Of a stretch of DNA of 64,000 bases, positions 1 to 64,000 are shown one piece after another. Origin of the DNA: Lepidodermella squamata (taxonomy: Eukaryota; Animalia; Gastrotricha); assembly GCA_047495785.1 (NCBI GenBank), contig JBLDXI010000046.1, positions 310,001 through 374,000 on the forward strand, written 5' to 3'. The first letter of the stretch is position 1, and every line of letters begins with the position of its first letter. The notes below the pieces were generated by a model. It made no database searches and was not told where the DNA came from. It saw only the letters and a program-made list of their open reading frames with translations. The position numbers were made by a program, and so were the translations under genes.

Positions 1-411
1 TATAGCCGGCGAAATTTGTTGTGTTATGCGAACAATGGCGACATAGGAAAATGTTCTAAACGCCATTTATGTTTGAATAATATCTTGAGTGCAATGTGAA
101 AGATAGAGGCAGATATAAACGTCATCGGTAATTCGCCGGATGCTCAATTTAATAACGGCTAATTTAATTATCATGAAAAGAATTATTGCGACCTAATGCT
201 CTTCTTCATTCACATCGTAGATTGACCGGTCAATCCAGGGTGAGTTCGGTACCTTACAGCTGGATGGGGCATCATAATCATACTCATACTCATTTTTATT
301 TGCAAATCGTAATAAACAGTTAGCAAGTGGTCAGCAGTATGTGATTTCGAGGCGCCTCGCCGCAGATGTTACATGTTTATCAAATAGAGCAGAATTATGT
401 TTAATTTAATA

Positions 412-1341
412 CATGTCTGAAATAAAATCCGCCTTCGCTCCAATTTCAGACAGTGCGTCCTGCTCAATGATGGATTAATTTCAGGCAGGCCGATTTTTTG
501 ATGTCCTGCCTTCCTGACTTCAAAAATCGGCCTGCCTGAAATTAATCCATCATTGTGTCGGACACGCTGTCTTAGAGCCCAAAACATCTCGAAAAAAGTT
601 TATTTTACCCAGATGTTATGACAAGAAGCAGCTGATGCGATTAGTGATAAATGAAAAGTGGGGTTTTGACAATTATTTTCGCGCGAAAAGGAATTTTGGC
701 AAATTAAGAATCAAATCACAAATCAATAGGGTATACGAAATTCAGCCCATAAGGGAAATAAGCTCATAGCCCTCAATGCAGTTAAAATGAGTACCGCAGA
801 ATTTCAAAAAAATCGATAATAATCAATAAATCAAAATTTACCGGCGCAAAATAAGGCTGATAAATTTTCCCAAAATTGTTGAAATCAGGCAAATAATACT
901 GCGAAATTAAGAAATGATTGATTTGCGCAAAATAAGGCCTATCGATTTTGCTGAGAACGAACGCGTGAAAAAAAGAGAAACTTACTTCAGTTGTAAATCT
1001 TGGTCACTTTCAATGACCTGACAACGCTCCATGTTTAACGAAATTTGAATGCCAAAATGTGAGAAAAATAGCTAGTAGCATTCGAAATTAATAAACGCCA
1101 AATGAGATGACTAGTAAAGTCAAGCGCGGGCTTTTCATTATCACTCGACCGACATGCCGCCTGCTTAACTTTGTCTTAATTAGACCACTCGGACATGGTG
1201 ATTGAAAACATGGAAACAATCGGCGGTGACCACTTTTAAAATAAGCCGGTATCATTTTGGGAGGGCCCTTTCTTGGACACGTCCAAAAATACAATCTCTG
1301 AAATTGATCTGTCCTGCTCAGCGGATTTTATTTCAGACACG
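412..1341. mobile_element. Non-autonomous DNA transposon (Tc1/mariner-type MITE)
   Basis: Terminal inverted repeats catgtctgaaataaaatccgc (412-432) and gcggattttatttcagacacg (1321-1341), 1 mismatch; flanked by TA on both sides; no coding capacity. Confidence 0.7.
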
Positions 1342-1350
1342 TATTAAAAA

Positions 1351-1464
1351 GTACAACGCCTGAGATCCAGTTTCATCCAGCTGGCGGATTTTAGAGCGCA
1401 ACGGCCTTCGGCCTAGCGCCCTAAAATCCGCCAGCTGTCTAAAACCAGATCTAAGGCGTTATAC
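1351..1464. repeat. ~115-bp imperfect palindrome centred on ggcc-ttc-ggcc
   Basis: cagctggcggattttagagcgc pairs with gcgccctaaaatccgccagctg; outer arms gtacaacgcctgagatc / gatctaaggcgttatac. Confidence 0.75.
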
Positions 1465-1740
1465 TTAATATAGTTGCAGAACGCTTGATGAGAATTATTT
1501 ACGACAACAGAAGACAGACGGTTCCACGCAGCACGAACACGCCTAGAGAAGCAGAATTTATAGCTTTGGTTATTTCTACACGCGCTCATCTTCACAGAGT
1601 GAGGAGGTAGGCGAGGATTCCGGCAGATTTCGAAGAAATCAGAGAAACCAATGTCAACTAATCCCTGATAAATTTTATGCGTCAAGATCAAATCATGTTG
1701 GAGGCGGCGAACTTCAAGCATCGGTTCTCACGAATGGATT
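1413..1740 (-). mobile_element. 3' fragment of a CR1/L2-like LINE ORF2
   Basis: LEVRRLQHDLILTHKIYQGLVD...FCFSRRVRAAWNRLS matches the typical C-terminal segment of CR1-clade reverse transcriptases. Confidence 0.75.
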
Positions 1741-2374
1741 TCAATCTATACCGCATAATTGGCAACTGAAGCTCACTATACCTTGATTCACATCTTGTAA
1801 CTGGAAAAGGTTCTTCGGCCGATGAGGTTTGCCTGGAAATAGTCTAGTGAAGATAGTCATCATTAGACTCTGAGCGTGAACGGAAAAAGCAGATGGTTCA
1901 TTCCAAAATTCACCAGGAAGAAACACCTGTTTTTGATGATGAGGACCTGGAGTCTCTGCTGCTGTAGGGAGAATTGACGCTCGACTCGCTGCCGGTTTCA
2001 CATGTTGCGATTACGCAATGAGCAGTATCAAAGATGGCGGGGGGACGGGGCGACCCTTATCCTATTTTCCCTGGCCCGTGCGGAAACTTGAGCGATATAA
2101 GGGGGAACCCTTACCTATATCCCCCTTTCGGCAAAATGTCCATCTTCTACACTGGCAATGAGTGTGTCATTGTTAAAATTTGGGGGCATTAAACGGGGCG
2201 ACATTTTACATTTTGGGGCGACAAGATTTACACGCACCCAATAAAACCGAAGGAAAATCGATTTTATCTAAATAACGCCAAAGCAATAGGACAAATTAAT
2301 CTTTATTTGTACCAAACTGCGATAACTCATCTCATCTTATGGTATTAGCCCTTCATTCTCACCGCTAGCACGGC

Positions 2375-2763
2375 TCAATTGATGTGGTACCAGCTCCTGG
2401 CCATATACGTCTGGGGCCCATTACCATTATTATAGCAATCTTTCAGCAGGTAGCACAAACGCAGGGGGCCGGGGGAATACACGAACGTGAAAGCAGAACA
2501 GGCATGTTCTATTACGCAGTAAAATCTGCAGTCTATTTCATCCATCTCATAATCTGAGCCCTTTACAAGCTCGACTTGATTGGATGGCTTCTTGGTCAAG
2601 TCTGTAGTTGTTCGACAATCGCCCACGGCTGCTTTGTAAGCTTCACAAATCAATAATCGCATTTAATAACATGGCCATATTTCCCGATGGAAAATAACTA
2701 ACCTGCCGAGCAAACGCCAACTACGAACACCAGAGCAAAGGCAACTGCGAGCTTGTTAGACAT
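2375..2763 (-). CDS. Small secreted PAN/apple-like protein, copy 1 (108 aa; exons 2763-2703, 2640-2375)
   Basis: Exon 1 encodes signal peptide MSNKLAVAFALVFVVGVCSA; 62-nt GT-AG intron; mature region has 6 Cys in PAN spacing (C...CxxxC-x5-C...CYLLxxC); upstream TATAAA and downstream AATAAA on the minus strand. Confidence 0.85.
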
Positions 2764-3299
2764 GGGTTGAGTTTATGAAGAAAACAAATATCAAATTTGA
2801 AGAATGTTTTATCAAAAATTACGCAATTAGTGCAATAATTTATAGGCTTTTCATGTACGAAAACTCTTGCGCTAACTAACAACAGAGAAAACGCAAAACA
2901 TGCATGATGCAGCTGAAGCAATGAGAGCTGGGCGGTACGTGGCAAATCATGCTTGGCGCTTAAGGAAGAGGCTTTGCCAATTTCAGTGAATTTTACTGGC
3001 TGAATACTTTCTCACGTGTACTACTCCCCCGATCTTCAGTATAAAACATCGCAGCTGATGCAACAGGCGCTATAGCCGGCGAAATTTGTTGTGTTATGCG
3101 AACAAAGGCTATATAGGAATATGTTCTAAACGCCATTTATGTTTGAATTATATCTTGAGTGCAATGTTAAAGATAGAGGCAAATATAGAAATCATCGGTA
3201 ATTAGCCGGTTGCTCAAGCGAGCTTAATTATCATGTAAAGAATTAATGCGACCAAATGCCCTTTTTCATTCATATCGTACAGTATAGATTATAGATTAA

Positions 3300-3480
3300 A
3301 TTCGTAGGTCGTCGCAAGACGGTATTCACGAGCGTGGTGGCATTTCAGTCTGGTTTATATGTGCAGAGAACTTTGCAGACCACTTCAGTCAAGCGATCAG
3401 CTGATTGCAACAGGACTAGATTGAATGGATTCTCGTTCAAGTTTGTATATGTTCGACAATCGCCTGCCACTGCTCTTTAA
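3300..3480 (-). pseudogene. Decayed PAN-family exon 2
   Basis: RAVAGDCRTYTNLNENPFNLV...VCKVLC is homologous to the intact copies but has a frameshift and stops; no signal exon seen. Confidence 0.7.
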
Positions 3481-3734
3481 CCCGAATTTCAAAAGCGCGT
3501 TAATTTTGAATAAAACCGAGCGAACCGACCAACAGCGGCAGCGACAGCGCGGTGGTTAAGCCTTACACTTATGTACTAGGTACATGCTAAAAGCTACAAA
3601 TCGATCTAGAAAACAGTAAGCATAACTTGCCTGAAAGAATCCAGCTTACAGTTAACATGAGACGTAGGTACGTAGCTACGTCTCATGACAGTTAAGATTC
3701 AAGCTGCAACGCCTTAAGTGTATTACCTAGTGGT

Positions 3735-6270
3735 AAGTGCAGAAAAAAGGACATGGTATGTGACTTTGAGGTGCGATGAAGTAAAATAGCGCCAAACCAA
3801 AATTGACCAATAATCAATCTTTATTTTTATCAATCTCCAATAAGGCTAAGCGAGCGATCTACCATTTGAGCTGCCCCTTGTGTCTAAATTAACATTAAAA
3901 AAGCTATTCTATAATCTAAAGAAATAACGTAAAACTAGCAGTAAGTTTGAAAAAAGCTAGCGGCATCTGGGAGACTCGAACCCCCACACTGCGATTAATT
4001 TGTACCAAACTTATAAAATTTCTCCATTATCCTAAAAAATCAGATCAATCCATGTTAGGGGCCTTCTAAGACTCTGACGGCTGGCTGATGGTGTCGCGTG
4101 TTTTAGCTCGTAAGAAAAAACATCACTTGCATCAATATCTAGCCATATTCACTTTGAGCCTACCAATAACCAACATTATTTCCGGTTGAAGTTGACCTTA
4201 AAACCAAGTTGACGCTCCTGAGTCGGACGTCCGGAAGTAGTACAGTTGGCCTTGAAGTTGACGACTTCGTGGTCGACTGTGAATTTGACATGTGGCTTAT
4301 ATTTCTTCGCTTTTTTCGGCGCCGGTCCATCGGTTGCAGTCACGGCCGAGGCAATGCTCCAAACGCCATTTATGCTTGAATTAAATCTTGAGTGCAATGT
4401 GAAAGATAGCGGCAAATGGTATACAAGCAACTGTTTTCCTTGACAAATTTTCTCACAAGAGTTCTATTGCGCTTAGCGAAGGGGGTTAATTAACAGAGTG
4501 GAAGGGGGGTACGCAAGTTGAGCGAGAAGTGGGGCAATGTCGAATTGAAAAATCGACGGGGACTGGTGTTCGTCGTGGCCGGCGGAAGGCGCCCGTCGTA
4601 TTTTCAATTGAATAAAATCGATTTCCATTCGATGTTAATTGAATTTCAATGTAATCTTCTCAGGGATGGTCTGATTTCCATTCGACTGGCCTATAAAGAT
4701 TAAAGATGTTAAACAAGAAGCTCCCGCCGTCCCTTCTCGGGATGCTGCCATTTTAAAGTCAAAATCGAATAATAAATAGTTGCGAAAAAACGGGGAAATT
4801 GACAGGGCGTTGATCGAGTAAATCGTTAAGTATTGATAGCCTCTTTCATATGCTAGATCAGACCCTATCGACTATGGAAAATCGGCTAATAATTCCAATA
4901 ATTCAGAATAACTCGAACGAATGAAATCCGGGATTTTACTTGTGTTTTCCTATTAGACTGACTGTTTATTCGAGCGAGGTTTTTTCAAAAACGGACGGCT
5001 TTACGTTGTATGCAAAATCGCAGGGTTCAGCTTCAATAATTTGAGAAAAACTAGCTTTCTGGCAGGGTATCGAACTCTGGCCTCCAGTATGATGCGGGGA
5101 TACAAATAAATCGCAGTGTGGGGGCTTGAGTCTCCCAGATGCCGCTAGCTTTTTTCAAACTTACTATTAGTTTTACGTTATTTCTTTAGATTATAGAATA
5201 GCTTTGTTAATGTTAATGTTAATTTAGACACAAGGGGCAGCTCAAATAGTAGATCGCTCGCTTAGCCTTATTGGAGATTGATAAAAATAAAGATTGATTA
5301 TTGGTCAGTTTTGGTTTGGCGCTATTTTACTTCATCCAGGGTATAATACCGACCGGTTTTTTTGTTGAAAAAACCACCCACCGGTATAAACCGGTTTAAA
5401 CCGGTGAAAAAAACCGGTTTTTATATATATATGCTAAAATCACTGAAATGTCTTATTTGACCTAGCCAGAGCTCGTTAGCATTTGGTCTAATAGAGATTT
5501 GGACTGCACCACGTGATTCTACGTGAAAAACTGCATAGCTTGATATATCACACGGCCATTTTTCTCACCCGGAAGAAAATTATTTTTTTAGTGCAATAAA
5601 GCAATATAAGAAACTAAAAAACGCAGTTATCTCCGGAAGTATGATGACTAGTTAAATTCTGAAAACGGATTCGGATCCACCGTGAAAAGTTACCTCACCG
5701 CGGTTTCTAAGGGGGGTTTCAAAGTCAAAGGAAGCGGTTTTGCCGGTTTTATTTGAAAATTTCAACTTGAAAGGTCTAAAACCGCCTAATTATACCCTAC
5801 CGAAAGTAAAACTGATTTCGCGATAGTTTCCTTACTATTTTAGCTATCGTCATGAAAATTTGGTATCCAAGGTAGAATTTGCCGCTGAACACGATGGTGA
5901 CTTCGAATCACCCGCATCAGGTATCGATTATCGATTATCGATTATTGGTAACTGATCGAGTGATCGTTTTTTTTAAATTTAGCCCAATCGATTTTATGTG
6001 ATACAGTGTAGTCTTTCTAAAGTATTGCAGCTGTGCGGTATTGCTCCTGGGGACATAATGACTCTTAGGCGACTTCTGGCTTGCTGTTATCTATGTAAAT
6101 TTGAGCTTTTTTGCGTGAAAACACCCCAAAAACCGCGGTTTTTTCAGGCCCTAAAAAACCGGTATAAACTGGTACCGGTTTAAACCTGTTTATACTGGTT
6201 GGGGTTTAAACCGAATACCCTGACTTCATCGCACCTCAAAGTCACCGATCATGTGCTTTTTTCTGCACTT
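3735..6270. repeat. Inverted segmental duplication: ~3735-4004 versus 5101-5336 plus 6231-6270
   Basis: About 270 bp are near-identical in reverse complement; the right arm is interrupted by the hAT insertion. Confidence 0.85.
5337..6222. mobile_element. Non-autonomous hAT-family transposon
   Basis: 8-bp target-site duplication acttcatc (5329-5336, 6223-6230); short TIR CAGGGTAT...ATACCCTG; subterminal (a)accggt repeats at both ends; the empty site is visible in the inverted copy at ~3770. Confidence 0.9.
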
Positions 6271-7140
6271 CTTTCTGGGGCGGGTGCCAGAACGACGGCT
6301 GCCTTCCGCCGGCCACGACGAACATCAGTACTTGGATGTGGGAGCTGGGGTGTTGCGACACCCCAGAACCCCTGTACTTCGCACCCTGTCTGATGGGAAA
6401 TCGAAATTGTCGAGAAATCAAAATTGCCCTTCGCGGGTCAATGGGACTTCGCCATGCAGTTCGGCGTTATTTGAGGCGGTTATCTTAAATTCTTGAGCCA
6501 GATTCCCAAAGTAGATAATGCACGGACGAAAGCTCATGTTCTCCAGCAACCGCTCGTCTAACAGCCCGCTGATCGAAGGCATTGAACACGTCCTTTGTCC
6601 TAAGGTTAGGTGTTTGGTGCCAATTGACGCGATAACATCGTCAGATTTTCGCTGGAAATTAGAGTGTTTAGCCCGAAAAAAGTCTATAGTTGTCTCCATG
6701 GCGATCGGTCGGGAGAAAGCTGCAATAGGCTATCGAAAGTTTTTTCTTTGAAACGGTAATCGCCGCCTTAAATGGAGGTCGTTGGTATTTATGTTGAGTA
6801 ATTCTTCACATTCCTCGCTGCAATTGTAATTCCCGAGCATGAAGCGATTGGCGATGAGAGACATCGATTATAGGCAAGCCATAGAATAGTTAATTCGTTG
6901 AAAGAACATTCCCAATGATTTACTTTTTATGGAGAGTATACTCTCCATTGGGGATAGTTTACTCTCAATATTGGATCGAAGGGAAAGCGATTTTATTTAG
7001 TAATCAAACTAACGCTAAAGCAAATTGGACCAATGATCTTTATTTTTATCAATCTCCGACAAGGCTCACTACTCATCTCATCTTATGGCATTAGCCCTTC
7101 ATTCTCACCGCTTCTGCTGAGTGGAGTTCTCCAGGCTCCA

Positions 7141-7509
7141 CTACATGACCCAGCTCGAGGCGTCACTCACCGCGGGCCGATTAGCGCAGCTATTCAACAT
7201 GTAGCACCTTTGCAAGGGTTTCACAGCGGATTTCGCGAGCGTGATGGCCTTACAGCCTTGTTGAAATATGCAGAGAGTATGACAGACCACTTCAAGCATG
7301 CGATCACCACCATCCATGTGGACTAGATTGGAAGGATTCACGTTCAAGTCTGTAGATGCTCGACAATCGCCTGCCACTGCGCTGTAACCTTCATAAATCA
7401 AGAATCGCATTTAATAACATTGGCTGTATTTCCCGATAAAAAGTAACCTACCTGAGCAAACGCCAACGAAGAACACGAGAGAAAAGGCAACTGCGAGCTT
7501 GTTAGACAT
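7141..7509 (-). CDS. Small secreted PAN/apple-like protein, copy 2 (101 aa; exons 7509-7452, 7388-7141)
   Basis: Signal MSNKLAVAFSLVFFVGVCS, 63-nt GT-AG intron, and the same 6-Cys frame as copy 1. Confidence 0.85.
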
Positions 7510-8048
7510 GGTCTGAGTTTGCGAAGACTACGAATATCGAAGTTGAAAAATGTTTTATCAAAAAAGTAGGCGATTAGCGCCATAATTTATAGGCTTTTAT
7601 TGTCCGAAAACTCTTGCACTAACTAACAACAGACAAAACGGCGATTATGCGAGATGCAGCTGAAGCAATGAGAGTTGGGCGGTCGTGGCAAACATGCTTG
7701 CCGCGTAAGGGAGAAGTTTTGCCAATTTTAATATTTCACTTGGTGAGCTAATTTCTCGATTGTTTTACTTGGCCGATCTCCAGTAAAAAACATCGCAGCT
7801 GATGCAATAGGCGCTATATAGCCGGCGAAATTTGTGAAGTTAAGCAAACAAAGGCGACGTTGCCAAAATGTTTTAACGCCTTTTATTGCTTGAATTATAT
7901 GTCAAGTGCAATGTGAAAGATAGAGACAAATAGGCAAACGTCATCGGGTAATTGGCCGGATGCCCCAGTTAATTTAATTATCATGAAATGAAATCATGCG
8001 AGCAAATTCCCTTTTATATATATATCGGAGAGCCTACATCACCGAAAT

Positions 8049-8343
8049 ATGTTCGAAATCAGGTTGATCTTATAGCTCACAGCAACTCTTGCCTTATGCC
8101 AAGGCTACGCTAGTTCCAACGACACAGCGAAACGGCAAATGAAGCCATTCAGAGACGCTGTCGTTACTAGTAATGACCGGGTGCGAACTAAGGGACAACA
8201 TGATGTGTAAAGCTGCTCAAGAAATGGTTGTTCAAATCGTCAACGAACGGCGGGACATTCTACCCAACTGCCATATCGAACTTGATTTTCGTAACGAAGG
8301 TCCTTCCGGTGGACTCTCAGTACAAGAAACCATGGCTTTTACC
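8049..8343 (+). pseudogene. 5' fragment of the class C GPCR gene
   Basis: Near-identical to 11921-12220 but with an in-frame stop and indels; homology ends abruptly at ~8343. Confidence 0.85.
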
Positions 8344-8404
8344 CATATATAGATGCTCATGTAAGTGATAGAGACTCGAAACGCCGACACTGCGATTAAT
8401 TTTT

Positions 8405-8452
8405 TATCCCCGCGTCATACTTGAGGCCAGAGTTCGATACCCTGACAGGGAG
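8405..8452 (+). pseudogene. Decayed tRNA-Asp-like 3' portion (second copy on minus strand at ~5060-5102)
   Basis: tatccccgc..gtca..gaggccagagttcgataccctgacagggag aligns by eye with the metazoan tRNA-Asp(GTC) 3' two-thirds, including the B box; the 5' arm is missing. Confidence 0.5.
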
Positions 8453-8511
8453 CTAGTTTGTTTTGCAAAATACTGAAGCTGAACCCTGCGATTTTGCCTG
8501 CAACGTAAAGC

Positions 8512-8580
8512 CGTCCGATGTGGTCTTGAACTCATGAACCTGGGATCAAGAGTCCCACGCATCAGATATAAATTAGCTAT
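8512..8580 (-). pseudogene. Decayed tRNA-Lys(CTT)-like sequence
   Basis: Minus strand has anticodon arm TGGGA-CT-CTT-GA-TCCCA followed by ggttcatgagttcaagaccacatcggacgg; the D arm is degenerate. Confidence 0.55.
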
Positions 8581-8965
8581 TCATTTCAACAACTTTTTTA
8601 AAATTCCCGTCTAGATATCTTCCAGCTTCTTGATTTGCAACTTTTTCCTGAGGTCAATTGCTGATCTATTAATCTCATCTTAATTGCCCTAAATCTGTTT
8701 TAATCATTTCATTAATTAATTATTTATGATCATTCTTATAAAATCGCTTCACATTATTAGCTTGGTAAAATCGTGATTTACTGGAACTTTGTGGTATTTG
8801 TTAACGATTGGGAAGTTATTTCTCCATTTTTGAAAAATCCCCGCTGGAATAAACTGTCAGCCTAATTACTCGACCAACGCCGTGTCAATATTCCCGTTTT
8901 TTCACAGCTATTAATTATTCGATTTAGACTCTAACTGGCCATGCCTGAGAACTGAGAAGATAATA

Positions 8966-9297
8966 CATTGTGTGACCAAGTCCAATCCAATGCGCACGCT
9001 GATTGGTCAATCGATCGTTGCTATGACTCCCGGATGAAACGTTCTGTCGTGCGATCCATAACATTTTTTGCAACAAGTGTTTTTTGCCGCAGCAATTTAC
9101 CACAATTAATATGGAGTTTACGCTCGTGGTCAATGGAAACCGGGCAGAGGGTGTGGCAAGGTCATTTTTTTCATAAATATAAAATAATTTATTAGTGGAT
9201 CGCACGACGAAAATGTTTCATTCCGGAGTCATTAGCAACGATAAATTGACCAATCAGCGTGCGCGCGAAGGTTCAACTTACCAGTGGTTCCACAATG
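8966..9297. mobile_element. MITE with ~90-bp imperfect TIRs (partial related copy at ~35060-35171)
   Basis: gcgcacgctgattggtcaat...gtcgtgcgatcca mirrors tggatcgcacgac...attgaccaatcagcgtgcgc; TA flanks. Confidence 0.75.
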
Positions 9298-9399
9298 TAA
9301 TAATTAGATTCAATCGATTTTTCCTCTTGTTGTTACTTGTTGTTTTGTAGGCTATGCTTTGATGGCATTTTCTTATTTATTTCGCCGTTCGCCGCGGAG

Positions 9400-9633
9400 A
9401 TATTATTTTAAGGTGCTGTGGGGGTCATTAGCTCGATTAGATTGGGTGGATTTATGTTCACGTTTGTATTGTTTGCAGGTACTCGACAATCGCCTGTCAC
9501 TGCTATGTAACTTTCACAAATGTAAAATCGCATTTAAAAACACGGTTATATTTCCAATGAACAATAGCTTACCTGCCGAGCAAATGCCAGCCACGAACGT
9601 CAGAGCTAAGACGATGGCGAGCTTGTTAGACAT
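9400..9633 (-). pseudogene. PAN-family pseudogene
   Basis: Intact signal exon (MSNKLAIVLALTFVAGICSA), but the paralogous acceptor AG reads AA and exon 2 is truncated after ...INPPNLIELM. Confidence 0.8.
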
Positions 9634-10419
9634 GGCTTGAGTTTTATGACGAAAACGAATATCGAATTGGAAGAATAAAAAATTAAGCGATCAGCGCAAT
9701 AATTTATAGTCGCTTCTTGTACGAAAACTCTTGCACTAACTAAGGACAGAGAAAACTGAAAACATGCGTGGTGCAGCTGAAGCAATGAGAGCTGGGCGGT
9801 ACGTGACATAACATGTTTGCCGCTTCAGGGAAAATATCGAAAAGTTCTGCCAATTTCAATGAATTTTACTGGGTGAATACTTCTCACTTGTTCTACAGTC
9901 TGGTTTATACAGTGTATATGAAGAGAAGTGCCTCGCAAATTTTTTCACCAGCGGCATTTTTGGCGGCCGGAAAGCCTTTGCTTTGGTTGCAACAATCAGC
10001 TCCAACATTGGCAATGCATTTTCATCGGCCCCAAATTTTGTTTAAGCCATACAAGCAACTGTTTTTCTTGAGAAATTATCTTTCGCGAGAGTTCTATTGC
10101 GCTTAACGAAGGAGTTAATTAACAGAGGCCTTTATAAGCAGATCGATTCCACAGGCCCCAAAAGTGAACTTCAACTACCTAAACAGAAGCGACTCCTTCC
10201 TAAGCGGCACTAATGGTACTTCTTAAGCGATCCTTATAGCCCACCACAGTTCTGACCGCGAATGATAACCCTGCATAGCTACCGGGGTCTTTAATTCAAT
10301 TAACGTACATAATTTGTTTTGCCGCTCCTCTTTACTAATCGAAATATATGAGGAAAAATGCTCAAAACTGGGAATGGATCCAGCAATACAGAGGTTGCCG
10401 AAAAAGCCGAGTTTGCGGA

Positions 10420-10522
10420 GCACTAGTGCAGAGAAATTTGCAGACGGCTTCAGTTAAAGCGATCAGCTTAATGCAGCTGGACTAGATTGGATGGATTCAC
10501 TTTCAAGTCTGTAGATGCTCGA
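10420..10522 (-). pseudogene. Decayed PAN-family exon 2 fragment
   Basis: RASTDLKVNPSNLVQLH* followed by frameshifted VCKFLC. Confidence 0.65.
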
Positions 10523-10833
10523 CTAAGGTGTGACAGCGCGGTGGTTAAGCTAAACACTTATGTACCAGGTACATGCTGGGTACATATTCATCTGGCATAA
10601 TTGTAAGAATAACTTACCTGAAAGACTTCAGCTTACAGGAAAGATTCAAGCTGCAACACCTTAAAAGCACATGATGGGCGACTTTGATTTCAATTCAATA
10701 AAGTAAAATAACGCCAAAGCAAAATTGACCAATAATTAATCTTTATTTTTACCAATCTCCAATAAGGTTCACTACTCATCTCATCTTATGGCATAAGCCC
10801 TCCATTCTGCTGGTTGAGGTTCATCAGGCTCGC

Positions 10834-11203
10834 CTACTTGACCCAGCTCGTGGCGCCATTCCCCGCGGGCCCGTTAGCGCAACTATTCAGCATGTAGCAC
10901 CTGCCCGCGGGTGTGACCAAGTCGGAATTCACGATCGTGATAGCATTACAATTTGCTTGAAATATGCAGAAAACTTGGCAGACGCTTGGATTCATGATCT
11001 TGCCCGTTAGCAGCTTGACTAGATTGGATGGATTGACGTTCAAGTCTGTAGATGCTCGACAATCGCCTGCCACAGAACTGTAACCTTCACAAATCAAGAA
11101 TCGCATTTAATAGCATGGCTATATTTCCAATGAAAAATAACTTACCTGAGCAAACGCCAACGACGAACGCCAGAGCAAAGGCAACTGCGAGCTTGTTAGA
11201 CAT
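10834..11203 (-). CDS. Small secreted PAN/apple-like protein, copy 3 (102 aa; exons 11203-11146, 11084-10834)
   Basis: Signal MSNKLAVAFALAFVVGVCS, 61-nt GTAAG...AG intron, 6-Cys PAN frame. Confidence 0.85.
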
Positions 11204-11920
11204 GGCTTGAGTTTATGATGAAAACGAATATCAAATTTGAAGAATGAAAAATTAAGCGATTAGCGCCGTAATTTATAGGCGTTTCTTGTACGAAAACTCT
11301 TGCGTTAACTATCGACAGGCGAAACGGCAAACATGCGCGATGCAGCTGAAGCAATGAGAGCTTTGGGTACATGCCAAAAAATGCTTGAGGAATAAGAGGC
11401 TTTGCCAAGTTTAATGCTTGCCGCTTAAGGGAGAAGTTCTGCCAATTTTAATATGAATAATTTCTCAATTGTTTTACTTGGCCGATCTTCAGTTAAAAAC
11501 ATCGCAGCTGATGCAATAGGCGCGATAGCCGGCGAAATTTGTGGTGTTAAGCAAACAAAGGCGACATTGTCAAAAGGTTTAAACACCAATAATTGGTTGA
11601 ATTACATCTTGAGTGCAATGTGAAAGATAGAGGCAAATAGGCAAACGTCATCGGGTAATTGGCCGGATGCCCCAGCTAATTTAATTCATTTAATTCATGA
11701 AATTAATTCGTGCGACCAAATTCCTTCTTCATTCACATCGAATTTGTCGGCCCCTGAAGCCGATCGCTTGTCGTCAGCCGTCCCCTAAACCCTCACGGGT
11801 AAGGCCTTTTTTTCTACTCTCTAACATCACATGCCTACGGAGGACGAAAAATAAAACTGATTCATTTGGTCATTTGGTCATTCACATCGAACAGTATTGA
11901 ACAGCCTACATCATCAAAAT
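11204..11920. promoter_or_regulatory. Divergent intergenic spacer between PAN gene and GPCR; conserved TATA box and CAGCTG E-boxes
   Basis: Minus-strand TATAAA at 11272-11277 (~70 nt before the PAN ATG) is kept in the copies at ~2840, ~7587 and ~9703; two CAGCTG motifs are conserved in the copy 1-3 spacers; the spacer recurs at 1-220, 2764-3280, 7510-8040 and 9634-9900. Confidence 0.55.
11729..11891. mobile_element. Short insertion flanked by a 14-bp direct repeat (SINE/retroposon-like)
   Basis: tcattcacatcgaa at 11729-11742 and 11878-11891 with a tcatttgg-repeat tail; absent from the paralogous spacer at ~8020. Confidence 0.5.
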
Positions 11921-13979
11921 ATGTTCGAAGGCAGGCTGATCTTGATGCTCACAGCAACACTTGGCTTATACCTAGGCTACGCTAGTTCCACCGACACAAC
12001 GAAACGGCAATTGAAGCCATTCAGACTACAGATGCTGTCTTTACTGTTAATGACCGGGTACGAACCTAGGGACAACATGATGTGTAAAGCTGCTCAAGAA
12101 ATGGTTGTTCAAATCGTCAACGAACGGCGCGACTTTCTACCCAACTACCATATCGAACTCGACTTTCGAAACGAAGGTCCTTTCGGTGGACTCTCAGTAC
12201 GAGAAACCATGGCTTTCACGCGGAGAATCGAAAATTCAACTGACATAACTGCCTCCCCAGTTTTCACAGGCCCATTTTTGTCGTCAGCATGCCGTCCAGT
12301 TGCATCTATCGCCCATCATTTGAACATGGTCATGGTAGCAGGGTCGTGTACTGGACCACCGCAAACTGCGAAAAGGAACCTCTACCCTAATATGTATAGA
12401 ATCAGGTCAGCGGCTGAGCTCTCAGTTTACGCTCGGACCTATTTCTTAGCGAAATTGACGAGCATTCGAAAAATCGGAATTTTGCTGAACGCTGCTCAGG
12501 CATTCAACTACGACACGGCTAGTTTGTTCTACCAGGCTGTCCTAGCTAACGGTTTCCAAGTTCTTGCATTTGACGGAAGTTATGACTTCAACGATGATTT
12601 TATGTCGTCGCTAAAATCTAAGGATGTTCGAGTTTTCAGCATGGATTCAGGCGATCCTCTGATTGCGCTTCGGTTTCTGTGCCAATGCTTCAAATTCGGC
12701 ATGAAAGGACCGCGGTATTTGTTCATTTTTCAATTCGTAACCTATATCGACATTTATTCCCTACCTTTCAATATAACCCAAGGCTGCAATCGTACGACAA
12801 TCATCGCTCAATTTGAATATTCTTATTTTATCGGAATTTCACTGGAAGTTTTAAGGCCGATGAATAATAGGTCGGAATTAGGCCATTCCTACGAAGATTT
12901 CGAGGCTCTTTTCACGGATTTTACGAATAACACCAGAACACCAGATTCAGACTTTCGATTCATTTGCTACGACCGAGTTTTAGCAGCTTTGATGGTCCTA
13001 AATGGCACTGAGGCAATCCTGAACCAGAAAAATATGACCCTTAAAGATTTCAAGGTGGATACACACACCGTAATGTTAGCCGCTAATCAAAGTGCGGCCC
13101 GACTTGATTTCTTCAATTTACGCTACGGTAGGTTCAGATATTCGTCCCGCCTTGAATATGGCTCTGAGCCTCAGGTAGTTGCATACTGGTCTCCGCAAAA
13201 GTCTTTGGTTCTAACCCACCAAATCACATTGGTTAAGGAGCTCGTATTCAATAGAGGAGTTCAATCGGATTCAGAAACCTTTTCCGAAAGATTCAGCTTC
13301 ACTTGAAATCCATGTAACGAAAATTTCTCCAGCAACAACTGCGATTGGAATTGGTCTGGCAAATGTAGCCGGCTCGACTCAAATTTTGACCGGAATTCGT
13401 TTTGTCCATGAAGTCGGAAAGACGAATAACTTCATCTCAATCGATTTATCTTCATCATTTTTCGTTGTACATGGCAGCTCGCTGTTCTGCTCCGGTCAGA
13501 TCGTCTTTCTAGTTGGCGGAGCTTCGTTAGTTAACGCGTGTCTTACCGCGACATTGCTCGGCGTGCGTGACTTTTTTCGAAATGAAAAACCGGAAGCAAA
13601 GTCCAGAATGGGCGAGCACACTGAAAGCATCTCGGAGGCGGACGTTTCTTACAATTCTGAATCTGATGTAATCTTAATTGAAAAGAGTACCTATTGCACG
13701 TCCCCAAACGCACCGGCCTTTGTTGGGGCGATTGTTATTTCAAATATCATTGTTTCTCTCGCCGGGCTGCTGTTCAGTTTCAGCATTGATAACGCCACGA
13801 AAAAATGTAAAATCGCCAATTTAGCCGGGATTAAACCGCTACTACCGGCATCAATCGCCTCATTTTCGATGATATTGTTCGGTCTATTGGTCGAGGTTAT
13901 TCTGTATTACGGAAATTACGCCATTGTTCGAAATATTTCCATGTTTTGTCTTACCTTGCTGTATTCGGTGGGAGTTTAG
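11921..13979 (+). CDS. Class C (GABA-B-like) GPCR: signal peptide + Venus-flytrap domain, then an out-of-frame degenerate TM region; possibly a pseudogene
   Basis: VNERRDFLPNYHIEL, GPFLSSAC, YPNMYR, LKSKDVRV and LCQCFKFGMKGPRYLFI are typical ANF-receptor/GABA-B ectodomain motifs. The PKD-TM1 segment and TM3/5/6/7-like stretches are in a different frame (shift at ~13230-13275), and TM4 appears to be missing. Confidence 0.75.
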
Positions 13980-14276
13980 CCATTTTCTGGGCAGCGAAAA
14001 ATGATAATTGACTATTATGATCGGGAACTCTCATTTTGATGAATCGCTGACTAGTTATGATCAACCAGATTAGGAATTTATTTAGGTTGTTTACATAAAA
14101 AAACTGACCGCAATTGAAAAGTGTTCTTTTCAGCAAACTAGGTCATTTTTTTCTGGACGCATGCGTAATACGTAATATTTAAATTTAAATGAAAAAAAAG
14201 CAAAACGCTCATTTATTCTAACACTTTTTCATTATAACTCAGCTACAACCCCTGTTTCATCCTAAAATAACAAAAA

Positions 14277-15303
14277 ATGGCAAACGATTGGGATATTAGA
14301 GGCAAGGTGTGCATTGTAACTGGAGCCAACTGCGGAATCGGCCGTGAAACTGCCCTGGAGCTCGTGAAATTAGGCGCAGGTCGTGTTATTCTCGCCTGTC
14401 GTAATTTAGAAGCTGGTCGAAATGCGGTCAAATACATTCGGGAAAGAGCCGGCATTAGCAACGAAGATGAGGCCGAAAAACGCCTGACCCTACGACATCT
14501 CGATCTTGGCTCGCTAGAGTCAGTTCGCAAATTCGCTGCTCAGATAAATGCTGAGGAAAAGCAGTTGAATGTTCTTATCAACAATGCAGGCGTTTTCCCT
14601 GAAAACTTCACGAAAAGTTATACGGCTGATGGCTTTGAACTTGGCTTTGGGACGAACCATATCGGTCATTTTCTGTTAACAAAGCTGCTTCTGGATCTAC
14701 TGAAAAAGTATGTTTTATAGAAACTTTTCTAGGGTAAAAATCAACTTTCGCTCGAAACATTTAGATCAGCCCCGGCTCGTGTTATTGCGGTCTCGTCAAT
14801 TGTTCACAAATTCTGTTGGCCGTGGGGATTTCACATCGACGATCCAAACTTCGAAAAATCATGATACTTGGGCTTCCTGTCGTACTCTCAGTCGAAACTC
14901 GCCAACATTCTGTTCGCTTACGAACTCGACCGCCGTCTTAATTCTGAATCACCCTCGGGCGTCACTGCCTACAGCTTGCACCCAGGTGAAATCGAAACGG
15001 AACTTCACCGCAACACGCCTTGGTTTCACACTCTGCTTTTCCCGTTGCGGAAACTGTGGTACCAAACCCCGACTCAGGGTGCCGCGACTACGGTTCATTG
15101 TGCAACAAAACCAGGCATTGAAAAATACTCTGGGAAGTATTTCTCGTAAGTTATGCGCTTTCAAAATCTTATAATGTTGAGATGGAGTATCCGATTTTAG
15201 GAAATCAGCTTTGGAGGAGACATTTGCGTTCGCCCATGATGACGTAGTCGCTACTCGTTTGTGGGAGATGAGTGAGAAAATGATTGCTGAAAAATCTAAG
15301 TGA
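14277..15303 (+). pseudogene. RDH11-14-like SDR, copy 1, with premature TGA (exons 14277-14707, 14765-15145, 15201-15303)
   Basis: TGANCGIG, NNAG, NHIGHF and YSQSK motifs; TGA at 14862-14864 where copies 2, 3 and 5 have Trp, upstream of YxxxK. Confidence 0.85.
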
Positions 15304-15690
15304 GACTCTTGGCGAGGAACTTATGAAAAGTGCTTTTGATTCTGAAGAAAATGAAGAATAAATTCCTCCCTGAGAATATTTTCACCATCTATTTTATATC
15401 GTGGTTGAACTTGTTTGGAAAAATTGGACGATGGCAAATATCAAAACCATTAGCTCATCTTTTCCGTCATTTCATCATTCGATGAATGTTTCAGGCAAAA
15501 AATGAAAGCGACTAGAAAAACTACACGCTTCAGTGTGTAAATTAGGTCAATATTTTTTTGGACGCGGCGTCACATGCTTCATTGAATGAATGAAAACAAA
15601 AAACCGCACGCTCATTCATTCTGCCATTTTTATTGAAACTTATCATTAAAAACTATACAGCGAATTTGCTCTAACACTCTGAATAAGATA

Positions 15691-16888
15691 ATGGCGACCG
15701 ATTGGAATATTAAGGGCAAGGTTTGCATTGTAACTGGAGCCAACTGCGGAATCGGCCGTGAAACTGCTCTCGAGCTTATCCAACGAGGCGCTAGTCGTGT
15801 TATTATAGCCTGCCGCAATTTAGAAGCTGGTCGAAATGCCGTAAAATACATTCGAGAAAAAGCCGGTATTAGCAACGAAGATGAGGCCGAACGACGCCTG
15901 GTCCTTCGCCACCTTGATCTTGGCTCGCTGGAATCGGTTCGGAAATTTGCGGCGCAGATTGAAGCCGAGGAGAAGGAGCTGCATGTCCTCATTGAAAATG
16001 CCGGCGTTTCACCGCCCAACTTTGAGAAATGCTATACGGCTGATGGTTTTGAACTTGGTTTCGGGACGAATCATGTCGGCCATTTTTTGCTGACCAAGCT
16101 GCTGCTCGATCTTTTGAAGAAGTAAATTTCAATTTTAATTTCTCAATTGTCCAAGATATTTTCGAGATAAAAATTTGAAAATTCAATAGAGATTCAGAAT
16201 TTTTATTCAAAGCTTTTCTGGCATCAGAAATTGAGAAAACTAAATCAATGAATCAAATCAATTCGCTCAAAAATCAAGTTATTCATATCGAGTCATATTG
16301 GTAATTAGCAATTCGAGAACTTTGTAATGAAGCATTTTCATCAATTGGCAGATCGGCCCCGGCTCGCGTTGTAGTGGTCGCTTCTCTTGTCCACAAGTTC
16401 TGCTGGCCGTGGGGCTTCCACATCGACGATCCTAACTACGAGACGTCGTGGTACTTTGGAGCTGCATCCTACAGCCAGTCGAAACTCGCGAACATGCTGT
16501 TCGCTCACGAACTCGATCGCCGTCTCAACTCTGAGTCGCCGTCTGGTGTTACCGTCTACAGTCTTCACCCGGGCTCTGTCAACACAGAACTTGCCCGAAA
16601 CGCACCTTGGCTTTCAGTTTTGACTGCTCCGCTCCGAAAGATGTTCTTCCTCACCCCAACCCAGGGGGCGGCTACTACGCTTTACTGCGCTACAACACCC
16701 GGCATTGAAAAATATTCAGGCAAATATTTTTCGTGAGTTGATAGTCGTAAATCTGAATTTTTAGCCTGTCGTTTTCTTATTGCAGAAATTCGGCTGTCGA
16801 AGAAACATTTGCGTACGCTCATGATGACGTAGTCGCTACTCGTTTGTGGGACTTGAGTGAGAAATTGATCGCTGGAAAGTCAAAGTGA
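15691..16888 (+). CDS. RDH11-14-like NADP-dependent SDR, copy 2 (exons 15691-16121, 16352-16732, 16786-16888)
   Basis: TGxxxGxG, ACR, ENAG, NHVGHF, YSQSK, LHPG, GKYF and LW-x-x-SE motifs; GT-AG introns at conserved positions. Confidence 0.92.
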
Positions 16889-17293
16889 AGACCTTGGCAA
16901 TGAACTAATTAAAACTATTGCAAATTCTGAAGAATGAACAATAAATTCCAAATTCCATGTTCACCCAAAATTGTCTATCGCGGGCTGACTCTTTTTGGAA
17001 AAATTAGTTCCAATTATGGATCGTGGGTCGATGGCAGATTCATAAATCTCGAACACATCTTTAATGTTGTTTCACTGATTGATGAAATATTCAGGCGTAA
17101 AATGAATGCGACTAGAAAAACTACACGCTTTAGTGTGTAAATTAGGTCAATATTTCTTTTGGACGCGGCGTCACATGCTTCATTGAATGAATGAAAACAA
17201 AAAACCGCACGCTCATTCATTCTGCCATTTTTTATTGAAACTTAGCATTGAAAAATCTAATTTATCATACAACGGGATTGCTCTGAATTTGAA

Positions 17294-18467
17294 ATGACGA
17301 CCGATTGGAATATCAAGGGCAAGGTTTGCATTGTAACTGGAGCCAACTGCGGAATCGGCCGTGAAACTGCTCTGGAGCTAATCCAAAGAGGCGCTGGTCG
17401 TGTTATTCTCGCCTGCCGTAATTTGGAAGCTGGTCGCAATGCGATCAAATACATTCGAGAAAAAGCCGGTATTAGCAATGAAGATGAGGCCGAGCGACGT
17501 TTGGCACTTCGTCATCTCGATCTTGGCTCGCTGGAATCGGTTCGCAAGTTTGCGGTGCAGATTAAAGCCGAGGAAAAGCAGCTGCATGTTCTCATTGAAA
17601 ATGCAGGCGTTTCCCCTCCCAATTTTGAGAAGTGCCTTACGGCTGATGGTTTTGAACTTGGTTTCGGGACGAATCATCTTGGCCATTTCTTGCTGACCAA
17701 GCTTCTGCTCGATCTTTTGAAGAAGTAAATTTTAATATTTAATTTTTATGGCATTTTCGTAATGAAAAGTATAAAATTCAAAAAAACAAGCTTTTACCAA
17801 AATTATAAGTTCAAATTGTTCTAAAATGAGAAATCTGCATTACTAAATTCCCAAAAAATTCAGTTTTCCGAAACCGAGTTTCATTGGTAACTGGAAAAAT
17901 TCTTAAGAAGCATTTTTATCGATTGGCAGGTCAGCTCCGGCTCGCGTTGTAGTAGTCGCTTCTCTTGTCCACAAGTTCTGCTGGCCGTGGGGCTTCCACA
18001 TCGACGATCCTAACTACGAGACGTCGTGGTACTTCGGCATTGCCTCTTACTGCCAGTCGAAGCTTGCCAACATGCTGTTCGCCCACGAACTCGAGCGCCG
18101 TCTCAACTCTGAGTCGCCGTCTGGCGTCACCGTCTACAGCCTTCACCCGGGCGCTGTCAACACGGAACTCACCCGAAATGCACCGTGGTTTTATTATTTG
18201 ACTGCTCCGCTCCGAAAGATGTTCTTCCTAACCCCAACCCAGGGCGCGGCTACTACGCTTTACTGCGCTACAACGCCCGGCATTGAAATATATTCTGGCA
18301 AATATTTTTCGTAAGTTCTGATTTCAGAATCTTATTATTAAAAAATGGGATTTTTCTATTTCAGAAATTCGGCTGTGGAGGAAACATTTGCGTACGCTCA
18401 TGATGACGTAGTCGCTACTCGTTTGTGGGACTTGAGTGAGAAATTGATTGCTGATAAGTCAAAGTGA
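17294..18467 (+). CDS. RDH11-14-like SDR, copy 3 (exons 17294-17724, 17930-18310, 18365-18467)
   Basis: Same motifs (YCQSK); coding region and ~150 nt of upstream sequence are near-identical to copy 2. Confidence 0.92.
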
Positions 18468-18612
18468 GGCTTGTTTGAAGATGAACTGTTTCAAAGTGTG
18501 TTCGAGTTGAAGCGAGCTTAGAGACCTCAATAAATCATGTGTCGTGTATTTCTTGTTTCATTCTTGTTTCTTATTACTTAAAAAGTTAATGCTTTATTTA
18601 GAAATTTTATTC

Positions 18613-18678
18613 ATGGATTCTGGAAATTGGACTATCAGAAGCAAAGTTTGCCCTGTTACTGGTGAGAATGTCGGCCTA
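18613..18678 (+). pseudogene. 5' remnant of an SDR gene
   Basis: MDSGNWTIRSKVCPVTGENVGL matches the N-terminus of copy 6 (MDSGEWTIRGKVCLVTGANVGL), then homology stops. Confidence 0.7.
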
Positions 18679-19338
18679 TATGTTAAGTCCACGGCACGAG
18701 CCACCTGAAACCGTTCGAATTAGACAAAGTTCGGCCCATGCAAGTCCGGACAAGCCAAAAAGTACTTTACATTATAGGAGAGCTGTCGTACGAATTAAAA
18801 AATTTACACATGCTCATTCAATGTCCAAAATTTCTTGTTGAGTCAAATTTTACCTGAAAGAAAAGCCTTAGATAAAATGAGCTTTATGTGACAGTACGAG
18901 GTCAATATTTTTGACCGGTTATGTGAATACACTGTTGTGTAAAAAGCGTGCTCGTGCATTATACACCTGAGTATTTATATTTACCAACCAAGTAAGAGGA
19001 GCGGTACTCTCTAGTTTTTCAACGATCTTGAAATGCATTCAATAGTCAACTGATATCCGAGGCAATGAATATTCTTCAAATTCTCCCTATGTTGAAGTTC
19101 CAATGTTGAAATATTTGAAATAATAGAACTTCGCCTCTCGGTCTTACAACTCCTCGAGTTTTCCCCAATTGCTTTCCCATTCATTCTTAAATGGGCCTCT
19201 TTTGTTGCAAAGGTCGCCAATCTTTTGACATTTCCGAAATTTGCAGAGTTTATTTCTTATTTATTCCTGTATTAACCCTTGCTCCTAATTGTTACATTTC
19301 TTTATTTAGAGTTAATAGGTTACTTTTCTCGTTTCTTA

Positions 19339-20376
19339 ATGGATCACGGTGAATGGACTGTTAAAGGCAAGGTTTGCCTCGTAACTGGTGCCAATGTCGG
19401 CCTTGGCCGGGAGACTGTTCTCGAGTTGGTGAAGCAAGGCGCAAAACGAGTCATCATGGCGTGTCGTAATATGCAAACCGCCGTTGAAGCCGTACAATAC
19501 ATTCGAGAAAAAGCCGGAATATCCGATGACGAGGAAGCCAAGCGGCGATTGTCCCTTCGAAACCTGGACTTGGCGTCGTTAGCTTCGATTCGTAAATTCG
19601 CCGCTGAAGTGAATGCGCAGGAGCCCGAGTTGCATGTCCTGATCGAGAATGCGGCGGTTTACGGGCCAAGTGAAAAAGCTATGACAGCTGATGGCTTCGA
19701 AATAAGCTTCGGGACGAACCATTTGGGCCATTTCCTGCTCACCCAACTCCTCCTTGATCTGCTGAAAAAGTTGGTTCCCATAATTTTTGAAAATAACATG
19801 AATAATTGAATATCTGGCTGTTCGCTCTCTTAGGTCCGCCCCAACTCGAATTGTGATCGTTGCAGCCTTGGCTTATAAATTTTGCTGGCCGTGGGGGTTT
19901 CCAATCGATGATTTCAATTACGAACGAGGCTGGTTCAGCCCTTGGCTTGCCTACAGCCGGTCGAAACTCGCCAACATTCTGTTCACTCGCGAACTCGAGA
20001 AACGACTGAATGGAGGGGATAAAAAATCTGGCATCACCGTGTACTGCCTTCATCCAGGTGTTATTCCGACCGAATTAAGCCGGCACCGAAGCCAATGGCT
20101 ACAAGCAATTTTGCGACCAATCGCTCCCTATCTTCTAACGCCGGTAGCCGACGGCATTAAAACAACGATGCATTGCGCGACACAGCCTGGAATCGAGAAT
20201 TACTCCGGTCGATACTTCACGTGAGCATTTTTCTCGTTGTTGAGCCGTACAACTTTCTATACTATTTTATTGATTACAGCGACTCGCAAGCTGTCGATGT
20301 TTGGGCTATAGCAAAAGATGACAACAAAGCGAAAGATCTGTGGGAACTTAGCGAGCGCTTGATCTCCCAGAAATGA
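19339..20376 (+). CDS. RDH11-14-like SDR, copy 4 (exons 19339-19769, 19834-20220, 20280-20376)
   Basis: TGANVGLG, ENAA, NHLGHF, YSRSK and LHPG motifs; conserved intron positions. Confidence 0.92.
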
Positions 20377-20699
20377 ATGTTACGATTATGAATAATGATA
20401 TAAAAATCTGTCACTTTCATACTTGAGTTATATAAAGAATTTGAAAGATAGTGAATTGTTGATTAAATTGAAACTGAAAGTCTCGCAAGCCATTAATTAG
20501 CGCAGGCAAAATCTTTTTGTTCGCAAGTCCATTTATAGTAATACAAACGACCCAGTATAGGTCTTTTGCTATTTGCATCCATCGATATCGCAAACTAAAA
20601 AATGTTGGTTGCCTTGAAATTTCAAAACTTGAAATGACATGGAAATATTGTTGCCGTGTACCTTCAACTGGAGTAAACGTATGATTGAAGTTCCAACTT

Positions 20700-20820
20700 A
20701 CACTTGCGGCAATCCCACCCGGTCCAGCCTGCTTGGCTTGGCAAGTGCATTTGTAGCCACCACGTTCGGCCAGGCCTCCGACACGTGACCCAGGTTGGCA
20801 ATTTGGCGCGCACATTTGGC
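20700..20820 (-). pseudogene. Remnant EGF exon of a deleted LamG-EGF gene
   Basis: CAPNCQPGSRVGGLAERGGYKCTCQA resembles EGF1 of the copy at 49057-51317 (CAPNCQPASCVGDL); a Cys is lost and the frame is disrupted. Confidence 0.65.
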
Positions 20821-21339
20821 AGGGGTGAAATTCATGACAAAAAATGTGCTCATTTTCAGTTTAAAAAGAAATTTGTATTGGTAAATCCGCCGTATGATGA
20901 TATTTTTAAAAATAAATAAATCAGCGCTCGGCGCTCGATTCGCCTCCAGTTTCCGCAGGATGAAGCCTGTGGTATCATGCAAATGCTGGGGCCATATCTG
21001 CGGCAGTATGGCTGATGTGTCAGTGCGCTCTCAGATCTCACCTATGAAATGTTCGCGCTAAATGCGAATCGAGACTGTTTTGCGCTCGGGTAATAATAAT
21101 AATATTATGAACATTAAAATGAAACGAGTCTGATGATATTTATGAATGTATAACGAAGCCATGAAATAATCATATACAAACGATTTTCGAGTTTCCTATT
21201 CATTCTCGTCAAGTTCCAGGTGAATAGCGTACAAACAGAAATCCAAGTATAGGCTAGATGCTAGATCATACGGGATCCTCATCGAGGATCTTTGCTTCGT
21301 GAAGATTTGATAGAATTGAGTATTTATTCCTATTAGGTA

Positions 21340-21594
21340 CAGTAGAACCCCGTCCGACACGACATCGGGACATGTTAGGAGCGATTGGACCCGCAGAGGG
21401 CATGCCTGGATATCCCGTCAGGACAGTGTGCGAAGTACCGGGGGGTGGGGGGTGGGTGACGCGAAGTATCGTGACGCTCACCTCGAAAGGTCATAGAAAG
21501 AAAACCTCAAAGAAAAACAGAGAGGCCCTTTGGTCCAAAAAATACGACTCCGGGAATACCCGTAAATACTCCCCGGCTCGAGGTTCCTACTGCA
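21340..21594. mobile_element. Possible pogo/Tigger-like MITE remnant
   Basis: TA-CAGTAGAACCCCG at the left and an imperfect inverse cgaggttcctactgca at the right. Confidence 0.35.
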
Positions 21595-21888
21595 CTGCGT
21601 CAGGATTTTCGCGGTACTTTATGCAATTTATTGAATTTTCCCAATAAACAAAGCCTGAAAACACTGGAAAAGTAGGTGTATGACATGAAAAACAGGTCTG
21701 GAGGGAAAAATCTACTGCCATTTTAGTGAATAGTGTTTATCACACGCTATTTTTGAAGATTTTTCGAGCTCACGCCATTTCATCCAAAGATTCGTCAAAT
21801 TGTCACAGGACGTAACAGTAAGTTAGACATTACAGCAGTGTCGGTTATTCCAGATTTTCATGCTTCTCAGGAACCGGCAGCATATTTG

Positions 21889-24010
21889 CTAACCTTGGAC
21901 ACCTTGGATAAAAATAAATGAAGGCATTATGAGAAATTGAGCGACGTGTGACTCACGTGAGAAACAATCCGACCCTGTCCAACCGGCATTGCACGTGCAA
22001 TTTCGAGGGGCAGTGCAGATGCCTTGAAGGTAGCAGCCATTATTGCATGCCGCTGAAGAGTGAATTTGTAGTGTAAGAGAGCGAGATAAACTTCAACCCA
22101 ACTCAGAGCGCGTTTAAATTTAAAAAAGTCGACGTAATTAAAAAAAAACTTGAAAGCGACGTCAAATTAAAAAAAATGGCTCCCTTCGAACCTATTCCAT
22201 GTATATTGCCCTATGGCTTGCCATCGAAAAAAACAATTTCCCCCGATCTGTAACCCCGAGTGAGTTTGGCGCAGCTAAACGCCAAAACCATGGCTAGCCA
22301 TAGAGGATTCCCGTATTTCCGATAAAATCCGTAAACTAACGAGCTATGCAATCTGGTGACAGCCAGTCTGAATTGCAGCTACATCGGTTTGGGCGAATGC
22401 AGGTGCCACCATTAGGACAACCAGAAGGACAGACGGCTAAATATGGTTGGATTAGTCTTATTCGGGTGATATTCGAATAGTTTCTTACGTACGCGTATCG
22501 CAGAGAGTACCAGCCCAGCCCGGAGAACATGTGCATGTATTTGGACCCAAGCAACGTCCGCCGATGCCACAGCCTGGATTACAAGTTGCTGTCGAGAAAA
22601 TTTTATTTTAAAAGGAGACAGACTAGTTCTAGCTCGGCTTACGAGTTCCGCAATCCCAACCAGCCCAGCCGGCCTGGCATGTACATCTGTAGCCACCCAT
22701 GCTCGTTAGATCACCGACGCATGAGCCATTTTGGCACTTCGAGGGGCACGTGATCTCTGTCACGATGCAAAGCTTTAGACTATAGTTGATAGGTAGGAGC
22801 TTGCTCATCTAATGATTGATACTTAGAAGACTTGTCATTGATTGATAACTCCTCCGATATCGGGGCTCGGGGCCCGAGGAAGCAGGATAATGGACAATAT
22901 TTGCTACCTTCCATTTACAAAGTCTTCCGAGTCGTCCCTTACCGTTGATAGAGCCTATTACATAGAACAATTTTTCCAGCCTTTCAATTTCCCAGCATCT
23001 GGGAGAAAGGGGAGGGGGGAAGGGTACCTAGGTTGGGTGTTTTCAGCCCCGAATTTATCTGACCAAAGGGTAAACCTTGTGGTTGTTTGGGTTTGGTTAC
23101 CCCCCGTGCCCTTTCCCGACCCCCCTCTCCCGCACTACGCACACTGGTCTCCCGAGCTATCGCGAGTCGCAAAGATGTAGTAGGTCTAACTTTTAGGTTT
23201 ACTCACGGTTGATAAGCTGGCATTGTTGTCTCAAAATCGTCAGTTGGCTCAGCGACAAAGCAGCTTTGTGAATCGAAACGCAAGCATACTTATTGTTCCA
23301 CGATGAGGTTGTAGCAATTCTTGAAGAAAACAAGTATATAGTAGTTATATTCTAAGTATGGAGGTTATAGCTAACCTCCTGCCAAGGGTAAAACTCGTGC
23401 CTGTTGGCGGTGGAGGCTGGCCAGTTATCAAAAAGGTGGCTGTATCGCAGACTACGATATATGAGGAGTTGGTAGCGACATGAATGAGCGCCACAAATTG
23501 CCATGTCGCGTAAGTGCACGGCATTTGCCAGTTGTTAGTCGAGCCGTCAGCTGCATAAAGATAATTAGGCGTTGTATCTACATTGTTGTTACTATCATAA
23601 CGCCACAAATGGGTTCCCACGGTTCCGTTCAAATTCCATTCGAATAATCCACCTCGTTGCGGCGCGAAGACGAAGCCAGCTATAGTGAAAGAAGATGAGC
23701 CCATGCTGATTCTAGCATCGTTAATTTCAATCCAACTCGTGTTGTCTGCTTTGTTCGTCTCCCAAGCTGTTCTAGGTGCTCCAAAGGGTCCATCTGCCAG
23801 AACTCCTTGGTTCGTTTTGAATACTGCATCGATAGAATTGCCTGAGACGTCTCTAGTCGCGAAAAGCTCGTTGAGCGGCCAATATGCGACTGGATTCGGT
23901 AAATTAACGGCTTGATTTAGCTGAAACTGAGCGATATACTCCTGGCCATTAGCTTTCAGGAGAAAGCAGAGAGCATTGAGGAAGAAGCCCGAAGTCGTGA
24001 ATGAGTGCAT
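21889..24010 (-). CDS. Secreted LamG/ConA-like jelly-roll + 4 EGF-like repeats, copy G1
   Basis: Signal peptide; VAYWPLNE...DVSGN...GPFG...SWIE...SFTI...WQFVA...IHKAALS LamG-3-like motifs; four phase-1 EGF exons (CxxxCxxGGxCxxPNxCxCxxGWxGxxC); 9-nt microexon 21894-21902; terminal CPxxGC exon not found. An upstream in-frame ATG at 24058 is an alternative start. Confidence 0.85.
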
Positions 24011-24479
24011 TTTGGTGTAAAAAATCATTCTTCGTTGCTTGTGGATGTTATAAGGCATTGCAGGTCATGAATAATAAATGGATCAACTCAGCGTTTTCGC
24101 CAGTTTCCTCGCGACAAATCACGCCTATTACTGGCATTTTTTTGTCTTACTGCAGATTCTTAGTTGAGATTCCTGTTCTTAGTTCAATATTTACGTAGCT
24201 ATAGTGTTTATAGCCCCTTGCGGTGATAATTTATCGACATTTCATCAAATCAAACCTGTTGCAGGGCCAGTAAAATATTGAATTTCTCCAGCCATAGCCA
24301 GGATAAAAACGGGCGACGGTGACCTCATCAGTAGCTCGCCCTCAGCATGAGTCGTCCAATAAGGAAGATAGGGTAAAAAACCTCTGAGCGTAAAGGTGGA
24401 AAATCGTCGATTATGATGCTATGTTGGCCTTGAAAATTCTAGAGAAAAATTGCATTCTCGGCTTTCTTCGTCTCCCAAA

Positions 24480-24965
24480 CTGTATGATATGTGTCGACCG
24501 ATGCCTGAATGAGTCAAGGCAACCACATTTGTTTTGAAAACAGCGGAATTGCCAGAAACGTTGATACGACCATCTAATGTGCCGACCGCGATCTATCAGT
24601 TGCCCTAAACAAGTTACAAGCTGATATCGATAAGGTCAGTAAATGGCTGGGCAACAACAGCCTGATGGTAAATGCAAGGAAGTCTCAGCTTATGATACTA
24701 GGCGAAGAAGCCGTGACAGGTCTCAAGACCATGGGAAACACAGAACGCTAAAACGGCCAACAGCTGCCGACAACTAACATACAATGAACTGCTTAACGCG
24801 CCTATGTGTTTTTCGAACAAAGTTTAACGACCCTGGAACGGCTCCGAATGACTATGGCTCTCTGCACGAAAACTAGCGGCTGCACTTTTTTTTTCTCTTG
24901 TAGAGCTTCCAAATTCCAAACCTAGATATCACGCTCTTTAAATAAAAAAATAAATAATAAATAAA
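24480..24965 (+). mobile_element. Decayed LINE (CR1/L2-like) RT fragment with A-rich tail
   Basis: DTTI*CADRDLSVALNKLQADIDKVSKWLGNNSLMVNARKSQLMILG corresponds to RT motifs just after YADD; (aataaa)n tail at ~24940-24965. Confidence 0.65.
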
Positions 24966-25208
24966 CGTGTTGTGTGTCGTGTGCAAAAGAGGTCGTCAAA
25001 CCCAAAATGTACCCAAATATGGAAAACTGATGGCTTGAATCGCATATGTATGTCTGGCCATTCACCCGGAAAATTGCAGCGGTGAAATTTATACCGAGTC
25101 TTCGTTTTCATCTTGAAAGTTGTTTATTGATATTTGAAAATGTGGCGCGTTATGAGTAAAACATGTCATAAATAGAGAATAAATCAGCGATCTTCAGGTT
25201 CGCTTAAT

Positions 25209-25353
25209 CGGCATCTACACAGACGAACAAGGGGGTGAAATCGATTTCACGTTTTTAGCAGCCGAACAACGCCGAGCAGAAAGTTTTAGAAATGTTTTCG
25301 CTGTTAAAAACGTGAAATCGATTTCAGCCCTTTGTTCGGCTGTGTAAATGCCG
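25209..25353. mobile_element. Palindromic MITE (PIF/Harbinger-like termini)
   Basis: ~50-bp inverted arms cggcatctacacagacgaacaa...gaaatcgatttcacgttttta / taaaaacgtgaaatcgatttc...ttgttcggctgtgtaaatgccg. Confidence 0.75.
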
Positions 25354-25887
25354 GCCTGGAATGCTGCTGCTGATTGTTATGCCGGAATTTGGGTAAGTTC
25401 CATAGGAGTATTCTATGCCGACAAGATGCGTCAGCTTTTCACAGGAGATAACAGGAGATATTTCACAGAATTTATAACGATAGGTTTAACTCTGGGAAAT
25501 GCTATTGAAAGTTAAGAAATAAGAACAATTGTGTTTTCACGAGAAAATGTAAGAAGTTCGAAGTTGAAAACGTTTGCTGGTCGTGCAACGACTAATTAGA
25601 TTAATAAAATAACGACCTTGTCCAGCCAGTTGCATGGTTTCAAGTTTCAATCACTACGGCAGATAAACCTATATTGGGCAACTGCGGCAGAAAATACAGG
25701 TTGCAAAACATGCAATGAATCACCCGACGTAAAGTCTCACGCCGAAGTCATAATAGCGATCAATTGACAAAACTGCTCGCTCGTTAAAGTTCAACTCATA
25801 ACTTGTTTAATAATGCCAATACGGAACTTCTTCACGGGAGAGATCGTTGAAGGCTCCGTGGCACATTTTGCTTATCCATATCTCGTG

Positions 25888-27709
25888 CTAAATGCAACCA
25901 CTTATTGGGCAGGCTTTGAAAAATATACGTAGATCAAGAGGCAATTTCTGAAAAAGTTTGCATACCATTAACACCTGTAAGTATAAGAGAAACATGTTTC
26001 GTATATTTGTTCATTCAGATCAAATTTCAGATCCACTCACGGGTTAAACAATCCGATCCCGTCCAGCCAGCATTGCACACGCAGTTTTGAGGACTCGTGC
26101 ACTGACCGCGAAGGTAGCAACCTTTGTTGCATGCAGCTAAAAGATGAAACAAATAAATAATGATCCAAACTCTTGAACGATTTCTGAGATTTCAGAAAGA
26201 CACGATTCACATTTTTAAGATGGCCCATCTATTGATTTATCTTAGATGGCAGATGACTTACGAGCGATGCAATCTGGCGGCTGCCAGTCTGACGTGCAGC
26301 TACATCTGTTCGGGCGAATGCAGGTGCCGCCATTAGGGCAGCCAGATGGACAGATGGCTAAATGGGTCAATTCAGCTATGTTGAGCTCTATTAGAGACGA
26401 TATACTTACGTGTATTGCAAAGCACACCAGCCCAACCTGGCGAACATGTGCATGTATTTGGAGCTAAGCAACTTCCGCCGATGCCACAGCCAGGATTGCA
26501 AGTTGCTAAGGATGCAAATTTTATAACAATGAGTGTGAATTGACTTTTAGGTTGGCCTACGAATTTCGCAATCCCATCCAGCCCATCCGGCCTGGCACGT
26601 GCATCTGTAGCCACCGATGTTCGCCAGATCGCCAACGCATGAGCCAGGTTGGCACTTCGAGGGACACGTGATCTCTGTTAGGAAGAACCCATTTACATTT
26701 TGATTTGAAGTTTTCGTCAAATTATTTGAGACACTGCGGCTGAACATGCTTCTATTAACTTCAAAGCAAAGTCGCTAATAGTTAATTTTGTACTAGTTTT
26801 ATGAGTTATGAGAATCAGATTGAATTTAAAAATCGCAATATCCGTCGAATGCATTTCCATTCCAATCCCGTGCAAGCTGTTCTCTTTTTCCTTACGATTT
26901 ATAAGCTGGCATTGTTGCCTCAAAATTGTCATTTGAGCCATGGATAAAGCGGCTTTGTGTATTGAAACACAAGCGTACTTCCTGTTGAACGAATTATTGT
27001 CAGCTAGCCTGAATAATTTCATTAATATTAGCCATCATTTCTCGATCAGTGCAACTGATATAACTAACCTTCTTCCTAATGTCAAAAGTGAGCTCGTGTT
27101 CACTTTAGATGCACTTATACTTGGGCTGACAGATGTATCGCAGACGGCGTAAAATGATGAAGTTGAAGCTTTGTAAATGATCGCAACGAATTGCCACGTC
27201 GTGAAACTACAAGCAACTTGCTGATTGCCCATGTTAGCATTCCCGAGGAATAGCACATTGGGCATGGGATCATTTCCGTCAGCAGGATTTAAACGCCATA
27301 AATGATCCATTACAAACCCATTCGCGGTCCATTCAAAAATAGAACCCATATTCGGAACGAAAACAAAACCAGCCATTGTGAACGAAGCTGCGCCCACGTC
27401 GACTCTGGCATCGTCAACTTCGATCCAACTTGTGCTGTCATTTTTGTTCGTCTCCCAGGACGTATTCGACGCCCCGAACGGTCCATCAGCCAGGACACCA
27501 ACATTCGAGTTGAAAACAGCGTCCAGCGAATTGCCTGATACGTCACGCAGGCCGAACAGCTGGTTGAATGGCCAAAAGGCAACCATATTTGGAAAATTTG
27601 CAATTTGATTATACTTGAATTGCGCAATGTACGTCTGACCATTTACTATCGAGTGGAGTAGGCAAATAGCAGAAATTAAATGTGATTTCATACGGAGAAA
27701 TTTGCACAT
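25888..27709 (-). CDS. Secreted LamG-like + 4 EGF protein, copy G2 (ends RVN-ACPISGCI*)
   Basis: Same 8-exon structure; microexon 25966-25974; GT-AG sites intact. Confidence 0.88.
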
Positions 27710-28461
27710 TTTTAGCCGAAATGAAAATGTTATGCAAAATCAGTTTTTATGCAAAATAAACGGATTTCCCACAATAGCATTAGAAAATTATGTCATGGTG
27801 TCATGAATATTGCATGAATCTGCGCACGGTGTGTTTTCGGGTTCCGGGCAACGAAAATATTACTCAGTTCCTTGATTTACTGCCGCTGGGATTTAAATAG
27901 CAGGTCCTGCTCACGCCCGATATTATTCAACGGTACGGCAGAACTGTGATACCCGTAGTTCGTATCGAACCTTTATGTAAGTCGAACATTTCACACCGAT
28001 ACCAGTATTTACGAGCTGTTGCCTTCGTGGTTGCTTGTTTGATGAATTTTCCACCGCATTCGCATTTGAATTTGAATTTGCTGCGGTCTATTATGCTGGC
28101 GAGCCGAAGAAACCAAAGGGCCCCCTGTGTTTTTTCAAAAAATTTTGATTGGCATCTTGGAGCTAAAAGAAACATTTGTTGCACCCTGTACTTCACACCC
28201 TGAGCGAGGTGGTGAACTGCGCCTCGTTTGATCACGGCGGTCTCGCGCCTCCACTCAACATGGAAACCTTGAACATGGATATCCAACAATTCTGAGATTT
28301 CTAGGTTCAGAGGTTCTACCGGCCAATTGCTGGAATGGAATAAAATGTGCCAACAAATTGATGGGTTGAAGTGATACACACGTGCTTATTTAATTACTGA
28401 CAGTTAACTCAAAAGAAATAACTCGAAACGTGTTTGAAGTTTGGGCAGATTATACAGGGTA

Positions 28462-29747
28462 CAGGGTGTAATTTTTAAGAAAATTCGACACGGCTATCAA
28501 TTTCTGGAAATTGCGGTTATTGGTGGAGAAAGCTAGACTAAAGCACACTTACATTAAATATTTTGCAATTGCGCTATGCGACAGGCGTAGTCAACCATGA
28601 CCAATTTCGCCTTATTCGCCGTAGTCACTACTCAGACTGCCATTATCTCCTCGTATTTCTACCAAATTTAATGGAAATTGTATAAATAATGCATTCAATG
28701 TAAGGGAATTATATGGGGAAATCGTCGATCGTCGAGATTCGAAGCGTGATCCACAAACCCGAAAATTAAATTGTGTATCAAATTTAGCGTAGCAAATTAG
28801 GTATCTTTGCCTGTTCAACTAGGGCTGATTTTTAAAATTAGAAGATCGCGTGATGTGGTTTGCCTTTGTAAATGGTCAATTCTATAGACTGGAAAGTAAT
28901 TTGTACGTAAATAAAAAAAATTAATAAGCAGTGTTACGTCATTTTTTTTCAACATGTGTATTGCGGATAAAAGCTGTACACTTTTAATGAATCTACCGTA
29001 CCGCCCGAAAAGTTACTCAACCTCGTACAGCTATACATTTCGGGCAATACGGTATTAAAAAATCCTATTAAAACCTTTGCTATAACTCGAATTTAAGAAA
29101 AACCGACGTGTCAATATGAGTCGAAATCGGTTAATTTTTCTAACAAATTGTTACTTGGCAACTTTACCCGCGATTCCAACGAAATGAAACGTTTCATCCA
29201 CTTATTTAATTCAATATCGAAACTTAATTTAGTTTAATATCGATTTAAAAGCAGTTGGTATTAATGGTAATTCGAAGCAATGCTAAGTGTGCACACTAGG
29301 CCCGCCTGCTCGTCGCATCGATAATAGATAATATCGTCAGCGTTGTTGAAGAAGTCGGATTCAGGCTTGTATGCGAGTCACTTTTCGAGTTAAACATGTC
29401 GGTAACAGCCAGTACTTGAATAATGTAACCTTATAGCGGGCAATGTTTTACCGCCCAATAACATGTAAACAACATTCTAAATGCGATTTTGTCAACGACG
29501 GCAACGATATGGCATCACGGTCACGGCGGCGGCGTTCTCTCAAAATCTGAAATTGCATCAATGTTAGAGGTAACTTGAGTGCCGAAGGGTATAGCCTTAT
29601 CCAAGCAAGTCAATCTCCTTCCAAGTTAAAATCTCACCTTTCAGACGTCGCGAACAGATCGAGCAACCTTGAATCGCAATACCTCTACATTATTGCCTAT
29701 TTCCAGAAATTGATAGCCGTGTCGAATTTTCTTAAAAATTACACCTG
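28462..29747. mobile_element. Non-autonomous Tc1/mariner-like element
   Basis: ~48-bp TIR cag(g)gtgtaatttttaagaaaattcgacacggctatcaatttctggaaat at both ends, TA at the left; it lies within further repeat-like non-coding DNA (~28100-30600). Confidence 0.8.
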
Positions 29748-30699
29748 GAGATAGATCTCAATGAGACGTGAATTATGCATATTTTCTTGGAATTTTTGTA
29801 TTCATAATTTTAAAATTTACCGTCCCGGCAAATGTCAAAAAATGTCAATTTCGAAATTTTGCGACCGCTTTTGTCTAACAATAGCGCGGCTTCTCTATTT
29901 TGGGGCGCGACGAGCTTGGATTCATTTGAAAGCCAGCAAAAATTGCTATCAGTCGTATCATTTTCTTTCATTTTGGAGGAGACAGTTTTCGTAGAAATGA
30001 GAGAAAAAATGACCTTTTTTTAATGCTTTGGTCTAGCCACGCGTTGCTTTAATAAAAGCACGTTTTTGTTTACTTAGCAGATGGTGACCTTTGCACCGCG
30101 AGATTTTGACAACATTAGAGGATAGACAGTTTCACATCTTAACCTTTATCTATGAATTTTAGAGTTTTGGGATTCTACGAAGCTCGAATTTTGAGACCTT
30201 GCACTTCCCCAATAACCATTTTCATGCAGAAAAAAAATGACTACGCTTTTGGAACCCAGTTTTCTTTTTCATAAACCGAAAACTAGTCTTCTGGCATTTC
30301 CCCAATGTTTTCAGCTTGAATTTAAAAAAAAATATGTATGAAAGTTCGCACCCGAAAAAATATCAAATACGGCGTGAAGCCTAATATAGCTGATGAATCA
30401 TAAACCAGTGAATTATTTCATAAAGCCATTAAAAACACAGAGAAGCTGGATTTTAATCAACATGTTTATATATGACTACAATCGATATTAACCAAGCATT
30501 CCAAATATGCTAAAATTATTTCTCAAAACATCATAGATTTCGTGAAAATGAGAAGAAAGTACAAGCGCGCCTGAAATTACTGCACGTAATGGCGAGATGC
30601 TGCTTTTTTATTTGAAATATTTAATCGGCCATTTTTTGCTGTCACCGCGAAATCACGCGATCAAAAAGCAGTTTTTTGCAATCCGAATAATTTTGCATG

Positions 30700-30820
30700 G
30701 AGAAGATAGGGAGGGTCGAGTCCCTCTATCTACTATTACTCTTCTATTACTACTATTACTATTCTACTATTACTATTAATCTACTATTAGTCCCAAGCCG
30801 AAAGCCTTTCGGAGACTGTA
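30700..30820. repeat. (TAC/TAT)n microsatellite between two short hairpins
   Basis: gatagggag...tccctctatc, then tactat repeats, then ccgaaag-c-ctttcgg. Confidence 0.5.
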
Positions 30821-31038
30821 ATCTAGAACATATGGCGGTAGGAACTGTCATGTTTGAATGGCGGTGTGAATCCCAAAAGCTTCATAGAAACAACTTTGAA
30901 AGGAAAATAGTTTATTGGGATTGAAAATGCCGTCATCAAAAACTTCGACTTCGATGATTCATTTTATTATAGTAAACCTTTTTTCAAATGTACAAATCAG
31001 AGATAAGGTTGATAATCAAGGTTTAGAACTTGGGACTT

Positions 31039-32129
31039 TCATTTCAATTTTTCGGCGATCATTTGTTCGGTCTTGTCCCACAAACGAGAAGCCATAACGT
31101 CATCATGAGCGAACGGGTAAGTCTCCTCTTTAGCCGAATCCCTAAACAGCAAAAAATCCAGAATTAACCTAATTAACGAGTACTTGAAATAGATAACTCA
31201 CGAAAAATATTTCCCGGAATAAATGTCGATGCCAGGCGTTGTCGCACAGTAGACTGACGTAGCCGCACCTTGGTTCGGATTACGAAACAACGTTTTGCGA
31301 ATCAAATTCAAACCAGGCAAACTCCATGGCGTGTTGTTGAGAATTTTCGTGTCAACAGCACCAGGGTTAACACTGTAGAACGTGACTCCAGAGGGCGTTG
31401 GATAGTTGAGGCGGCGATTGAGTTCGTGCGCAAACAGAATGTTACCGAGTTTCGACTGGCTGTAAGACGCTAAGCCAAAGTACCACGATTTTTCGTAGTT
31501 GGGATCTTCGATGTTGAAACCCCAAGGCAAGCATAATTTGTAGAGCAGCGATGCGACAACGACAACGCGAGCTGGGGCAGATCTATTGAAATGACAAATT
31601 AGGAAAATGAATGACGAAATCAATACAAAAATAATCGAATTTAAAATTCAAAATACAAAAAATAGTTTCCAAATTTTTTGCTTGCCTTAAAATCTTACTT
31701 TTTCAATAGGTCGAGAAGCAGCTTGGTGAGCAGGAAATGGCCCAGGTAGTTTGTGCCGAATCCAAGTTCAAAGCCATCTCGAGTTGTCTTTCTTGTGATA
31801 TTCGGTGGATAAACGCCCGCATTGTTGACCAGAAGATTCAACTGCTTCTCCTCGGCGATGATCTGCTCAGCAAATTTTCGAACCGATTCCAGCGATGCCA
31901 GATCGATATGGCGAACGGCAAGCCGTCGTTCGGCCTCTTCTTCGTTGTGAACATTGGCTTTCTCGCGAATGTATTTGACAGCATCACGACCGGAATCCAA
32001 ATTGCGGCAAGCGATGGTGACTCGACCAGCTCCCCGTTTGATTAGCTCGAGGGCGGTCTCACGGCCGATTCCGGAATTGCCGCCAGTTACAATGCAAACC
32101 TTGCCTTTGATATCCCAAAATTCTGCCAT
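31039..32129 (-). CDS. RDH11-14-like SDR, copy 5 (exons 32129-31699, 31582-31202, 31141-31039)
   Basis: TGGNSGIG, NNAG, NYLGHF, YSQSK and VNPG motifs; same intron positions as the other copies. Confidence 0.92.
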
Positions 32130-32526
32130 ATTGAATTTCAGGCGTTCTAATAACGACCAGTTTTTGTTTTTAGACAAGGCTTGCTGCTGAATGGGATAAC
32201 ATGTTAGGACGGCCATTTCACTGCATAATAACCACGTGATCATCCAATTATTGACATGATTAATCCTTCTTTATCACAGCCATAATGTCGAATCTTGTTG
32301 GGATCGAACTTGGTTCCGATTAGGAATTCAAATTTATTACTTCGAAATAAGATAACGGGTTGTTACAGTATGTTGGCAAAAGATATTTCCAGAGTGTAGA
32401 AAAAGTCATTTTCGTGTCGATTGTAGATAGATTTTTGCGGTTTGAGAAAGTCGGAATTGGTCAAACTTGATAACTTTGCTGAGATCTTTATAGGCTCGGT
32501 GGCACATTTCGCTTATCCATATTCTG

Positions 32527-34537
32527 CTAAATGCAGCCACTCACCGGGCAGGCTTTGAAAATTATGTAGATCAAAATGCAATTTCTGAAAGAGTTTTCAT
32601 ACCGTTAGTACCTGTATAAAGCATAAAAAACAAACGTTTTTCGTTTTTAGTTCATTTCAGATCAACTCACGGGTTGAACAATCCGATCCCGTCCAACCAG
32701 CATTGCACACGCAGTTTTGAGGACTCTTGCACTGGCCGCGAAGGTAGCAACCTTTACTGCATGCAGCTAAAAGATTAAAAAAATGAATAATGATTCAAAC
32801 TCTTGAGCCTTTTCTGAGACTTCAGAAAGACATGATTCACATTTTTAAGATGGCTCATCTCACATCATCTATTGATTTATCTTAGTTGGCAGATGACTTA
32901 CGAGCGATGCAATCTGGCGGCTGCCAGTCTGACGTGCAGCTACATCGGTTCGGGCGAATGCAGGTGCCGCCATTAGGGCAGCCAGATGGACAGATGGCTA
33001 AATGGGTCAATACAGTTATTGTAATGAGTTCCATTTGTCGATTTCAGACGACTATACTTACGCGTATCGCAAAGCGTACCGGCCCAACCTGGTGAGCATG
33101 TGCAATTATTCGCAGTCAAGCAACTTCCGCCGATGCCACAGCCAGGATTGCACGTTGCTTCGGAAACATAAGAATATAAACAATAACAGAGAAAGCGTTT
33201 GTTCAGCTTACGTATGCTGCAATCCCAGCCAGCCCAACCGGCTTGGCATGTGCATCTGAAGCCACCCATGCTCGTAAGATCACCGACGCATGAGCCATTT
33301 TGGCACTTTGAGGGGCACGTGATCTCTGTCACGATGAAAAGCTTTAGACGATAGTTGATAGGTAGAAGCTTGCTCATCTAATAATTGATACTTAGAAGAC
33401 CTGGCATTGATAGGTCTCCGATATAGGGGCCGAGGAAGCTGGATCATGGAAAATATTTACTACCTTCCATATACTAATTGTTCCGAGTGTTTCCTTACCG
33501 TTGATAGAGCTATTAGAACAATTTTCCAGCCTTTGAATTTCCTAGCATCTGGGAGAAAGGGGAGTGGGAAAGGGTACCTATTTCAGCCCCGAATTTTCAG
33601 CCCGAGCAGAAACAACCTGTTGCCCTTACAGATAAAACAAATATGTTTTACCCCCATGGCATGAAGCAGATAAAATGATCGCGCTAAAGCGAACAAGCCT
33701 TCTCTCCATTAGGAAGACAAGACGTAGTTACTAACGGTTAATAAGCTGGCATTGTTCTCTCAAAATTGCCATTTGGGCCAGGGATAAAGCAGCTTTGTGT
33801 ATTGATATACAGGCGTATTTTCTGTTGTACGATGCCAGTTCGACCACTCTGAAAGACAATTTCATTTATCATTTTCTCAATAAATCTGCTAGATATGGTA
33901 ACCTCCGTCCAAAGGTCAAAATTGAGCTAGTCACGGCTGGAGTGTTGGTAAAACTTGGGGTGACAGCTGTATCGCAAACACCGTAAACTGATGAGTTTGC
34001 AGCGTTGTAAATCATTGCAACGAATTGCCAAGTCGTGAAATTACACGAGACTTCCGTCGTGTTCGCGCTTGGATTACCCACGTGTAGTATATTGGGCGTC
34101 TGATCACCAGGATTTTGTTTACTATAGCGCCATACATTACCTCTGTATGTTCCAGGTAAGCTCCATTCCCAAAGAGAACCAATACGCGGGGCAAAGACAT
34201 ATCCGGCGATTGTGAACGAAGATGAGCCCATGTCGATTCTAGTATCGCTAACCTCGATCCAACTCGAATTGTCAGCTTTGTTTGTCTCCCAAGCTGTATT
34301 TGGTGCCCCGAAAGGTCCATCAGCTAAAACAGCTCTGTTCGTTTTGAAAACAGCATCCAGCGAATTGCCAGATACGTCGCGCGTGCCGAACAGCTCATTG
34401 AACGGCCAAAACGCGACAACATTCGGAAAATTTACGGCTTGATTAGCGTTGAATTGTGCAACGTACGCCTGGCCGTTCACCAGGCAGTGAAACAAGCTAG
34501 CGGCAAGGATGAAATGTTTGTAGAGAAAATTGCTCAT
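32527..34537 (-). CDS. Secreted LamG-like + 4 EGF protein, copy G3 (ends RTN-ACPVSGCI*)
   Basis: Same exon structure; microexon 32603-32611. Confidence 0.88.
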
Positions 34538-36020
34538 GCTCAACCTTCAACCTACAAAGAAAATTGCATTGATGTTCGAGAATTTTGCGCTTTGCGAGTG
34601 AAACATGCCATAAAAAATTAATGAAACTGCGCTCGGTTCGCCTCCAGGATTCAGCAGCACGAAGCTATGAGTGATAATTCTCAGCGCGCTTACACCTGAA
34701 ATGTTGGTGTCGAAGGAGAACCTTTCCTGCTGTACTTCTGCTTTTTACGCCGTTCTGCTCATACTGCTACGATCTGTCGTGTGTCATATTAGATGAGTTT
34801 CACTCTGATTTTATTGATAGCAGCGTGTTAAGAATGCATGGAAATAGCAATAGCCGTTGTTATAGGTTGGCCCTATGATTTTTGTCATCGATTCTGCATG
34901 TTTCTTGTGGCATTGAAGAGACAAAGGCAGTTTTGCAATACCGCTCAATACTACGATACAGGAATACTGTGGTTTAAGGTTCAAGACGACTAAGAAAAAT
35001 GCAAAACAGCTAATAGAAAACAGGTGTAAAAAGCTTGCGAAAAAGTAAGTTAAACTTGGGCGCGCATGCTGATTGGTCCATTACTCCGGAATGAAACAAT
35101 TTTGTCGTGCGATCCACTACTAATAAAATATTCTATATTTATGTAAAAAATGACCTTGCCACACCCTCTGCACTCATTTCGCGAAGTTCAAAAAGAATTA
35201 TGATTAGCTCAAACTTTATATCGTTGGATAGAGCAAAAATCAAATAAGATCCTAGTATATTTCTCGGAACTTTTCGGCTTAAAATGAAAAATTGTACCGT
35301 CCTGAAAGACTCTTAGAATGGCAATTTTTCGTAAAAGTGACCACCTTTAAGAAAATGTTAAAAAAGTTAGAAAAAAACCGTGTCATGAGACGGGACTCAT
35401 TCGTTAGAGGAGCGCTTCTAGTAATCCGGAAAATGTGTTAGAAATTTGTGAGAATTGAAACATTTTCTCAGGGAATTTTATAAAATAATTAAAAATCGGA
35501 AAAATTACAATGGGCGATGAGTGAATAAAAATGAAGATCGCATGCCCACTTTTTCACGTTTTGGTGTGAATTGATTTACTATAGGAGGATCGCCAGTTTC
35601 CGATCTGTATAGAGTTGTCTATGATAGGCATATTTGCGTCGAAACGGCCATCAAAAAATAAAAGTCAAAAAATTGAAAAGAGGAACAGGTTGATGAAAAA
35701 ATCGTAGAGAAAAAGATGGACTTGTCAATTCGTGAAACAGCTTGATTATTTTGTTTAGTTTCATTAGATATATCGGTGTCGGTGATTTGATTTGATTGAT
35801 TCAATCCCATAAAAATGGGACAATGATTGATTCTGATTGATTGAAGGAGATCTATAATTTAAGCTATAACTCAAATCAAATCAAATCCGAGGCTCCTGCA
35901 AACCGTAAGGGTAAAATAGGGTCAATTTCGGTAATAATAATAACTTAATAATGCCCTTAGATCGAATTACATAAAATAAAAGTAACTAAGAACAATGATG
36001 GCAACAATGCAACATAGTTG

Positions 36021-37025
36021 TTAATTGATAGCCGTAAAATAGCCGTAAAAGGCTAACGCAGCACTTATTGCAGCAACAAACGGAATAGCACATAAGAAAT
36101 AGCATGGATCATCTTCGCTTCTACATTTGTGGACAAAATATTTTGCGGTGCAGGTAAACCAAGATAGATAACTAAGAAGAGAGTAATTTAGTGATTCTGT
36201 AAAAGTTTCCGAAGGCATCATTGTTAATGTTGCTGTTGTTGCTGTTGTTGCTGTTGTTCAGCCGACGCGAGCATAATACCGAAAAAATGCTTATGGACAT
36301 GACGGTCATAGAAAAAAAGCCAAGATGTATAAGCCAAATCCAATAGTTGTTAAATTCAGGAATTAGATAATAAGAAGATGGTACACAATTTGCAGACCAG
36401 TCGACGCTAGTAATAACTTTCCAGCAAGGCACTATTAGAGCTGTACGAACTAGTGCCAGAAAAGTGATGAATACGAGTTTGAGGATTCTGGTAAGCTTTG
36501 TTGTTGAACAAGTGCAATCGCATTTTGATGGAGGAGCATTCCATTCTTTGCGAACTTCTTTCAAATCCTTTATCAGCTCAAATGTTGTTATTAAAAGAAG
36601 GAAACTGCATGACATCCAAAACGGAATTGAATAGAAAACAAATTCACTCCCTCCGCAGAAACAGAATTGCGGCTTTGTTTAGTTTATTCTTATTAAATTG
36701 AAAACATACCATATTCGGCAAGTCCAACAAACGCAACAAATGAGTCCGGGGTTTGTAGGCATGAATCAAATATAGCCCATGCTGTTGTGTTGGTGCTCTC
36801 GGTAGCATTCAAAAACTGCTGATAGGCAGCCGACCTCACATAAATGTACATGGGGCTGGTTGTGTTAGTATAATTGAAAGGCAATTGTAAATCAATATAA
36901 TCCCCACATGATTCTTCAAAAGGAATGTATGACATTACTACGTGATATATTATCATGGCGATGGCAAACAGCGATTTTGAAACGCTGAATATTGTTAGTC
37001 CAACACCAAAGGAACATCCTGCCAT
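36021..37025 (-). CDS. Orphan multi-pass membrane protein, exon structure uncertain, possibly disrupted
   Basis: Three consecutive ORF pieces with several hydrophobic helices, an N-glycosylation-site-rich loop (NYTNTT, NATESTNTT) and Cys pairs; the joins need very short introns or a frameshift. Confidence 0.45.
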
Positions 37026-38838
37026 TTCTCCGTGATTTTTCAAATTCTTGGGTTTGACGATAACAATTGAAACTGATTTGTCACGCAGCAATTGCCTCTC
37101 TCAAAATTTAAATAATAAGATGGGAATTATAAATATTCTTATCATTTTGCATAGTTTCTACGAACGTTTGTTATCTATTTTGAAAATTTCTATTCAATAG
37201 ACAAACACGAAAAAACAAGAAAAAACAAACACTCAATTAATTCCCACCACACGAGGAACAAAAGATAAGCATGAACCTGCATAGGCATGCATATACCATA
37301 TTTTATCGAATAGCATCCAACCTCAAATATTAACCCCATCGAATATCCCGAGCAGAAAAAATAGGTCTATTTCCGTGTAAATTTATCTTATTCCATGTAA
37401 CCAGATGTTATTACATGGAATTTACTGCTGAGACAGAGATATGCCATGGCATTGAACGCAATGCCTTGCCACATATTCCATGGAATTGACAAGAATTACA
37501 TGGCATCTTTTCGACCGCCTAATTCCATGGAAGTTCTGTCAATTCCACTGTCAAATGACGCAAAAATGCCATGGAATCAAAGCCAATGCCAAGTAAATAT
37601 AAAAAACGAGCCGATGCAACGGCATTAGGAATTATATTCCAGAAGTGATAAGGACATATGGAAATGATATGGAAATGACTGTGGTGTTGATTTTTAATAG
37701 CGAACAAAGCGAGATACCTCTAAGTTCGAGTCTGCAAAATGCTTGCAGCGGCTGCTCGGTTTCATTCCTCATTTTTTCCTAATTAAGCGTGACCTAGGAT
37801 GATCGTAATTTACAAGGAGCTGGCTGAAAGGGGTATCATGAGGGGTATCGTACCCCCCAGTTCGGTAGGCCAAAGTCGAAAAAACCCAAAAATCCACAGG
37901 GGGTACCCTTTTGTCATAAAATTTGGTCCCGGAAATACCCCCTAGTTGGAGGATCCTACTTCCGCGCACTGGATGAAAGGCATCTTGAAATGAGAAAAAT
38001 GGTTCAGCTTGATTATTTCAGTTGTTCATGTATTCATTCATTGTGACGCCGAAATTTCATCTCAAGAAAATTCTGAATAACTTCCGGTGAATTTCCGATG
38101 AATCCTTTTGCAACTTGCCCTTTGCAACCTCATCTTTCCTTCTTCTATCTTGTATATGATTGAGTTTTGTAATAAAAAATAAAACTTTGTAAAATAAAAA
38201 TTAATCAACTCTAACCTCTAACTCAACCCATGATCATATGTACCTAGTATTGTCCACTGTTTATAAATTCAATTTTTGTAAAAATAATGTTGTAAATGTT
38301 GTGTGGAAAACCGCCTTAGTGCGAATTAATGCACATACTGAACGGTTATCACGATCAAGCTGAGACCCAATATCATTTTTATAAGGTATTCCTTGTCATT
38401 TTTAATGGCGGAAATAAGCTTTAAATAAATGTTCGTATACAGTATTTCATTTCTTGCACTAACATTCTCTCAGTCTGAATCGACGCATCAAATAAGAAAG
38501 ATCAAACGGATTATCATTGATAGATTCAACTAGTAAAAGTTATGGATCATTAACAATAAGAAGAAACGTGTTTTCACTGCAAAAAGTGAAAAATCGAAAG
38601 TTGAAACAATTTAGTCGTGCAATCCGCAATGATAAATCAATAAAATAATGACATTTTCATGCCTGTTGCATTGCTTTTAATTACTACGGCAGAGAAACGT
38701 TACACTTGTTCCATAATGCTTAAACAAGATGCCTTATTTCTTCACAGGAGAGAATTGGTGGCCGCTTATCCAACTTGTGCTAATTGCCTAATGGGCAGGC
38801 GTTGACAAAATGGCGGTCAGGGTACAATTTCTACAATT

Positions 38839-40569
38839 CTAAAATTGCATACCGTCAACACCTGTAAGTTTATAATGCTAACATATTTCGTTTCTGTTAA
38901 TTTTAGATCAACTCACGGGTTGAACAATCCGATCCCGTCCAACCGGCAATGCATGTGCAGTTTTGAGGACTTGTACAGCGGCCGCGAAGGTAGCAACCCT
39001 TGCTGCATATAGCTATAACATGAATGAAAAGATGACAAGCAACTAAATAATCAATTTGAACTACTGAACCATTCAATAAACGTTTCAAAGGTGGCTCGAA
39101 ATTATCAATTTATCTGAGCTGGCAGAAGACTCACGAGAAATGCAATCTGGCGGCTGCCAGTCTGATGTGCAGCTACATCGGTTCGGGCGAATGCATGTGC
39201 CACCATTAGCGCACGCAGATGGACACGTAGCTAAAATGGTCAATGCAGTTATTGGAATGATTTCTCCTTGTCGATTTGAGACGATGTACTTACGTGTATT
39301 GCAAAGCGTACCGGCCCAACCCGGCGAACATGTGCATGTATTCGGGGCCAAACAACGGCCGCCGATGCCACAGCTTGGGTTGCATGTTGCTGCCAACGAA
39401 AGTGTTAAAACAAGCGAGTATTGGCAGACTTCAAGGTGACTTACGCGTTTCACAATCCCAGCCAGCCCAGCCGGCCTGGCACGTGCATCTGTAGCCACCC
39501 ATGCTCGTAAGATCACCGACGCATGAGCCATTTTGACACTTCGAGGGGCACGTGATCTCTGCAAGGGAGGAGTTTTTTTTAAATTTGATTCAGAGTTTGA
39601 TTAAATGTGGGTCGAATTAATTAGGTAATTGTTGCTGAGCATGACTCTATCCAATTTAAAGCAAAGACGCTGATTGAAACTTGAGAATACATCAAAAATC
39701 GAAATATCCGTCAAATGATGTTTCCATTCAATCCCTAACAGCCTAATCAGGTTTTCTTACGATTGATAAGCTGGCATTGTTGCCTCAAAATTGCCATTTC
39801 TTCAAGGGATAAAGCCGCTTTGTGTAATGAAACACAGGCGAACTTCCTGTTGTACGAATTATTGTCAGCTGGCCTGAATAATGATATCAATATGAGCAAT
39901 CGTTCTCAACAGTAAAACTGATACTAACCTTCTTCCTAATGTCAAAAGTGAGCTCGTGTACGCTGTGGATGTGCTGAAAACTGGGCTGACAGCTGTATCG
40001 CAGACGGCGTAAAGCGATGAATTCGCAGCGTTGTAAATGATCGCAAGAAATAGCCACGTCGTAAAATTACAAGCAACGGACTGATAGCCCGTGTTAGCAT
40101 TCCCGAAATACAACACATTGGGTGTAGGATCGCTTCCAGCAGCAGGATTCAAACGCCATAAATGAACTTGTGGATTCCCATTCGCGGTCCATTCAAAAAT
40201 GGAACCCATATTCGGAACGAAAACAAAACCAGCTAGTGTGAACGATGAAGTGCCCATGTTGGCTCTGGCATTGTTAACTTCGATCCAACTTGTAGTGTCA
40301 GCTTTGTTCGTCTCCCAAGAAGTATTGGACGCCCCGAATGGTCCTTGAGCCAGGACACCTGCATTCGAGTTGAAAACAGCGTCCAGAGAGTTGCCAGATG
40401 CGTCACTTAAGCCGAACAGCTCATTGAACGGCCAATACGCAACTACACTTGAAAAATTGAACGCTTGATTTGTTTTGAATTGCGCTATGTACGTCTGGCC
40501 ATTTACCATGGAGTGGAGTAGGCAAATGGCAGGAATTAAATGTGATTTTATACAAAGAAATTTGCCCAT
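38839..40569 (-). CDS. Secreted LamG-like + 4 EGF protein, copy G4 (last exon degenerate)
   Basis: LamG exon is closest to G2; microexon 38853-38861; terminal exon acceptor reads ACG instead of AAG, so it likely ends RVDGMQF*. Confidence 0.85.
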
Positions 40570-41126
40570 TTTTCGCTCTATATGAAAAACTAAGGATTTC
40601 CCACACGGTGGATGGAAAAAATCATTTCATGGTTTCACGAATATTACATGAATCCGCGCACATTGTTTTCTTGGGTTCCGGGCAACAAAGGCATTATTCG
40701 GTTTCTTGATCTACTGCCGCTGTGATCAAAGTAGCAGCTCGCGCTCACGCCCAATTTTATTCGACGGTATAGCACAAACTGATAACTGACATCGACAAAG
40801 CCGGTCGTATCGAACGTCTTATTAGTCGTACATTACACATTGATTTCAGTATTTATGCTGCCGTTGCCCTTAAGGCTGCTTGTTTGCTGGAATATAATTC
40901 AGTTATATGTCTCAGAACTAGGATAACCCAATTTTTGATCATTTAAAATGTTCCATACAACTAGTTCTTTAAGGAATGATCTGAATAAGAGGTGAAAACT
41001 ATATGTTAAATCGGAGGAGGTAAATGTTTATTCCGCTTTTCCAATGAGGGCATCGCGAGCATGAAACTGATTCATTTCGGCAATTCATCGAAATTTGGCC
41101 TAGGCCAAGACGATTGTTATTGGTGA

Positions 41127-42149
41127 TCAGGTTGTAGCAACTGGGCTGCTGCAGGACTTCGCCATACTGAACTGATGGTAGTAATCAAAATCGCAAAACT
41201 CGTGAACATGGGTTGACAAATTAAGATACATAGCAACCTCGAGATATCGCAACGGCGCGTCGCCCCAACGTTTCTCGTAAATTTGATAAGAATCGATCAC
41301 TTCACGCGTGAAACTTTGAATCCCGGGATGGTCGCGAAATGTTGGCACATGCAGGACCTCGAAATTGTTGTAGTAAACTGGAATTTCGTAGTTTTCTCTC
41401 TCCTCCTCCGTCTGCGGAAATACAGGAAGCTGCGATGTGTGAATTGAGCTGCTGCTCTGCTTAGCTATGTACCTCTCCGTAAATTCGACCAAGCCTGCAG
41501 TAACAATTGGGTAATCCGTAGTCAACAACCTATAGCCATACAAGTAGCTCTTCCTTTTCATATATGCAAAGATGTCGTAGTTAATCGCTGAATCTATCTC
41601 TGAGTCCGTGTCCAGTCTTAAGTAGTATTCTACGTCCTGCATAGCAGGGTGTTTAAATACTCCGTGGAACCAGAAATCGCACATATGACGGTAACCTATC
41701 GGCCATCTGTTGCCATTTTCCAATGTATCAGGATTGTAAATCTTGAGGAAATTCTCTGGAATTTCAAATTTAACCTCAACAAACTGAATAAGTTCAGCTT
41801 CGTTTGGATGTAGCCATGAGTTAGTAAATTCGTCGAAAGTTTGCCGCTCCGACGACCCTTCGTGAAAAATTAATATTGGATATCGAAACCTCGAGTTGAA
41901 ATTCGTGAAAAGGCTCTCTAGAGAGTAAGCAAGCTGTTCGTAACGGCTAGCAGTTGCTAGGTAGACGATCACATTGCGTAACTTAGTCGCCTGTTGTTGA
42001 TCGGAGGATGAGGTAATAACGGGATGTGAAACCAGGAGAGAATTCAATTGAATTACGGGTCCGAATAGAGCGAAGCATGCACATGTACCAATTGCTAATG
42101 TAAAACGAAGCCATTTCTTGTTAGCTCGCCATCCTCCCAAGCCTCCCAT
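41127..42149 (-). CDS. GT15-family (Kre2/Mnt1-like) alpha-1,2-mannosyltransferase-like type II membrane protein, 340 aa, CDS intronless
   Basis: N-terminal TM anchor; FNSRFRYP, YRHMCDF, YYLRLDTD, YDIF, YYNNFE and RWGDAP motifs characteristic of Glyco_transf_15. Confidence 0.88.
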   Translation of the reverse strand: MGGLGGWRANKKWLRFTLAIGTCACFALFGPVIQLNSLLVSHPVITSSSDQQQATKLRNVIVYLATASRYEQLAYSLESLFTNFNSRFRYPILIFHEGSSERQTFDEFTNSWLHPNEAELIQFVEVKFEIPENFLKIYNPDTLENGNRWPIGYRHMCDFWFHGVFKHPAMQDVEYYLRLDTDSEIDSAINYDIFAYMKRKSYLYGYRLLTTDYPIVTAGLVEFTERYIAKQSSSSIHTSQLPVFPQTEEERENYEIPVYYNNFEVLHVPTFRDHPGIQSFTREVIDSYQIYEKRWGDAPLRYLEVAMYLNLSTHVHEFCDFDYYHQFSMAKSCSSPVATT

Positions 42150-42561
42150 TGCCTTCCGGCTAAAATAATTTCTATGACAAATAAAATGTATGCTGTGTAA
42201 CCAGTATTTTTAAGTTGTTTTAGACTATGAAAGAGACAGTTGTTTAGAATACTGAGGCTGAAAACTGCCAAATTAATTGTCCATGGCTTAGATCAATCAG
42301 ACGAGAAAAATCCTGTTTTAAAAACACATTTGAACCGGTTGCCTAAGAAACTCATGGAATTTTAGAATCAGCTTAATTTATTTATTTCCCTAAACATGAT
42401 AAGATGCAAAAATCTCCTAAGGTTCATCGTAATGTTAAACTAAACTCTAAACCTCTGATGTTTACATTACTGACAGGTGGTTATGCACACATTAGCTGTA
42501 GCATAACCAATTATTTTTAGGCATTCAAAAAATAGAATTCGGTATGAAAATGAGCAACATT

Positions 42562-42930
42562 CGGCCGCCGTCGTCCTCAAATTATTTTTACAAATTTTTC
42601 GTCATTTGAGAAAATGGTCACCATCCTTAAAAATCATTCTAGAAAACAGGTTCAGGTAGTAACCTTTTGAGCCGCACATTATGGTGAATTTTCCAGATTT
42701 TTATTTCAAGTCTAACTGGTCTCAATTTTTAGTTGAGAATGTGATTTTCGGAATCACTTCGATTCAACATTTTTATTTTTCGATAATTGCCGGTTACGGT
42801 TAGCTAATTGAGAGAACAAACTGTAACTAGTGTGCAGAGCGTCATTGATTACCTGCTGGGTTGTGTCATGGGGGCAACCATTGTGTTGAAAATTTCTCAG
42901 TTTTTTTAATTTGTGAGCGGCGGCGGCCGT
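42562..42930. mobile_element. MITE-like element
   Basis: Imperfect TIR cggccgccgtcgtcctcaaatt / aatttgtgagcggcggcggccg. Confidence 0.5.
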
Positions 42931-43195
42931 ATGAAAACTTGACTATTTCTACTATCTGCAGCAGTAGAATTTGTATTCAGAGGAATTCCAATTGCAAAAG
43001 ACATTTTGTCAGCATAGTTCAAGGTTTGTTATCATGAAGATTTGTTTGTGCTAATCTAAACGGCCGAACAACGATTGAAGCTTTGTTTTTGAGCTAATAG
43101 GAGGAATCGAGATCGCGAATAAAAATTAAAACGAAGACAAGGCTAACCTCGACAATTAAAATATCATTTTTTAAGGTCGATACCACTAACCTAAG

Positions 43196-43435
43196 TTCCT
43201 TTCCTTTCCTTTCCTTTCCTTTCCTTTCCTTTCCTTTCCTTTCCTTTCCTTTCCTTTCCTTTCCTTTCCTTTCCTTTCCTTTCCTTTCCTTTCCTTTCCT
43301 TTCCTTTCCTTTCCTTTCCTTTCCTTTCCTTTCCTTTCCTTTCCTTTCCTTTCCTTTCCTTTCCTTTCCTTTCCTTTCCTTTCCTTTCCTTTCCTTTCCT
43401 TTCCTTTCCTTTCCTTTCCTTTCCTTTCCTTTCCT
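43196..43435. repeat. (TTCCT)48 pentanucleotide microsatellite
   Basis: 240 bp of perfect TTCCT units. Confidence 0.98.
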
Positions 43436-43574
43436 TCCTGTGCGAGCCATAAGTCTCGACTCAACTATTTCACACTGAGATGAATAAAAAAAGCGATGAA
43501 TAATACGGACAACATTTTACTGACACAAAATCGTAATGAAGGGTATGAAAGTACTGCGAAAAATGTATGTAGTA

Positions 43575-43950
43575 TCAGAATAAATAACTGCTGGCAAGCT
43601 GGTCATTTTCAAGAAAAATAGTTGGTTCGCACTTCGCAAGGCAACAGTCACAAGCGAGATCAGAGTTCGATGTAATGGGTTCGAAGATGAGCGGCTGAGT
43701 ACCAGAAGCAGCTGAAGTACAATCGGGACAATTGCAACCCAGGGCGTCGAAATCGAAATTTTTCGAATCATAAATGTTATTGTAGTAGTCGAGATTTGCC
43801 AAAGAAATTATCGACATGATTCGAACCAGCGACTATGGTTTGTTCGCGGAAACATACGACTCAATGGTCGGCGGCGTGGTGTCAATTCGCGACGTAGGAT
43901 GCGAAGGAGGAGCAGCATCGAACGGGCGAGATTCAAGGCTAGAAAACAGC
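43575..43950 (-). pseudogene. Possible decayed exon encoding a Cys-rich segment
   Basis: GC-richer, coding-like stretch (GCNCPDC...ACDCCLAKC) with an in-frame TAG upstream of the ORF; family not recognised. Confidence 0.25.
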
Positions 43951-44372
43951 CGCGGTTCGACTTGATCGAGCGTCGAAATCGCAGAACACGAACAGTGGAA
44001 TTGCTCGGAATTGCGGAATTCCTCCTTCTAATAGCTCAGAAATGGTTCAGCTACAGGGGTCACATGATTTTCCCTGAAATTGATTTCGAATGCCAACTGC
44101 AAAGATATCTTGCCGGAGAACGTAATGGGCAGTCTTAATGCCTTTTTGTAGTAAAAAAAAATTCCGGAGCAGCAAGCACCATCTTCTTCAACGCATCGTA
44201 ACGTAGCCCTTATTTATCAATTCTTTCCGTTTGAAAGATTTGCAAAAAAGGTCTTGGTTGTTTCCAGTTGAATTTAAACGAGTCGCCTGTTTTCCTATGG
44301 AAAAATATTTAATGGAATAAGTCACCGCTTTGAAAAAAACGTCACGCGTCGATACGCGTGTCTTCACTTCGT

Positions 44373-46887
44373 TTAATACTCGAGATATTGGCCGCGATCT
44401 TCGCTGCTAGCCAACTTGTACTATGTGGGCCGTGGGCTCGTTGCTTCTCGCAATTTGACGATAAATTCACTGACTGCCGCGAACTACCCAGTGGTTGTTC
44501 TCTCTTGCGTGAATATCAGGTAGTTGTGAATACACAGAAATTTCCAAGTAGAAGATTATGTCTACTTAATTGCCAGTTCGGAGGCAGCCTGCCAGACCAA
44601 ACGACATGTGTGCGAGCGGTTTGTTTCCTCGCCAAATATATCGAATTTTGTTATTACCCATTATCTTCTTTTCGTTCGCAGACTGCCAGATTGTGCTATG
44701 GATTTTCCACTAATGCAGCAACCTGTCGACCCGGCAATCCAGGATGTGGAAAAACTACCGAAATCATGGTGAGAATTTGACCGCCGTGGTGTTTATTTCT
44801 GAGAGCTATCATTTTTTGGGCTAAAATTACAAAAAAATTAGGAAAATAATATTTTTGACGGCCAAGCTCCGTTTCCAAATTTGTCTTAATCATTCGATAG
44901 TAGTTTATAGATAAAACAATGTCCAGACTGATACCGACGACATTATATTCATTTTGGTAAATGTTTGAGTCAGTGTCCCAGTTTCTGAGACATTCCAGAA
45001 CTATGAAGTAGATTTTTCGTAATCGGAACTATCATTTCAAAAGTTCAGTGTTTTCTTCCACCTTATCATAGAATGCCAGTAGCCGAAGGGAATGCTCGGT
45101 CACAAACGGATGAATTTCCTACTTTGTACTTTGTTCATCTGTTTTCTAGGTTGGAGGTCCCTACAATGGTGCTTTCCCATTCAAGACCAATTTGGTGGCT
45201 TGCACAAAAGATTTCAACTCATTACCTGTAAAAACATGCATCAATTTCCAATCAGCTATTTATACTAAATTGTAATTTTTCAAAAGAACTTGAAATTCGA
45301 TTCCTGCGTTGATTCGAGCCAGAAGTTTGTTAGCTGCGTACCGAGTACATTTACATGCCCAGTCAATACGGTAAATGTGAAAAATATGACTATTGTTTCA
45401 AAATATTTTATTCAAATTAGACGAAAAAATTAACTGGATTAGCAAACTTGGACGCATGCCTGGGGAACGTCAACAGTGAGCGATAACTTTCTTCCCAAGA
45501 ATTTAACGTGATGTGCTTCTTTCCAGGTGATCTTGCCGACTCTGTCAAACCCCACATTCGATGCTTCAGCCCTTCTACTCAGGAATTTACCGGCTGTCGA
45601 CTGAACAGCACCCGCTGCCTAGCTACTGAAACCGACGAATTTTCCACAGGCGTCTACAGAAACAGAGCCGCGTGCCTCTCATGGGTAGCTTTAAGTGCGT
45701 CCTAATCTATTAACATTAAAATTTCAATGTGCCAGAATGCTGTACAGTGCGACACTTCAAATGGCAAGAAATGTTACAACATTTGCCCGAGCGGAGCAAC
45801 AATTGTAAGTTGGATTACATTATGTCGTATGCCTGTCTCATGGGTAGCAATATTTTAAAGCCAATCAATTTTACAGTAAATCACACTAATCAGTCCTTAG
45901 TTCTTCTCATGATCTCCCGTCCCATAATCAAAATTCTGAAAATCCTAATCCTTGCTGCTTTTGCCATACATTTTTCGATAATTAGGTGAAAACTTACTCG
46001 AGCTCGACGAAATTCGCTGACAACTACGCAACCTGTCTTCGTGACTTGAACCGTTATTTCCTGTCGTCTGTCGCTTCTGATTTCTTCCGTCCGCAATTAC
46101 TAGCTTGTCGAAACGAAGGCGGGCAACTGGCAACGATCAAAACTCAAGCTGATCTGGACGCAGCTAATCAAGTTTTAGGCACGACTAAGGCTTTCATCGG
46201 CCTCGTCGCAAGCTTCAGATGGGAGGACGATATGAGTCTCGTTGACATGAACTCGCCATTTTGGGCACCCACTAGCCCCTCTACCATTGGCTCCTGTAAG
46301 TTGAAGAGATTTTCAGTATTTTTATATTGATCAATTCCTGAATAGGTCTGCGCGTCTATTCAGAAGGCTTCATAGATGGTCGATGTGGTGCCAGTAACCC
46401 TGGTCTTTGTTCTGGCGCGGTGAGTAGAATTTGGAGCCTAGACAATCAAATACTTCAACTTTAAGCATTATTCCAGACTTTATCCGACCTTCAGCTAATC
46501 ACTACGTCTGTCAGCCATACAGCCAAGGCAGCTCAGTGTGCGAGCCTGAACAAAACTATGGCTATAATCCGAGATAACGCGACTTTTGAAGCAGCAAGGA
46601 CCTTAGTTGGCAGTGAATCTCGAGCTTGGATCGGAGCTCAACGCATTACACTGGCTGAATATTCCTGGGTTACAGGCAAGCCGTTCAACAACTCACTTAT
46701 CGACTTTTCGCCCTCAGATCCGCCCGGCGAGTTTGTACACTGTAAGTGTTGACAATAAACAAAGAAATCAAGTTGAATTTGAACAATTTGATTTTCAGGC
46801 GTTGCTCTTGATCAAGGCAAGATTGTTCGAGTGGGCTGCCATGGAGGTTCGACTTTGAAACTACCCGCTCTATGCGAGCGCATTTAG
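44373..46887 (+). pseudogene. Five 4-Cys repeats + two C-type lectin-like domains, copy A (ATG missing)
   Basis: About 12 GT-AG exons in frame; CTL-like motifs C..EGGQLATI...AFIGL...FRW and C..LNKTMAII...AWIGA...YSW; homology to copies B and C starts 6 nt after their ATG, so the start codon is replaced. Confidence 0.75.
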
Positions 46888-47595
46888 CTCAACGATCAAT
46901 TAGTGCTGGCAACGAACAACACTAAACGGTCACAAGAATATCAATTTATCGAACTTCTGTGGTGATCTCGGTATTTGAACAGTGTTGGAATAAAATTACT
47001 TACCATCAACGTTCTCATGCAATGTTTAGCTAGAATAAGATATATTTTTAGTTGTTCCAGGCACACTTCAGCTCATGAGACCTTGGACCTAGCACCTAGC
47101 AGTTATTACATCATAGGAGAGCTGCCGTACGAATTGAAAAATTACCCATCACAGGCTCATTCAATTTCCTAAGTTTCAGGTTGAATCAAATGTTACCTGA
47201 AAGAAAAGTCTTAGATAGAATAAAGTGAGCTTTATGGGTCATTGGGAGGTCAACTTTTTTGACCGGTTATGTGAATACACTGTTGTGTAAAAAAGCGTGC
47301 TTATGAATAATATATCTGAGTATTTATATTTACCAACCAAGCAAAAGCACCGGTACTTTCTAGTTTTTCAACGACATGAATTTTAGAAGCCTGAATTTAG
47401 TGCTCGAATTTGTCTTGTCTGTCGAATGAAATTGATGGCACTATGTTTTATTGAGAAATTAGCTCTATATTCCAACCCATTTGTTGTCCCGCCATACTAA
47501 CAGATTTCCGAAATTTTCAGCGTTTGTTTATTCCTGTATTATCCCTGGCTCTTAAATTTCGAGGAATTTATTTGGTTACTATTTTTCATTTCTTC

Positions 47596-48630
47596 ATGGA
47601 TTCCGGAGAGTGGACTATTAGAGGCAAGGTTTGCCTCGTTACTGGTGCCAATGTCGGTCTGGGCCGTGAGACTGTTCTCGAATTGGTGAAGCAAGGCGCA
47701 AAACGAGTCATTATGGCGTGTCGAAACATGCAAACCGCTGCCGAAGCTGTTCAATACATCCGAGAAAAAGCCGGAATAACCGATGACGAGGAAGCCAAGC
47801 GGCGATTGTCCCTTCGAAACCTGGACTTGGCATCGATAGCTTCGATTCGTAAATTTGCCGCTGAAGTGAATGCCCAGGAGCCAGAGTTGCACGTGTTGAT
47901 CGAGAATGCAGCGGTTTACGGGCCGAGTGAAAAAGCTCTCACAGCTGACGGCTTCGAAATAAGCTTCGGGACGAACCATTTGAGTCATTTCCTGCTCACA
48001 CAACTCCTCCTTGATCTGCTGAAAAAGTTGGTTTCCATAATTTTTGAAAATATCATGAAATATATAATATCGCGGCATGTTCGCTCTCTTAGGTCCGCTC
48101 CAGCTCGAATTGTGATCGTTGCAGCCTTGGCTTACAAATTTTGCTGGCCAACGGGGTTTCCTATCGATGATCCTAATTACGAACGGGGCAGCTACGGCCC
48201 TTGGACAGCCTACAGCCGATCGAAACTCGCCAACATTCTGTTCACTCGCGAACTCGAGAAACGGCTGAATGGCAGCGATGGGAAATCGGGCATCACCGTC
48301 TACTGCCTTCATCCTGGCATCATTCAAACTGAATTGATGAGAAATCGTGGTCAATGCCTCCAGACTTTAATGCGCCCGCTTGCTGCTTGCATGTTAACGT
48401 CTCCTTCGGATGGCATTAAAACAACACTCTATTGCGCCACTCAGCCTGGGATCGAAAAATATTCTGGTCGCTACTTCACGTAAATCTGCTTACACATAAA
48501 TATACATAAAATCGATTTTATCCCTGATTTTAGAAATTCCAAAGCAGTCTACGTTTGGGCCATTGCAAGGGACGATGTGAAGGCTGAAAAGCTCTGGGAA
48601 TTAAGCGAGAACTTATTGTCACGGAAATGA
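47596..48630 (+). CDS. RDH11-14-like SDR, copy 6 (exons 47596-48026, 48093-48479, 48534-48630)
   Basis: Close paralogue of copy 4, including upstream DNA (47100-47370 vs 18765-19025); YSRSK motif. Confidence 0.92.
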
Positions 48631-49056
48631 GCGACAGTAACAATAAATGACTTTGTCTCCTTTTTTCATTTCTTTGAACCGAGTGTCAGACAGAAATTTC
48701 CAATAACAAAGGGTTACAGTAAGGCACAAAAGCCAAAGTGTTATCTTCAATAAAGCATATCTCGTGTTATGATTCGATAACTGATGATTCGAGTTCCTGC
48801 GCTTATTCATCGTTCGTTGTAGCATTTTCCCGGCCGGTAATTTTGTCGGGTGGAGTTGCAAAACCAGATCAAGCTTTATTTTCACGCAGATAAGCACATC
48901 GTTATTGCAAGTAAGCATCGTTAATGCTTCAAGATAATCTAAGAATGAAAATCTACAGAAATGGCTTTTGGAACTGAAGTCGACATAACTGAATTCAAAG
49001 CAGCGATGCTATCACTGCACACAGAGTTATTGATAAGGAGTTAGACGCAATTCAGT

Positions 49057-51317
49057 TCAATTGCAACCTTCCGCTGGACATGCTGCTGAAATCTCAAGTC
49101 TTAAAGAGTTTCAATGAACCTACAGCCCGATTCTTACCTGAAACCTCTGAAAATGCAACAGATAGAAGAATATAGTTGAAGTGACAAAATAAAACTCACG
49201 TTTGAAGCAATTGGCTCCTGTCCAGCCAGAATTACAGGCACACACGTTTGGAGCAATACACTTACCACGACGGTAACAGTTCTTATCACAGACCGCTAAA
49301 ACAGGCATCAAATTAAATGAAATTCATTGTTGTTGTTGTTGGCAAGTTGGTTCAATGAAATCAAACAATAGAACAGCCTTTAGAAATAGGTCTTACAGGC
49401 TGAATTTTTGTACTCGGAAATGGGGTAAAAATGGACCTCAAAAACTCAAAAATAGCCGAAAAGCTCGAAATTTGGGGATGGCTTGAGGGTGACTTGTTCG
49501 AGGATGATTTGGACAGTAGGCGAACAATGAGCCGGTTTAGCCGCTGGTTCCTATTGTTCTCAGCCGTCGGCGGGCCCGTGTGAGATAAGTAAGGCGAGAT
49601 TTGTTCAAATTCGTTGAATTTGAATTTACACTTTACAGCGCATACGGGCACGTTTTTAGAGAACCCCAAGGCTTGGGGTTCTCTAAAAACGGCGCTTTAC
49701 CACTATACGCTTGGGGCCCAAGCGTATAGTGGTAAAGCGCCGTTACCCGACTTAGCCGTCGGCTTGAACGTGTTAAGCCAGATTGGCTATGAACTGAAAA
49801 CAAAGGACGTGCGCGCGCAACTTTCCGCCTTGCTATGGCTCATTTTGCGCGCTCATCTTAGCTTTTGGGGATCCAAATTTAGAAAGCGAAATTTCGCAAA
49901 ATACTCGAGATAAGCGACTAACGCGTTAGACAATCTGGCGGTTTCCAGTCCGAAGTGCAGATGCATCGATTCGGGCGAACACACGTTCCGCCGTAGGCAC
50001 AACCAGCCGGGCATATAGCTGCAATAATTGCTACAATCGTTCGATTCTCATGATACATTAAAAAAGGAATTACGTGAGTCGCACAGCCCACCAGTCCAGC
50101 CTGATGCACATGTGCAGACGTCCTTAGCCGTACAGTTACCTCCCATGCCACAAGCTGGAGTACAAGTAGCTGCAACATGACTTAGACTTCAGACTGGTCA
50201 AATAGGAAAGAATCGTTCCAACTTACGCTTGCTGCAGTCCCGCCCAGTCCAACCTGCCTGACATGTGCATGTGTAGCCACGAGGGCGGGACAGATCCCCA
50301 ACACATGATGCAGGTTGGCAATTCGGGGCGCACGTAATTTCTGTTTTAAGCACACATTGATCGGTCTTATCTCAATGGTCTCAGCGCGTCTTAGTAGTTT
50401 TATATTTACCCATTAATTTGTTAAGGTGGATTTAACATTGGCGATTTTCGCCATAAGTGAAATGCTAGCAAAATACCACCTTCTTACCCGATAACTTAAA
50501 CAACAGTTTTTCTTACGATTGATAAGCTGGCATTGTTGTCTCAAAACTGCCATGTCTCCAAGAGAAAGAGCAGATTTGTGTATCGAAACACAGGCAAACT
50601 TCATGTTACTTGATTCACTTGGTGGCCTGGAAGAAGATCATTTAAATAGTATTAGCTATCATTCTTAAACAGAACTAACTGATTCCTTCTTGCCAAGGTC
50701 AAAAGTGAGCTGGTCGCCGGTACAGATGATGAGTTCTGGTTAACTCTTCCGCTGGATGCTGTATCGCAGACAGCGTAAAGCGATGAGTTGGAGGCGTTGT
50801 AAACCATCGCAACGAACAGCCATGTTGTGAAATTACATGCAAGTTGTGCAGAACCCACGTTACGATTGGAGGTATATAGGAAATTTGGCTTGGGATCGGT
50901 GCCATTATTTGAATTATAACGCCACAACTGACCCCTGAAATATCCACTTGCGGTCCATTCAAAAATAGGACATTTCATCGGAGCGACAACGAAACCGGCG
51001 ATTGTGAATGAAGATGTACCCACGTCGACTCTAGTGTCGTTAATTTCGATCCAACTTGTATTGTCAGCCTTATTCGTCTCCCAGGCTGTATTGTTCGCTC
51101 CGAACGGTCCCTGGGTCAAGACGCCCATGTTTGTTTTGAAAGCCGCGTCCACCGAATTGCCAGATACGTCCCGCGTGCCGAACAGATCGTTGAACGGCCA
51201 AAACGCAACCAAATTTGGAAAATTTGTAACTTGATTATACTTGAATTGTGCAATGTACAGCTGGCCATTCACCAGACAGCGGAGCAGACAAATGGCAAAT
51301 ATTATAGTTGATTTCAT
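49057..51317 (-). CDS. Secreted LamG-like + 4 EGF protein, copy G5 (ends QVS-AACPAEGCN*)
   Basis: Same exon structure; microexon 49138-49146; ~550-bp repeat inserted in the EGF3-EGF4 intron. Confidence 0.88.
49361..49913. repeat. Dispersed repeat inside the G5 intron, containing two abutting perfect palindromes; related inverted copy at ~52388-52495
   Basis: aataggtcttacaggctgaatttt matches the reverse complement at 52447-52470; palindromes at 49651-49691 and 49688-49744. Confidence 0.7.
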
Positions 51318-52938
51318 ACCGAGAAAACTACGCTTTTTGCACGAAAAGGAATTTTCTGTAAGATCAAAGAATTTTACTTGTGCGGGAGAAAAATGTCATT
51401 AATAATGGATAAATCTGAGCTCGGTTCGTTTCCAGCTTTAATCACATGCTGCTTTGATTGGCATACCAGATAGCGCTTGCGACTGTTTTATTGCGCAACT
51501 GCCCAAGCTGAAAGCAAGTAAGGTTGCAGCCAGTAGCTTCTGTATCGCACGAATAATGTCCTCATGGATAAAATTCATTTTTTCAGAGTTACAAATACGT
51601 GTAAATCAGGTGTGGCAAGTTCTTCATATTACGCGTATTTTGCGCTTGAAGCGGTCAGTTCACAAGTTAAGCCTGCAGAGCCAATATCGATTCCAATATC
51701 AGCTGTCGATCGAGCCAATATCGATTTTTCCGATATCAGCTGTCTTGGAAAATCGATAATTTTTCCACGTTGCTTAGGCTCCCATGTTGCCTAGGATAAA
51801 AAAGCCTAGGATCAGAGAGGGCATCACAATTGATCAAAAACCGAAGACGCCGATATTGCAAAGAATCTCAAAAATTTGGTGTAAGGATGCTTAAAGTTAG
51901 CACTAGAACCTCGGCGTTAGGCCTTAGTATTTGGACCCTAAAACCTAACAAAATGTAAAGTTGACGTTTTAAAAGATTTTAAGAAGCATTTAAAGAATTA
52001 CCCAAATCTTCGCCTCGATCGGCTATTTGGCCACAATTAATTCAACAACAACAAATAAGCATAAGGTCGGGACGGTTTTTTTGGGTTAATTCAATTGTTT
52101 ACCAGCTTCAATGGCCTATCCGGCCCCAGGTCATTCAATGAAGAATATAGGTTAAGATGTGCTAAATTCGAACACAGCTTCGGAAGCGTTGACGCTCAGA
52201 CCTTATCCGTTCAACAGACTCAGTATATTCTGACGAGGTAACTGCCTTCGAAATTGTGTTGACTTTGGCTACACAGGTTTTGAGTATGCCCAATAATTTC
52301 ACTGCTGGAACGAAAATCTGAATAACATTGTGACGGCGAAATTGCGTCTCAACAAAAATCAGAAAATCAAAGCTCGTCGTTCTTGCAGCAAAACCGGCTA
52401 ATTTTTCGCCTACTGTCCTCATTCACCAAGCCATCCTCGAATACGAAAATTCAGCCTGTAAGACCTATTCCTGCAGGCTGCTCTATTGTTAGATTTTTTC
52501 TTGCGACGCGATTTCGGCGTCACTATGAACGTGATTTTACCTCTATTTTATTTACAATGCAAAAGGCTAAAGCAAAGGTAACTTGCTGGTGTATTGGCAA
52601 TCTCAATGCCCCTTCCAACTAGTCTTTCACTATGAATTTCCTTCGGCTTGAAATACTTTCGAAACGCATGAAAAAATTCGTAAGTTTTTAGTTTTTAGGT
52701 TGTAGTTCAGTTCAGTTGGGAAAAGCAATCTGTTTACTTAAAAAGTCAATTTTCCGTGTCATTTTAAACAGTGGAATACTCATGTCAGTCATCACCCCTG
52801 TTGACTTGTCAACAAAGTGTCCGCACACAACAAGAAATAGAATCGCACGCTGCTAGACGTTTATCGAATGTTGATTCAATTTATCATTTTTTCAAAATGG
52901 TTTTTGTAAACGTTCACGGTTTTAGTTATCGTAAACAA

Positions 52939-53483
52939 ATGAAATTATTACTCGAAATATTGGCCGCGATTTTTGCCGCTAGCCGGCTCGCACTATGTGG
53001 ACAGTGGGCTCGTTGCTTTTCGCAGTTCGACGACCGATTCACTGATTGCCATGAACTACCCAGCGGTTGTTCTCTGCTACGTGAATATCAGGTCATTTTG
53101 AGTAAACATGGATAGTCACAAGTAGAAGTGTATCTATTTTTGTACCAGTACGGAGGCAGCCTGACAGACCAAACGACGTGTTTGCGAGCGGTTTGCTTCT
53201 TCGCTGAATCAACGCAATTTTTCGATCTATTTCCTTTTTCCACCCGCAGACTGCTAGATTGTGCTATGGATTTCCAGCTAATGCAGCAACCTGCCGACCC
53301 GGCAATCCCGGATGCGGAAAATTTACCGAAATCATGGTGGAAATTTTATCACAGTGAAAAACTTGACTATTTATTCAAAATATATCTGCTCCAAACTAGA
53401 CGAAAAAACTGACGGGAATGGCAAACTTGGACGCATGCCTGAGGAACATCAACAGTAAGCGATACAGTTTTTCAAGAATCTGA
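52939..53483 (+). CDS. Short secreted protein of two 4-Cys repeats, copy B (121 aa; exons 52939-53091, 53149-53190, 53250-53336, 53400-53483)
   Basis: ATG and signal peptide intact; exons 4-5 of the long form are deleted in frame; reads through the next donor to TGA; AATAAA ~65 nt downstream; no lectin exons. Confidence 0.6.
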
Positions 53484-53700
53484 ATCCCGATTTCAGATCA
53501 TTTTAAACCAGAAAGGCACGAAAAGCATTGCTAGCTCTCCGATACTAATAAACTAAAATGATTTAAAATAAATTACCTCAGAAATCGCTTTTTAAACTGA
53601 AGTTGCCATATAACTAAATTCAAAGCAGAGCTAAAATAGCGCTAAAATGGCACACAAAGTTATGATGCAAGTTTTGATTAGGTTTTCGTGGCTATTCAAT

Positions 53701-55622
53701 TCAATCGCAACCTTCCGCTGGGCATACTGTTAGAAGTTCCAAGTCTCTTAATAGTTTCAATGAATCTATAGCATGCTGCTTACCTGAAACCTCTGAAAAC
53801 GTAACAGATAGAAGAAAAGTTACAACAGTACAAGAACACTCACTCGTGAAGCAGTCAGGTCCTGTCCAACCAGCATCACAGGCGCATGTGTTCGGAGCAA
53901 TACACTGACCGCGACGGAAACACTTCTTAGCACAGAGAGCTGATGCGTATGAAATTACATAAAATGCACAGTTAATTTCGCAGACTCAAGCTTCGAGCTC
54001 AAGCCCCGCCCTGGAGATGCGCCTAAATAGCCTAAACTCACGAGCTACGCAATCTGGCGGCCGCCAGTCTGACGTACACATGCATCGGTTAGGGCGAACG
54101 CACGTGCCACCATTTGCACAGCCATTAGGACAGACAGCTAATTCATTCGTTTATTCATTGGCAAAGCGCGGCGATTATGGAAGATCAAACATACGCGTAT
54201 CGCACAGCGTACCGACCCAACCTGGCCCGCATGTGCAGGTATCCGGTGCCGAGCAACGTCCGCCGACGCCACAGCTTGGATTGCAAGTGGCTGCGGATGT
54301 AAATATATTCGGGAAATAAGAAACAGAAACGCTTTTTCGGCTTACGGTTGCTGCATCTCATACCGGTCCAACCGGCCTGGCAAGTGCATTTGTAGCCACT
54401 CAAGCTTCTTGGATGACTGCCACAGGTGCCAGGCAGACACTTCTCGGAACAAGTGATTCCTGTTTTTTCTTTTTAAATGCAAACCAAAAGGTTATGCCCC
54501 AAATTTTAGTTGTTGGCTAGCTAGAATAACTCAATCGTTTTAAGTCGGTCTTATCAGTGTGGGGTTGGGGGTATCATACCTTCATCACGGCCCGACCGGC
54601 GAAGAAAATGAAAATTTAGCCCACTGATTAGTCAATTTTATGAGGTTTCAGAGCATGTTTTAGCGGAGAATATTCAACATTTCCTCGCTTCGCAGCTAAA
54701 GCCTGCTCTGATCAAAACCTCTTGAATTTGACTAATCACTAATCAGTTGGCTAAGTTTTCTTTTTCTCCATTGTCCTGCCCAACCCGACCTATTTTATTC
54801 CAATCTAGAAAGATTTCCTCACGGTTTATAAGCTGGCATTGCTGTCTCAAAACGGCTAGTTGGCTGAGCGACAATGCGGCCTTGTGCAGCGACATACAAG
54901 CATACTTGTTGTTGTACGATTGCAAATTATCAAGGCTTAGAAACAAACAGACGTATAGTTACCCAATATTAACCGTTTGGATATTTAGCAGACCTTCTTC
55001 CAAAAGCCAACTTGGTACCAACTAGCCAGGTATATTCGCCGAGTATCAAAAATACGGTTGTATCGCAGACCATGTAGTATGAGTTGTTTCCAGCGTTGTA
55101 GACAAGCGCCACGAATTGCCATGTCGTGAAATTGCAGGACATTCTGACTTCGGTTCCACTGCTATCGCCCATGTACAGATAATTCGGCTGATTGTCATTA
55201 GGACTAAAATAATCGTAACGCTGCATGTTAGTTGTTGCACCTCCTTTGAAGTTCCATTCGAAAATATAGCTTTTCCGCGGCACAAACGCGAAACCGGCGA
55301 TTGTGAATGAAGATGTACCCATGTCGACTCTGGCGTCGTTAATTTCGATCCAACTTGTATTGTCGGCTTTGTTCACCTCCCAAGCTGTTTTAGGTGCTCC
55401 GAAGGGTCCGTCCACCAAAACTCCGGGGTTTGTACTGAACACAGCATCAACCGAATTGCCGGAGATGTCACTCAAGGCGAACTCCTCGTTGAGCGGCCAA
55501 AAGGCTACTAGATTCGGAGAATTAGCAGTTAGATTAAGCCGAAATTGCGTGATATTCAGCCCATAAGCTTCAGTGAACAAGCAAATAGTCATGAAAAAAC
55601 TGGAGCAGGTGAATGAGCTCAT
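53701..55622 (-). CDS. Secreted LamG-like + 4 EGF protein, copy G6 (ends KVS-VCPAEGCD*)
   Basis: Same exon structure; microexon 53784-53792. Confidence 0.88.
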
Positions 55623-56646
55623 TTTTTCCGGGAGATACAAAATTTCAGCATAGAAATAATTGCTCATCCTTCTCGCAAATATATATGGCAATGCGCATCA
55701 TAAATGTTGAATGAACCAACGCCAACGCTTTCGCAGGGTTCGCAAAACTCGCAGCAATCCTGCATGTTTGGAGCCAGCGATGCAAAACCAGACGAATTTT
55801 ATCTTCTTTACGCGTGTCGTAGTTTATCGAATTCAAATGCACGTCTGAGCAAAAATGGTCATCAAAGCAAACACAAAAATAAAAAAGAAGAACGAAAAAG
55901 TATGACAAGACCCAGTTTCCCTGAATGTCTCGCGCGTGCTTTACCTGTAACATTCTTAAGCCGAGCATGGTTTCGGGCTGCGCTGAAAACTTGAAATAGG
56001 GTCCTCCTTTTAGCGGGACCAAATTTTGAAATTTTCTAGTGGCCTGAAATCGCTTCTCGGATATTTCTTTCGGGTCAAGATTGACCACAACAATTCTAGA
56101 AAAATCAGCAGCAAATTCAGCGTAACATTCTCTTTAAGGCTGAGTATTCAATTTCAATTCGGAACTAAGGTTTCGCCTACAATTCGTAGAATTATTCAAA
56201 AAATTACTCCAGAATTTCCTAAAATTCAAAAGTCATACAAAATTGTATTTATTCTCGTCAAAGTTTTTCAAAGTTTTGAAAATTAATTAAAAATCAACAG
56301 TAAAATTGTTTTAGCTTCGTCTCATTCAAGAGGAATTCAAGTTCAAATTCAAGATCAAATAATTCTTAAAATTCGATTCATGTCGAGTAGAAAAAGGTCA
56401 TTTGTGGAGTTCATTAGTCCATTCGCAATTGATAGCCGGAAATGTGATCACCCTGACGCCGGAATGGTCAAAATGAGAAAAAGTTCTAAACGGCGTTCCC
56501 CAATTTCCCAGATTTTTCCAACTGACCAACTGACAGAAATCTTATTTTCAGAAAAGCTAGTACTGGATCCTCAAACTTAGGGTTATACCACCTATTTGAA
56601 TAAACTCTCATAAAATTATCGAAAAATGTGGTGTAATTTATTTCAT

Positions 56647-57784
56647 TTATTCAGCACCATTTAGGTCGAACAAGTAATTATATGTCCTAATTAATGAGTC
56701 ATTTTTCGGCTGTTGAACAATTTTCGGTAGATAATTGTACTTTTTCGCAATTTTACGCCGCCGCCCGCCCGACGGGTAGCAGTACGAGAAGGACAGCATA
56801 ACACTAGGCGGGTTGTCGATAAAATATCGATTCAAATGCGCCTGTTCGTGAAACCTCGCAATAATGCGTTTCTCAACATCAGCGCGCACGTTTTTCGCTA
56901 AATCTCGCCACAACGCCATAACTCGGTGATTTCGACCGCCGTAGAAGCACCCCGTGTAGTAGGTTTTCGTGTTCTTCTCAGTTGGACTAACGTAGGCCGT
57001 TGATTGGGTTTCATTTCGCTCGAGGCAGTCGTCCCATTTCGATGAGAGAATGCCGGATTGGCACATGTCCTGAGTCCCGACTAGGTCGCCCAAAATTTCA
57101 TAGCCAACATCGTCGTCGAAATACATTTCGGCATCGAGGGAATAGAAAAATTCATATTTCTGAGGAATAAAAATTTAAATTTAAAAAATTTAAAAATTTA
57201 AAAATTTAAAAATTTAAATTAAAATTGAAAATTGAATAAAATATGAAAAATAATTGAAAATTTCATTAAAAAATTTGAAAATAAAAATTGAATAAATTTG
57301 GAAAAATTCTGAAATTGATGGAAAAAATGTCATTTCAAATTAAATTTTTAAATTATTTTGTATTTATTGAAATTAAGGAAAAATGAAATAAACGTACATC
57401 AATTATATGATTTGAGCCGATAAATTTGAAGTAAATTTCCGGTCGATAAATGCTGGCACCGGGCCAGCCCAAATTTGGCTGGTAAACATAAGTCACCCTG
57501 GTTGTGTTTGCTACGCCTCGTTTCGCATCAGTGAATATGTAAAAATGATGCTCGGCCACGTTTTTCAACAGATGTTGCTCAGCTGTCCGTAACAGCCGCT
57601 TCGTTAGCGGGAAATATTTGCCGGTTGCCATGACAAAAATCGCGAGTTTCGGCTTGGCTATAGCAGGTGAGACGATTTCATCGGCTGATTTTACATCGTT
57701 GCCATTTCGGAGAAATACGCAATAGAAAATAACAATAGCAAGCGCTAAAAGGATGAATTTGCTCGATCTAGCCTTCAACTCCAT
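56647..57784 (-). CDS. GT6-family (ABO/alpha-1,3-Gal(NAc)-transferase-like) type II membrane glycosyltransferase, 299 aa (exons 57784-57398, 57159-56647)
   Basis: TM anchor; ATGKY, FYIFTD, WP..S..R, LDAEM.F...VG.E.LGDLV, ER...S.AY, YYTGCFYGG, HEQAHLNRYF and PKN align with GT6 motifs; phase-0 GT-AG intron. Confidence 0.9.
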
Positions 57785-58542
57785 TCGTATATAGAGAGAA
57801 TAACATACGGTTGTGAAAAAGGAGAGAGAAGAAGGAGGAGAAATGAATTTTTTCTATTTTAGCATTCATAAAATCGATCCACCTAAATGATCGCGTGGAT
57901 TTTGTGCGCGCGATATCGTGAGAAAATTGGTCATTAATTTTTCTAAATTCCTGGTGTTTTCTTTGTTTCAGAATCGATATTACCGATCGACCACATTTAG
58001 ATAATTATATTCCATCAATTTCGCATTGATCTTTGGAATCGCTGTTACTTGAAATTCGACTTTCGAAATTTTTTGAATTTTTTTGAAAATGTATGGCATT
58101 TCAGCATCTGCTCAGTGGCCTCATTTCGGACAAAATAAATTCCAACTTTGGAATCTTTGCCAAGTCCCTCGTTTTCATCGTTGGAATTCATAATGTCCGA
58201 AATGAGGTCACCTTGGACAGAATCTTAAAGGCCACCAATTTGTTGCATATAGCACGATCAGCGATTCGGAATCGATTTCAAAATTCGATTTCAAATATTG
58301 ATTCTACAAATCAGGGATTTTTCTTTAAATTTCATTACACGCCTGAGAGCACCAGGAATCAAAAATACAAAATTCCGGGTTTAATTTCCAACAAGAAAAG
58401 AAAGCGGCCGGGAAAATCGTTGCCACGAAATTAGAATTAACCTATAAATGTTGATTAAATTCTTTTATCGTATTTTTTATTTCCGCACCCTTTCATCGAG
58501 TAAAAAGGACTCAATAAAAATTTTCAAAACGTTTTCAAATGT

Positions 58543-59559
58543 TTACTCCAATCCACCATAATCTCTGAGTAATTGCTGTAAACCGCGATATCCACGTCGT
58601 TTCGCGTACCAAGAAGCAGTCTGATTTTCGTTATTTCTCGCATTCACCTCAGCGCCTCTTTCCAGCAATAAACGGGCGCAATCCTTCTGGTTCGATTTAG
58701 CCGCTATTAACAGCGCAGTGTCGCCTAAATTATCCTTCGCTTCGATAATTGACCCAATTTTTTCGTCACTCAACTCATCTAGTAATAATTTCGCCATTTC
58801 CAGATGACCTTTAGCCACGGCTATCATCAACGCAGTTTGCCGGTCGAATGCGCTTTGAAGCGATTGATTTGTGCCGTTTTCAAGGAGAAACTTCGCGATG
58901 GGGATGTGGTTGAAACCAGCCGCGGTCATTAAGGCCGTTTGCCCGGTTATTTTTTCGAATGCGTCGATTTTTGCGCCATTTTTCAGGGCTGTTTTCACAG
59001 CTTCGACTCGACCAAACGTCGCAGCAGTAAAAAGCTGGAACTGAGCCCGATCGTCCTAAATGCATTAAAACTTGAGCATTACGAAGATCAGATGGAAATG
59101 TGAAGAAAAATAACCTCAATTTTTTGGAAAAATATTTTGAAAAACTCGACAAAAATCGAAAAAATAGTTAGGAATTTTTTAAACTAAAATTTTCTTAAAT
59201 TAAATTAAAAACTCAAGATAAAAGAAATAATAGGAAAGTTAAAATGGATCAAATTTGATTATTAAAAAATATTGATTTAAAAATATTAAAATCGTCCTTT
59301 AAATATTTCAACATATTCAACCTTGTAAGTTTCAGTTGCGTTGTTGTACGATTCCGCGGCAGCTTTTGCCGTATTGATAGCAAAATCCATGTCGATTCCT
59401 TTCACCTAAACGCCAACGAAGGAAAATTATTGCCAAGAATCGAGCTTCAGCCAAATTTTTTACCGCATTTTTGTTACAGGCGTGCGATTGTTCAGCTATA
59501 AAAATTGCTGCGATGATCAGAGTGTTCAGGATTTTTTGTTTAATTCCGAAAGAATTCAT
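58543..59559 (-). CDS. Ankyrin-repeat protein with predicted signal peptide, 230 aa (exons 59559-59464, 59405-59322, 59055-58543)
   Basis: Three phase-0 exons join in frame; 4-5 ANK repeats (GQTALMTAA, QTALMIAV, GDTALLIAA); N-terminus MNSFGIKQKILNTLIIAAIFIAEQSHA. Confidence 0.8.
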
Positions 59560-60574
59560 GGTAGCGGATAGAAAACTGGTTTAAATTTCGAGATTTCGAC
59601 GTTTTTAAACACCATATAACATTCCTGAGCTGCGTTTTTATGCTAATTAGATCAAAACGTGTTGCGACTTGTGATACGTGAATGAGAAATTCCTAAAACA
59701 ATTAACCAGTTTGTATCTATTTCGGAATTAACCCGTAACAAAAATGTGACCAATTACAGGGCCGGAATAATCAGGAATGTGAGAGAAAATCAGAAGAAAT
59801 GCATAGCCCGAATTTGTAAGGAAACCCCGTAAGAAAAGGCCGTTGCATATGCAAATGAGCATCGGGCGTCCAAAAAATTATCCGCCAATCGTCCGAAGTT
59901 ACTCAAAAGCACGTTTGATAAATTGCCAAAAATCAGCTAAAAATCGAGAAAATTCTCAAAATTTGCTGGGAAATGAGGAAGAATCCACATTTGCTTGAAT
60001 TTTGAAGGAAATTTTCCATCCATCAATACTAACCCCAAGTTGTGCCTAAAAAAACGACAGACCGTCATAACAGCAAATACCCAAAACAGCAAACGCGACA
60101 AAACAGCAACATTTTCAACTTGCGACATAACAGCAGAAACACGATGCATCTTTCACATAGTAAGTTGTTGCTGTTTTGTCGCATTCGCTGTTTCGCGAAA
60201 TTGCTGTTTTTTCGCCGTACCTAAAAACCCTGACCCCAGAATATGTCTAATGTGGAGTGGGTAAAATAATTCATCCTGCCTCGTCTGGGCCCGCAGTAAA
60301 GGTTCAAGTGTTGAGGCCTAAAAATGCTATGGGGTACGTGAACTGAATTAATCGAATTCGAGTTGAAATATTAAAGTAATGAATGAAACCTGTCAACGAG
60401 TCCAATTTTTGATGCACAAAGCTCTTCAATTTTATTTCAATACTGTCCAAATACCGAGCTCACCACAGCAGTCCGAAAAACTGAGCAAATATAATACGAA
60501 GTCTTAATCCAGAAATATTCTGCTATTTTGCTATTGCGAGTCTCTTTTGCTACCAGTTCTACTTGACCGGTCCC

Positions 60575-63500
60575 CTAGATACGCTCGCATAGACCGGCTA
60601 GATTCCCACTGCAATACATTCGACCTATCTTCCCTTGATCAATGGAAACGCCTGAAAGCGAACTCATTCAAATTCCAATTATTTATTATTTATTGTTAAC
60701 ACTTACAGTGCACGAACTGGTTGGGCGGATCGTCAGGCGAAAAGTCGATAAGTGAGTTGTTGAACGGCTCGCCCGTAATCCAGGAATACTCAGCCAGATT
60801 AACACGTTGAGCACCGATCCACGCTCGATAGACAGTACCAACTAAGGCCTTTGCTGCTTCGAAGGTCGCGTTATCTCGGATTATGGCCAGAGTTTTGTTG
60901 AGGCTCGCACACTCAGCTGCCTGGACGGTTTGGTTTCTCGACGTAGTGATCAGCTGGAGGTCGGATAAGGCCTGGAATATTACTTATAGTTAACATATGT
61001 TACTGTTCAACTTGAAAATTCTACTCACCGCGCCAGAACAAAGAACAGCGTTGCTGGAACCACATCGGCCATCTATGAAGCCTTCTGAATACATGCGCAA
61101 ACCTATTCACAAAGAGACAAAAAAACAAAAAAGATAATTCCATTTTTTATTTTTCAGGCCCAGTGTATTCCGTCAAAAAACGGCAGGGTAACAGGTTGGC
61201 AGGAAAGCTTGAAGGAATTCAAGAAGCTGCCGAATAGCTGTATTTCTGTAAAATTGAAAACCCGATGAAAAAGCACACAGAATTTGTTCTCGCACCTAAA
61301 AACCTCTGAAACCCAGTTCCTACCCAGCTGCTGGCTAGCCAAAACGGCCAGAAAAAAAGCTGCTCATCCGTTTAATTATTTGTTCACTTTCCTTGGCTAC
61401 CATTCTCAGCATACCGTAATCCGGTACAACTTTGAACAGGTACAAGTTTGAACATTTCACGCAAATCAGCTTTTCTCTGAAACCATGGGGATCTACCGCT
61501 TGGGAATTTTACTGAATATAGGTCTCGTTGAGGTCTAATAGTTTGCCAAGTTTCATCAACACAGCCCCTACGGTCTCTTCCTTAAAAATTCCCGAAAAAA
61601 CAACGTTTTTGGTCTACTTTGAAGTTTGAAGTGTTGTCCTGCGATAACCGTAGCAGATATCCGCGAGGTCCAACTTGGCGAATTCAAGCTTATACTTTTC
61701 TGAAGAAGTAGCCAAAAAGGCACGCCCTTCTATAGAGTGGTTTTCGCGTGGCATGCACTCGAAGTTGCAAGGGTAGCCGGTACAACTTTGAACACTCGAA
61801 AGTACAACTTTGAACACCATGGAAATTCATTATTTTCACCTCAAGGAGAATGTTTCAAGTTTTTTATAGACTTCGCTCGCATTTACTGAACTCCACTATG
61901 CTCCATTGAGAACGTAGTGATCAGAAAAAAGACTTCTTATCTCGTAATGGCAACAAATTAATTTTAAATACCGAGCAAAAAGTCCACCATAAAAATGTTG
62001 ACAGCTTATTTTTTCGAATTTCACGCACTCCGTTCTCTATGAAGGTGAAAATCGCAAATTTCACGCGAAATTCTCTGCGCACGGATAAAGGTGGATTTTT
62101 TATTACACGAAATCTTGGTGTTCAAAGTTGTACTCCGCTGTTCAAAGTTGTACTTTTGGGGTACCCCTTGCCAAATCCTTACGCTTGCGAATTTCCGAGA
62201 ATAAAAAATATCAGGATGCTACGCAAGGCGGCCCCTATCGAACTACGTTGAAAACCCGACCAAAATCGCATCTGTTGAACTTACACAGCACATTTAAATT
62301 TGCATGGACGTATGTGTTCAAAGTTGTACCGGATTACGGATTACGGTATAACCAAATAAACAGAAAAGTTACTGTAGCAGAAAAACAACTTACAGGAGCC
62401 AGTGCTAACCGGGTTATAGAGTCCCCAAAATGGCGAGTTCATGTCAACAAGACTCATATCGTCCTCCCATCTGAAGCTCGCGACGAGGCCGATGAAAGCC
62501 TTAGTCGTGCCTAAAACTTGATTAGCGGCGTCTAGATCAGCCTGAGTTTTGATCGTTGCCAGTTGTCCGCCTTCGCTTCGACAAGCCAGTACTTTAGAAC
62601 GGAAGGATGCAGAATCGACGGACAGAAAGTAACGGTTCAAGTCACGCAGACATGCCGCGTAATTGTCAGCAAATTTCGTCGAGTTTGAGTAGGTTTTCAC
62701 CTGCATTTTAAACAAAAATGTATGACAATATCCTGAAACGGAAGATCGTGAAAAGAAATGTACCGACAATTTTAAAAATTTTGAAATTATGAGACACGTT
62801 GTACATCCAACTTACAATTGTTGCTCCGTTCGGGCAGAGGTTGTAACATTTCTTGCCGTTTGAAGTGTCGCACTGAACAGCATTCTGAAAAATTAAAATT
62901 GGACATTTTAGTATTTCAATTCAAGCTTTCTTACCCATGATAAGCACGTAGCTCTGTTTCTGTAGATGCCCGTGGAAAATTCTTCGGTTTCATTAGCTAG
63001 GCAGCGGGTTCTGTTCAGTCGACAACCGGTAAATTCCCGAGTAGCAGGGTTGAAGCATCGGATGTGAGGTTTTACAGAGTCGGCAAGATCACCTGGGAAG
63101 AAGCACAACCAAGAAAATTCGGAATTAAAATTCTTGAAAAAATGCATCACTCACTGTTGACATTACCCAGGCATGCGTCCAAGTTTGCCAATCCCGTCAA
63201 TTTTTTTGTCTAATTTGAAACATATATTTTGATCAAATAGTTAATTTTTTGTCCTGTTACCGTATTGACTGGACATGAAAACGAACTCGGCACGCAGCTA
63301 ACAAACTTCTGGCTGGGATCAACGCATGAATCGACTTTGAGGTTCTATGAGAAGTTCATGTAAATAGATGAAATAAAATTGATGGATGTTTTCACCGTTA
63401 GTGAGTTGAGGTCATTCGCGCAAGCCACCAAGTTTGTCTTGAATGGATATGCGCCATTGTAAGAACCGCCAACCTAGATAACATATTAACAAAGTAAAAA

Positions 63501-63973
63501 GTTACAAGTCAGTACGAAAAAAGTACTATTTTAAAATCTAAAAATTAGAAAAAAAATAATTCTGTAAAATAAGTAGTACCATTTTCCAAATTCTTAGCAA
63601 TTTCAACCCGCAATTTCAATCAAAAACAAACATTGTGACCATAAAATTCCCACCATGATTTCGGTAAATTTTCCACATCCAGGATTGCCAGGTCGGCAGG
63701 TTGCTGCATTAGTTGAAAAGCCATAGCACAATCTAGCAGTCTGCGGGTGGAAAAAGGAAATCCAAGATCGAAAAATTTATACCCTTCTACTTTGGACTAT
63801 CCATGTGTGTTCAAAATTACCTGATATTCGCGCAAGAGAGAACAACCGCTGGGTAGCTAGCGGCAATCAGTGAATCGGTCGTCGAACTGCGAGAAGCAAC
63901 GAGCCCACTGTCCACATAGTACAAGCTGGCTAGCAGCAAAGATCGCGGCCAATATTTCGAGTATTAATTTCAT
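60575..63973 (-). pseudogene. 4-Cys repeats + two C-type lectin-like domains, copy C (nonsense codon in exon 1; exon 2 deleted)
   Basis: ATG at 63973; TAG at 63859-63857 where A and B have GAA; the 42-nt exon 2 is absent; the remaining exons are collinear with copy A. Confidence 0.8.
61414..62346. mobile_element. Non-autonomous DNA transposon (pogo/Tc1-like) in an intron of copy C
   Basis: TIR ccgtaatccggtacaactttgaaca / tgttcaaagttgtaccggattacgg, TA flanks, internal tacaactttgaaca repeats in both orientations; absent from the short equivalent intron of copy A. Confidence 0.85.
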
Positions 63974-64000
63974 TTGTTTACGATAACTAAAACCGTGAAA

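Follow-up and report, generated by a model that had tools for sequence, protein, structure and literature searches.

A tandem family of predicted small secreted PAN/apple-domain proteins with a common 5' cassette and a divergent mature domain in the gastrotrich Lepidodermella squamata

Introduction

How do neighbouring gene copies stay alike in promoter, signal exon and intron while the protein domain they encode diverges? The question is raised by a gene cluster in a 64,000-nucleotide stretch of the Lepidodermella squamata genome (hereafter the window; contig JBLDXI010000046.1, positions 310,001 to 374,000), in which an original prediction had read an undescribed, diversifying tandem family of PAN-like proteins, possibly acting as effectors, pheromones or recognition proteins. 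A comparable pattern was described for the small secreted salivary gland protein (SSSGP) families of the Hessian fly, which form tandem clusters with a conserved promoter, 5'UTR, signal region and intron and a diversified mature region (Chen et al. 2010, PMC2955719). In these families dN/dS exceeds 1 for the mature part but not for the signal region, where it is below 1, mature-region dS is 0.00-0.20 with omega up to 18, expression is documented, and short-tract homogenisation of the non-coding parts was invoked by the authors (PMC2955719).

Results

Gene models and decayed copies

Three intact two-exon genes were found in the window, all on the minus strand, with the ATG at positions 2763, 7509 and 11203. 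They share a plan consisting of a signal exon of 58-61 nt, a phase-1 intron of 61-63 nt and a single domain exon. In copy 1, the signal exon (MSNKLAVAFALVFVVGVCSA; 2703-2763), whose signal layout was read from the sequence, is followed by a 62-nt phase-1 intron (GTTAGT...GAAG; 2641-2702) and by an exon 2 with the PAN domain and the stop codon (2375-2640; sub-cut-off PAN_1/PAN_4 matches), for a product of 108 aa. This intron is the shortest of three frame-keeping splice models and retains the N-terminal residues common to the other copies. Copy 2 comprises a signal exon (7452-7509), a 63-nt phase-1 intron (7389-7451) and an exon 2 with PAN domain and stop codon (7141-7388; 101 aa), and copy 3 a signal exon (11146-11203), a 61-nt phase-1 intron (GTAAGT...GAAG; 11085-11145) and an exon 2 of the same content (10834-11084; 102 aa). 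The exon 2 sequences of copies 1 and 2 are part of alignment A1, and that of copy 3 was used for AlphaFold.

The signal exon of copy 1 appears to encode a short polar start, then a hydrophobic core and small residues before the predicted cut. A propeptide is absent from the gene models, the PAN domain beginning 1-2 residues past the predicted signal cleavage region. Candidate AATAAA poly(A) signals, which may be used by the respective genes, lie on the same strand at 2302-2307 (copy 1), 7039-7044 (copy 2) and 10742-10747 (copy 3). Within the cluster lies a 230-nt inverted-repeat element whose outer arm is similar to about 70 nt of the 3'UTR.

Three further copies, also on the minus strand, are broken. 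A truncated copy (~9429-9633) possesses an intact signal exon (9633-9573), an intron acceptor displaced by one base and ~30 exon-2 codons, followed by unrelated DNA. An exon-2 remnant at ~3240-3482, recognised by its translation and a profile match, contains two TGA and one TAA in frame and has no intron, signal exon or promoter. The third, an exon-2 fragment that carries a frameshift and no 5' module (~10400-10543), was identified through repeat family D19 and its translation.

Family size and cluster evolution

Genome-wide, the family comprises ~17 intact models (nine cluster copies and eight dispersed; ~20 as a rounder figure), in all of which the exon plan and intron phase are identical. 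Eight signal exons are present on contig C46, compared to four on the collinear segment of contig C29. The two segments share ~93% identity overall, whereas counterpart genes in the cluster share ~81% over the gene unit including the promoter (K = 0.13-0.26 for 600 nt upstream). Two exon-2-only fragments lie between intact genes. With its difference in copy number between C46 and C29 and its truncated and decayed copies, the cluster probably evolves by birth and death, with fast turnover. The gene models and translations bear out the three intact and three decayed copies first proposed, reproduce the quoted peptides exactly, and agree with a tandem family of conserved promoter and signal.

The mature part as a PAN/apple domain

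As single sequences, the three window copies matched the Pfam PAN models at 12-18 bits, below the curated cut-offs of 21.4 and 27, whereas 12 of 15 members matched PAN_4 (PF14295) at E ≤ 0.01 (best 2e-7), so that PAN membership is recognisable for the entire family; nine of the 15 matched PAN_1 (PF00024; best E = 3.1e-6). Among proteins with solved structures, the A1 profile matched the factor XI heavy chain (E = 4.8e-6) and prekallikrein (8e-4), keeping the C-x3-C-x5-C spacing of their apple domains, and weakly matched microneme PAN proteins.

The AlphaFold model of the copy 3 domain (pLDDT 90.7, pTM 0.82) has five strands (residues 2-4, 21-27, 47-52, 60-65 and 77-81) and a helix (32-41), and corresponds to the one alpha-helix packed on a five-stranded antiparallel sheet that characterises the fold. 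Its best Foldseek matches were PAN/apple throughout (probability 0.98-1.00). VIA-align superposed 64-71 of 82 residues at an rmsd of ~2.0-2.2 Å with Z scores of 7.0-8.0, and although Z < 8 is weak taken alone, the same fold recurred in all best rows (plasminogen, prekallikrein, factor XI, SML-2, the HGF N domain and MIC4).

Four cysteines invariant in all 15 members (C35, C39, C45 and C62) align with the corresponding cysteines of factor XI apple 4, and the family has the core pattern C-x3-C-x5-C followed by the cysteine of a C-[YF]-L strand. The first and sixth cysteines (C8 and C68) are invariant in the 15 members as well. The first and last cysteines of an apple domain tie the module ends together, whereas C68 stands five residues after the fifth cysteine, C62, away from the domain end. 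Family profile, AlphaFold model and structural matches all identify the mature part as PAN/apple, which confirms its initial assignment.

A HMMER scan of 1.84 billion representatives returned 341 matches to the family profile. Seven sampled matches (four of the best 10 and three shorter ones lower down) were PAN_1/PAN_4 proteins, mostly multi-repeat. No ~100-aa relative was present among the 150 of these matches that were listed, or in word searches (45-143 aa) of public protein collections, where the gastrotrich phylum is almost unsampled. The family's own genes were not found in the protein collections searched.

Promoter and shared 5' cassette

The promoters of the intact window genes, all on the minus strand, each possess a TATA box, a proximal and a distal E-box element, located respectively at 2838-2845, 2910-2923 and 3048-3061 in copy 1 (promoter 2838-3061), at 7585-7592, 7657-7670 and 7792-7805 in copy 2 (7585-7805), and at 11271-11278, 11343-11356 and 11501-11514 in copy 3 (11271-11514). 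The copy 3 promoter lies outside the span of the original prediction. Promoter motifs of the truncated copy are found at 9702-9709 and 9774-9787, on the same strand. The TATA box and E-box element are conserved among the 13 family members examined, and the TATA box and the CATTGYTTCAGCTG element can be aligned among members on three contigs whose domains are just ~30% identical. The CATTGYTTCAGCTG promoter motif was counted 30 times genome-wide, compared to once for a control. The MS[NI]KL signal exon, like the TATA box and an E-box element, is common to the intact members. Upstream similarity among copies (~500 nt) is strongest across the final ~330 nt.

Divergence by compartment

Among paralogues, K was 0.21 in the promoter (-300 to -1), 0.10 in the intron and 0.29 in the 3'UTR, and exon 1 showed a dN of 0.105 and a dS of 0.17. 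In exon 2, encoding the mature domain, dN was 0.43, higher than K of the intron, proximal promoter and 3'UTR and about equal to its own dS of 0.38, which accounts for the mean omega of 1.16 reported below. The three window copies gave similar values, with K of 0.19 (-300 to -1), 0.35 (-600 to -301) and 0.13 (intron), dN of 0.05 and dS of 0.14 in exon 1, and dN of 0.44 and dS of 0.33 in exon 2. Their 3' flanks are alike only over the ~110-150-nt 3'UTR, not closer than silent sites (K = 0.27), and unalignable further out. The closeness first proposed between copies held for promoter, signal exon and intron (K = 0.13-0.35 for promoter and intron) and was weaker for the 3' flank, which shows no special conservation.

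That coding divergence exceeds flanking divergence is true of the mature dN (0.43 against K = 0.10-0.29), but the silent sites of exon 2 are also highly diverged. As their dS (0.38) is about four times the intron divergence, much of the contrast stems from constraint on the 5' module or from its conversion-like homogenisation, and not only from the speed of amino-acid change. The 5' module contains mosaic tracts resembling gene-conversion traces, significant runs of shared polymorphic sites occur in both the 5' region and N-terminal arm, and the introns of some paralogues are a single base apart at an exon-2 dS of 0.23-0.33.

Selection on the mature domain

Under M0, the omega of the mature domain was 1.16, with a likelihood in agreement with IQ-TREE, and the mean did not differ significantly from 1 (2dlnL = 1.1). 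Variation among sites was pronounced, as M2a was preferred to M1a (2dlnL = 27.6, p = 1e-6) and M8 to both M7 (29.1) and M8a (26.8). The M2a classes included 24% of codons at omega 0.12 and 32% at omega 2.8, and the site models overall assigned ~30% of codons an omega of 2.2-2.8. When restricted to gap-free columns and intact genes (two disabled copies left out), the test gave p = 2.5e-4, and the LRT reached at most 5.4 across 60 data sets simulated under M1a, compared to 26.9 observed. Recombination inflates such tests and mosaic tracts exist in the cluster; separate trees for the domain halves gave p = 0.012 and 0.23 (combined 0.019), the LRT of the second half being non-significant with its own tree. 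Recently diverged pairs had omega between 0.24 and 0.92, the lowest value occurring in one pair, and pairwise tests among the three window copies were weak (p = 0.03-0.8).

Sites with posterior > 0.9 were copy-3 residues 26, 28, 33, 37, 43, 46, 59 and 74. In the predicted structure, residues 33 and 37 would share one helix face with residue 40 (posterior 0.87), the other fast sites being placed in loops. The diversification originally proposed is therefore upheld in part: M0 omega is not below 1 and a site class exceeds it, but the mean is indistinguishable from 1, recent pairs fall below 1 and conversion-like mosaic tracts are present.

Discussion

These results probably reflect a lineage-specific multigene family of small secreted PAN proteins, held in a birth-and-death cluster, that share a common cassette and diversify at the surface. 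In each protein, a single PAN/apple domain, predicted to contain three disulfides, would come straight after the signal peptide. The cassette comprises the distal and proximal CAGCTG E-box elements, the TATA box, a 5'UTR and start context conserved between copies, the MS[NI]KL exon and the ~62-nt phase-1 intron; as all members carry this one regulatory and secretion cassette, they may be expressed in one cell type and exported from it. Purifying selection would maintain the scaffold (six cysteines, G-[DE]-C-R, A-x-T-F, C-Y-[LM]-L and a C-terminal Trp), and roughly one position in three would evolve faster than silent sites, namely residues that point outward from the single helix or lie in the loops around it. 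To judge from the fold family, the most likely working model is that the products would act outside the cell as a repertoire of modules binding proteins or glycans, whose specificities would have diversified as targets varied, be these microbes, food organisms or further kinds of non-self.

A less probable but serious alternative is near-neutral drift with concerted evolution, in which constraint is weak outside the disulfide scaffold, no adaptive diversification occurs, and the contrast arises from a 5' cassette (promoter, signal exon, intron and start of exon 2) kept alike by regulatory constraint and short conversion tracts. It would account for an M0 omega indistinguishable from 1, for an exon-2 dS near the K of the 3'UTR and far above intron K and exon-1 dS, for the one-base intron differences beside diverged exon-2 silent sites, for the runs of shared polymorphisms in the 5' region and N-terminal arm, and for the many decayed copies, recent-pair omega below 1 and non-significant second domain half. 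It fits poorly with the rejection of neutrality for a site class by three nested-model tests, which persists once gapped columns and the two disabled copies are left out, with neutral simulations that never approached the observed statistic, and with fast sites that are not scattered but placed on a helix face and in loops.

That the copies are unexpressed relics or passengers of repeat elements, their frames open by chance or recent origin, is very improbable. The absence of the genes from the protein collections searched, the repeat-like ~70 nt of 3'UTR and the breakage of half of the window copies would agree with it, but the ~17 intact models keep the six cysteines, splice sites, intron phase, TATA box and start context despite a cluster exon-2 dS of 0.3-0.5 and ~30% domain identity to dispersed members, 24% of codons evolve at omega 0.12 (and one recent pair at 0.24), and the fold prediction is confident. 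The cluster is also unlikely to be a highly polymorphic non-self-recognition locus, with the PAN fold as variable scaffold and haplotypes under balancing selection, although the copy-number contrast between C46 and C29, the lower identity of genes than of whole segments and the exon-2-only fragments are hints of it; under that reading the promoter-less fragments might act as conversion donors.

As a diversifying secreted PAN family, the locus resembles the SSSGPs in evolutionary mode, with non-coding DNA and signal less diverged than mature coding sequence in a tandem cluster. Sequence and fold kinship are absent, SSSGPs not being PAN domains, and against their low dS and high omega the gastrotrich family, known here from its genes alone, shows a dS of 0.38 and a modest omega. 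SSSGPs are plant-directed effectors of a parasite. Unlike the parasitic Hessian fly, L. squamata is a free-living bacterivore.

The best profile and structural matches, modules of factor XI, plasma prekallikrein and plasminogen, have the same fold, a helix on an antiparallel sheet, and a matching C-x3-C-x5-C ... C-Y-L motif, but belong to large multi-domain proteins under ordinary constraint, whereas the gastrotrich domain stands alone behind a signal peptide in a diversifying array. Secreted PAN proteins that likewise stand alone are the leech antiplatelet protein (PDB 1i8n), the Sarcocystis lectin SML-2 and apicomplexan microneme PAN/apple proteins, which are small, secreted, contain one or two PAN modules and bind an extracellular partner, e.g. 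collagen or galactose-ended glycans. They serve blood feeding or parasite attachment to host cells, and their similarity to the gastrotrich model (Z = 5.9-7.3, identity 11-17%) gives no evidence of orthology. Cone-snail toxins and amphibian skin peptides, like the gastrotrich family, keep the signal and a fixed cysteine framework, diversify the mature part and expand by duplication. Their precursors as a rule include a propeptide, and the mature peptide, made in a venom or skin gland, is much smaller, whereas the predicted gastrotrich product has no propeptide and is a full globular domain of 80-95 residues.

The family was first termed undescribed, which agrees with the protein searches for a ~100-aa relative, but the pattern of conserved flanks and a hypervariable domain was already known, e.g. 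from SSSGPs (PMC2955719). The scaffold is new to this evolutionary pattern; the locus offers no new principle, fold and mode both being known. With it, PAN/apple joins the few scaffolds on which diversifying secreted repertoires are built. It is also a second, unrelated instance of the puzzling combination, known first from gall midges, in which intron and promoter are conserved and the mature region varies, and is useful for testing whether this combination results from short-tract gene conversion or from regulatory constraint. To our knowledge, Gastrotricha, a whole phylum, has hardly any molecular physiology and, in essence, a single published genome. A family of secreted PAN proteins that may be co-regulated, with a fixed scaffold and a fast surface, would provide an entry to gastrotrich extracellular recognition, be it in immunity, feeding or adhesion.

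Gene models and decayed copies

The start sequence ATGTCTAACAAGCT occurred four times on the minus strand of window 2375-11203 (at 2763, 7509, 9633 and 11203). Three of these starts (2763, 7509 and 11203; copies 1, 2 and 3) opened complete two-exon models, and the peptides quoted in the original prediction of three intact genes were reproduced exactly. Exon 1 of the intact copies (58-61 nt) coded for MSNKLAVAF..VGVCS(A), by its layout a putative signal peptide, and was followed by a phase 1 intron of 61-63 nt (GT[AT]AGT ... GAAG) and a single second exon open up to the stop, giving products of 101-108 aa. Splice sites were chosen with local scripts on joined exon 1 and exon 2 translations: an alternative acceptor 7 nt downstream (GTTACAG) broke the frame, and longer alternative introns kept the frame but deleted conserved N-terminal residues. 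Exon 2 alone was used for searches, family scans and folding; exon 1 (19-20 codons) was too short to search.

The three decayed copies anticipated in this interval were also real, all on the minus strand. They consisted of a truncated copy (9633 to ~9429) that kept its signal exon, had an acceptor off by one base and lost homology after ~30 codons; a remnant of exon 2 interrupted by in-frame stops and lacking the 5' module (~3240-3482); and a frameshifted exon-2 fragment (~10400-10543). Because the same unrelated sequence trailed both exon-2 fragments, they were probably already broken when the unit duplicated.

Genomic distribution of the family

The published L. squamata assembly is decontaminated and comprises 122.8 Mb in 157 contigs with a GC content of 43.3%, and the species has 2.99% heterozygosity with strongly diverged haplotypes (PMC11660948). 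The genome searched here comprised 121.2 Mb in 151 contigs, and the GC content of the window was ~41-42%. The entire 64-kb window, on contig C46, was collinear with another contig (C29:3.607-3.690 Mb) at a mean identity of 93% (86-98%) with many indels, in agreement with the reported heterozygosity and haplotype divergence (PMC11660948). C29 therefore carries a second haplotype or homeologous copy of the region, both being retained in the primary assembly. The PAN cluster was the most rearranged part of this collinear region.

A six-frame genome search with exon 2 returned 16 matches and the family profile 23, and the start motif occurred 21 times, including two chance matches. The C46 cluster extended from 298 to 321 kb and held eight signal exons, five of them in intact genes (the three window copies and those with ATGs at C46:309677 and C46:306566), together with two exon-2 fragments; the copy at C46:298376 had a TGA within its signal exon and that at C46:319633 was truncated. 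Three of the four signal exons in the collinear C29 stretch were intact, and a recent dispersed copy was located at C29:3,807,439. Eight more intact members were found elsewhere, on C46 (1.0-1.16 Mb) and on contig C3, with domains 28-35% identical to that of copy 3 and the same plan as in the cluster (MS[IM]KL signal exon, short phase 1 intron, one domain exon), bringing the intact family models in the genome to ~17. Two members located 30 kb apart, C46:1095705 (L042) and C46:1125905 (L043), encoded identical 111-aa products, which indicates a very recent segmental duplication.

Other features of the window

Short-chain dehydrogenase (adh_short) genes were both tandem and dispersed (14277-20224, 31198-32243 and 47524-48483), those at 14-20 kb recurring every ~1.4-2.0 kb. 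A second tandem family (22300-55700) comprised six units spaced by 3.7-10.8 kb, each with a minus-strand ORF of 221-240 aa (23345-24058, 27035-27709, 33869-34543, 39865-40569, 50652-51317 and 54969-55691); the one ORF tested had no Pfam match. An apparently intronless 340-aa ORF (41127-42149, minus strand) matched glycosyltransferase family 15 (E = 5.8e-23), the fungal Kre2/Mnt1-type alpha-1,2-mannosyltransferases, and a GT6 exon (ABO/alpha-Gal type) was present at 56647-57126 (minus strand); both families are unusual for a small protostome. A large plus-strand exon with an ANF_receptor (Venus-flytrap) domain (11897-13306) lay on the opposite strand ~700 nt from the ATG of copy 3, so that the two genes have a short divergent intergenic region in common. 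A word search with this ORF among proteins of 258-820 aa recovered no relative at E<=1e-10.

Shared promoter elements

The alignment of 330 nt upstream of 13 members contained a TATA box (AAACGCCTATAAAT) ~75-85 nt upstream of the ATG, a conserved stretch downstream of it (GCGCTAATCGCTTAATTTT), a start context at the ATG (AAACTCAAGCCATGTCTA) and, further upstream than the TATA box, the element CTC.CATTG[CT]TTCAGCTGCA. All four were present even in distant members on other contigs, and a second CAGCTG element near -330 was common to the cluster copies. The retention of these elements across old paralogues argues for regulatory constraint on the promoter, and hence suggests that family members may be co-expressed.

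The sequence CATTGYTTCAGCTG occurred 30 times in the genome compared to once for its reversed control, with ~17 occurrences upstream of known members and 13 at other loci. The latter were exact copies at loci unflagged by the protein searches (C1:4671329; C3:514377, 526932; C7:2442770, 2474057; C9:760809; C10:2367108, 2373466; C16:521886; C17:2381767; C29:3791634; C46:432807; C48:123619, 128011), where more diverged members of the family, or other genes sharing its promoter, may lie.

Divergence by compartment

Divergence was pooled over 33 paralogue pairs. Non-coding divergence (K) was 0.30 at -600..-301, 0.21 at -300..-1 and 0.10 in the intron, while exon 1 had dN = 0.105 and dS = 0.167, and exon 2 had dN = 0.43 and dS = 0.38. 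The predicted excess of coding over flanking divergence was thus recovered in part: exon-2 dN was the largest of the compartments, but exon-2 dS was also high, with silent sites ~4 times more diverged than the intron, and some paralogue introns were one base apart while the same pair had an exon-2 dS of 0.23-0.33. The 3' flank, predicted to be close between copies, could be aligned over the first 150 nt past the stop (K = 0.29) but was unalignable beyond.

When copy 3 on C46 was compared with its C29 counterpart, the divergence of the intron (0.051) and of the upstream region (0.073) was about the same as that of the surrounding DNA, so neither is intrinsically frozen. In addition, runs of shared polymorphic sites were significant under permutation in both the 5' region and the N-terminal arm of exon 2. 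The contrast between the domain and non-coding DNA therefore arises partly because the 5' cassette (promoter, signal exon, intron and start of exon 2) is homogenised or constrained, a conclusion also reached by the authors of a Hessian-fly study for their own genes (PMC2955719).

Two arms of ~230 nt at 3775-4004 and 5101-5336, complementary to each other at 95-98%, enclosed ~1.1 kb; this inverted repeat resembles either a terminal-inverted-repeat element or units duplicated tail to tail. In one arm, the outermost 70 nt were 91% similar to the 3'UTR/poly(A) region of copy 3 (10698-10767), so the conserved 3' flank may in part derive from a repeat. A tRNA-derived element near 3960-4000 was rejected, as ARAGORN detected no tRNA.

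Fold and relatives

Taken singly, the window copies scored 12-18 bits against the Pfam PAN models, under the cut-offs; across the family, 12 of 15 members matched PAN_4 and 9 of 15 PAN_1. Among apple domains, the family profile matched those of factor XI (E = 4.8e-6) and prekallikrein, with which the C-x3-C-x5-C ... C-Y-L core aligned residue for residue. The AlphaFold model based on the 15-row alignment (pLDDT 90.7, pTM 0.82) had a five-stranded sheet carrying a helix at residues 32-41, and its leading structural matches were all PAN/apple domains (plasminogen, prekallikrein, factor XI, SML-2 lectin, HGF N domain, MIC4 and leech antiplatelet protein; Z = 5.9-8.0, ~2 A rmsd, 64-71 of 82 residues). 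From these Pfam, profile and structural matches, membership of the PAN/apple superfamily is secure. In the family alignment the sixth cysteine lies just five residues after the fifth, which makes an apple-type end-to-end disulfide doubtful.

Word searches among proteins of 45-143 aa yielded no candidate with copy 3 exon 2, and 126 candidates with the 15-member alignment, none at E<=0.01. In a full HMMER scan, 341 of 1.84 billion representatives matched; the best 150 were all at least 162 aa long, nearly all with several matched stretches, and included no ~100-aa single-domain counterpart. All seven matches scanned against Pfam were PAN proteins, and those with source records looked up came from sharks, dinoflagellates and metagenomes, their scores being sums of weak per-domain matches. 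The ESM Atlas language-model look-up pointed to a 95-aa PAN cluster with Rotifera as its commonest taxon (score 0.95); such ~95-aa clusters, some from rotifers, are only a lead as relatives. As gastrotrichs are almost unsampled, absence of the family from databases says little about its age.

Selection on the domain

Codon models were fitted with a purpose-written likelihood program whose M0 likelihood equalled that of IQ-TREE (-1910.70). Models with a positively selected class were strongly favoured (M1a vs M2a, 2dlnL = 27.6, p = 1e-6; M7 vs M8, 29.1, p = 5e-7; M8a vs M8, 26.8, p = 2e-7), and M2a assigned 24% of codons to omega = 0.12, 44% to neutrality and 32% to omega = 2.8. The signal persisted on gap-free columns (p = 7e-5), including after removal of two disabled copies (p = 2.5e-4), and 60 M1a simulations on the same tree reached a maximum LRT of 5.4 vs 26.9 observed. 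Separate trees for each domain half, a crude guard against recombination, gave p = 0.012 and 0.23 (combined 0.019). Sites with posterior >0.9 were copy-3 residues 5, 26, 28, 33, 37, 43, 46, 59 and 74; in the model, 33 and 37 shared one helix face with residue 40 (posterior 0.87), and the others lay in loops around the helix.

An elevated dN/dS in the mature domain was supported for a class of sites, but mean omega (M0) was 1.16, indistinguishable from 1, recently separated pairs had omega of 0.24-0.92, and testing the three window copies in pairs gave weak results (p = 0.03, 0.10 and 0.78). These values leave some room for the explanation that the surface merely drifts beside a homogenised 5' cassette, which we regard as improbable, though to be taken seriously, next to the site-model results. 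That the genes are dead, set beside the intact models and the retained promoter elements, appears very improbable indeed. We favour, and consider probable, a family of secreted binding modules with a single PAN domain each that evolves by birth and death, in which one common expression and secretion cassette would serve all members and the scaffold would be constrained while the surface diversifies.

Implications

PAN/apple domains bind proteins or glycans, and this mode of evolution elsewhere marks interactions with other organisms; fold family and evolutionary mode together suggest that the secreted proteins may act as binding modules. Since L. squamata reproduces mainly by parthenogenesis, a pheromone or gamete role seems less likely. 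We know of no described secreted families in Gastrotricha. The evolutionary mode is the same as in the Hessian-fly SSSGP clusters (PMC2955719), with a looser likeness to toxin and skin-peptide families. Both this mode and the PAN/apple fold are thus already known, and what is new is their combination, a stand-alone PAN domain as a probable diversifying repertoire in Gastrotricha.
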